In this document: piece after piece, positions 1-32,000 of the stretch
Layout: every line of letters starts with the position of its first letter
How positions within the stretch are numbered: the stretch's first letter is position 1
Source of the DNA: Nitratidesulfovibrio vulgaris str. Hildenborough
GTDB taxonomy: Bacteria; Desulfobacterota; Desulfovibrionia; Desulfovibrionales; Desulfovibrionaceae
Length of the DNA stretch: 32,000 bases
NCBI RefSeq assembly: GCF_000195755.1
Contig: NC_002937.3
Location: 3,390,001 to 3,422,000, forward strand
Reading direction: 5' to 3'
Translations under genes and position numbers: made by a program
The notes under the pieces: generated by a model
Seen by the model: the letters and a program-made list of their open reading frames with translations, nothing else
Told to the model about the DNA's origin: nothing
Databases searched by the model: none

Positions 1-1229
1 TGTACCCCGTTGACCATGATGTTGTAAAACGCCCGGTAGAGCAGGTCCTTGTCTCCGGTCGTCCACAGGTCGGCTGCGGTGTCGCGCGCTATGGTCACGC
101 CGCGTCGTTCGAGTTCGGGTTCCAGAAAGGTCAGCACCTGATCGAGCACCAGCCCGACTTCAACGGCGTCCTCTCTCGGCTTGCGCGGACGTGCATAGTC
201 GAGGAAGTCGTTCACCGTCTGGCTGAGGCGCATGGACTCGTCATAGATGGCTTCGAGGATGCGACGCGACATGGCATCGCCGTTACTGGCGCGATTTCCG
301 TTGCTGCCACCGCTGCCATTGCTGCCACTTATACCGCCGCTGCCGTTGCTCCCCCCGCCACCGCTACCGCCGCCGTTGGCCGCGCGTTTCAGCAGCAACT
401 CCGCACTGGAGCGGATGATGCCGAGCGGATTGCGAATCTCATGGGCGATGCTGGCGATGACCCGGCCCATGCTGGCAAGCTTCTCGTGCTGGTGCAGTTC
501 CCGTTCGAGACGCTGCTTCTCCTGCACGCGTTCGGCGAAGATGCGCTCGGCCCGGCGGATGAACATCTGGAGCAAGGCGAACAGCACCACCGAAGACACC
601 AGCGAGGTGAGCACGATGAGCCACTGGAAGCGCATCACCGTGCCGAGGTCACCCGTGATGTCCTGTGTGAACTCCAGCACGCCCATGACCGCGCCGTCGT
701 TGTCCAGCGAGCTTTGACGGTTCTCGATGCGCAACGGGTAGATGGTGCGCAGCATGTACGACCCCGGTTCCTGATCGAGCAGGAACATCACCCGCCAGAA
801 CGAGATACCCGGTACGATGTCGAAGCTGGGTTCGTCGCCCTGCAACGCCTCGTCGGTGTCGGGCGGTGCAAGGTCGGTGCGACCGAGTTCACTGCGGTCG
901 CTGGAGTACGACACCACCTTGCTGTGGTCGTAGATGCGCAGGCGCGCCACATGCAGCCCGTGGATGGTCGACTGGATGACCTGATCGAGCCGCTCGTACT
1001 GCACGGGCTGGCGCAACGCCACACGCCCGAACCCTATCAGGGTGGGCAGGGTGAAGCGCCGGTATATCTGGTGGTTGAGGTTCTCGGCGAGCAGGATGGC
1101 GAAATCCTGCTGCTTGCGCAGCAACGTCTCGCGGGCGTTGTTGCTGATGACCACCGAAAGCACGATGCTGGAGGTGAGGATGAGCACCAGCGACACCCAT
1201 GACAGCGCACGGGCGAAGCTGAAGGGCAT
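1..1229 (-). CDS. Sensor histidine kinase, N-terminal ~409 codons; the C-terminus runs off the left window edge
   Basis: The gene is absent from the ORF track because its stop lies outside the window. Reading the reverse complement from ATG at 1229-1227 gives MPFSFARALSWVSLVLILTSSIVLSVVISNNARETLL (a TM helix). A periplasmic-size segment follows, then a second hydrophobic helix (FQWLIVLTSLVSSVVLFALLQMFI). Next comes a HisKA H-box, EKLASMGRVIASIAHEIRNPLGIIRSSAELL, with the His codon at 441-443. A purine-rich SD-like run (GGGGGGAAGG) lies upstream of the ATG. Confidence 0.85.
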   Translation of the reverse strand, partial: MPFSFARALSWVSLVLILTSSIVLSVVISNNARETLLRKQQDFAILLAENLNHQIYRRFTLPTLIGFGRVALRQPVQYERLDQVIQSTIHGLHVARLRIYDHSKVVSYSSDRSELGRTDLAPPDTDEALQGDEPSFDIVPGISFWRVMFLLDQEPGSYMLRTIYPLRIENRQSSLDNDGAVMGVLEFTQDITGDLGTVMRFQWLIVLTSLVSSVVLFALLQMFIRRAERIFAERVQEKQRLERELHQHEKLASMGRVIASIAHEIRNPLGIIRSSAELLLKRAANGGGSGGGGSNGSGGISGSNGSGGSNGNRASNGDAMSRRILEAIYDESMRLSQTVNDFLDYARPRKPREDAVEVGLVLDQVLTFLEPELERRGVTIARDTAADLWTTGDKDLLYRAFYNIMVNGV

Positions 1230-1256
1230 CCTGCCGTCGTCGAACCTTCCCCCCAC

Positions 1257-2600
1257 CTAGAACTCCTGCCGCTCACCCTCGCGGGCGAGGAACCCGGCGA
1301 GGGCCGAGCCTTCGGCCTCATAGCCGGGGGCACCCAGCTTGGCGTTGGCGAGGCGCTTGCCCAGTTCCACGGCGGGCTGGTCGAGGGGGTTGATGTCGAG
1401 CAGCCACCCCGTGAACAGCGTCGCAAGCTCAAGCAGGGCCATCATGCGGCCCGCGGCCTCGGGGCCAGTGTCGGCCATCTCCAGCGCCACGGTGGGCACG
1501 TCGCACGAAGCGAGCGCCATGCGCGTGCCAAGGGCCTCTGCATGGAGGAGGTCGCCGAAGTGTGCGCCCTTGAGAAAGGCCCACTGGTCGGGAAGCTGTA
1601 ACGGAAAGGCACGCCCCGCAGGCAAAGTGGGGCAGGTGAGGAAGAGGCAGCCCTTGTCGCGCGGGCCGTCGAGGAACATCTGCTGCAGCGAGTGCTGGTC
1701 GGTGACGCCTGTGGCGGGCAGCGGCATGGAGCCTTTGCCTTCCTTGCCGAGGCTTTCGGCCCACAGCTGGGCGAACCACGGGCCGAAGGTCGCCCACAGG
1801 GGGATGTAGGCGAAGAAGATGATCTGGGTGTACCCGTGCGCCATGAGGCTGCGGTTCCACAGGGCAAGCCGCCATGCCGGATGGTCTGCGGGCAGCCCGC
1901 CGTCACGCAAGGGCCGTCCGACGGAGAGTGCGCCGTCGAGCAATGCCCTCCAGTCCATGCCGAGGAACGCCGCAGGCACGAGGCCCACTGCCGAAAGCAC
2001 CGAATAGCGTCCGCCCAGATGGTCGGGTACGGGCAGGCTGACCAGCCCGTGGGTGTCGGCCTCCTGACGCATGAAGCCGTGGGCCACATCGGTGACGAGC
2101 AGCATGTTCTCGCGCCACGACTCGCCGAGGTGACCGCGAAGCCACTCGCGGGCCAGCAGGTACTGGGCCACGGTCTCGATGGTCCCGCCCGACTTGCTCA
2201 CCGCCACCACGATGGTCTCGCGGGCGGGCAGCGTGGCGAACCACGCTTCGAGGGTGTCGGCATCGATGTTGTCGGCAATCCACAGGCAGGGGCCGGTATG
2301 TCCGGGCCTGTCCTGCGAGGGGTGAAACGCCTTCTGCAGGGCGCGCGCGCCGAGGGCCGACCCGCCTATGCCCAGCAGCACCATGTGCCTGAAGCGACGA
2401 AGGCGGGGCGTGAGCGCCTCCAGCGAGGCGATGAGGTCTTCGGCATAGGGCATGTCCACGAAAGGCAGACGCCCCGCGGAAAGTTCCGTGGCGAATCGAT
2501 GGGCGATGTCGGCATGGCGCAGGGCGAAGGGTGCTTCCTGCTGTCCCTCCAGACGTCCTGTCCATGCGTTCGTCCAGTCCAGACGGTGCATTGCGGGCAT
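1257..2600 (-). CDS. pgi: Glucose-6-phosphate isomerase (short bacterial PGI, 447 aa)
   Basis: This is the internal part of the 553-aa ORF 1257..2918. SIS/PGI motifs are present: LLGIGGSALGARAL, VSKSGGTIET and GGRYSVLSAVGL. I chose the ATG at 2600 because AAGGAGG lies about 6 nt upstream and the 106 codons upstream of it are Arg-rich junk. Confidence 0.9.
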   Translation of the reverse strand: MPAMHRLDWTNAWTGRLEGQQEAPFALRHADIAHRFATELSAGRLPFVDMPYAEDLIASLEALTPRLRRFRHMVLLGIGGSALGARALQKAFHPSQDRPGHTGPCLWIADNIDADTLEAWFATLPARETIVVAVSKSGGTIETVAQYLLAREWLRGHLGESWRENMLLVTDVAHGFMRQEADTHGLVSLPVPDHLGGRYSVLSAVGLVPAAFLGMDWRALLDGALSVGRPLRDGGLPADHPAWRLALWNRSLMAHGYTQIIFFAYIPLWATFGPWFAQLWAESLGKEGKGSMPLPATGVTDQHSLQQMFLDGPRDKGCLFLTCPTLPAGRAFPLQLPDQWAFLKGAHFGDLLHAEALGTRMALASCDVPTVALEMADTGPEAAGRMMALLELATLFTGWLLDINPLDQPAVELGKRLANAKLGAPGYEAEGSALAGFLAREGERQEF

Positions 2601-2686
2601 GGTGTCCTCCTTGTTCCGGTACGACGAGGCCCGCAGTCCCGGAGGCGGGACCACGGGCCGATGGTAACGCAAGACGGGGCCGACGG

Positions 2687-3859
2687 CTAGCCGAACAGTA
2701 CCTTGGCGACGCGCGAGAGCGCATCTTCGAGCACATCGTCCGCCACGGCGTACGAGAACCTGATGCACTTGTCGTCGCCGAAGGCGGAACCGGGCACCAG
2801 CGCCACCTGCGCCTCTTCGAGAAGACGGGTGCATACGGCGGCCGAATCGGGCATGGAGGCGTTGTAGTGCCGGTGGATGTCGGCGAAGAGGTAGAACGCA
2901 CCGTCGGGGCGCGGGCACACCACGTCCTTCCAGCCGGAGATGATGTCATAGGCGAGGTCGCGACGGCGCACGAAGGCGCACCGCATCTCCTCCACGGCAT
3001 CGTAGGGACCGGTCAGGGCGGCGAGGGCGGCCTTCTGGGCGATGGAGCATATGTTGGACGTGGACTGCCCCTGAATCTTGGCCACGGCCTTCACGAGGTC
3101 GGGGTGGGCAAGCACATAGCCCACGCGCCACCCGGTCATGGCAAAGGTTTTGGCGAGGCCGTTGACCACCGCCACCCTGTCGGGGAAGCGCTGCCACCAG
3201 CCGGAGACGCTCACGGGCTGCATGTCGCCGTAGACGAGGCGGTCGTATATCTCGTCGGCGATGACGAAGATGTCATGGTCGACGGCCCACTGCATGAGGG
3301 CGTCCATCTCCTCGCGGGTGTAGCACGCACCCGTGGGGTTGGAGGGCGAATTGAGCAGCAGCACCCGTGTTCTGGGGGTGCGGTGCGCATCGAGTTCGGC
3401 GGGGGTTATCTTGAAGCCGCGCTCGGCGGGCGAGGGCACGAACACGGGCACACCCTCGGCAAGCTGCACCAGCGCAGGATAGCTCACCCAGTAGGGCGCG
3501 GGCACGAGCACCTCGTCGCCGGGGTTGAGCAGTGCCTGAAAGAGGTTGTACAGTGCCTGCTTGCCGCCGTTGGTCACGATGGTGGCCTCGGCGGGGGCTT
3601 CGACCCCGTAGCATCGACCGAAGTAGCCCGCCACCGCCTCTCGCAGTTCGATGATGCCGGGCACGGGGGTGTAGCGGGTGAAACCCTCGTCGATGGCTCT
3701 CTTGGCCGCCTCGCAGATGTGCGCGGGTGTGCCGAAATCAGGCTCGCCCACGGCGAGGCTGACGACCTTCACCCCACGGGCCTTGAGTTCGAGCGCCTTG
3801 GCGTTGACGGCGAGCGTGGCGGAAGGTTTGATGCGGGTAAGACGATCCGAGATGTTCAT
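2687..3859 (-). CDS. Class I pyridoxal-phosphate aminotransferase, aspartate aminotransferase-like (390 aa)
   Basis: This is the internal part of ORF 2687..4108. The N-terminus, MNISDRLTRIKPSATLAVNAKALELKARGVKVVSLAVGEPDF, is typical of AspAT class Ib. It has the PLP-lysine motif AKTFAMTGWRVGY and the NSPSNPTG motif. The ATG at 3859 is preceded by GAGGA. Confidence 0.9.
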   Translation of the reverse strand: MNISDRLTRIKPSATLAVNAKALELKARGVKVVSLAVGEPDFGTPAHICEAAKRAIDEGFTRYTPVPGIIELREAVAGYFGRCYGVEAPAEATIVTNGGKQALYNLFQALLNPGDEVLVPAPYWVSYPALVQLAEGVPVFVPSPAERGFKITPAELDAHRTPRTRVLLLNSPSNPTGACYTREEMDALMQWAVDHDIFVIADEIYDRLVYGDMQPVSVSGWWQRFPDRVAVVNGLAKTFAMTGWRVGYVLAHPDLVKAVAKIQGQSTSNICSIAQKAALAALTGPYDAVEEMRCAFVRRRDLAYDIISGWKDVVCPRPDGAFYLFADIHRHYNASMPDSAAVCTRLLEEAQVALVPGSAFGDDKCIRFSYAVADDVLEDALSRVAKVLFG

Positions 3860-4125
3860 GTCCGAATCCTCGCGGGATATGATGGGGCGTGGCCCTGACA
3901 GTCGAGGAAGGCGTCGTCCGCAAGCCGTTCTGGCTGACATGCCCTTCCGCCATGGCGCGGCGCACATGGGCGCGTCCGGCGCCGTAGCGCGCTGCAACAA
4001 TGCGCATCGACTGCTGGCGCTTGGTATCAGGTTGCAAGGTGCGTGTAAATCGCACTGTGAAACAAGGCCCTGCAAGGCTTCAGGGATGGGGTGGGACAAT
4101 GGATGCACCAGTGGGGAAGGACGAC

Positions 4126-4854
4126 ATGCGAAAGATACTGCTCCCCTATCCGGCAGGATGCGCGACCGGGACGTTCGTGCGCCGCGTCAAACGCTTCAGT
4201 GTGGAGATGACGCGCGACGGCGAAAGCGTGTGGGTACACAGCAACAATTCAGGCAGCATGCTGGGATTGCTGCGCCCCGGCGCCACCATGCTGGCATCCC
4301 CTGCCGCCAACCCCGACCGCAAGCTGGCGTGGACGCATGAGGCCATGCGCTGTCATGGCGACGGGCCGCAAGGCTTCTGGGTGGGGGTCAACACTTCGGT
4401 GCCCAACCGCATGGTCGAAGCGGCGTTCCATGCCGGACGCCTGCCATGGGCGCAGGGCTACGATACCTTCCGGCGTGAACGCAAGCGGGGCGACAGCCGC
4501 CTCGACGCCCGTCTCGACGGCCCCGGACTGCCGACGCTGTGGGTGGAGTGCAAGAACGTGACGATGGTGGAGGATGATGTGGCGTGCTTCCCCGACGCGG
4601 TGACCGAACGTGGCAGCAAGCACCTGCGCGAGATGATGGACATCGTGTCGCGCGGCGAACGCGCCGCCATGTTCTACCTCGTGCAACGCCCCGACGGACT
4701 GTGCTTCGGCCCCGCCGATGTCATCGACCCGCAGTACGCAGCCCTCTTCTGGGAGGCGGTGGATGCGGGGGTCGAGATGTACCCGCACCGTGGCATCGTC
4801 TCCCCGGTAGGTATCGACCTTAGTGGGGTGCTGCCGCTTACGCGATGCAGGTGA
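4126..4854 (+). CDS. sfsA: SfsA family sugar-fermentation stimulation / DNA-binding protein (242 aa)
   Basis: It lies within ORF 4000..4854. The sequence [45 protein letters not shown] matches the SfsA N-terminal OB-fold pattern. GGGGAAGGA lies upstream of the ATG at 4126. An alternative ATG at 4099 cannot be excluded. Confidence 0.8.
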
Positions 4855-4900
4855 GGTGGGGGGAGACAGACAGGCGCTTCAAACCAAGACCCCCTACCTC
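4853..4900. terminator. Candidate bidirectional stem between the convergent genes sfsA and 4894..5316
   Basis: GAGGTGGGGGG (4853-4863) can pair with CCCCCTACCTC (4890-4900), giving 11 bp with one G.U pair. The loop is large (26 nt) and there is no clean U tract, so this call is weak. Confidence 0.25.
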
Positions 4901-5316
4901 TCCCCGGCCCGTGCGAGGATGATCTCAACCTCGTCGCGGGCGAGGCCCGTCACACGGGCGAGGTCTTCGATGGTGCGCCCCTTGCGTCGACCGTTGACGA
5001 TGACCTCGCGCAGGAAGTGGGGCGAACGGCTCACCTCTTCCGCCTGCCGGATGAGCTTCTCCATGGTGGCGGCGCGCTCCTCGAGTTCCATGTCGAGTCG
5101 GCGCAACTCATGTTGACGCTGGGCGAACGAGGCCACCAGTTCGGCTTCGAGTTCGGCGTTCTGGCGCAGGCGTTCGAGCAGGCTCTCCTGATTGGCCTGC
5201 AACCGCGAGAGCAGCGTCTCGGAACGGCGCAACCGCACGAAGAAGAGCAGCAGAAGGCCCAGCAGGGCCACTTCGGCGAGGGAAAAGAGGGCTATTGTCC
5301 AGAGGGATAGCTGCAT
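4894..5316 (-). CDS. Membrane-anchored coiled-coil protein with a C-terminal HTH-like segment (DUF2802-like), last gene of the flagellar operon
   Basis: The 140-aa ORF has an N-terminal TM helix (LWTIALFSLAEVALLGLLLLFFV) and a heptad-like region rich in Leu/Glu/Arg. Its C-terminus is GRTIEDLARVTGLARDEVEIILARAG. The family assignment is from memory of DUF2802 architecture in flagellar clusters and has not been verified. Confidence 0.65.
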   Translation of the reverse strand: MQLSLWTIALFSLAEVALLGLLLLFFVRLRRSETLLSRLQANQESLLERLRQNAELEAELVASFAQRQHELRRLDMELEERAATMEKLIRQAEEVSRSPHFLREVIVNGRRKGRTIEDLARVTGLARDEVEIILARAGER

Positions 5317-5326
5317 GGGGGCGGTC

Positions 5327-5656
5327 TCAGACCTTGATGTTCACGAAGTTGCCCGTCCACGGGTCCTGCGGGGTTTCGGGCGTATCGTCGTCTTCAGGGG
5401 GGGGCGGCTTGCGGCGCGGCGGGGGACGGCGCTGACGCCCCCGGCTTCTGCCTTGTTCCTGCCGGGTCTGGACACCGGGCGAATGCTCGGCGTTGTCGGT
5501 CTTCTGCACCTGCTCACGGTCATGCAGCAGAGCCTCCTTCGCGACCTCCTGCGCTGTCGAACGCGCAAGTTCCGGTTGCGTCTGCGCATCATGCGCCAGA
5601 CGCTCCGTATGTCCCAGCTGCGCCAGCAGCACCGGAAGCGAAGGGTCGATGGTCAT
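5327..5656 (-). CDS. Hypothetical 109-aa protein translationally coupled to fliL
   Basis: The ORF start lies 1 nt after the fliL stop (TAG-C-ATG on the minus strand). G/C third-position bias is maintained. The N-terminal half looks helical, followed by a highly basic and Pro-rich stretch (GRSRGRQRRPPPRRKPPPP) and an acidic tail. I recognise no family. Confidence 0.55.
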   Translation of the reverse strand: MTIDPSLPVLLAQLGHTERLAHDAQTQPELARSTAQEVAKEALLHDREQVQKTDNAEHSPGVQTRQEQGRSRGRQRRPPPRRKPPPPEDDDTPETPQDPWTGNFVNIKV

Positions 5657-5657
5657 G

Positions 5658-6365
5658 CTACTTCACCAGATAGTTCTCTATGAGCAGGTCCTCCAGCTTG
5701 CCGAGGCTCAGATAGCCGTTGATGATGGTGAGCAGGTCTTTCTTGAGCGTCTCGGCATTCGCCCCGTCCGTCAAAAAAACCAGCGACTTGTTCTTGAGGT
5801 AATAATACACCGCATCGCGGATGACCACCTTTTTGCCCTGTATCTCATGGATGAGCTTGGGGTCGGTGGCGGGGGCGGCGAACTTGCACACCAGAAAGCG
5901 AATCTGACCGTCCATGTCGCGCTGTTCGACCCAGAAGGGTTCCAGCGAGACGACCGGTGTCGATGCCTTGGGAACTTCGACGGGCGCAGGTTCAGACGGG
6001 ACGACGACGGTCTTGGGCCCTGCCGGCTTTTCTGGCGGCGTACGCAGCACGAACCACCATGTGGCACCGCCGCCGCCCACAAGCAGCAACAGCACCGCAG
6101 CCGCGATGATGAGCAGCTTGCGATTGGCGAAGAGCGACTTCTTGGCGGGCTTCTCTTCAGGAATGTCGAGCGAGAGCGAGGTCTCGGCCTTCGGGGGGGG
6201 CGGGGGCGTCTCGACTTCGGGGATGAGGAATGGCGCGTCGTCGAGGTCGAGTTCGACCTTCTCTTCAGCGCGAGACATGGCCAGCCCCGCGTCGAGAGGG
6301 GCGGTATCGGGCTGGGCCTTGCCGGAAAGGTCTTCGGGCATGCGTTTCTCTGATGCCGCCCGCAT
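5658..6365 (-). CDS. fliL: Flagellar basal-body-associated protein FliL (long N-terminal cytoplasmic extension)
   Basis: It has a single TM helix (LLIIAAAVLLLLVGGGGATWWFVL). A FliL-type C-terminal domain follows: VSLEPFWVEQRDMDGQIRFLVCKFAA...VIRDAVYYYLKNKS...LKKDLLTIINGYL. The start is uncertain. In-frame ATGs at 6365, 6341 and 6278 all have weak SD sequences. Confidence 0.8.
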   Translation of the reverse strand: MRAASEKRMPEDLSGKAQPDTAPLDAGLAMSRAEEKVELDLDDAPFLIPEVETPPPPPKAETSLSLDIPEEKPAKKSLFANRKLLIIAAAVLLLLVGGGGATWWFVLRTPPEKPAGPKTVVVPSEPAPVEVPKASTPVVSLEPFWVEQRDMDGQIRFLVCKFAAPATDPKLIHEIQGKKVVIRDAVYYYLKNKSLVFLTDGANAETLKKDLLTIINGYLSLGKLEDLLIENYLVK

Positions 6366-6416
6366 AAGGACGGGTCGGACAGGGGTGGCGCGGCCTTATG
6401 CGACCGCGCCCGGAAA

Positions 6417-6797
6417 TCAACCGAAGATCTTGTCGATCTTCTGCTTCATGGTCTCGGCAGTGAACGGCTTGACGATGTAGTTCGACACCTTGGCCTGCAC
6501 GGCTTCGATGATGTTCTCCTGCTGCGCTTCGGCGGTGACCATGAGGAACGGCATGTCGCCGAACTCTTCGCTGGCGCGCACCTTGCGAAGCAGTTCGATG
6601 CCCGTCATGTTGGGCATGTTCCAGTCGGAGATGACGAAGTCGACCCTATCCTTGTTCAGGGTCTCCCACGCGGTGGTGCCGTCGTCAGCCTCGATGACGT
6701 TGGAGAATCCAAGCTGGCGGAGGATGTTCTTGATGATCCTGCGCATGGTGGAGAAATCGTCCACGACGAGGATACGCATATTCGGATTCGCAGGCAT
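6417..6797 (-). CDS. cheY: Chemotaxis response regulator CheY (126 aa)
   Basis: This is a receiver-only protein with CheY-type motifs: LVVDDFSTMRR, the phospho-acceptor context FVISDWNMPNMTG, and VKPF. AAGGAG lies upstream of the ATG. Confidence 0.92.
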   Translation of the reverse strand: MPANPNMRILVVDDFSTMRRIIKNILRQLGFSNVIEADDGTTAWETLNKDRVDFVISDWNMPNMTGIELLRKVRASEEFGDMPFLMVTAEAQQENIIEAVQAKVSNYIVKPFTAETMKQKIDKIFG

Positions 6798-6819
6798 CTG
6801 AGGCTCCTTGCACGCTGTG

Positions 6820-7617
6820 CTAGACGGCGTCGTGCTCGCCGTAATGGTTGCGGAATTCGCGACGCAGCCTACCCAGCGCCTGTGAGTGCAACTGCGAGAC
6901 CCGCCCCTCGGTGATGCCCATGACTTCTGCGGTTTCGCGCATGTTCAGTTCATCACTGTAATATAATGACAATACCAACTTCTCTCTTGGTGTCAATTCG
7001 TCGATGAGAGAGGCCACGCGCTCGATGAGCTCTTGCGTGGCTGCGGTCTGCATGGGGTCGGCGTCCGACTGCGGGCCGCCTTCACCCGCCAGCGAATCCT
7101 GCATAGCCTCCAGCGAGAGGCACAGCTGGTTCTGCAACGCCTCAAGGCCCAGTCGTACATCCTTCTCGTCCAACCCCGTGGCCTTCTGCAAGTCTTCTTC
7201 AGTGGCGCGCCGCCCCGTCTCGTGCTCGATGCGCTGCATGGCCTCGTCAAGCTGTCGCACCCGTTGCCGCAGACTTCGCGGGAACCAGTCGAGCCTTCGC
7301 AACTCGTCGAGCATGGCCCCACGGATGCGGCTTTCGGCGTAGGTCTCGAAGCGGATGCCCAATTGCGGCTTGAACTTGCCAAGTGCCTCCATGAGACCCA
7401 GCGTACCAGCGCTGATGAGTTCGCCAAGCTCGACGTTGCGCGGCAGCTTGGCCTTCAGGCGCAGGGCGAGGAAGCGTATCTTGGGCGCGTAATGACGGAC
7501 GATGGCCTCCTTCTCCGCCGGGGCGAAGTCGGGCCATGCCGTCGTTCCGGCCTCAAGCGCCTCCCAAGGGCTAGCTGCGGAAGAGCAGCTTTTTCCAGAA
7601 GAACTTGATGTTACCAT
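6820..7617 (-). CDS. fliA: Flagellar sigma factor FliA (sigma-28)
   Basis: Sigma-70 family regions 2 to 4 are present: FETYAESRIRGAMLDELRRLDW, and region 4.2 ETAEVMGITEGRVSQLHSQALGRLR. The ATG at 7617 is the only canonical in-frame start upstream of region 2, and it overlaps the flhG 3' end by 47 nt. Confidence 0.88.
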   Translation of the reverse strand: MVTSSSSGKSCSSAASPWEALEAGTTAWPDFAPAEKEAIVRHYAPKIRFLALRLKAKLPRNVELGELISAGTLGLMEALGKFKPQLGIRFETYAESRIRGAMLDELRRLDWFPRSLRQRVRQLDEAMQRIEHETGRRATEEDLQKATGLDEKDVRLGLEALQNQLCLSLEAMQDSLAGEGGPQSDADPMQTAATQELIERVASLIDELTPREKLVLSLYYSDELNMRETAEVMGITEGRVSQLHSQALGRLRREFRNHYGEHDAV

Positions 7618-8386
7618 CCAGAGCCGCCGGAACGTCCCACGTTTGTACGGTCGCCGCCACCTGACGCACGGCGCGGCAGGCGGGGCTGTCGAGGGCCACC
7701 GAGCAGAACGGACGCTGGCTCACCACCGCCTTGCGGACGATGGGGTCGCGGGGGACGAAGCCCGCGAGGTCGAGCGATACGCCGCTCAAGAAGTGGTCGC
7801 AGGCCTTGTACAGGCGCGTGAACATCTCTTTCGCGCCGCGTTCGTCGGTGGCCATGTTCACCAGTACCTTGAAATGCTCCACCCCGTGGTTGAGCTTGAG
7901 CACCTTGATGAGCGCGTAGGCGTCGGTCAGCGAGGTGGGTTCGGGCGTGAGCACCACCAGCCGCTGTTGCGCAGCAAGGTTGAAATACAGGACATTGTCG
8001 TTGATACCGGCCCCGGTGTCCACGACAAGGTAGTCCACCCTGTCTTCCAGCGCGTCCAGCGCCTCGAGCAACTCGAGTTTCTGCCCCGTGGAGAGCGAGA
8101 GCATCTCGCTCATGCCGGATGACGCAGGCAGGATGTCGAAACCGTAGGGCGTGGGGCACAGCACCTCGTCGAGGGTCGCGCCGTCATGGAAGAGATGGAA
8201 GAGATTGCGCTGCGGGGTCAGGCCGAGCACCACGTCGACGTTGGCAAGACCGAGGTCGGCGTCAAGAAGCACGACGCGTTTGCCCGCCGCGGCGAGGCAG
8301 CAGGCGAGGTTCACGGAGAGGTTCGTCTTGCCCACTCCCCCCTTGCCGGAGGTGACGGAAAAGACCAGTGGCAGTTCAGCGTGCAT
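7571..8386 (-). CDS. flhG: Flagellar number/placement regulator FlhG (FleN/MinD-like ATPase, 271 aa)
   Basis: It has the deviant Walker A SGKGGVGKT, a MinD/ParA fold pattern (LLDADLGLANVDV) and a C-terminal amphipathic helix (NIKFFWKKLLFRS). I chose the ATG at 8386, which lies 11 nt after the flhF stop and is preceded by GTGGAG, rather than the ORF-track start at 8467. Confidence 0.88.
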   Translation of the reverse strand: MHAELPLVFSVTSGKGGVGKTNLSVNLACCLAAAGKRVVLLDADLGLANVDVVLGLTPQRNLFHLFHDGATLDEVLCPTPYGFDILPASSGMSEMLSLSTGQKLELLEALDALEDRVDYLVVDTGAGINDNVLYFNLAAQQRLVVLTPEPTSLTDAYALIKVLKLNHGVEHFKVLVNMATDERGAKEMFTRLYKACDHFLSGVSLDLAGFVPRDPIVRKAVVSQRPFCSVALDSPACRAVRQVAATVQTWDVPAALDGNIKFFWKKLLFRS

Positions 8387-8397
8387 CGGCAGCTCCA

Positions 8398-9495
8398 CTA
8401 TGGTTGACGGGCCGCGGGGCCGTCGGAGGTTCGTCCGGGCAACTGGCGCTTGAAGACCAGCCGCCACAGTGCGCTCTCGCTGGCGGAGACGAGGCTGCCA
8501 CGCAGCCCCGGCCCGAACGAGAGGGCGGACACGGGCAGACCGTTCGCCGCGGCGACGTTGACCAGTGTTCCGTAAGTACAGGCTTCGTCCAGCTTCGTCC
8601 AGACGATGCTTGCGGTTCCGGGTGCGCCGTAGCGGTTCACGAAGTCCGCCGTCTGCTGCCCCCCGCAGTGCGGGGGCAACACGAGGTGCACCGCCACATC
8701 GTCACCGCCCAGACCGAGATGGGCGAGGCGTTGCGTCAGGGTCTCGCCTCGGGCGAGTCCGGGCAGGTCGACGAAGACGCGGTCTGCGTCACAATCGAGG
8801 GCCGCGCGCATGGCACCGTCGTCGGCGGCCTCGGCATAGCCGAAACCGGAGAGTTCGGCCCAGTGGCGCAGCAGCAGCCTGCCGTTGCCGCGCTCGCAGT
8901 CGGCGTTGACCACCTGCACGCGCCCGCCTGCGGATTCCGCCCCCTGACCGCGCAGGGCCATGCGCACCAGCGTGGTCGTCTTGCCGCTGCCGAAGGGCCC
9001 GGCGAAGACGTGCACCCGCTGCGGCCACGCCTCGCGCGACCACGGCTTCACCGGCACCATGCCGGTGAGCGGTTCGAGAACCGAGGCGCCCGGCGAGGTC
9101 AGCAGCCGACGGTACAGGGACATGAGCACAGTATCCTCCACGCCCTCGCGTTCAAGGAACTCCAGTGCAAGCCGCTGGCGCGGGGTGAGCTGTTCGAGGC
9201 GCAGCCCCGGCTTCATCAGGGCGAGCAGGTGTTCCTTGATGCACGACCATTCGCGATGCCACGACTCCCAGCCGGCGGGCAGTTGCGAGGGGTCGCCCCC
9301 GTCTGCCGCCGCACCCGCCCCATGGGGCGTGCTGCCGTTGCCGTTGCGCTCCACGCCTGCGGTCACCTCGCAGAAACGGCGTCCCTCCTTGCGACCGGAA
9401 CGGGTGGAGAGAATGACGGCGTCAGGGCCGAGTTCGCTCTTTATCTGGGCCAGTACGGCCTGCGTAGAGGGGCCTGTGTACGTCTTTACCTGCAT
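8398..9495 (-). CDS. flhF: Flagellar SRP-type GTPase FlhF
   Basis: The N-terminus MQVKTYTGPSTQAVLAQIKSELGPDAVIL is a typical FlhF B-domain start. The G1 motif is GPFGSGKTTT and the SRP-GTPase pattern is DLPG...TKLDE. The start overlaps the flhA stop (TGATG). Confidence 0.9.
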   Translation of the reverse strand: MQVKTYTGPSTQAVLAQIKSELGPDAVILSTRSGRKEGRRFCEVTAGVERNGNGSTPHGAGAAADGGDPSQLPAGWESWHREWSCIKEHLLALMKPGLRLEQLTPRQRLALEFLEREGVEDTVLMSLYRRLLTSPGASVLEPLTGMVPVKPWSREAWPQRVHVFAGPFGSGKTTTLVRMALRGQGAESAGGRVQVVNADCERGNGRLLLRHWAELSGFGYAEAADDGAMRAALDCDADRVFVDLPGLARGETLTQRLAHLGLGGDDVAVHLVLPPHCGGQQTADFVNRYGAPGTASIVWTKLDEACTYGTLVNVAAANGLPVSALSFGPGLRGSLVSASESALWRLVFKRQLPGRTSDGPAARQP

Positions 9496-11606
9496 CAGTC
9501 GACCACCACGTTACCTACGGCCTGAAGCCGGATGTCAGGGGGAATCTCCGCTTGCGAGAGCACGGGGATGTTGGGGAGAAAGCGCATGAGCAACTGGGCG
9601 AGATGGGGGCGAGTGCCGGGCTGCGTGAGCACAACGGGTTGACCGTCGGTGCCCACGGCATTCTCCACCTGCGTGTTGACGCTCTGGATGAGCCGCTGCG
9701 CGGTGGATGGGTTGAGAGCGAGATAGGCGCCGCCTTCGGTCTGGCGGATGGAGTCCTGAAGAGTGCGTTCCACATTGGCGTCGAGCGTGATGATGGGCAG
9801 CGTGCCTTCGCTGTCCATGTGCGGCTTGACGATGCTGCGCGCGAGACGTTCGCGGACGTATTCGGTGAGGGTGTCGGGGTTCTTGATGGCGGGGCCGTAG
9901 TCGGCCAGTGTCTCGACCACCGAAAGCAGGTCGCGCACCGAGACGTTCTCGCGCACGAGGTTCTGGAGCACCTTCTGCACCACACCCAGTGAAAGGACGC
10001 CGGGAACCAGTTCCTCCACGGCCTTGGGGGCGTGCTTGGAGAGGTTGTCGAGCAGTCCCTGCACTTCCTGTCTGCCGAGGAACTCGGAAAGATGACGGCG
10101 GAAGACCTCGGTGAGGTGCGTGGCGATGACCGTGGACGGGTCCACCACCGTGTACCCAGCCAGCATGGCCTCTTCCTTCTGCGATTCTGGAATCCACAGC
10201 GCGGGCAGGTTGAACGCGGGCTCGCGCGTCTCGATGCCCTGAATGCGGTGGCGCGCCGTGCCGGGGTCCATGGCGAGGAGATGGTCGATGAGAATCTCCG
10301 CCGACGTCACCTGGTTGCCCTTGATGAGCAGGGCATACTGCCCCGGCTTCAGCTGGAGGTTGTCGCGCAGGTGCAGCGAGGGGATGACCACGCCCATGTC
10401 CAGCGCGAACTGACGGCGGATGGAACGGATGCGCGTGAGCAGGTTGCCGTTCTGCTCCTCGTCCACCAGCGGAATGAGGCCGTAGCCCACTTCAAGTTCC
10501 AGCGCGTCGAGGGGCAGCAGCGCCTGCACCTCTTCGGGGGTGTCGAGGCTGTCGCCCTTGCCCTTGGCGGCCTTGCCGCCAGCCCGCTTGGCGTCTCCCT
10601 GCGCTTCGTCCCCGTCGCGGTCGCCAAGCAGCTTGGCGAAGAAGAAGAGCGAGGCCGAGAAGATGAGGAAGGGCACCGTGGGCAGTCCCGGCACGAGGGC
10701 GAAGAGCAGCAGCACCCCGGAGACGAGGCGCATGGCGCGGGAGTTGTAGGTCAGCTGGCCGAGGAACTCTTCACCCATCTTCGCTTCGGAGGCAGCACGC
10801 GACACGATGATGCCCGCCGCCGTCGAGACGATGATGGAGGGGATGGTGGAGACGAGACCGTCACCGACGGTGAGCAGGGTGTAGGTGGTCAGGGCGTCGC
10901 GCCACGGCATGTCCTTCTGGATGATGCCGACAAGCAGGCCGCCGATGATGTTGATGAGGGTGATGAACATGCCCGCGTTCACGTCACCGGAGACGAACTT
11001 GCCCGCACCGTCCATGGCGCCGTAGAAGTCGGCCTCCTTGCGGATGTTCTTGCGGCGTTCGTTGGCCTCCGTCTCGTCGATGAGTCCGGCGTTGAGGTCG
11101 GCTTCGATGGCCATCTGCTTGCCGGGCATGGCGTCGAGGGTGAAGCGCGCGGCCACTTCGGCGATGCGGGTGGTACCCGCCGTGATGACGTTCTTGTTCA
11201 GGATGAACAGGATCATGAAGATGACCGCGCCGATGACATAGCTGCCGCCGACGACGAACTCGCCGAAGGCGCGAATGACCTCGCCCGCGGCGTCCGTCCC
11301 TTCGTCGCCGTGCAGCAGGATGAGTCGCGTCGAAGCCACGTTGAGCGCAAGGCGCAGCAGGGTGGTCACCAGCAGCAGCGACGGGAAGATGGAGAACTCC
11401 AGCGGCGACATCATGAACATGGAGGTGACGAGAATCACCAGCGAAAGCGAGATGCTGCAACAGAGCAGGATGTCGAGGAAGAACGTGGGCAGGGGCACCA
11501 GCATGACGAAGAGGATCGTCACCACGCCCCCGGCAAGCAGGATGTCGCCCTGTTTGGCGAAACGGGCGTAATCTATGCGGGGAGCGACACCGGGTTGCGA
11601 AGCCAT
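9495..11606 (-). CDS. flhA: Flagellar type III export gate protein FlhA
   Basis: FHIPEP family signatures are present (FPSLLLVTTLLRLALNVASTRLILL, GDGLVSTIPSIIVSTAAGIIV) along with a large C-terminal cytoplasmic domain. I prefer the ATG at 11606 (MASQPGVAPRIDYARFAKQGDILLAG) because AGGTG lies 8 nt upstream and the N-terminal length is then canonical. The ORF-track ATG at 11669 (724 aa) is the alternative. Confidence 0.9.
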   Translation of the reverse strand: MASQPGVAPRIDYARFAKQGDILLAGGVVTILFVMLVPLPTFFLDILLCCSISLSLVILVTSMFMMSPLEFSIFPSLLLVTTLLRLALNVASTRLILLHGDEGTDAAGEVIRAFGEFVVGGSYVIGAVIFMILFILNKNVITAGTTRIAEVAARFTLDAMPGKQMAIEADLNAGLIDETEANERRKNIRKEADFYGAMDGAGKFVSGDVNAGMFITLINIIGGLLVGIIQKDMPWRDALTTYTLLTVGDGLVSTIPSIIVSTAAGIIVSRAASEAKMGEEFLGQLTYNSRAMRLVSGVLLLFALVPGLPTVPFLIFSASLFFFAKLLGDRDGDEAQGDAKRAGGKAAKGKGDSLDTPEEVQALLPLDALELEVGYGLIPLVDEEQNGNLLTRIRSIRRQFALDMGVVIPSLHLRDNLQLKPGQYALLIKGNQVTSAEILIDHLLAMDPGTARHRIQGIETREPAFNLPALWIPESQKEEAMLAGYTVVDPSTVIATHLTEVFRRHLSEFLGRQEVQGLLDNLSKHAPKAVEELVPGVLSLGVVQKVLQNLVRENVSVRDLLSVVETLADYGPAIKNPDTLTEYVRERLARSIVKPHMDSEGTLPIITLDANVERTLQDSIRQTEGGAYLALNPSTAQRLIQSVNTQVENAVGTDGQPVVLTQPGTRPHLAQLLMRFLPNIPVLSQAEIPPDIRLQAVGNVVVD

Positions 11607-11681
11607 GCTTTTGACACCTGTCTGCCGGGTTTCCGGCGTTCCGGGGTTGTCTTTCGGGTTTCCGGGCATCCCCGGACGGGG

Positions 11682-12755
11682 CTACACCCCGCGCGCCTGC
11701 GGCCTGAACTTGGCGAGGCCCGCGAGAATGGCGGCCACGGCCTTGTAGAGTTCGGCGGGGATCATGTCCCCGACTTCAACACTCTTATACAAGGCCCGTG
11801 CCAGCGGCTTGTTCTCGCGGATGGGCACGTTGTGCTCGCGGGCCACCTCGCGGATGCGCTTGGCCAGATGGTCGGCACCCATGGCGACCACGATGGGGGC
11901 GGGGGCCGCGGTCACGTCGTAACGCAGCGCCACGGCGATGTGCGTGGGGTTGGTTATGACCACGTCCGCCGTGGGCACCTCCTTCAGCATGCGCTGGGCC
12001 ATGACCTTCATCATCTTCTGCCGCTGCTGCGACTTGACCACGGGGTCGCCTTCCGCCTGCTTGCGTTCGTCCTTCACCTCGTCCTTGGTCATCTTGAGGT
12101 TCTCGTTGTAGTCCCAGCGCGTGTACCAGAGGTCCACGGCGGCGATGATGACCATGGGCACGAGGGCGTACTTCACCATGCGTGCCCCCGTCTCCAGCAT
12201 GTAGACGGCGATGCCCGACATGTCGGCGAAGTAGAGGGGCAGCAGGTTCAGCATCTCCTGCTTGAGCACGATGATGGGCGCGATGCCGATGAACACGGCC
12301 TGAAGCAGGCTTTTGCCGAGGCGTATGAGCGTCTGCGGCGAAATGAACATGCGCTTCAGGGCGTTGATGACGTTGAAGCGCGACCAGTCCAGTTTGAAGA
12401 CCTCGGTCGTCCACAGCTTGCCCACCTGAAGACGCATGGCGATGAAGGCGGCAAGGCCGATGAACAGCATGATGGGCAGAAGCATGATGGCGAGTTCGCC
12501 CGCACTCCACAACAGCAGCGAGTAGACCGTCTGTTCATTGGGCGTGAAGTCGTGCGGACGCGAGAGGAAGAAACGAAAGACCTCCTGCATGTGCTCGTTG
12601 AGCACACCCAGCATGAACGTGATCGCCACAAGGCCCGCGAAGGTGGTGACCGCCTTGGAGACCTCCTGCGACTTGGCGACGTTACCCTTGTTGCGCGCCT
12701 TGTTGAGGCGTTTTCGGGTCGCCTGTTCTGTTCTGCTGGGGTCTTTCTGTGCCAT
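11682..12755 (-). CDS. flhB: Flagellar export switch protein FlhB
   Basis: The N-terminus is MAQKDPSRTEQATRKRLNKARNKGNVAKSQE. There are four TM segments and the NPTH autocleavage motif (VVITNPTHIAVALRYD). GGAAAGGA lies upstream of the ATG. Confidence 0.92.
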   Translation of the reverse strand: MAQKDPSRTEQATRKRLNKARNKGNVAKSQEVSKAVTTFAGLVAITFMLGVLNEHMQEVFRFFLSRPHDFTPNEQTVYSLLLWSAGELAIMLLPIMLFIGLAAFIAMRLQVGKLWTTEVFKLDWSRFNVINALKRMFISPQTLIRLGKSLLQAVFIGIAPIIVLKQEMLNLLPLYFADMSGIAVYMLETGARMVKYALVPMVIIAAVDLWYTRWDYNENLKMTKDEVKDERKQAEGDPVVKSQQRQKMMKVMAQRMLKEVPTADVVITNPTHIAVALRYDVTAAPAPIVVAMGADHLAKRIREVAREHNVPIRENKPLARALYKSVEVGDMIPAELYKAVAAILAGLAKFRPQARGV

Positions 12756-12821
12756 GTGTCATGTCCTTTCCGTGAAGGGCCTCGCCCCTCTCTTCGTCAT
12801 GGCCGGATACGGCCTGCCCCC

Positions 12822-12848
12822 ATATTCCGGGCACCATATCTGGGCACC
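12822..12848. repeat. Imperfect tandem direct repeat ATAT(TCC/CT)GGGCACC x2 in the fliR-flhB spacer
   Basis: Read directly from the sequence: ATATTCCGGGCACC (12822-12835) is followed immediately by ATATCTGGGCACC (12836-12848). Confidence 0.6.
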
Positions 12849-12879
12849 ACAGCCGGGCGGCGCGTGCGCCGTGGCCGCG

Positions 12880-13671
12880 TCAGACACCCTTGGGGCTTAC
12901 ACCGTGCAACAGGTGCAGCATCATGGGCGGCATTCCGATGATGAACTCTTCGATGTACTGTGCGAGAATGGTGAACAGGAGCCCCATGAAGAAGAATCCC
13001 ACGGCGATCTTCAGCGGGAAGCCGATCATCAGCAGGTTCATCTGCGGCGCGGCGCGGGCCATGAGCGCGAGGGCGAGTTCCACCAGAAAGAGCGTCACCA
13101 GCACCGGAGCGGCTATCTTCACCGCGATCACGAACATGCCCCCCGCGAGGCGCACCAGCTCATTGGCGACGGCGGGATTGGCCACCAGCCCCCCTGCGGG
13201 CACCAGCGCGAACGATTCGGCGAAGGCACGCAGCAGAAAGAGGTGCCCGTCCAGCGCAAGGAAGGTCAGCAGCGATACCATGTAGAGGAAATGCGAGGTG
13301 ATGCTTATCTGCGCCCCGGAAAGGGGGTCGGCGATGCTTATCATGGTGAACCCCATCTGGAAGCCCAGAAGCTGCCCCCCCGTCTGGATGCCAGCGAAGA
13401 GGAAGTGCACCGCCATGCCCAGCACCAGCCCCAGCACCAGTTCACTGGCGAGCATCACCACCAGTTCGAAGGGATGCGACGGCATGACAGCACCCGCCAG
13501 CGAAAGGCGTGGCCACAGGGCCATGGCCATGACGAGGCACAGGGCCACCTTCACCTGCATGGGCACGGCGTCACCGCCGAAGAAGGGCAGCAGGAACATC
13601 ACGAGGCTCACGCGCATGAAGGTGAGCAGAAAGCCAAGGGTGGTGGCCGGGTCGAAAGCGAAGAGGTCCAT
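12880..13671 (-). CDS. fliR: Flagellar export apparatus protein FliR (263 aa)
   Basis: This is a polytopic membrane protein. The N-terminus MDLFAFDPATTLGFLLTFMRVSLVMFLLPFFGG is typical of FliR/SctT. I chose the ATG at 13671 rather than the ORF-track start at 13773. The SD is weak. Confidence 0.85.
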   Translation of the reverse strand: MDLFAFDPATTLGFLLTFMRVSLVMFLLPFFGGDAVPMQVKVALCLVMAMALWPRLSLAGAVMPSHPFELVVMLASELVLGLVLGMAVHFLFAGIQTGGQLLGFQMGFTMISIADPLSGAQISITSHFLYMVSLLTFLALDGHLFLLRAFAESFALVPAGGLVANPAVANELVRLAGGMFVIAVKIAAPVLVTLFLVELALALMARAAPQMNLLMIGFPLKIAVGFFFMGLLFTILAQYIEEFIIGMPPMMLHLLHGVSPKGV

Positions 13672-13775
13672 GCCACGAGGTGAGCAAAATACGGGCCACG
13701 AACGGACATACGGCACGACGGCCTTGCCTTGCCACGCGGATTCTGGCACTGCCCGTTGAAACGCAAGGAGCATCC

Positions 13776-14378
13776 ATGGATCTGTTGCCCATCAGAAGGG
13801 CGCTCTTGAGCGCCACCGACAAGGGCGGTCTGGTCGAATTCGCCGGTTTTCTGGCGGAGAACGGGGTCGAGCTGGTCTCCACCGGCGGCACCTACAAGAC
13901 GCTGGAGGCGGCTGGCCTTACGGTCACCCCCGTCAGCCGCGTGACGGGCTTCCCCGAGATTCTCGGCGGGCGCGTCAAGACGCTGCACCCCCATATCCAC
14001 GGCGGCATCCTCGCCGACAAGGACGACCCGGCCCATATGGACACGCTGAAGGAACTCGGCATCGTGCCGTTCGACCTCATCTGCGTGAACCTCTACGACT
14101 TCGCCAGTGCCGTGGCCAAGGGGCTCGACCTGCGCGGCGCTGTGGAGGAGATCGACATCGGCGGACCGTGCATGCTGCGCGCCTCGGCCAAGAACTTCCA
14201 TTCGGTGCTGGTGCTGCCATCCCCGACGCACTATGCTCGCGCCATGGAAGAGATGCGCGCCAACGCCATGGGTGTGACCCTGGACTTCCGCCGCGAGATG
14301 GCCGCGCTCACCTTCGACGCCACGTCGAAGTACGACCGCATGATCTCCGACTACCTGTCCGGCACCGCGAAAGCCTAG
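13776..14378 (+). CDS. purH: Stand-alone IMP cyclohydrolase (MGS-like N-terminal domain of PurH only, 200 aa)
   Basis: The sequence RRALLSATDKGGLVEFAGFLAENGVELVSTGGTYKTLEAAGLTVTPVSRVTGFPEILGGRVKTLHPHIHGGIL...IDIGGPCMLRASAKN matches the PurH IMPCH domain almost motif for motif. The ORF stops at the usual domain boundary and no AICAR transformylase domain follows. AAGGAG lies upstream of the ATG at 13776. Confidence 0.88.
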   Translation: MDLLPIRRALLSATDKGGLVEFAGFLAENGVELVSTGGTYKTLEAAGLTVTPVSRVTGFPEILGGRVKTLHPHIHGGILADKDDPAHMDTLKELGIVPFDLICVNLYDFASAVAKGLDLRGAVEEIDIGGPCMLRASAKNFHSVLVLPSPTHYARAMEEMRANAMGVTLDFRREMAALTFDATSKYDRMISDYLSGTAKA

Positions 14379-14552
14379 TGTCGCGTCCATCCTGAAGCGC
14401 GGCACAGACGTGACGCGGCGTCAGGATACCGCCGAAGCGCTCCGGACATGGCGTGAACCGCGTTCCGCGCCATGCGACGCAGCCGGAAGGCTTCAGCTGA
14501 AGAAGTCATCGCATTCCGGGGCGTCACGCCCGCTGCCACACCACGCCCACAC

Positions 14553-14581
14553 CCCGCACGTCGCCCTTCGCGGCGTGCGGG
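14553..14581 (+). promoter_or_regulatory. GC-rich hairpin immediately upstream of the putative hflX ribosome-binding site
   Basis: CCCGCACGTCGC (14553-14564) pairs with GCGGCGTGCGGG (14570-14581) as 12 bp with one G.U pair and loop CCTTC. GGGAG follows at 14588-14592. The function is unknown. It could be a leader structure or a U-tract-less terminator for the upstream gene. Confidence 0.35.
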
Positions 14582-14599
14582 CCTCACGGGAGCACCACC

Positions 14600-16387
<1,788 letters not shown>

Positions 16388-16415
16388 GTCGTACGCGCAA
16401 CAGGGCAGGTCACCG

Positions 16416-16461
16416 GACGCGTCTCGCGTCGAGAATCCGTTCCGATTTTTCGTGTTTTTTT
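16416..16461 (+). terminator. Candidate hflX terminator region (hairpins followed by T-rich tracts)
   Basis: GACGCG-TCT-CGCGTC (16416-16430) forms a 6-bp stem. A weaker A/T-rich stem follows (CGAGAATC...GATTTTTCG), then T5 and T7 runs ending at 16461. The geometry is not textbook. Confidence 0.35.
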
Positions 16462-16776
16462 CCAATATCCAGCGGGGACGACCTTTTTCCGGAGAGGCCG
16501 TCCCCGTTCTGCGTCCGGAGTAACGCACACACACATCCGCGCCCGTCGGGGCTGGTGCGCCATGCCGGGCATACAGGATAGGGCCGGACATGCCGGACCG
16601 AGCGTGACCGGACAACACAGGCCGAACAGGGGCTCGTCGCCCGTGGTCAGGGGACTATGGATGTGTGCATTCCGTGGCATCACGGCAGGGTTCGCGCGAA
16701 GGCCCGTGGCGACCGGAACAGACGCGTGGCATCCGGCAGACACCGGGTACTGCTCCAGCGCTACAGGTACACGGCC

Positions 16777-16813
16777 CACGTACCGGCACACGTACCGGCA
16801 CATGCTCCCGGCA
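16777..16813. repeat. Tandem direct repeat CACGTACCGGCA x2 plus a degenerate third copy (CATGCTCCCGGCA)
   Basis: Read directly from the sequence: 16777-16788 and 16789-16800 are identical 12-mers. 16801-16813 shares the CCGGCA core. The repeat lies about 50-90 nt downstream of the stop of the minus-strand 887-aa gene. Confidence 0.7.
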
Positions 16814-16864
16814 CATGATCAAGTCGCGTGACACCCGGCCTCATGCACGCCGTGCACTGCGCAG

Positions 16865-19528
16865 CTAGATGTCGCCGCCGTCAGTGTCGGAAGGTCGCCC
16901 GTCGCCGGCACCCTCCATCCTCTCCACGGGTTCATCGCGCAGCCGGGCGCATTCCGCGAGCAACTTCTCGCGCCGCACGGCCAGTTGCGCCACGTCGGTC
17001 ATGATCATGTCCATCTGCCGGGTATGGATGGTGAGATGCCCCGCCACACGCAGGTGGCGTTCCGCCGTCTCGCGGTCTATGCCCTCGAGCCGCGCAGTCA
17101 GCGCGTCACGACGCACCACGGGCGTGAAGCCGAAATTCTGGAGCAACTCCGCCACGAACTGCACCCGCAGGATGCGCCGTTCGATGTTGGCGGCCCCGCC
17201 GCGCAACTGGAACACCACATAGTTCTCCTGCGTACGTTCGCCCACCAGCGACTCCACGGCCACGAAGTGGAAGCCGAAGCGCGAATGCAGGCTGCAGTAG
17301 TTGGACGAGACCATGAAGTAGTTCTTCTCGGAGAAGAACGCCGACTGCGACGCCGGGTCGAGGTGGGGGTTCGCCGTGGCCTCGAACATGACGGACAGGA
17401 AGCCCTTGGCGTCCACGGGAGGCGGCCCCTCCCACGGGATGGCGTTCATGCCCCGCCACAACGCGCGGAAGGGAACGGACTGGATGCGGGAGGCGAGCAC
17501 GAGGGGCCCCTTGAGCCCGACGGGGAAGGCGTCATCAAGGTCGACCACCCAGAATTGCTTGGGCACGTCGCACTGCAACTGCTTGACCCGCGACGGGGCA
17601 TACGCCTGCTGCGACCCGAAGCGGAACATCTCCCCCACCGCCTGCTCATGGCAGTAGCGGGCGATGTCGTGGAAGGTCTGGCAATTGCGGGCCTTGAAGT
17701 CGGGGCTTTCGGGGTCGAAGGTCAGGGGCAGGATGTGGTGCGCGGCCTCTGCAAGGGTGCGGTGCACGGGACTGCGCGGCATGAAGTTGTGTGCGGGCGG
17801 TGCGGCGGACACGATGTCGTAGACATAGTCCGCGTAGACCACCCCGGCATCGCCGCATACCGTCACCGAGTCCACTCCCGAGAGAGCCTCCACCGCCCCC
17901 CGCAGACCGAAGACGGCGGGTTTGCCGAATTCACGGGCGACGGCACCAAGGCTACAGGCGGGCGTACCGTATTCGGCGACCACGGCGCAGGCGCGGTCGA
18001 GGACCATGCCCCACGCCGCCAGCGGGCGTTCCACCACCAGCACCCCGCCGTCGGGGAATGTGCGGATGTCCTCAAGGGTCCTGACCACATGCACAGGCCC
18101 GCACGCGGCACCGGGGCTCACGGTCACGCCGCCGCAGGCCAGCGCCTCGGCGGGGCATGAATCCTCGATGCGCTCTTCGGGGGGCAGGGGGGCCGCTTCG
18201 GGCAACAGGCGCGCATGAAGAAGCGTGAGACGCCCAGCTGCATCAAGCAGCCAGTCGACCTCCTGCCGACAGCCCGCGGCAGCCTCCACGGTGAGGGCGA
18301 GGTCGGCCACCGCGCACGCCTGCGCGTCGTCCAGCACCGGGGCATCGGGCCGTGCATGACTGTGCAGCCTGACACCCCGGGGTGCCGTGCGCCACACATG
18401 GTAGGCGTCCACGTCATGTTCCCCGGTTTCCACGGACTCGGGCAGCCCCGCCCCCGCATAGACATGCACACTGTCGTCGCGCACATGGAGGGGGTTGCCC
18501 GTGTAGGCCACGCCCCCCGCCACGGGGTCGCCCACGACGAAGAACCCTACGCACACGCAGGTGCCCGCGTCGCGCAGCCCGCGATAGCGGCGATAGATGG
18601 TGGCCTGTGGCGAATATTTGAGGGCCAGCGTGGCGCGGAAGGCGGCAAGCACACTCTCGCGGTCGGCGTCGGTGCCGGAAAGCAGCGGCCCCCACAGTGT
18701 CATCCCCCCGTCATCCGCCTGCGCGCCTTCGCCTCCGCTGATGACGGACACGAGGCCCGTCGAGGCATCATGCCCCGTGCCGGGAATGGCCCCGTCGGTG
18801 GTCAGCGGCCACACCCGGCCTCGCAGCAATACCCGCACCGGCACACCACCGGTGCGTTGACGCAGGCTGCGCATGGAGTCCATGAGTGCGTCGGCCACAT
18901 CGTCAGGCACGGGCGCGTCAAGGATGAGCGAACGGATGGATGACGACAGACCCTCGATGTTGTCGGGGCGAATACCCCCAGAGGCCTGCACCCTGCGGCT
19001 GACCTCCTCCTGAAGGCCGCCATGGCGCATCATGCGCTGGCATGCGGCTGCCGTGGCGATGAACCCTTCGGGAACGCGCACGCCCAGTGCGCCGCGAAGG
19101 CCCGCGAGGCGGGTCATGGCCGGGTCGGCCCGGTCGGCACTGTCGAGGCCGGGGTCTCCCAGAGGCAACGCCAGCGGGCCGTCCATGTCGTCGGTGCGCC
19201 CGTAGACGAGGGCGGCGACCTCCGACTGCACGGCGTTGAAACGTTCCTCGAGCGCAGCGAACCTGCCCGGCGCCAACTCGTCTAGCTGGCGCATGCACTG
19301 GAACACCTGCGTGGTGATGCGGGTACAGAGCGCACGCACGGTCTGCATGCCGAACGGGTTGACGCAACACAGCGTCAGTTCCAGTTCGGTCATCAGTTCC
19401 TGGAACTTGCCCCATGCGCCCAGAAAGAGCTTGAAGCGGTGGTAGCGCGCGGCGAAGGCGTCTTCAGGGCGCGTTGCGGACGAAGCGGCGGTCTTCTTGC
19501 GGAACGGGAGCCAGCGCAGCCATGACAT
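16865..19528 (-). CDS. PEP-synthase / pyruvate-phosphate-dikinase-like protein (887 aa) with a degenerate ATP-grasp domain, a swivel domain lacking the catalytic His, and an unassigned C-terminal domain
   Basis: Residues ~135-445 resemble the PpsA/PPDK nucleotide-binding domain (VPEGFIAT, VGFFVVGDPVAGGVAYTGNP, YAGAGLPESVETG, EVDWLLDAAGRLTLLHARLL). Residues ~465-560 resemble the PEP-utilizer mobile domain (GGVLVVERP...AVVAEYGTPACSLGAVAREFGKPAVFG). I recognise no family for residues ~575-887. GAAGGA lies 7 nt upstream of the ATG. Confidence 0.85.
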   Translation of the reverse strand: MSWLRWLPFRKKTAASSATRPEDAFAARYHRFKLFLGAWGKFQELMTELELTLCCVNPFGMQTVRALCTRITTQVFQCMRQLDELAPGRFAALEERFNAVQSEVAALVYGRTDDMDGPLALPLGDPGLDSADRADPAMTRLAGLRGALGVRVPEGFIATAAACQRMMRHGGLQEEVSRRVQASGGIRPDNIEGLSSSIRSLILDAPVPDDVADALMDSMRSLRQRTGGVPVRVLLRGRVWPLTTDGAIPGTGHDASTGLVSVISGGEGAQADDGGMTLWGPLLSGTDADRESVLAAFRATLALKYSPQATIYRRYRGLRDAGTCVCVGFFVVGDPVAGGVAYTGNPLHVRDDSVHVYAGAGLPESVETGEHDVDAYHVWRTAPRGVRLHSHARPDAPVLDDAQACAVADLALTVEAAAGCRQEVDWLLDAAGRLTLLHARLLPEAAPLPPEERIEDSCPAEALACGGVTVSPGAACGPVHVVRTLEDIRTFPDGGVLVVERPLAAWGMVLDRACAVVAEYGTPACSLGAVAREFGKPAVFGLRGAVEALSGVDSVTVCGDAGVVYADYVYDIVSAAPPAHNFMPRSPVHRTLAEAAHHILPLTFDPESPDFKARNCQTFHDIARYCHEQAVGEMFRFGSQQAYAPSRVKQLQCDVPKQFWVVDLDDAFPVGLKGPLVLASRIQSVPFRALWRGMNAIPWEGPPPVDAKGFLSVMFEATANPHLDPASQSAFFSEKNYFMVSSNYCSLHSRFGFHFVAVESLVGERTQENYVVFQLRGGAANIERRILRVQFVAELLQNFGFTPVVRRDALTARLEGIDRETAERHLRVAGHLTIHTRQMDMIMTDVAQLAVRREKLLAECARLRDEPVERMEGAGDGRPSDTDGGDI

Positions 19529-19565
19529 GTGGCGGTCCTTCGTCCTGCGTCCCCTGCGGGGGCGT

Positions 19566-19970
19566 TCAGGCCCTGTCGCCCTCGGCGAGCTTGCGGTCGA
19601 GGCGGCTCTGCTTGCAGGCGTCCTCGATCTTGTAGAGAAGTTCGTCGAAGTCCGCGGGCTTCATGAGATAACCGAACGCGCCAAGGCGCATTCCCTCGAC
19701 GGCGACGGTCATGTCCGCATGGCCCGACAGCATGATGACCTCGGTACCGGGGTGGTCGCGCCTGATGTGCTCCAGCGCGCCGATGCCCCCCATGCCGGGC
19801 ATCTTCACATCCATGACCACCACATCGACCTCATGGTCGGCAAGGTGGGCCACGGCCTCTTCACCGCTTGCCGCCGTGGCGGTGAGCATGCCCCGCCGCG
19901 CAAGCCGCAGCGAGAGCATCTCTGTGCATTCGGTCTCATCGTCGACGAGAAGGACCCGTATGCCGTTCAT
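19566..19970 (-). CDS. Receiver-only response regulator (134 aa)
   Basis: The canonical REC residues are present: D10-D11 (LLVDDE), D54 (VVVMDVKMPGMGG), S82 (IMLSGH) and K104 (YLMKP). There is no output domain. GGAGA lies 6 nt upstream of the ATG. The stop is 37 nt upstream of the 887-aa gene. Confidence 0.9.
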   Translation of the reverse strand: MNGIRVLLVDDETECTEMLSLRLARRGMLTATAASGEEAVAHLADHEVDVVVMDVKMPGMGGIGALEHIRRDHPGTEVIMLSGHADMTVAVEGMRLGAFGYLMKPADFDELLYKIEDACKQSRLDRKLAEGDRA

Positions 19971-20004
19971 GGCACGTCTCCGAGTTCAGGCGTATGGTTC
20001 TGTA

Positions 20005-20033
20005 TTTCTATCGCTCTTCGGGCATTGCCACAA
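20005..20033 (-). promoter_or_regulatory. Candidate sigma-70-type promoter for the response regulator / PEP-synthase-like pair
   Basis: On the minus strand this reads TTGTGG - 17 nt - TAGAAA, inside a locally AT-rich patch about 30 nt upstream of the ATG at 19970. This is pattern-based only. Confidence 0.25.
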
Positions 20034-20194
20034 GGGGCGTCCGTAGCGGGCGGGCAGACATCGGCCCGACCCTCCGGTCGGACACCGCATCGTGCTGCCA
20101 TCGGGAGGGGGTGCCCCCCGCGAACACGGAACAGGGGCGCGGCCACTGCACGGCCGGTGACGGGCCCGCCAAAGGTGCGCAACGGCCCCGCGCG

Positions 20195-20860
20195 CTAGCC
20201 GTGCCCGCCCCCTGCGCGCACGCACGCATCCTCGTGCAGGACGTGATGCATGCAGTAGCGCCATACACGCCACGCAAGGTAGCCCATCACCAGCCCCACC
20301 ACCCAGCCGGCGAGGATGTCACTGGGGTAGTGCTTGCCGAGGTACAGCCGCGACCAGCCAACCAGAAGAGGCACGGGCAGCAGCCACGGCCGCAGCAACG
20401 GCACGGCGAGCATGATGACGAGACAGACAGCCATGGAATTGGCGGCATGCGACGACACGAACGATGAGCCCTTCACCGCCGTCGGCACGAAGTCGGGCGG
20501 CGTGATGCTCCATGCGCCCTCGTCCACCATGTGCACGCCCGCAAGGGCTTGCATGGGGCGCAGCCTTCCGGCCTGCCCCTTGATGACGTTGCATGTGGCG
20601 TCGGTGACGCCTGCGGCAAGCCCCGCCAGCAGCAGCACGGCTGCCACGCGGCGCCAGAGGGGCCGTTCAGGCAGAAGGGCCGCGCCCTGCGGGCCTGAAC
20701 GACGTCGCAACCACAGGAAGCCTCCGGCTACGACAGCCAGCAGAAGCCACAGGGCCATGCCCGACACGGCGGGCATGAGCACGTCGAGAAGAGGGGTGCG
20801 CCACGTACCGTTGGCGAGCCTGAAAAGCGCGAGATCCCACGAAGGGGTGGCGAAGGGCAT
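20195..20860 (-). CDS. PAP2 superfamily membrane phosphatase (undecaprenyl-diphosphate / lipid phosphatase-like)
   Basis: All three acid-phosphatase motifs are present: KGQAGRLRP (KxxxxxxRP), SFVSSH (PSGH-like) and SRLYLGKHYPSD (SRxxxxxHxxxD). The protein has multiple TM helices. Confidence 0.85.
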   Translation of the reverse strand: MPFATPSWDLALFRLANGTWRTPLLDVLMPAVSGMALWLLLAVVAGGFLWLRRRSGPQGAALLPERPLWRRVAAVLLLAGLAAGVTDATCNVIKGQAGRLRPMQALAGVHMVDEGAWSITPPDFVPTAVKGSSFVSSHAANSMAVCLVIMLAVPLLRPWLLPVPLLVGWSRLYLGKHYPSDILAGWVVGLVMGYLAWRVWRYCMHHVLHEDACVRAGGGHG

Positions 20861-20877
20861 GGGGGATTAACCGGAGA

Positions 20878-21783
20878 TCAGTTGAGGATGTAGCGCATGG
20901 GGTTCACGCATACGCCGTTGACACGCACTTCGTAATGGAGGTGGGGGCCGGTCGTACGGCCTGAACTGCCGACGTAGCCGATGATGTCGCCACGCTGTAT
21001 CGACTGGCCTTCCTTGACGACGAAGCGCTGCATGTGGGCGTAACGGGTAGACAATCCGGCACCGTGCTGGAGGATGACGCAGTTGCCGTAGGCGCCGTCG
21101 GTTCCGGCGAAGGTCACCGTGCCTCGCGCCGGGGCCCATATGGGTGTACCGGGACGGTTGTTGATGTCGAGCCCCTTGTGGAACTCGCCCCTGCTCGTGA
21201 ACGGGGACTTGCGCGAACCGAACGTTGAGGAGATGAACCCTTCAGTGGGCCAGATGGACGGTGTGGCTGCGAGGATGTCGCGGTTGGCGCGCAGGGCATG
21301 CAGCAACTCCTGCTGGCGGACCTCTTCGAGCCGTACATCCGTGGCAAGCTGCTTGATGAAGGTGTGCATCTTGCGCGCCAGCAACTCCTGCCGGTGCAGC
21401 GGCAGATACCCCTTGGAGAGGTCTTCGGTGCGCGAACCGCCCATGGAGGTCTGCACTTCGGTGGGGTCCTTCTCCATGTTGATCATGAGCCGCAGCTTGG
21501 TATCGAACTGCTGCACGCGGGTGAGGTCCGCCTGCAAGCCCTGCAACTTGCCCGTCATGGCAAGCAGCTGCGTACTCTGTTCTTCGATGGTCTTCTCGGC
21601 CTCGGCAAGGCGCTGTTCCACCTCATAGGTGTGCAGGTACTTGCCCGCCAGCCAGATGGTGAGCCCCATGAGGCTGGCGACGAACAGCACCCCGGCGATA
21701 CCGCACCAGCCGCGCATGAACAGGTTGCGGCACGAACCGCCCCGTTCGCGGAGGATGACGATGTGGTATTTGCCGAACAGCAT
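20878..21783 (-). CDS. M23 family metallopeptidase with an N-terminal TM anchor and coiled coil (EnvC/NlpD-like)
   Basis: The LytM-domain motifs are HKGLDI (HxxxD) and GPHLHYEV (HxH). A coiled-coil region lies upstream of them. I chose the ATG at 21783 (MLFGKYHIVILRERGG), with AAAGG 5 nt upstream. The alternatives are 21840 and 21867. Confidence 0.85.
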   Translation of the reverse strand: MLFGKYHIVILRERGGSCRNLFMRGWCGIAGVLFVASLMGLTIWLAGKYLHTYEVEQRLAEAEKTIEEQSTQLLAMTGKLQGLQADLTRVQQFDTKLRLMINMEKDPTEVQTSMGGSRTEDLSKGYLPLHRQELLARKMHTFIKQLATDVRLEEVRQQELLHALRANRDILAATPSIWPTEGFISSTFGSRKSPFTSRGEFHKGLDINNRPGTPIWAPARGTVTFAGTDGAYGNCVILQHGAGLSTRYAHMQRFVVKEGQSIQRGDIIGYVGSSGRTTGPHLHYEVRVNGVCVNPMRYILN

Positions 21784-21880
21784 GGGAACCTTTGGCCGGG
21801 GTTGCGGGACACGGAACAGGTCGAAACGGGTCGTAGCCATCAATGCCGGATGCCCACAGACCACCATTGTTAACGTTGCG

Positions 21881-22627
21881 TCAATCGGCCTTGGGTGTCA
21901 AGTCCATCTGCCAACGACACAACCCGTTGAAGACATTGCGTTTCATGCCCTTGTTCTCGCGACACAGCCGCTGAAAATCATCCATCACCTCACTACGCCG
22001 GGTCGCCCCGGCTGACGGGCAGGGGTTGCTCCATACAGGCAGCCCCCACTGCCGCACCGCACGCGCGATGTCGCTCTTCTCCACCATGAGCAGGGGGCGG
22101 ATGACCTGCAACCTGCCGCCAAAGAACGCCTCCTTCATGGACATGCCGTCCACGCGTCCGTTCTGGTACAGGTTCATGAGGAACGTGCCCACGAGGTCGT
22201 CGGCGTTGTGCCCGAAGGCAAGATGGGAGAGCCGATACTGGGCACACAGTTCGAAAAGCCGTTTGCGCCGCAGCCAGGCACAGTAGAAGCACGCGGAGTT
22301 GCGACGGTTCTCCGGCGAATGGGCGCGCGGCCCATGGTCCGTCACCTCGATATGGGCTGCCACACCGTTACGCTCAAGCCACGGCAGCAGCGGGGCATGG
22401 TTCTCCGGGTCGAAACCGGGGTTCACGTGCAGCGCCATGATTTCGAAGGGAAAGGGCACGATGCGCTGCCGTATGCGCAGCACCTGCAACAGCACCCAGC
22501 TGTCCATGCCGCCCGACACCGCAACGCCGATGCGTGCGCCGGGATAGAGCATCCCCGTGTGCTGCATGGTCTTGCCCGCGCTCTTGATGCATACTTGCTG
22601 GGCGTAGGTGTATTTCTCTCTCGCCAT
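21881..22627 (-). CDS. ttcA: PP-loop ATPase, tRNA 2-thiocytidine synthase TtcA-like (248 aa)
   Basis: It has the PP-loop VSGGMDS, a CxxC (CFYC) and a later conserved Cys (NPCPS), as in TtcA-type tRNA thiolases. GGAGGA lies upstream of the ATG at 22627. The 91 codons upstream in the ORF track are junk. Confidence 0.75.
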   Translation of the reverse strand: MAREKYTYAQQVCIKSAGKTMQHTGMLYPGARIGVAVSGGMDSWVLLQVLRIRQRIVPFPFEIMALHVNPGFDPENHAPLLPWLERNGVAAHIEVTDHGPRAHSPENRRNSACFYCAWLRRKRLFELCAQYRLSHLAFGHNADDLVGTFLMNLYQNGRVDGMSMKEAFFGGRLQVIRPLLMVEKSDIARAVRQWGLPVWSNPCPSAGATRRSEVMDDFQRLCRENKGMKRNVFNGLCRWQMDLTPKAD

Positions 22628-22807
22628 GAGTCCTCCACCGGAAGTTCCGGTGCCCCCCGATACCCGCACCGCCCGCCGGAAGCAACCGTTCACGGATACC
22701 GGGGAAGCCCCGTCCCGCACCTCGCACCCTCGGCACCGACACCACATCCGGTATTGGACAGACCTCGGGCAGCTTTGCGGGCGGGGCAGGATCAGGCCCC
22801 TTACTAC

Positions 22808-22837
22808 TTGACTTGAGACATGAACAGGGTCTATTTT
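22808..22837 (+). promoter_or_regulatory. Candidate sigma-70 promoter upstream of rpoZ
   Basis: TTGACT (22808-22813), an 18-nt spacer, then TATTTT (22832-22837). This would give a ~185-nt leader. It is pattern-based only. Confidence 0.3.
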
Positions 22838-23029
22838 CTCCGACTTGGCGTGTCGCCGGTGTTCAGCCCGCGTCGCGCACGCACCGTCCGGGATGCACAA
22901 CAGAGTGACATCCCCGGCTTTTTGTCGTGCCCGCCGCTGAAGGGGTGGACAACGCGCCCGTGTGCGTTATCCTGTCCTTCATCATCGGCTTCTGCCGTAC
23001 ATCACACACCCTCCGGAGGAATCTTACCC

Positions 23030-23263
23030 ATGGCACGTATTACCGTGGAAGATTGCCAGAAGCGCATCGACAACCGTTTCCTGCTCGTCCAGATGGCCAT
23101 CAAGCGCGTACAGCAGTACCGCGAAGGCTACGAGCCCCTGGTGGACTCGAAGAACAAGGAAGTGGTCACCGCCCTGCGTGAGATCGCCGCCGGCAAGGTC
23201 ATGCCCGAAGACCTCGCCCTGTATCGTCCCGCAGAGGGCGAGGAAATGCCCGTCGCCGAATAA
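23030..23263 (+). CDS. rpoZ: DNA-directed RNA polymerase omega subunit (77 aa)
   Basis: [29 protein letters not shown] is the conserved RpoZ N-terminus. GGAGGA lies upstream of the ATG at 23030. Confidence 0.9.
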
Positions 23264-23275
23264 TCCGGTCGCCCC

Positions 23276-24406
23276 ATGAGCCAGAGAGATTACTACGAAG
23301 TTCTCGGTGTCGCGCGCGACGCGTCAGAGGACGACATCAAGCGCGCCTACCGGAAGCTGGCCCTCCAGTACCACCCCGACCGCAACCCCGACGACCCCGA
23401 GGCCGAACAGAAGTTCAAAGAGGCCGCCGAGGCGTACGACGTGTTGCGTGACGGTGAGAAACGCGCCCGTTACGACCGCTTCGGTCATGCGGGTGTGGGC
23501 AACGGCGGCGGCTTCGGTCAGGGCTTCTCGTCCAACGAAGACATCTTCGCCCACTTCAGCGACATCTTCGGCGACCTGTTCGGCTTCGCCGGGGCCGCTG
23601 GCGGGCGTTCGCGCGGCCCCCGGCCTCAGGCCGGTTCAGACCTGCGCTACAACCTGACCATCTCGTTCAGGCAGGCCGCCAAGGGCGACGAAGTCACCCT
23701 GCGGTTGCCCAAGAGCGTCCCTTGCGACGAGTGCGGCGGCAGCGGTGCGGCACCCGGCACCCGGCCCGAGACCTGCCGTCACTGCGGCGGCGCGGGCCAG
23801 ATTCGCCAGAGTCAGGGTTTCTTCCAGATTGCCATGCCCTGCCCCGTATGCCGTGGCGAGGGCACCGTCATCACCTCTCCCTGCCCCAAGTGCAAAGGTT
23901 CCGGGCAGACGCAGCAGGTCAAGGAACTTTCGGTTCGCATCCCCGCCGGAGTGGACACGGGCAACCGCCTGCGTCTGCGTGGCGAAGGCGAACCGGGCAT
24001 CCATGGCGGGCCTGCAGGCGACCTGTATGTCGTCATCAGCGTCGAGGACGACAAGACCTTCCGCCGTCAGGGGCAGGACCTTGTCGTCACCCGCGAGATT
24101 TCCTTCGTACAGGCGTCGCTGGGCGACCGCATAGACGTGCCCACGCTCGACGATGACATCACCCTCGACATTCCCGCCGGCACCCAGAGTGGCGAGGTCT
24201 TCCGCCTTGTCGACAAGGGGCTGCCCTACCTCGGGCACGGCCACACCGGCGACCTGCTTGTCGAGATCCGCGTCGTGACCCCCACACGGCTCACCAAGAA
24301 GCAGGAGGAACTCCTGCGCGAGTTCGCCCTGCTCGACGAGGAGAAGCCGCTGGAGAAGGTCAAGAAGATGGCCCGCAAGATAGGCAAGGCCATGGGCATG
24401 GACTGA
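23276..24406 (+). CDS. dnaJ: Molecular chaperone DnaJ (type I)
   Basis: It has a J-domain with HPD (YHPDRNP), a G/F-rich linker and four CxxCxGxG zinc-finger repeats ([32 protein letters not shown]). Confidence 0.95.
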
Positions 24407-24710
24407 ACGTAGGTTCTTCCGGGGCGTAGCCGCCCCCCTGCGGCCCCGTCATGCCTCGGCACGGCGGGGCCGTGAAGCACCGTCACCGGGCCCCTGCACA
24501 CGGCAGTGCCCACCCGCCGGCAGGCCGTTGCCCGGAGAGGCCCTTCCCGGAAGGCGGCTTGCGCAGCCTCGGGGATGGCGGTACCCAAGCAGCCGCCCCG
24601 CAGGATGCACCGCCGCAGCGACGGGCGCGGCCCCTTGACCGGGGCGGAAGTATGTTCTACCCAATAGGTGCACCCGGTTCAGGGCGCCTTCCCGACACAG
24701 CCCCAGTCCC

Positions 24711-24742
24711 GCCATGAGATTCTCATGGCGTGGTGTTTTTTT
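24711..24742 (+). promoter_or_regulatory. Hairpin plus T7 tract in the greA leader (candidate attenuator or leader terminator)
   Basis: GCCATGAG-ATT-CTCATGGC is an 8-bp perfect stem (24711-24729). GTGGTG follows, then TTTTTTT (24736-24742), about 40 nt upstream of the greA ATG. The 6-nt gap between the stem and the T tract is atypical. Confidence 0.3.
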
Positions 24743-24782
24743 GACGTGCACATGGCACCATACGTTACAGGCAAGGAACATC

Positions 24783-25274
24783 ATGAGCAGCATTCCTATT
24801 TCCGTCGAAGGCTTCAAGCAGCTTGAAAAAGAGCTGGACCGTCTCAAGAAGGAACGCCCCGGCGTCATTCAGGCCATCAAGGAAGCACGCGAAGAGGGCG
24901 ACCTGAGCGAAAACGCCGGCTACGACGCCGCGCGTGAACGTCAGGGGATGCTCGAGGCCCGCATCAAGTACATCGAATCGCGCATGGCGCAGTTCAATGT
25001 CATCGACCTCGACACCATCTCCGGCGACAAGGTCATGTTCGGCGCCACGGTGAAGATAGAAGACCTCGAATCCGGCGAAGAGAAGGAGTACACCCTTCTT
25101 GGCCCCGACGAGGCCGACTACGCCAAGGGCTCCATCTCCGTGCAGTCGCCCGTGGCCCGCGCCATGCTCGGCAAGGAGGAGGGTGACGAAATCGTGGTGG
25201 ACGCTCCGCGCGGCAAGATCCATTACGAGATCGTCTCCATACGCTTTCTGGGCACCAAGGGTCAGCAGCGTTAG
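24783..25274 (+). CDS. greA: Transcription elongation (cleavage) factor GreA (163 aa)
   Basis: The sequence IPISVEGFKQLEKELDRLKKERPGVIQAIKEAREEGDLSENAGYDAARERQ is a coiled-coil finger with conserved acidic tip residues. A GreA C-terminal domain follows. AAGGAA lies upstream of the ATG at 24783. Confidence 0.93.
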   Translation: MSSIPISVEGFKQLEKELDRLKKERPGVIQAIKEAREEGDLSENAGYDAARERQGMLEARIKYIESRMAQFNVIDLDTISGDKVMFGATVKIEDLESGEEKEYTLLGPDEADYAKGSISVQSPVARAMLGKEEGDEIVVDAPRGKIHYEIVSIRFLGTKGQQR

Positions 25275-25435
25275 CCACGGGCGCGGCCACCCGCGCCTCG
25301 TCACCTCCGGCACATGGCCCTTGCGCAGTGACTCGCCCCGCGACCGGAGGCAGACGCCACGTACAGCCCCCGCCGCCATGAATCCGGCATGGTGTTGCCG
25401 CGGCCCCTTCGGGCAGACCATGGAGGCTCAGACGC

Positions 25436-25456
25436 CTGTCATGCGAAGCATGACAG
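25436..25456. other. Perfect 9-bp hairpin CTGTCATGC-GAA-GCATGACAG in an intergenic region
   Basis: Read directly from the sequence. No U tract follows. Confidence 0.5.
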
Positions 25457-25542
25457 AGATTGCGGCGTAACCTGTCCACCAGAACAACGCCTCTCCGGGG
25501 AGTGGCTTTCCGCATCAGCCCGCATCCCCTGACACGAATCAT

Positions 25543-25585
25543 GACAATCCCGCAGGAGTGCCTCTCCTGCGGGATTGTCGTTTAT
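25543..25585 (+). terminator. Perfect 16-bp hairpin, candidate intrinsic terminator
   Basis: GACAATCCCGCAGGAG (25543-25558), loop TGCCT, then CTCCTGCGGGATTGTC (25564-25579), followed by GTTTAT. It lies about 270 nt after the greA stop and about 210 nt before the efflux operon start. Confidence 0.45.
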
Positions 25586-25790
25586 GCCATTGCATCGGAC
25601 GGTGCCGTCCCGCCTGTTGGCAGCCCCAGCGGGCAGCCCCGGCAGCACGGGGCAGCAGCACGGGAGACGCCGCGAAGGTGGCAACCAGAGGACACGCCCG
25701 CACTCGCAAAATAATACACAAAACCATCGACTGGGTTATCGTCATATCCAGTGTGAACCCCACGCCTTGCCATTCGACACCGGAGGCTTC

Positions 25791-27416
25791 ATGCCCGAAA
25801 GCCCTCACCGCCCGCATCCTGACAGGAGCCCTTCAGGTCGCCATAGCACCTTTACCCGCCTTCTTCGCGCCTGCCTGACACCCGTTCTTCTGCTCACCCT
25901 TCTGACAGCCTGCGCCAAAGTGGGGCCGGACTTCAGCGCCCCCGGGGGGGACGTCCCCGACGTCTGGCAGGATGCCTCACATCCTGTGGCATCCTCCGAT
26001 GCGGATGTGGACGGAACGTGGTGGAACACCTTCAATGACCCGGTGCTGGACAGCCTCGTCACGGAAGCGCGTAGCGCGAACCTGTCACTTCACCTTGCGG
26101 CGTTGCGCGTCTTCGAAGCCCGTGCGCGTCTGGGGGCGGCGGTCGGCAACCTCTACCCGCAAACGCAACAGGGGACTGGCGGTCTCACGTGGACACACCC
26201 CAGCGACAGGGCGCCCACAGCCCCGCAGCCGACGACGGGGCGCGACAACCCCGACTATGTACAGACGAGCGCAGGTCTCGATGTCGCCTGGGAACTCGAC
26301 TTCTGGGGCAAATTCCGCAGGGGCATCGAGGCCGCAGATGCGGACCTGCGCGCGTCGATGGCAGACCATCAGACCGCGCTGGTATCCGTCTCCGCCGAAG
26401 TCGCCCGTTCCTACATCCTGTACCGCACGGTGCAGAAACAGCTTGCCATCGCGGAGACCAACGTGGCCATCCAGCGCGAGAGTCTGCGCATCGCCACGGC
26501 CCGCTTCAATTACGGCGCCACCAGCGAACGCGACATGCGACAGGCCCTCTCGCTGCTACGCGACACCGAGGCGCGCATCCCCAATCTTGCCCACTCTCTC
26601 CGCGAGACCCGCAATGCGCTTTGCGTGCTGCTTGGCAAGGCCCCGCAGGATATCAGCGCACGACTCGGAGACGCGCCCATACCCACCGCCCCAACACACG
26701 TCGCGGTGGGCATACCCGCCGACCTGTTGCGGCGGCGACCCGACGTACACAAGGCCCTCGCCACAGCCGCAGGGCAATGCGCACGACTCGGCGTGGCCAA
26801 GGCCGATTTCTACCCGGCCTTCACACTGGGCGGCTTCGTCGGGTTCACAGCCAGCAATGTCGGGGCGTTCGGGCTTGGAGACACGTTCTCGAACGGCTTC
26901 ACCGCGTATGGGGGGCCCGGACTTTCCCTGCCCCTGTTCAACTACGGACGCATTGTCAGCAACGTACGCGCGCAGGACGCCCGGTTCCAGCAGTCACTGA
27001 CAAGCTATCGGGAGACCGTACTGGTGGCCCTTCGTGAGACGGAGGACGCCATAGACAGGTTCATTCAGGCGCAGGGCCGTACGGCACTGCTGACCGAAAG
27101 CGCATCCGACGCCGCACGGTCCATGCAACTGGCCCTCATCCAGTATCAGGAAGGTTCCACCGATTTCACCACCGTGCTCACCGCAGCGCGCGACCTCGCA
27201 ACCAGAGAAGACGCCCTCGCCGCGGCCAAAGGCGAAATCTGCCAGAGCCTCGTCGCCATGTTCAAGGCACTGGGAGGAGGCTGGCACAAGCTTCCCGGCG
27301 ACGTCTTCATTCCCGTCAACGCCCTCCGTGAGATGCGTGAACGCACACACTGGGGCTCACTGCTTGAAGAGGATGCCCCACCAGCGAGTGAGGGCATCAG
27401 GCTACCCGACATGTAG
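25791..27416 (+). CDS. RND efflux outer-membrane factor lipoprotein (NodT/OprM family)
   Basis: It has a signal peptide with a lipobox (LLLTLLTAC). The sequence AKVGPDFSAPGG...WW..F.DP.L..L motif is typical of NodT family N-termini, and there are two OEP repeats. GGAGG lies upstream of the ATG at 25791. Confidence 0.88.
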   Translation: MPESPHRPHPDRSPSGRHSTFTRLLRACLTPVLLLTLLTACAKVGPDFSAPGGDVPDVWQDASHPVASSDADVDGTWWNTFNDPVLDSLVTEARSANLSLHLAALRVFEARARLGAAVGNLYPQTQQGTGGLTWTHPSDRAPTAPQPTTGRDNPDYVQTSAGLDVAWELDFWGKFRRGIEAADADLRASMADHQTALVSVSAEVARSYILYRTVQKQLAIAETNVAIQRESLRIATARFNYGATSERDMRQALSLLRDTEARIPNLAHSLRETRNALCVLLGKAPQDISARLGDAPIPTAPTHVAVGIPADLLRRRPDVHKALATAAGQCARLGVAKADFYPAFTLGGFVGFTASNVGAFGLGDTFSNGFTAYGGPGLSLPLFNYGRIVSNVRAQDARFQQSLTSYRETVLVALRETEDAIDRFIQAQGRTALLTESASDAARSMQLALIQYQEGSTDFTTVLTAARDLATREDALAAAKGEICQSLVAMFKALGGGWHKLPGDVFIPVNALREMRERTHWGSLLEEDAPPASEGIRLPDM

Positions 27417-27457
27417 GTTCGCCTCATCCTAGCCACATCGCCCGAAGGGGGTCGTTG

Positions 27458-28627
27458 ATGTTGCGCCGCCACACCATTTCAAGAGCCGTCCACATTGCTC
27501 TTCTGGCCCTTGCCACCGCCACGGGCATCTACGGTTGCGACTCGCGCAACGCCTATGTGCCGCCTCCTCCGCCCAAGGTGACCGTCGGGGCGCCCCATGT
27601 GGGCCCCGTGACCGAGTACATGGAGTTCAGCGGCACCATCGCCGCTGTCGAATCCGTGGACATCACGGCGCGCGTGACCGGTACCCTCCGGTCGGCCCAG
27701 TTCCGCGATGGCTCCACTGTGCATAAGGGTGACCCGTTGTTCATCATCGAGCCGGAACCCTATCAGGCGGCCCTGCAGCGGGCAGAAGCCGAACTCGAAG
27801 TGCAGCAGGCAGCATTGGCGCGGGCCGAAACCGAACTGGCACGCAGCCGCAAACTGCTGACAGAGAAGGCCGGTTCGGAGACCGACGTGGTGAAATGGCA
27901 ACAGCAGCGCGACAGCGCCAAGGCGAACATCAGCCGGGCCAAGGCACAGATAGAGACCGCACGCATCGACCTCGGCTACACCCGCATCACTGCGCCGTTC
28001 GATGGGCAGATAAGCCGCAGGTTCGCAGACCCCGGCAACGTCGTCGGCCCCGGGGCCGTGACCCGGTTGGCAACCATCGTCCGGCGTGACCAGGTGCATG
28101 TCTATTTCAACATCAACGAACGTGACCTCCTCCGGCTCATGGCTGAACGCCCCAAGCCGAAGACGGCTAGCGCGCCCACCATGCCGCTCGAGCTTGCACT
28201 CGCCGATGAAGACGGCTTTCCGCATGCGGGCAAGCTGGACTACGCAGACCCCGGCGTCGACCCCGCGACAGGCACGATGCAGTTGCGCGGCCTGTTCCCC
28301 AACCCTTCAGGCCGGTTGCTACCGGGCCTGTTCGCCCGGATACGCGTGGCCGTGGGCCAAAGCGACAAGGCCATGATGGTGCCGGACCGTGCCATCGGGC
28401 AAGACCAGTCGGGCAGCTACGTCATCATCGTCAACGCACAGAACATCGCAGAGCAACGAGCCGTCGTCCTTGGGCCGCTGCACGAGGGCTACCGCGTGGT
28501 CAGCAAGGGTTTGAGCGCAGAGGACAGGGTCGTGGTCAATGGCATCCAGCGCGCCCGCCCCGGAAGCCCTGTCGACCCGACCCCCGCCCCGGACACAGGA
28601 CAGCCCGCAGGCAAGCCCGCCAGCTAG
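27458..28627 (+). CDS. RND efflux membrane-fusion (periplasmic adaptor) lipoprotein, AcrA/HlyD family
   Basis: It has a lipobox (ATGIYGC). The biotinyl-lipoyl-like motif is ARVTGTLRSAQFRDGSTVHKGDPLFIIEPEPYQAAL. A coiled-coil hairpin and LGYTRITAPFDGQISRR are also present. AGGGGG lies upstream of the ATG at 27458. The ORF track starts one codon earlier, at a TTG. Confidence 0.9.
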   Translation: MLRRHTISRAVHIALLALATATGIYGCDSRNAYVPPPPPKVTVGAPHVGPVTEYMEFSGTIAAVESVDITARVTGTLRSAQFRDGSTVHKGDPLFIIEPEPYQAALQRAEAELEVQQAALARAETELARSRKLLTEKAGSETDVVKWQQQRDSAKANISRAKAQIETARIDLGYTRITAPFDGQISRRFADPGNVVGPGAVTRLATIVRRDQVHVYFNINERDLLRLMAERPKPKTASAPTMPLELALADEDGFPHAGKLDYADPGVDPATGTMQLRGLFPNPSGRLLPGLFARIRVAVGQSDKAMMVPDRAIGQDQSGSYVIIVNAQNIAEQRAVVLGPLHEGYRVVSKGLSAEDRVVVNGIQRARPGSPVDPTPAPDTGQPAGKPAS

Positions 28628-28655
28628 CCTCAATCGCCACAAGCAAAGGCTCGCC

Positions 28656-31600
28656 ATGTTCGCGAAATTCTTCATCGACCGCCCCATTCTGGCTAACGTC
28701 ATCGGCATCGTGCTCATTCTCATCGGCGTCGTATCGGTCATGCTGCTACCCATTTCGCAGTATCCTGAAATCACGCCCCCCACGGTCGAAGTAAAGGCCA
28801 TCTATCCGGGCTCGAACTCGCTGGTACTCGCCGACACCGTCGGGGCCCCTATAGAACAGGAGGTCAACGGCGTCGAAGGCATGCTCTACATGTCCTCCAA
28901 GAGTGCCAACGACGGAACCTACACCCTGACGATCACCTTCGCCCTCGGAACCAACATCGACATGGCGACCGTGCTCGTCCAGAACCGCGTCAACGTGGCC
29001 ATGGCGCGCCTGCCCGACGAGGTGAAACGACAGGGCGTAACGGTCAAGAAGAAGTCGACCGCCATCCTTCAGGTTGTCACACTCACCTCGCCGGACGGAT
29101 CATACGACGACCTCTTCCTGAGCAACTTCGCATCACTGCGCATCAGGGACGAGCTTGCCCGCATACCGGGCGTGGGCGAAGCGACGGTGTTCGGCGCCGC
29201 AAGCTATTCGATGCGTGTCTGGCTTGATGCGCCCCGGCTCAAGAGCATGGGGCTCACGACAAAGGACGTGGTCAACGCCATCAGCGAACAGAACGTTCAG
29301 GTCGCTGCGGGCCAGATAGGCGCACAGCCCGCGCCCGACACCCAGAACTTCCAGTTCACGGTGCAGACGCAGGGCCGTCTGTCCAATGTCGAGGAATTCG
29401 AGGACATCATCATCCGGACGGCGACATCCGGGCCTGCGGGGCGTGTCGTACGGGTGCGCGACGTGGCGCGCGTCGAACTCGGCGGGCAGACATACGACCT
29501 CTACGCACAGAAGAACGGCAAACCTGCGGCACTCGTCATCATCTATCAGCTGCCGGGTGCCAACGCGCTGGATGTGGCACAACAGGTCAACGCACGCATG
29601 AAGACCCTCGGCAACGACTTCCCGCAGGGGGTCGCATGGGATGTCCCCTACGACACGACGCGATTCGTCGAAGCCGCCATCGAACAGGTCTACCACACAC
29701 TTTTCGAAGCAGCGGTGCTCGTTCTCGCCGTCATACTCATCTTCCTGCAGGACTGGCGTGCGACGCTGGTTCCGGCATCCGTCGTGCCCATCACCATCCT
29801 CGGTGGTTTCATGGCCATGATGGGCCTCGGTTTTTCGGTGAACCTCGTCACGCTCTTCGGCATCATACTCGCCATCGGCATCGTGGTTGACGACGCCATC
29901 ATCGTCGTCGAGGGCGCCGCGCACCACATGGAACATGGCGACCCCGCGCGCGAGGCCACCATCAAGGCCATGATGCAACTCTTCGGCCCCATCATCGGCA
30001 TCACACTGGTGCTGTCGTGCGTGTTCATCCCCGCATCGTTCATGTCCGGCATCACCGGGCAACTCTACAGGCAATTCGCCCTCGTCATCGCATCGACAGC
30101 CCTCGTCAGCGCCCTGCTTGCCGCCACCCTCACCCCGGCACAGTGCGCCCTCTTCCTCAAACCCATCGTGCCGGGTCGCAACGCCTTCTACCGCGGGTTC
30201 AACAAGTCCTACGATGCCGTCGAGAACCTGTTCGTCACGATTCTGCGCACCATGGTGCGGCATGCGAAGACCACCATGCTCGTCTTCGTCGGCCTCATCA
30301 CGGCCACCTTCTGGGCGTTCACCTCGCTACCCACGGGGTTCCTGCCCGACGAGGACCAGGGCTATGCCCTTGTGGCGGTGCAGCTGCCCGGTGCCGCATC
30401 ACAGGCCCGTACGCGCGAGGTGACCACCAGACTCGACGCCATCTTCTCCGAGACGCAGGGGGTCGCAGACTGGATAACCTTTGGCGGCATGTCCATCCTG
30501 AACGGCGCCAACACCTCCAACTCCGCCACGGTGTTCGTCATGTACAAGGACTGGAGCGAACGCGGGGCACTCACGCAGGAGAGAATCGTCGCCGACCTGC
30601 GTCGCAAGGTCGCGTCCATTCAGGAAGGGATGGTGATTGTCGTGACGCCGCCCCCCATACAGGGACTGGGCAACGCTGGCGGATTCGAAATGATGGTGCA
30701 GGACCGGGCGGCGCTGGGGGCCCAGCAACTTGAGACCGTGGCCTACTCGATGATGGCGGCTGCACGGGGACAGTCGGGCCTTGGCAATGTCTCGACGACA
30801 TACAACGCCCGCACACCGCAGCTTTTCGTCAACGTGGACCGTACGCAGGTCAAGAACTACGACGTGCAACTCAATGACGTCTTCAGCACGATGCAGTCCT
30901 ACCTCGGCTCATCCTATGTCAACGACTTCAACAAGTTCGGAAAGACATATCAGGTCCGGGTGCAGGCAGACAGCCGTTACCGCCTCACCGCAGAGGACAT
31001 CGGTCGCCTCGAAGTGCGCAACGCACAGGGCGGCATGGTGCCTCTGGGCGCGGTGACCGACGTGAAGGATGTCGTCGGACCCGACGTGGTCACCCGCTAC
31101 AATCTCTACCCTGCGGCCTCCCTGATAGGCGCCGCCGCACCGGGATTCAGTTCGGGCCAAGCCCTCGCCCTGATGGAAGACATGGCCCGCAAGACCCTGC
31201 CGCAGTCGATGGGATTCGAATGGACGACCATGGCCTATCAGGAGAAGGCGACGGGCAACGAAGCCTTCGCCGTTTTCGGCTTCGCCGTGCTGCTCGTCTT
31301 TCTCGTGCTGGCGGCCCAGTACGAAAGCTGGTCTGCGCCAGCCGCCATCATCATGGTCGTTCCGCTGGCCCTGCTGGGAACCAGCATCGCCGTTGCGACG
31401 CGTGGCATGGACAACAACGTGTACACCCAGATAGGCATCGTGCTTCTCATCGCACTGGCGAGCAAGAACGCCATCCTCATCGTCGAATTCGCCCGTGAAC
31501 TCCGCCTGCAGAAGGGCATGTCCATTCAGGATGCCGCAGTCGAGGGGGCCCGCGCGAGGTTCCGCCCCATTCTCATGACCTCGTTCGCCTTCATTCTTGG

Positions 31601-31799
31601 CGTCGTTCCCCTGCTCACCGCCTCCGGCGCCGGTTCGGCAAGCCAGCGAGCGCTCGGCACGGCGGTCTTCGGAGGCATGCTGGCATCGACATTCCTTGCC
31701 GTGCTCTTCGTCCCGGTCTTCTTCACTGTCATCCAGACCTTGAGCGAAGGCCTTTCGCGTCAATCGTCACCCAGCCAGAAGAACATCAACCACAAGTGA
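28656..31799 (+). CDS. RND inner-membrane multidrug efflux pump (AcrB/HAE1 family, 1047 aa)
   Basis: The sequence MFAKFFIDRPILANVIGIVLILIGVVSVMLLPISQYPEITPPTV is the canonical AcrB-family start. The protein has a 12-TM architecture with two large periplasmic loops, and the TM4 motif is GIVVDDAIIVVE. Confidence 0.95.
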   Translation: MFAKFFIDRPILANVIGIVLILIGVVSVMLLPISQYPEITPPTVEVKAIYPGSNSLVLADTVGAPIEQEVNGVEGMLYMSSKSANDGTYTLTITFALGTNIDMATVLVQNRVNVAMARLPDEVKRQGVTVKKKSTAILQVVTLTSPDGSYDDLFLSNFASLRIRDELARIPGVGEATVFGAASYSMRVWLDAPRLKSMGLTTKDVVNAISEQNVQVAAGQIGAQPAPDTQNFQFTVQTQGRLSNVEEFEDIIIRTATSGPAGRVVRVRDVARVELGGQTYDLYAQKNGKPAALVIIYQLPGANALDVAQQVNARMKTLGNDFPQGVAWDVPYDTTRFVEAAIEQVYHTLFEAAVLVLAVILIFLQDWRATLVPASVVPITILGGFMAMMGLGFSVNLVTLFGIILAIGIVVDDAIIVVEGAAHHMEHGDPAREATIKAMMQLFGPIIGITLVLSCVFIPASFMSGITGQLYRQFALVIASTALVSALLAATLTPAQCALFLKPIVPGRNAFYRGFNKSYDAVENLFVTILRTMVRHAKTTMLVFVGLITATFWAFTSLPTGFLPDEDQGYALVAVQLPGAASQARTREVTTRLDAIFSETQGVADWITFGGMSILNGANTSNSATVFVMYKDWSERGALTQERIVADLRRKVASIQEGMVIVVTPPPIQGLGNAGGFEMMVQDRAALGAQQLETVAYSMMAAARGQSGLGNVSTTYNARTPQLFVNVDRTQVKNYDVQLNDVFSTMQSYLGSSYVNDFNKFGKTYQVRVQADSRYRLTAEDIGRLEVRNAQGGMVPLGAVTDVKDVVGPDVVTRYNLYPAASLIGAAAPGFSSGQALALMEDMARKTLPQSMGFEWTTMAYQEKATGNEAFAVFGFAVLLVFLVLAAQYESWSAPAAIIMVVPLALLGTSIAVATRGMDNNVYTQIGIVLLIALASKNAILIVEFARELRLQKGMSIQDAAVEGARARFRPILMTSFAFILGVVPLLTASGAGSASQRALGTAVFGGMLASTFLAVLFVPVFFTVIQTLSEGLSRQSSPSQKNINHK

Positions 31800-31806
31800 G
31801 ACGACG

Positions 31807-32000
31807 ATGAACAGGACTGCATACATCGGCTGCGCCCTTCTCATGAGTCTGGCACTTGCACTGACCGCATGCGCCGCCCACAAGATGGAAAGCAAACCTT
31901 CCGGCTTTCTCCGTGACTATCAGGGCCTTTCAAAAGGACGAGATGATCAGGCGGGGCTGATATGGATCAAGCCCGGCATCAAGGCAGGCGACTACGACGG
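31807..32000 (+). CDS. Lipoprotein, 5' part only (DUF3313-like), running off the right window edge
   Basis: The ATG at 31807 gives MNRTAYIGCALLMSLALALTACAAHKMESKPSGFLRDYQGLSK. This is a signal peptide plus lipobox (LTAC), followed by an SGFLxDY motif that I associate with DUF3313 lipoproteins. The gene is not in the ORF track because no stop lies within the window. Confidence 0.6.
   Translation, partial: MNRTAYIGCALLMSLALALTACAAHKMESKPSGFLRDYQGLSKGRDDQAGLIWIKPGIKAGDYD

Follow-up and report, generated by a model that had tools for sequence, protein, structure and literature searches.

A receiver-only response regulator gene paired with a gene for a predicted pseudo-dikinase in Nitratidesulfovibrio vulgaris

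The closest described relative of the 887-aa protein considered here is PpsA, the pyruvate, water dikinase of Neisseria meningitidis (2OLS), its best match in both sequence (phmmer, 2.6e-22) and fold (Foldseek, 8e-16), with the same order of an ATP-grasp domain and a swivel domain. Unlike PpsA, the 887-aa protein has an extra N-terminal bundle, no TIM barrel, and a C-terminal domain without a relative in PDB or BFVD, and it has no catalytic His, no Lys, and no Glu/Gln Mg ligands. The combination of an ATP-grasp domain with a swivel His serving a non-PEP acceptor domain is a theme of the superfamily shared with RPH, the hydroxyphenylethanone kinase HpeHI, and PigC/RedH; fold matches to 5HV2, 5HV6, and 9GOJ and partial NCBIfam matches to small-molecule dikinases were obtained. 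It is the small-molecule dikinases of the RPH and HpeHI type that the active members of the family described below most resemble in logic (PMC4844700, PMC12167813). In RPH the ATP-grasp domain is followed by the RIF-binding domain and the swivel lies at the C-terminus, whereas in the 887-aa protein the swivel is central. RPH-type enzymes are not linked to a receiver (REC), in contrast to the 887-aa protein, which is REC-linked and, judging from its residues, catalytically dead. Identity with RPH was rejected because of this domain order and a score of 71 bits with NF041857 (cut-off 999); the C-terminal domain alone gave no significant match in the PDB, with no RPH chain among the matches listed.

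VadK (Rv1127c), a regulatory kinase of Mycobacterium tuberculosis that derives from PPDK (PMC13400623), is like the 887-aa protein in being of the PPDK/PpsA type, in having lost the TIM barrel, and in standing outside central metabolism. Unlike that protein, it keeps the catalytic His and autophosphorylates, has neither an added C-terminal domain nor a REC partner, and belongs to a different lineage. For the second protein of the pair, a 134-aa REC, the counterparts are single-domain CheY-like response regulators, with the full phospho-acceptor and switch set and no output domain. No description of a dikinase-like protein or pseudoenzyme as the output of a receiver was found in the searched literature. 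A further parallel is offered by regulatory pseudokinase and pseudoenzyme paralogues, in which a dead copy is likewise retained beside an intact one, its binding domains kept and its catalytic residues lost. To our knowledge, there is no example of a pseudoenzyme regulating its active sibling in the PEP-utilising dikinase superfamily.

The pair is located in a 32,000-nucleotide stretch of DNA from Nitratidesulfovibrio vulgaris str. Hildenborough (D. vulgaris below), referred to as the window, and its features are collected in Table 1. The 887-aa protein corresponds to WP_014524633 / ABM27175 / AAS97707, as indicated by cluster membership. The initial annotation placed a REC gene 37 nt before a same-strand 887-aa ORF with its own Shine-Dalgarno sequence, and this was verified for both ORFs, the gap, and the Shine-Dalgarno-like GAAGGA situated ca. 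9 nt ahead of the ATG. A scan of the 37-nt spacer found no terminator-like site. The arrangement is the same in the locus of an 81%-identical relative (L085), where REC precedes the large ORF with a gap of 44 nt. As for the region between REC and the PAP2 gene, its length and AT-rich patch were confirmed, but the promoter-like character ascribed to it found no counterpart in a sigma-70 consensus scan of the 224 nt, which gave no site; the two-gene unit may have its promoter there.

Table 1. Features of the gene pair and its surroundings (positions counted from the first nucleotide of the window)
Feature	Position	Strand	Basis
887-aa ORF, predicted pseudo-dikinase	16865-19528	minus	ORF, exactly as initially annotated
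C-terminal alpha+beta domain, residues 587-865 (~290 aa), family-specific	16934-17770	minus	AF2, conservation
Swivel (PEP-utilizers mobile) domain, residues 462-566	17831-18145	minus	Pfam, AF2, PpsA alignment
Ser526 codon AGC at the catalytic-His position	17951-17953	minus	alignments, codon check
Degenerate ATP-grasp domain (PPDK_N, PF01326), residues 120-445	18194-19171	minus	Pfam, motif alignment, fold match
Disordered insert, residues 245-271	18716-18796	minus	pLDDT <50
N-terminal three-helix bundle, residues 21-109, family-specific	19202-19468	minus	AF2
REC-to-large-ORF intergenic spacer, 37 nt	19529-19565	minus	sequence read directly
REC-only response regulator, 134 aa	19566-19970	minus	ORF, exactly as initially annotated
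Spacer upstream of REC, 224 nt, relatively AT-rich patch	19971-20194	minus	sequence read
PAP2 gene	20195-20860		beyond the 224-nt spacer from REC

At the level of fold the 887-aa protein belongs to the PEP-utilising dikinase superfamily, with an ATP-grasp domain followed by a swivel. Its full-length AF2 model (pLDDT 83.6) matches PpsA, RPH, HpeI, and PPDK at 1e-16 to 1e-9 in Foldseek; the matches of the ATP-grasp domain are PpsA 2ols (8e-16), the ATP-binding domain of RPH (TM 0.72 on target), and HpeI. Both domains had been surmised from the sequence, and Pfam recovers them as PPDK_N and PEP-utilizers. The PPDK_N match is split over two stretches (96 bits, 3e-27), as against 235-302 bits in intact relatives; four of the five scanned have it in one stretch, and only in P0072 (235 bits) is it likewise divided into two. 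The swivel is recognized by PF00391 (4e-11 over residues 491-562), is modelled confidently by AF2, and aligns to the phosphohistidine domain of PpsA. The helical N-terminal extension proposed earlier proves to be a confidently modelled three-helix bundle (helices 21-53, 61-85, and 91-109, pLDDT of the block 74-97) with no Pfam match; it is kept in both the dead and the active clade and is 63% identical inside the former.

The catalytic motifs were compared by alignment to the genuine PpsA (2ols) and to active family members, and the substituted codons were verified. The catalytic His, found in the context GG.TxH in PpsA and AGH in active family members, is replaced by Ser526; the dead clade has S, Q, or R at the equivalent position, and His is present in each of the 26 active-clade proteins aligned, as well as in the active-locus proteins in which a motif search located the site. 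The Lys of the ATP-grasp GGK motif is lost, as initially annotated, but the residue now in its place is Thr139 (context PAMTRLAGL...GVRVPEGF), not the Arg named there. The RSS..ED segment, earlier called unrecognisable, is indeed so: RSS is replaced by R236-G-R and ED..FAGQ by GGMTLWGP, the region reading RGRVWP, then the insert 245-271, then GGMTLWGP. The insert, clade-specific and variable in length, stands where the nucleotide-binding RSS..ED loop would be. Asp425 and His438 occupy the Mg-ligand positions of Glu and Gln, respectively. These two substitutions and Ser526 in place of the phospho-carrier His had been missed in the first reading of the sequence. All the elements for phosphoryl transfer from ATP to His are thus replaced—the His, the Lys, RSS..ED..FAGQ, and the Mg ligands—which makes the 887-aa protein a predicted pseudo-dikinase. 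Some database entries are named "phosphoenolpyruvate synthase" or "pyruvate, water dikinase", in line with an ordinary PpsA or PPDK of central metabolism. That identity is refuted by the lack of PEP-utilizers_C, of the catalytic His, and of the ATP-grasp catalytic residues, and by the scores with the NCBIfam PpsA models NF005057 and TIGR01418 (127 bits against a cut-off of 598 and 121 bits against 740, respectively); the earlier view, which excluded a housekeeping PEP synthase, is upheld.

The C-terminal third had also been described as unlike the PEP/pyruvate-binding TIM barrel, and Pfam, AF2, Foldseek, and hhalign all agree. Residues 575-887 are modelled as an alpha+beta fold, not a (beta/alpha)8 barrel (pLDDT 83, pTM 0.74), and PEP-utilizers_C (PF02896) gives no match in the protein even at E<=0.1. 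A structure search of PDB and BFVD returned nothing better than E=0.026 (TM<=0.23), a profile search of PDB sequences no significant match (best E=0.56), and hhalign with the genuine PpsA a probability of 0.2%. Conservation in the protein is highest in this domain, which holds 30 of the 56 invariant columns of the alignment, among them C616-x3-H620-D621-x4-C-H-E, R750/H754, N769, G777-G778-A, R784/R788, D808, and H835-T-R-Q-x-D840. All 30 are kept in the 887-aa protein, and inside the dead clade the domain is 69% identical. Its profile finds 1,474 representative proteins, with the 887-aa protein as the top match (7e-135); the best 150 are mostly 830-950 aa long with the domain at about residues 550-870, and about a quarter of them are shorter entries, probably fragments.

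The conserved polar constellation could make the C-terminal domain itself an enzyme, which would count against a non-catalytic role of the protein. Examples would be a metal-dependent hydrolase, phosphatase, or transferase acting through the invariant Cys, His, Asp, and Arg residues (C-x3-HD-x4-CHE, R750/H754, GGA(A/N), R784/R788, HTRQxD), with the dead dikinase half as a REC-responsive scaffold. The retention of these residues in the dead clade, of which the domain is the most conserved part, is consistent with such an activity, and the failure to detect any relative of the domain leaves room for an active site that has gone unrecognised. However, among the best 150 matches it occurs solely fused behind an ATP-grasp domain and a swivel, which is easier to reconcile with an acceptor or substrate site for the swivel His than with an enzyme acting on its own; no stand-alone full-length C-domain proteins were seen, the short matches looking like fragments, and neither Pfam nor NCBIfam gives a catalytic-motif match. 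An enzymatic C-terminal domain is therefore considered unlikely.

The relatives of the 887-aa protein form a family found at more than 571 genomic loci, mostly in Thermodesulfobacteriota. Its architecture comprises the N-terminal helical bundle, the ATP-grasp domain, the swivel phospho-histidine domain, and the alpha+beta C-domain of ~290 aa in place of the TIM barrel. Most members retain every catalytic motif and, from these features, look like enzymes with a new acceptor domain. Of the two possibilities offered in the initial annotation, a pseudo-dikinase and an enzyme with a different acceptor, the former thus holds for the 887-aa protein and the latter for most of its family. As supposed there, no functional description of the family was found in the literature searched, and no function is assigned to it in databases, the source records naming only a "PEP/pyruvate-binding domain-containing protein" or "phosphoenolpyruvate synthase-related" protein.

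The common cassette consists of a dCache histidine kinase gene, one to three REC-only genes, often genes for a TauE-type permease and a ~230-aa membrane protein, and then the dikinase gene. A REC-only gene lies on the same strand within 3.6 kb upstream of 53 of 60 active genes and directly upstream of 26 of 67; the linkage reaches the deepest branch of the family (P0072), in which the two genes overlap. Fusion to a DSP-type phosphatase occurs in some of the relatives. The tight, often translational, coupling of REC-only and dikinase genes across the family would also suit active members serving as alternative phosphodonors of receivers, with the phosphoryl group passing from ATP to the swivel His and on to the REC Asp, the receiver docked on the C-domain, and the dead paralogue acting as a decoy or sink for REC or REC~P. 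Transfer from His~P to Asp is the chemistry of the phosphorelay. VadK, derived from PPDK, is reported as an autophosphorylating regulatory histidine kinase (PMC13400623). But the same cassettes encode conventional histidine kinases (dCache or GAF, HisKA + HATPase_c), which are obvious donors for the receivers, and since the catalysis of REC phosphorylation resides in the REC domain itself, an invariant Cys/His/Asp/Arg constellation would not be needed in a docking domain. The DSP-type phosphatase fusions, moreover, make a phospho-ester a likelier substrate than an acyl-phosphate, and a phosphodonor role is regarded as improbable.

The REC of the window consists of a single Response_reg domain (PF00072, 1.2e-29, residues 6-115). 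The complete phospho-acceptor set claimed for it (D10/D11, D54, S82, and K104) was confirmed by reading the sequence, with Y101 as the aromatic switch residue. Since it combines the complete set with the lack of an output domain, its target has to be a partner protein. Its identity to the RECs upstream of dead paralogues is 76% (L001) and 62% (L009), and to those directly before active cassettes 57% (Desulfacinum, L016) and 55% (a Syntrophobacteraceae MAG, L020); it is 49% to the REC of the active paralogue of D. vulgaris itself, as against 27% to the CheY encoded in the same window. These values mark it as an orthologue of the RECs accompanying active dikinase genes. No kinase gene adjoins it within the window; at other loci dCache kinases accompany the dikinase family.

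The dead forms make up one monophyletic clade, restricted to Desulfovibrionaceae, and the dead form arose once, in this family. A functionless, decaying remnant of a duplicated dikinase, in effect a pseudogene, could be suspected from the loss of all catalytic motifs and the disordered insert in place of the nucleotide loop. It is made very improbable by the intact ORFs (in 17 loci and in P0002-P0034), by the full-length relatives of 850-945 aa with 45-81% identity in many Desulfovibrionaceae species, and by the REC synteny kept in relatives. The clade has also acquired conserved motifs of its own, RGR[VL]WP (12 of 17 dead-clade proteins) and WGP (15 of 17), both found in none of 81 intact proteins. 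In all, 71 near-full-length homologues of the 887-aa protein were found, and its 90%-identity cluster has 27 member sequences. With the monophyly, the identity of the C- and N-terminal domains, and a GC3 of 0.84 in the 887-aa gene, whose codon-position GC is typical of real genes, these features indicate that the dead clade is under purifying selection and not in decay.

The dead gene is accompanied by an intact paralogue. Downstream sequence was sufficient at 12 dead-form loci, and in every one a same-strand module of a dCache histidine kinase, REC, and active dikinase is present, usually adjoining the dead gene; in L009 the dead gene runs with its stop into the start of the active one. The co-resident active copies form a clade of their own, each member of which has a dead copy in its locus or genome. 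In D. vulgaris the intact paralogue is AAS97684, 23 accessions from AAS97707 and outside the window, encoded on the same strand in a dCache HK-REC-dikinase operon; the ~24 kb between the two modules include a flagellar cluster. This separation, and a Nitratidesulfovibrio locus (L081) with no dead copy within 8 kb of the active one, count against a regulatory partnership. The conservation of the REC neighbour holds for the active genes, but for the dead form it is confined to the closest lineages (L085, L001, and L009); among the 15 dead-form loci that belong neither to the Nitratidesulfovibrio nor to the L009 lineage, 13 lack a REC directly upstream of the dead gene, and therefore REC control may be lineage-specific or exerted through the downstream REC.

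The reading preferred here, with a probability of about one half, is that the dead protein would not be catalytic but would regulate the active module as its partner, under the control of REC. It would serve as a regulatory or adaptor subunit of the HK-REC-active signalling module and be switched by its phosphorylated REC partner. Using its conserved N- and C-terminal domains, it would share a ligand or binding partner with the active enzyme, which would be modulated by heteromer formation or by competition with the dead protein. A broader proposal, more tentative, is that the whole family represents an unrecognised output branch of two-component systems, in which the single-domain receiver directly gates, or is phosphorylated by, an ATP-grasp/swivel-His dikinase acting on an acceptor bound by the C-domain, with the Desulfovibrionaceae dead paralogue as a receiver-switched pseudoenzyme subunit controlling the active enzyme. 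The gene pair brings to light a large, unstudied family of dikinases linked to two-component systems. If the broader proposal is true, the dead protein would be the first regulator of the pseudo-dikinase type in the PEP-utilising superfamily.

The 887-aa protein of the window was aligned with the sequence of the N. meningitidis PpsA structure, with a genuine PpsA (P0074) and with 47 members of its own family, with codons checked, and shows a replacement at each element of the dikinase half-reaction. The lysine of the GGK type is Thr139, the RSS..ED..SFAGQ segment reads R236-G-R-V-W-P, then a 27-residue insert and G-G-M-T-L-W-G-P, the glutamate of the (D/E)-(I/V)-E-W motif is Asp425, and the glutamine of L-Q-x-R-P is His438. 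The initial annotation had noticed the altered lysine and RSS..ED segment, both of which are indeed replaced, and had missed the decisive change, the loss of the phospho-carrier histidine (GG.T.H in PpsA, A-G-H in the family), which is Ser526. Judged from these residues, the protein would be incapable of ATP-to-His phosphoryl transfer. In Pfam it matches PPDK_N with 96 bits split over two stretches and the PEP-utilizers swivel domain (4e-11, residues 491-562), with no PEP-utilizers_C match at E<=0.1, while its best NCBIfam match, PpsA, reaches 127 bits against a cut-off of 598. These scores and the catalytic motifs rule out an ordinary PpsA, a reading of negligible probability, and bear out the earlier claim that this is not a housekeeping PEP synthase. 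When the metabolism of sulfate reducers is reconstructed, the labels "phosphoenolpyruvate synthase" and "pyruvate, water dikinase" on these genes are incorrect.

The dikinase fold is nevertheless predicted to be kept in the full-length AlphaFold2 model (pLDDT 83.6, pTM 0.72; domains in the table), which Foldseek matches through its ATP-grasp and swivel modules to PpsA (2OLS, 8e-16), rifampin phosphotransferase (RPH), HpeI and PPDK. By fold the protein is a member of the PEP-utilising dikinase superfamily, and it fails every defining test of both PpsA/PPDK and RPH. Its N-terminal bundle was considered as an HPt-like domain and rejected, His30 being found in only 36 of 48 sequences.

A model of residues 575-887 built with 50 homologues (pLDDT 83, pTM 0.74) shows an alpha+beta domain of helices and beta-meanders and not a (beta/alpha)8 barrel, in agreement with the initial annotation, which had seen no TIM barrel at the C-terminus. 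Three results rule out a diverged TIM barrel: the secondary structure of the AF2 model, an hhalign comparison with a genuine PpsA (probability 0.2%), and a profile search of PDB sequences, in which nothing was significant (best E=0.56). The domain has no Pfam or NCBIfam model, Foldseek returned only noise (best E=0.028 in PDB and 0.026 in BFVD, query-normalised TM <=0.23), and it is without a relative among the structures searched (PDB, BFVD). It is also the most constrained part of the protein, with 30 of the 56 invariant columns of a 48-sequence alignment. The invariant residues, among them C616-x3-H620-D621-x4-C-H-E, R750/H754, N769, G777-G778-A, R784/R788, D808 and H835-T-R-Q-x-D840, look like a putative ligand, metal or acceptor site. 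That the C-domain is an enzyme in its own right, with the dead dikinase half as its scaffold, is a doubtful alternative.

Features of the window and of related loci, and predicted domains of the 887-aa protein
Feature	Sequence	Position	Strand	Remark
Truncated histidine kinase at the edge	window	1-1256	-	region 1-2918
Phosphoglucose isomerase	window	about 1257-2600		precedes the kinase
Overlap with L083	window	2921-1		L083 1-2921, 99.2% identity
Flagellar cluster	window	6417-13773	-	CheY, FliA, FleN/FlhG, FlhF, FlhA, FlhB, FliR
Dead dikinase ORF	window	16865-19528	-	887 aa
Segment lost with the shorter start	window	19187-19528	-	N-terminal helical bundle
REC ORF	window	19566-19970	-	134 aa
Ser82 codon of the REC	window	19725-19727	-	Thr/Ser switch
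PAP2-family gene	window	20195-20860	-	221 aa
PAP2 and M23 peptidase genes	window	20195-21867	-	M23 peptidase 329 aa
Three-helix bundle	887-aa protein	residues 21-109		AlphaFold2 model
ATP-grasp domain	887-aa protein	about residues 120-445		AlphaFold2 model; insert 245-271 disordered
Swivel domain	887-aa protein	residues 462-566		AlphaFold2 model
C-terminal domain	887-aa protein	residues 587-865		AlphaFold2 model
Intact operon of D. vulgaris	L083	7904-12655		dCache kinase (565 aa), REC (121 aa), dikinase (884 aa)
Permease and membrane protein	L016	3606-5655
Permease and membrane protein	L070	3731-5715
Permease and membrane protein	L009	1482-3457
Permease and membrane protein	L081	12269-14237
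Phosphatase fusion P0072	L084	1793-5479
Second family member	L048	9042-11636
Second family member	L068	8787-11309

Among 1.84 billion representative proteins, which are clusters at 50% identity, a profile of the C-domain matches 1,474 with E<=1e-3, of which 743 reach E<=1e-30, so the family comprises at least 1,474 clusters. Of the best 150 of the 1,474 matches, most have the domain around residues 550-870 in a protein of 830-950 aa, and it therefore appears to be confined to the dikinase architecture; roughly a quarter of these 150 are shorter, fragment-like entries. A scan of one genome per species found at least 571 stretches encoding relatives, and among the matches listed most are from Thermodesulfobacteriota (Desulfovibrionaceae, Syntrophobacteraceae, Desulfobacteraceae, Desulfacinum, Desulfomonile). 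Among 94 family genes of at least 600 aa, in 80 loci, RSS..ED is kept in 77, nearly all of which retain FAGQ and the histidine too, and is absent in the other 17; the lysine and the E..Q.R motif were checked in alignments only. Intact members score 235-302 bits for PPDK_N, in a single stretch in four of the five scanned. With their motifs retained and these scores high, the majority resemble functional dikinases whose acceptor domain is new.

The genes of the family are embedded in two-component cassettes. Of the 60 intact genes with enough upstream sequence, 53 have a REC-only gene, coding for a stand-alone receiver, in the 3.6 kb upstream and in the same orientation; in 26 of 67 it is directly upstream. 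Outside Desulfovibrionaceae the typical cassette comprises, in order, a dCache histidine kinase, one to three REC-only genes, a TauE/SafE permease, a membrane protein of ~230 aa and the dikinase, often with a second kinase 3' of it. The permease (~415-445 aa) is directly upstream of the dikinase in 43 of 80 loci, and the conserved membrane protein, which has no Pfam family, occurs in 47 of 80; both are absent from the window, where the PAP2 protein is unrelated to the latter (no BLASTP similarity). These two neighbours may point to the substrate of the family, to which they and certain phosphatase fusions are the sole clues. The fusions, P0072 (on the deepest branch) and P0192, are deep-branching proteins of 1,228-1,252 aa with a DSP-type (dual-specificity/PTP-like) phosphatase after the C-domain, each preceded by an overlapping REC-only gene; such an arrangement hints at a phospho-ester substrate cycle. 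In two loci outside Desulfovibrionaceae (L048, L068) a second, very divergent member directly 3' of the first keeps RSS..ED and FAGQ, its His motif not being matched by the regular expression, and paired paralogues may be a wider feature of the family.

In the window, the two ORFs stand where the initial annotation had placed them, 37 nt apart, with GAAGGA ~9 nt before the ATG of the larger one, and are separated by a 224-nt spacer, in which a sigma-70 promoter scan gave no site, from the PAP2-family gene. The smaller product is, as proposed, a receiver domain alone (Response_reg 1.2e-29, residues 6-115), with the phospho-acceptor and switch residues D10/D11, D54, S82, Y101 and K104 present. 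Codon-position GC (GC3 0.84) marks the 887-aa ORF as a real gene. Its product is WP_014524633/ABM27175, with the Hildenborough entry AAS97707, "phosphoenolpyruvate synthase-related protein", assigned by cluster membership. In GenBank AAS97707.1 has 773 aa, while the same gene has 887 aa in DP4, RCH1 and the window; the shorter form is probably a start-site mis-annotation, since it would lose the conserved N-terminal helical bundle. The genes of a PAP2-family membrane phosphatase and an M23 peptidase directly precede the REC gene on its strand, an arrangement also kept in L085, an 81%-identical relative with the synteny of the window.

The window REC is 76% and 62% identical to those upstream of dead genes in L001 and L009, 57% to the cassette REC nearest the permease in Desulfacinum (L016), 55% to that upstream of the dikinase in a Syntrophobacteraceae MAG (L020) and 49% to that of the active D. 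vulgaris paralogue, versus 27% to the CheY of the same window. By these identities to the cassette receivers of relatives, the pairing in the window would be ancient and not fortuitous. Among the 15 other dead-form loci, a REC lies directly upstream of the dead gene in only 2, L001 and L009; the specific pair is conserved only in part of the dead clade. The three RECs preceding dead paralogues (window, L001, L009) have Ser at the Thr/Ser switch (MLSGHA), and all examined RECs preceding intact paralogues have Thr (LTGHA).

Neighbour joining, with PpsA as the root, places the degenerate proteins in a single clade, all of them from Desulfovibrionaceae. Their ORFs are intact, at 45-81% identity, and identity within the clade is 69% in the C-domain, 63% in the N-terminal bundle and 50% in the ATP-grasp domain, which suggests that both terminal domains of the family are kept and strongly constrained in the dead protein. 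The motifs that took the place of the catalytic ones are conserved as well: 12 of 17 dead-clade proteins have RGR[VL]WP and 15 of 17 have WGP, versus none of 81 intact ones. At the His position the residue varies (S, Q or R), and hence nothing has evolved there to stand in for the nucleophile. The intact ORFs, domain identities and replacement motifs argue that the clade is not decaying, and make non-functional decay of the dead gene highly improbable.

Dead genes are accompanied by an intact sibling module. Of the dead-form loci, 12 have enough sequence downstream, and each of them has there, in the orientation of the dead gene, a dCache histidine kinase, a REC-only gene and an intact member; the order is dead, kinase, REC, active in the D. 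piger group, REC, dead, kinase, REC, active in L001, and TauE, membrane protein, REC, dead, active in L009, where the stop of the dead gene overlaps the start of the active one. The co-resident active copies form a clade of their own, and each of its members has a dead copy in the same locus or genome. Three candidates were discarded: in L081, the large neighbour of the active gene is a hybrid kinase from outside the family and so no dead copy; the 470-aa "gene" that precedes the dead copy in D. piger loci is wrong-frame, Arg/Gly-rich, present in only three loci and spurious; and in L001 a 661-aa ORF on the minus strand is likewise spurious, a plus-strand dCache kinase being the real gene.

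The intact paralogue of D. vulgaris is AAS97684 (884 aa), 23 protein accessions from AAS97707. From the overlap of its contig, L083, with the left end of the window, it is located about 7-10 kb past the left edge, in the orientation of the dead gene and about 24 kb away from it. The interval holds hflX and a flagellar export/regulation cluster (gene names from the Pfam-annotated syntenic L085). The two modules are adjacent in L001 and other Desulfovibrionaceae and have the flagellar cluster between them here, which suggests that the cassette was split by rearrangement in the D. vulgaris lineage. A separate two-component system, the truncated kinase at the window edge with, in L083, a sigma-54-dependent response regulator after it, also sits between them. 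The locus tags of the two modules, by accession arithmetic, are probably DVU3237/3238 and DVU3214-3216.

The dead gene is thus encoded with a putatively phosphorylatable single-domain receiver and co-occurs with an intact sibling module. The best-supported reading, to which we give about an even chance, is that its product, switched by the receiver, serves the kinase-REC-dikinase module as a non-catalytic partner with a regulatory or adaptor role. It might form a heteromer with the active paralogue or compete for the ligand or partner of the active enzyme through the conserved C-domain. The earlier suggestion of a regulatory pseudo-dikinase wired to a receiver is thereby upheld as to the replaced catalytic residues and the REC gene 37 nt away, and its regulatory part keeps the even chance just given. 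In its logic the dead form is like pseudoenzyme paralogues that regulate an active sibling, and the active members are like RPH or HpeHI-type dikinases with a private acceptor domain (PMC4844700, PMC12167813). The active enzymes could instead be phosphodonors for the receivers and the dead form a decoy; VadK, an autophosphorylating regulatory kinase derived from PPDK (PMC13400623), is a precedent, but conventional kinases sit in the cassettes, and we consider this unlikely.

A literature search of incomplete coverage found no study of this two-component-linked dikinase family and no paper on a receiver-coupled dikinase or pseudo-dikinase, in line with the initial remark on the lack of a known function, and nothing on these D. 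vulgaris genes, response-regulator and RB-TnSeq supplements included. PEP-utilising dikinases are a small, well-studied superfamily in which each new acceptor domain has revealed new chemistry, the known acceptors being rifampin, glucans, prodigiosin precursors and hydroxyphenylethanones. What is new is a large, signalling-linked branch of it, wired into two-component systems of sulfate reducers and syntrophs, with an acceptor domain without a relative in the libraries searched (PDB, BFVD) and with a dead paralogue that is conserved; specialists would find this moderately surprising. D. vulgaris Hildenborough, genetically tractable and with both copies, intact and dead, accompanied by receivers of their own, is therefore a ready system for asking about the target that the family phosphorylates, the control of such an enzyme by a single-domain receiver, and the role of a pseudo-dikinase.

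Follow-up and report, generated by a model that had tools for sequence, protein, structure and literature searches.

The closest described relatives of the protein analysed here are dikinases that combine an ATP-grasp domain with a mobile swivel domain. PpsA (PDB 2ols) has these two domains in that order, followed by a TIM barrel (PF02896) for PEP/pyruvate. The rifampin phosphotransferase RPH and HpeHI (5hv1, 9goj) share the ATP-grasp and swivel-His design but have a non-TIM-barrel acceptor domain, and in RPH the order is ATP-grasp, substrate domain and C-terminal swivel. Exchange of the swivel His for Ala or Gln kills dikinase activity in RPH and HpeH, the H581Q variant of HpeH having lost it altogether (PMC12167813). 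A signaling context comes from the "nitrate cluster" of Desulfovibrio vulgaris and D. alaskensis (DVU0245-DVU0251; Korte et al. 2014, PMC4001038), which encodes a histidine kinase, the receiver-only response regulator DVU0247, the PPDK_N and swivel protein DVU0246, and the dual-specificity phosphatase (DSP) DVU0245. Transposon insertions in DVU0246 or in DVU0247 confer resistance to nitrate (PMC4001038), and phenotype data for this area come from these mutants only. Literature searches on response-regulator-linked PpsA-like proteins and on bacterial dikinases with a DSP returned nothing specific beyond that study and the HpeHI paper, and within the literature library covered, a search for an earlier description of a PEP-utilizer pseudo-dikinase found none.

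The gene described here lies in a 32-kb window, by which we mean the whole stretch of DNA that was analysed. It encodes an 887-amino-acid protein in which N-terminal helices are followed by a degenerate ATP-grasp domain, a His-less swivel domain and a novel C-terminal domain:

16865..19528, minus strand: candidate clade-A "pseudo-dikinase" gene, 887 aa (open reading frame with Pfam PPDK_N and PEP-utilizers matches)
19154..19528, minus strand: N-terminal extension, residues ~1-125, with three long helices (21-53, 61-85 and 91-109 in the AF2 model)
18164..19153, minus strand: ATP-grasp domain (PPDK_N, PF01326), residues ~126-455, fold kept in the model, nucleotide and Mg residues replaced
17831..18145, minus strand: swivel (PEP-utilizers mobile) domain (PF00391), residues ~462-566
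16919..17806, minus strand: C-terminal alpha/beta domain (AF2), residues ~575-870, without a Pfam match

Both Pfam matches pass their gathering thresholds, PF01326 (cutoff 27) with 96.1 bits and PF00391 (cutoff 23.1) with 42.8 bits, the latter spanning residues 491-562 and model positions 1-72 of 72. The full-length AF2 model (pLDDT 85.2, pTM 0.79) retrieves PpsA 2ols, HpeI, RPH and PPDK as top Foldseek matches. Its ATP-grasp part resembles the ATP-binding domain of RPH (5hv6, TMt 0.71) and its swivel part the phosphoryl-carrier domain of PPDK (2fm4, TMt 0.63); in the predicted structure, both folds are retained. PpsA is the best match in sequence and fold alike, and shares with the 887-residue protein the AREFGxPA stretch after the His column. 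However, scores against the PpsA equivalogs stay well below their cutoffs (NF005057, 127.3 bits against 598; TIGR01418, 121.3 against 739.75), and unlike PpsA the protein has extra N-terminal helices and lacks the His and the ATP/Mg ligands. The same applies to the rifampin phosphotransferase profile NF041857 (70.6 bits against 999). Whereas RPH ends in its swivel, the order here is ATP-grasp, swivel and a 300-residue novel domain, which has no fold similarity to the RPH/HpeHI acceptor domain. The N-terminal extension is family-specific, PpsA and PPDK being without it, and its consensus (RYHRFKL...PFGM...VFQ) is conserved in alignment A1. Some public records place the gene start later, giving proteins of 773 or 803 aa.

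The wider family comprises 682 clusters at 50% identity (E <= 1e-30). Within it, the 887-residue protein belongs to clade A, a monophyletic, mostly Desulfovibrionaceae group nested inside His-bearing sequences. Clade B is large and mostly from Thermodesulfobacteriota, keeps the His and the ATP-grasp residues (n=35 in our column census), and is annotated as "PEP/pyruvate-binding domain-containing protein". Its members, such as P0047 and P0048 from Nitratidesulfovibrio, have the same four-part architecture and association with a stand-alone response regulator, and judging by their residues they are presumably active dikinases. Identity between the 887-residue protein and clade B is 38-42% over more than 95% of its length. 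An exhaustive search gave a wider alignment of 145 sequences, in which the window protein and a single PpsA outgroup are joined by 143 of the 50% representatives with the highest scores. The His is present in 129 of them, all of which keep GK/RSS/(F)AGQ/EQR wherever these columns are aligned. Ten of the 11 His-less full-length representatives fall into one neighbor-joining clade, in which long-branch effects may inflate the grouping of divergent members.

The following codon of the swivel domain stands in the phospho-histidine column:

17951..17953, minus strand: codon AGC for Ser526, aligned with the catalytic phospho-histidine (sequence and gapless alignment to 2ols)

Along the minus strand, gcc tgt agc ctt ggt gcc specifies A-C-S-L-G-A, residue 526 being encoded by AGC at 17953-17951. 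A phmmer search of the PDB aligns vvaeygtpaCSlgavarefgkpavfg without gaps to PpsA of N. meningitidis (2ols), and because this alignment is gapless, Ser526 falls on the catalytic His column, as a preliminary description of this DNA had proposed. The span it had assigned to the swivel domain, 17849-18136, corresponds to residues 465-560 and is likewise correct. The phospho-accepting His of the PpsA signature GGxT(S/C)HAA(I/V)(I/V)AR is thus missing, and the regulatory Thr column of PpsA is occupied by Ala. Might a shifted alignment conceal another His at the catalytic position? We give this practically no credence. The Pfam-matched segment covers the entire PF00391 profile and contains no histidine, leaving no other register, and the alignment to 2ols has no gap around the motif. 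The AREFGxPA and G521 columns flanking the site are invariant across the family. The nearest histidine, H479, lies 47 residues upstream of Ser526 and also occurs in canonical-His relatives from clade B, whose consensus around it is GPVHxVR.

The His is missing from clade A as a whole. Its column holds Arg in 21, Gln in 10, Ser in two and Met in one of the 34 clade-A sequences, and His in 35 of 35 from clade B; the His-less state spans clade A down to ~45% identity. The preceding Cys occurs in three of the 34 sequences, sister lineages having Ser, Asn or Gly. The 81%-identical orthologue P0002 has C-S at the columns of C525-S526. As judged from these alignments, loss of the His marks an old, conserved paralogue clade, and classical His-mediated phosphotransfer by the 887-residue protein would be impossible, as had been argued.

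The gene is under purifying selection, tightest on the C-terminal domain. Against the 81% orthologue, dN/dS is 0.15 overall, 0.17 for the swivel and 0.075 for the C-terminal domain, with ATP-grasp and swivel together at 0.17-0.18; swivel identity within clade A (0.59) equals that within clade B, and the locus of the 81% orthologue keeps synteny with this one. These data bear on the idea that the Ser is a recent arrival in an ordinary PpsA-like dikinase, through decay, a strain lesion or a sequencing artefact. In its favor, homologues further removed (<=42% identity) have a His there, but the 887-codon frame is intact, constrained and confidently modeled, the closest orthologue also has Ser, and the His loss is clade-wide. 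The exact protein occurs in 199 index blocks of public assemblies, and its 90% cluster includes WP_011791422.1 from Nitratidesulfovibrio vulgaris DP4, bearing out the earlier view that a sequencing error is improbable. We regard a recent lesion as having hardly any chance of being correct, and consider it, like misregistration, already refuted by these results.

Degeneration extends to the ATP-grasp domain, which together with the clade-wide extent of the His loss and the constraint on the C-terminal domain was not part of the preliminary description. Three segments are affected:

18806..18823, minus strand: RGRVWP, residues 236-241, in place of the RSSAxGED nucleotide-binding motif (column census)
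18686..18697, minus strand: LWGP, residues 278-281, in place of SFAGQ (column census)
18719..18796, minus strand: low-confidence insertion loop, residues 245-270, between RGRVWP and LWGP (AF2 pLDDT <50)

The insertion is confined to the closest relatives (alignment A1). The replacements are correlated and shared across clade A, with GxK changed to DxA, RSS to RGR, FAGQ to LWGP, E to T/D and Q to H/M/L. R-G-R-(V/L)-W-P is found in 34/34 clade-A sequences, against R-S-S-A in 35/35 of clade B and in PpsA; W279 and P281 are invariant in the same 34, against FAGQ in 34/35 of clade B and in PpsA. In the 887-residue protein, D135 and A137 stand for G and K, G237-R238 for S-S, W279 and P281 for A and Q, D425 for E and H438 for Q, and only R236 and R440 are kept. 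The ATP and Mg ligand set of PpsA (GGK, RSSxxxED, SFAGQ, E...Q.R) is accordingly absent; in clade B, GxK, RSS, FAGQ, E, Q and the His are retained. A new invariant set has appeared in clade A, namely D135, G237-R238, W240-P241, W279 and P281. With the nucleotide and Mg residues lost, no phosphoryl donor could be activated. The alignments show a protein without the residues that would bind or activate ATP or carry phosphate; since the phospho-His and the ATP-binding residues are both lost, we predict a catalytically dead "pseudoenzyme". It combines the features by which we define this term operationally: a homologous fold, clade-wide residue loss and purifying selection.

The preliminary description had left two options for the domain, a non-catalytic scaffold, which fits the evidence, or chemistry based on Ser or Cys. 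Carriage of phosphate by Ser and Cys is known in other enzyme families, and C525-S526 is conserved in P0002, so that Ser526 or Cys525 might conceivably carry a phosphoryl (or other acyl) group in a swivel enzyme that is still active. We think this very improbable. Ser and Cys are limited to 2/34 and 3/34 clade-A sequences, with Arg, Gln or Met in the sister lineages, the K, SS, FAGQ, E and Q needed to activate a donor are all gone, and the PEP-binding TIM barrel is absent; a substituted swivel His was likewise inactive in HpeH (H581Q, PMC12167813). Some relatives, moreover, have deleted the entire swivel domain. P0123 and P0126 (365-393 aa), which nest inside clade A, consist of an N-terminal remnant and the C-terminal domain only, and the ATP-grasp and swivel domains are thus dispensable in some clade-A derivatives.

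In the former ATP pocket, the newly invariant residues (two Trp, Arg and Asp) might make up a binding site for another ligand, or even a site of new catalysis, instead of just filling space. In a related reading, a new small molecule or protein segment would bind in the remodeled ATP-grasp pocket, and the ATP-grasp and swivel region would regulate the C-terminal domain allosterically. Invariance of D135, R238, W240, P241, W279 and P281 in 34/34 sequences is not random, and the low dN/dS of both domains and the undiminished swivel identity point in the same direction. The invariant Trp and Pro residues are, however, equally consistent with filling of the pocket and stabilization of the fold, and derivatives lacking both domains speak against a sensor. 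On balance we consider such a sensor unlikely.

The C-terminal domain occupies the position of the PEP/pyruvate TIM barrel and is the best conserved part of the protein. Searches for a Pfam or NCBIfam family for it found none, and in a profile search of the PDB nothing matched past the swivel, the matches stopping at profile position ~590. Its AF2 model (pLDDT 84.1) has an alpha+beta fold, for which the best Foldseek match in the PDB reaches an E value of 1.3e-2 and TM <= 0.21; matches to I-CreI and to type III secretion system (T3SS) chaperone-like proteins were discarded as noise. There is neither a Pfam match to PF02896 nor a TIM-barrel fold match, and a divergent TIM barrel is ruled out by the secondary structure together with the absent matches. 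The near-invariant residues of the family are kept, namely C616, H620, D621, R624, H627, R750, G752 and H754 as well as N769, G777, G778, R788 and D840. With these and the N-terminal helical extension, the protein has both hallmarks of the family.

The genomic neighborhood links this family to response regulators:

19566..19970, minus strand: stand-alone response-regulator (receiver) gene (Pfam Response_reg, 1.2e-29)

The receiver gene lies 37 bp upstream of the 887-codon gene on the same strand and is probably its operon partner. It has what we take to be the CheY motifs: the acidic pair D10/D11, the putative phospho-acceptor Asp53 (VVVMDVKMPG), S82 and K104. A stand-alone receiver upstream on the same strand is a family trait that recurs at homologous loci, and the pairing of such a regulator with a clade-A gene is also seen at loci L088, L001, L092 and L014. 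Clade-B genes, too, usually come directly 3' of a receiver gene that stands alone, and a dCache histidine kinase frequently accompanies them. All these genes come together in a cassette of the order (response regulator)-A-dCache histidine kinase-response regulator-B, exemplified by L001, L086 and L092 and present at 12/12 clade-A genome loci with enough downstream flank. The presumably active clade-B paralogue lies 2-5 kb downstream, with the dCache kinase and a response regulator in between. The truncated P0123 fills the clade-A slot beside a response regulator, an active paralogue and a dCache kinase. P0131 (255 aa), composed of a receiver and a partial C-terminal domain, is given no weight here, as it might stem from a deletion or from faulty assembly.

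The window retains only the response regulator and the clade-A gene, followed by a convergent hflX; tblastn found no second paralogue or clade-B gene within its 32 kb, and the 81% orthologue shows the same broken arrangement. PADLOC gave no match for the dikinase-like protein and weak receiver-type matches only for the response regulator, and a promoter and terminator scan of 16300-20300 yielded nothing above shuffled expectation. From gene order only, we infer a partnership of clade A with the active paralogue in most genomes, and of the 887-residue protein with just its own response regulator here.

Similar gene sets extend beyond these two clades. In P0072 and P0073, a dikinase is fused to a DSP and overlaps with a response regulator upstream, an arrangement that mirrors the gene set of the nitrate cluster. 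A homologue search with P0072 uncovered a third large subfamily of ~850 aa, and no D. vulgaris entry was found among its listed homologues. The nitrate cluster belongs to the species represented in the 90% cluster of the 887-residue protein but is a different locus, and DVU0246 (744 aa) is likened to the family by gene order, via the P0072 fusions only.

Taken together, we propose that the gene most probably encodes a conserved pseudo-dikinase, a dead paralogue of a PEP-synthase-like family whose N- and C-terminal domains would do its work within a module linked to a response regulator. Clade-B members consist of the helical N-terminal extension, an ATP-grasp domain with its full set of residues, a swivel with the canonical GGxAGH histidine and the novel ~300-residue C-terminal domain. 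By analogy with PpsA, PPDK and RPH, the swivel His of clade-B proteins would accept the beta-phosphate of ATP and hand it on to whatever the C-terminal domain binds. In clade A, the phospho-His would have been removed in one ancestral event and the ATP and Mg ligands exchanged for the new invariant residues; both dead domains would keep their folds, and strong constraint would persist on the N-terminal helices and above all on the C-terminal domain. In a module controlled by the response regulator, clade-A proteins may then be partners, competitors or scaffolds that cannot be phosphorylated.

Pseudoenzymes generally keep their fold, lose catalytic residues, stay under purifying selection and are paired with an active paralogue. 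Clade A has these four features in common with pseudokinases and other pseudoenzymes. A broader reading, which we hold to be possible though doubtful, sees the whole family as an undescribed signaling device of sulfate reducers and related bacteria: an ATP-dependent dikinase controlled by, or phosphorylating, the response regulator, with phosphate passing from the swivel His to the C-terminal domain or its target, reversal by the DSP and clade A as pseudo-dikinase regulator. If so, clade A would be analogous to the dead members of pseudokinase/kinase pairs, forming heteromers through the C-terminal domain or competing for the target and the response regulator, and the window gene would form the branch without catalytic activity in a pathway connected with the nitrate-cluster phenotype.

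What does a pseudo-dikinase of this kind mean for the biology of these bacteria? Databases annotate the family as "phosphoenolpyruvate synthase" or "pyruvate, water dikinase". This is wrong for the whole family because the PEP/pyruvate domain is absent, and doubly wrong for clade A because the ATP site and the His are absent as well; metabolic reconstructions of Desulfovibrio and of gut Desulfovibrionaceae (D. piger and others) would be misled if these proteins were counted as PpsA. Since the 90% cluster includes the genetically tractable Nitratidesulfovibrio vulgaris, the hypothesis is directly testable. Clade A also represents a natural experiment that assigns function to two parts of the protein, the helices at its N terminus and the novel C-terminal domain. 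The cassette of an active and a dead paralogue with a dCache kinase and receivers points to an uncharacterised signaling output in Thermodesulfobacteriota.

The phospho-accepting histidine of the swivel domain and the ATP and Mg ligands are absent across the conserved clade to which the window protein belongs, with the folds retained. The gene and the positions discussed here are:

16865..19528, minus strand: pseudo-dikinase gene, a single long ORF of 887 aa
17953-17951, minus strand: Ser526 codon AGC, in the minus-strand reading gcc-tgt-agc-ctt
19187-19528, minus strand: residues 1-114, the N-terminal stretch at issue in possible later-start records

Pfam detects the ATP-grasp domain PPDK_N at 96.1 bits and, at 42.8 bits, a PEP-utilizers mobile domain that is matched over its full length (residues 491-562). 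As proposed in the preliminary description, a serine occupies the catalytic column: in a phmmer search of PDB sequences, the segment ...EYGTPACSLGAVAREFGKPAVFG aligned without gaps to N. meningitidis PpsA (2ols), which places Ser526 on the phospho-His column and an Ala on the regulatory Thr column. Residues 491-562 contain no His in the translation and therefore a shifted register cannot supply one; with the gapless alignment, this effectively excludes misalignment. Sequencing error, already considered unlikely, is excluded by the identical protein in 199 blocks of public assemblies (index search), and the 90% cluster takes in Nitratidesulfovibrio vulgaris DP4 WP_011791422.1. Shorter cluster members of 773 and 803 aa (P0421 and P0420) point to a later start of the gene in some public records. 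Since residues ~20-114 form helices conserved across the family, the 887-aa start is likely correct.

How widely is the histidine lost? A word-indexed search returned about 70 full-length relatives, whose alignment (A1) divides cleanly at the His column.

Identity to the window protein and residue on the His column in alignment A1
Clade A (P0001-P0034): at least 45% identity; R (21), Q (10), S (2), M (1)
Clade B (P0035-P0071): at most 42% identity; H in all 35 aligned
Fusions to dual-specificity phosphatase (DSP) domains (P0072/73): 26% identity; H
True PpsA (P0074): 23% identity; H

Clade A is monophyletic and nested among His-bearing sequences in an NJ tree, and the residue preceding its His column is S, C, G or N. 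HMMER, run exhaustively over 1.84 billion representatives, yielded 682 proteins at E <= 1e-30 over the whole protein. An alignment of 145 sequences was made from the window protein, 143 of the best-scoring representatives and one PpsA outgroup. The His is present in 129/145, every one of which keeps GK/RSS/(F)AGQ/EQR wherever these columns are aligned, and ten full-length His-less representatives form one group in an NJ tree. P0386, within the His-bearing part of the tree, looks like an independent loss (His to Asp); it has ISS for RSS and YDSQ for FAGQ, and keeps GK and E/Q/R.

ATP-site columns in clade A and in His-bearing relatives
G-x-K (PPDK Lys22): clade B and PpsA, G/K, 35/35; clade A, D135 34/34 and A137 28/34, never K
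R-S-S: clade B and PpsA, R-S-S; clade A, R-G-R-(V/L)-W-P, 34/34
S-F-A-G-Q: clade B and PpsA, F-A-G-Q; clade A, (L/I)-W-G-P, with W279 and P281 34/34
Mg ligand Glu (E323 equivalent): clade B and PpsA, E, 35/35; clade A, T or D
Mg ligand Gln (Q335 equivalent): clade B and PpsA, Q, 35/35; clade A, H, M, L (Q in 5)
Two Arg (R92 and R337 equivalents): kept in clade B, PpsA and clade A

We take the PPDK residue numbers to hold for these columns; they agree with the mutant entries 1jde (K22A) and 2dik (R337A), both among the Foldseek matches of the full-length model. Comparison of the 129 His-bearing sequences, which keep the ATP columns, with the His-less group indicates that loss of the His is tightly coupled to loss of the ATP site. 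The window protein is thus predicted to be able neither to activate ATP nor to carry phosphate. In characterised dikinases, H-to-Q (HpeH H581Q) and H-to-A (RPH H827A) substitutions abolish activity (PMC12167813). The earlier interpretation is supported in part: classical His-mediated phosphotransfer is impossible, and a non-catalytic role fits. Its suggestion of Ser or Cys chemistry is effectively excluded: clade A conserves neither Ser526 nor Cys525 in A1, mostly having R or Q in place of the former, and the ATP site is absent. The residues newly invariant where ATP would bind may fill and stabilise the former pocket; that this remodelling instead created a new ligand site seems to us unlikely.

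The AlphaFold2 model of the full-length protein (pLDDT 85.2, pTM 0.79) comprises three N-terminal helices, an ATP-grasp fold, the swivel domain and a C-terminal domain, and as a whole matches PpsA, HpeI, rifampin phosphotransferase and PPDK in Foldseek. Its swivel helix 526-534 begins at residue 526, and the PPDK catalytic His presumably likewise lies at a helix start. Two further regions of the model are:

18719-18796, minus strand: low-confidence insertion, residues 245-270, pLDDT below 50, disordered in the model
16919-17806, minus strand: C-terminal domain, residues ~575-870, ~300 aa, without database match

The Gly/Ala/Asp-rich insertion, between RGRVWP and LWGP at the site of the expected nucleotide-binding loop, is confined, in alignment A1, to the window lineage and Nitratidesulfovibrio relatives.

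Residues ~570-887 matched nothing in Pfam, NCBIfam or PDB sequences, and the region modelled alone (pLDDT 84.1) matched no PDB fold (best Foldseek E 0.013, TM <= 0.21). Its modelled architecture is alpha+beta rather than a PEP/pyruvate TIM barrel, and it looks like an undescribed domain family. Its invariant motifs are C-x3-HD-x2-R-x-CHE, SRFGxHF, GGAA(N/D)xxRR and HTRQxDM; the window protein retains all of the residues that are near-invariant across the family, namely C616, H620, D621, R624, H627, R750, G752, H754, N769, G777, G778, R788 and D840. The PpsA equivalog models, with cutoffs of 598-740 bits, give the window protein 121-127 bits; by these scores and its unmatched C-terminal region it is not a PEP synthase.

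Selection is strongest on this novel domain. Nei-Gojobori dN/dS against the syntenic, 81%-identical orthologue P0002 (locus L088) was 0.15 for the whole gene, 0.18 for the ATP-grasp, 0.17 for the swivel and 0.075 for the C-terminal domain. Mean within-clade identity was 0.59 in both clades A and B for the swivel, and 0.69 and 0.52, respectively, for the C-terminal domain. The whole-gene value and the clade-wide His-less state effectively exclude gene decay.

When a profile of just the C-terminal domain (alignment A3) was searched, Desulfovibrio spp. proved to encode it in stand-alone proteins of 365-393 aa (P0119-P0123, P0126/127). In P0123 (gene at 7001-8098 of L094/L095) and P0126, what is left of the N-terminal extension runs straight into the C-terminal domain; both proteins nest in clade A (mean identity 50% to A vs 37% to B). 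P0123 holds the clade-A slot, adjoining a response regulator (RR), a dCache histidine kinase and an 879-aa paralogue with both dikinase Pfam domains. In the P0123/P0126 lineages at least, the two dead domains, ATP-grasp and swivel, can be dispensed with. In P0131 (255 aa) a receiver-domain N-terminus is followed at once by the final ~190 residues of the C-terminal domain; this protein is either a genuine fusion or the artefact of a deletion or of assembly. In a third subfamily (P0072, P0155-P0164; 1190-1270 aa), dikinase and C-terminal domain are fused to dual-specificity or PTP-like phosphatase domains; an upstream receiver gene overlaps the start of the P0072 gene (1793-5479 of L091). Unfused relatives of ~850 aa are very numerous (3655 at E <= 1e-10 among scored candidates).

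A receiver gene accompanies the clade-A gene; the ancestral association also took in a presumably active paralogue and a dCache kinase. The relevant window features are:

19566-19970, minus strand: receiver-only RR gene, 37 bp upstream, with the conserved Asp, Ser and Lys positions in translation
16388-16864: non-coding gap of ~470 bp between the convergent hflX and pseudo-dikinase genes
5658-13773, minus strand: flagellar export/regulation cluster fliL, fliA, flhG, flhF, flhA, flhB, fliR

Elsewhere the cassette reads (RR)-A-dCache histidine kinase-RR-B, as in Nitratidesulfovibrio (L001), D. piger-like genomes (L086) and around P0004 (L092), and a His-bearing paralogue lies 0-5 kb downstream in 12/12 clade-A genome loci whose downstream flank is long enough. 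Only RR-A is left in the window and in the 81% orthologue, followed by convergent hflX; no second paralogue was found in the 32-kb window. In other orders, clade-B and clade-C genes are commonly preceded by receiver genes, in some cases so closely that the stop codon of one overlaps the start codon of the next, and some such members (P0072/73 and relatives) are fused to DSP domains. The flagellar cluster lies 3 kb from the pair, a neighbourhood also kept in the L088 contig. The window's gene content recalls a chromosome segment of N. vulgaris; its other genes include pgi, an aminotransferase, sfsA, hflX, PAP2, an M23 peptidase, tilS, dnaJ, greA and an RND efflux system. A terminator scan placed no site in the gap, its three candidates all lying inside the gene. 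Long antisense ORFs of 391, 510 and 969 aa run across real genes at 16985-18160 (plus), 14669-16201 (minus) and 10032-12941 (plus), respectively; such ORFs are typical of high-GC DNA and are no evidence for genes.

We propose that the active paralogues, controlled by the RR, would pass phosphate from ATP through the His to an acceptor that sits at the C-terminal domain or is bound by it. Clade A could then use its N- and C-terminal domains to act as a partner, competitor or scaffold that cannot be phosphorylated. In the literature, related experiments were found only for the nitrate cluster DVU0245-DVU0251 of D. vulgaris Hildenborough, also described in D. alaskensis G20 (Korte et al. 2014, PMC4001038). 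It encodes a histidine kinase (DVU0248), a receiver-only RR (DVU0247), DVU0246 (PPDK_N and swivel, 744 aa) and a DSP (DVU0245), and transposon mutants of DVU0246 and of DVU0247 are resistant to nitrate (PMC4001038). This gene order mirrors the RR and dikinase-DSP fusions among family members, a lead that makes DVU0246 a possible relative. The cluster is the sole phenotype lead for the family, and lies in the same species as the window gene. Pseudoenzymes are common; the window protein, a pseudo-dikinase in an uncharacterised PpsA-like family with a novel C-terminal domain, brings to light a large RR-linked family that has been mis-annotated, and does so in an organism amenable to genetics.
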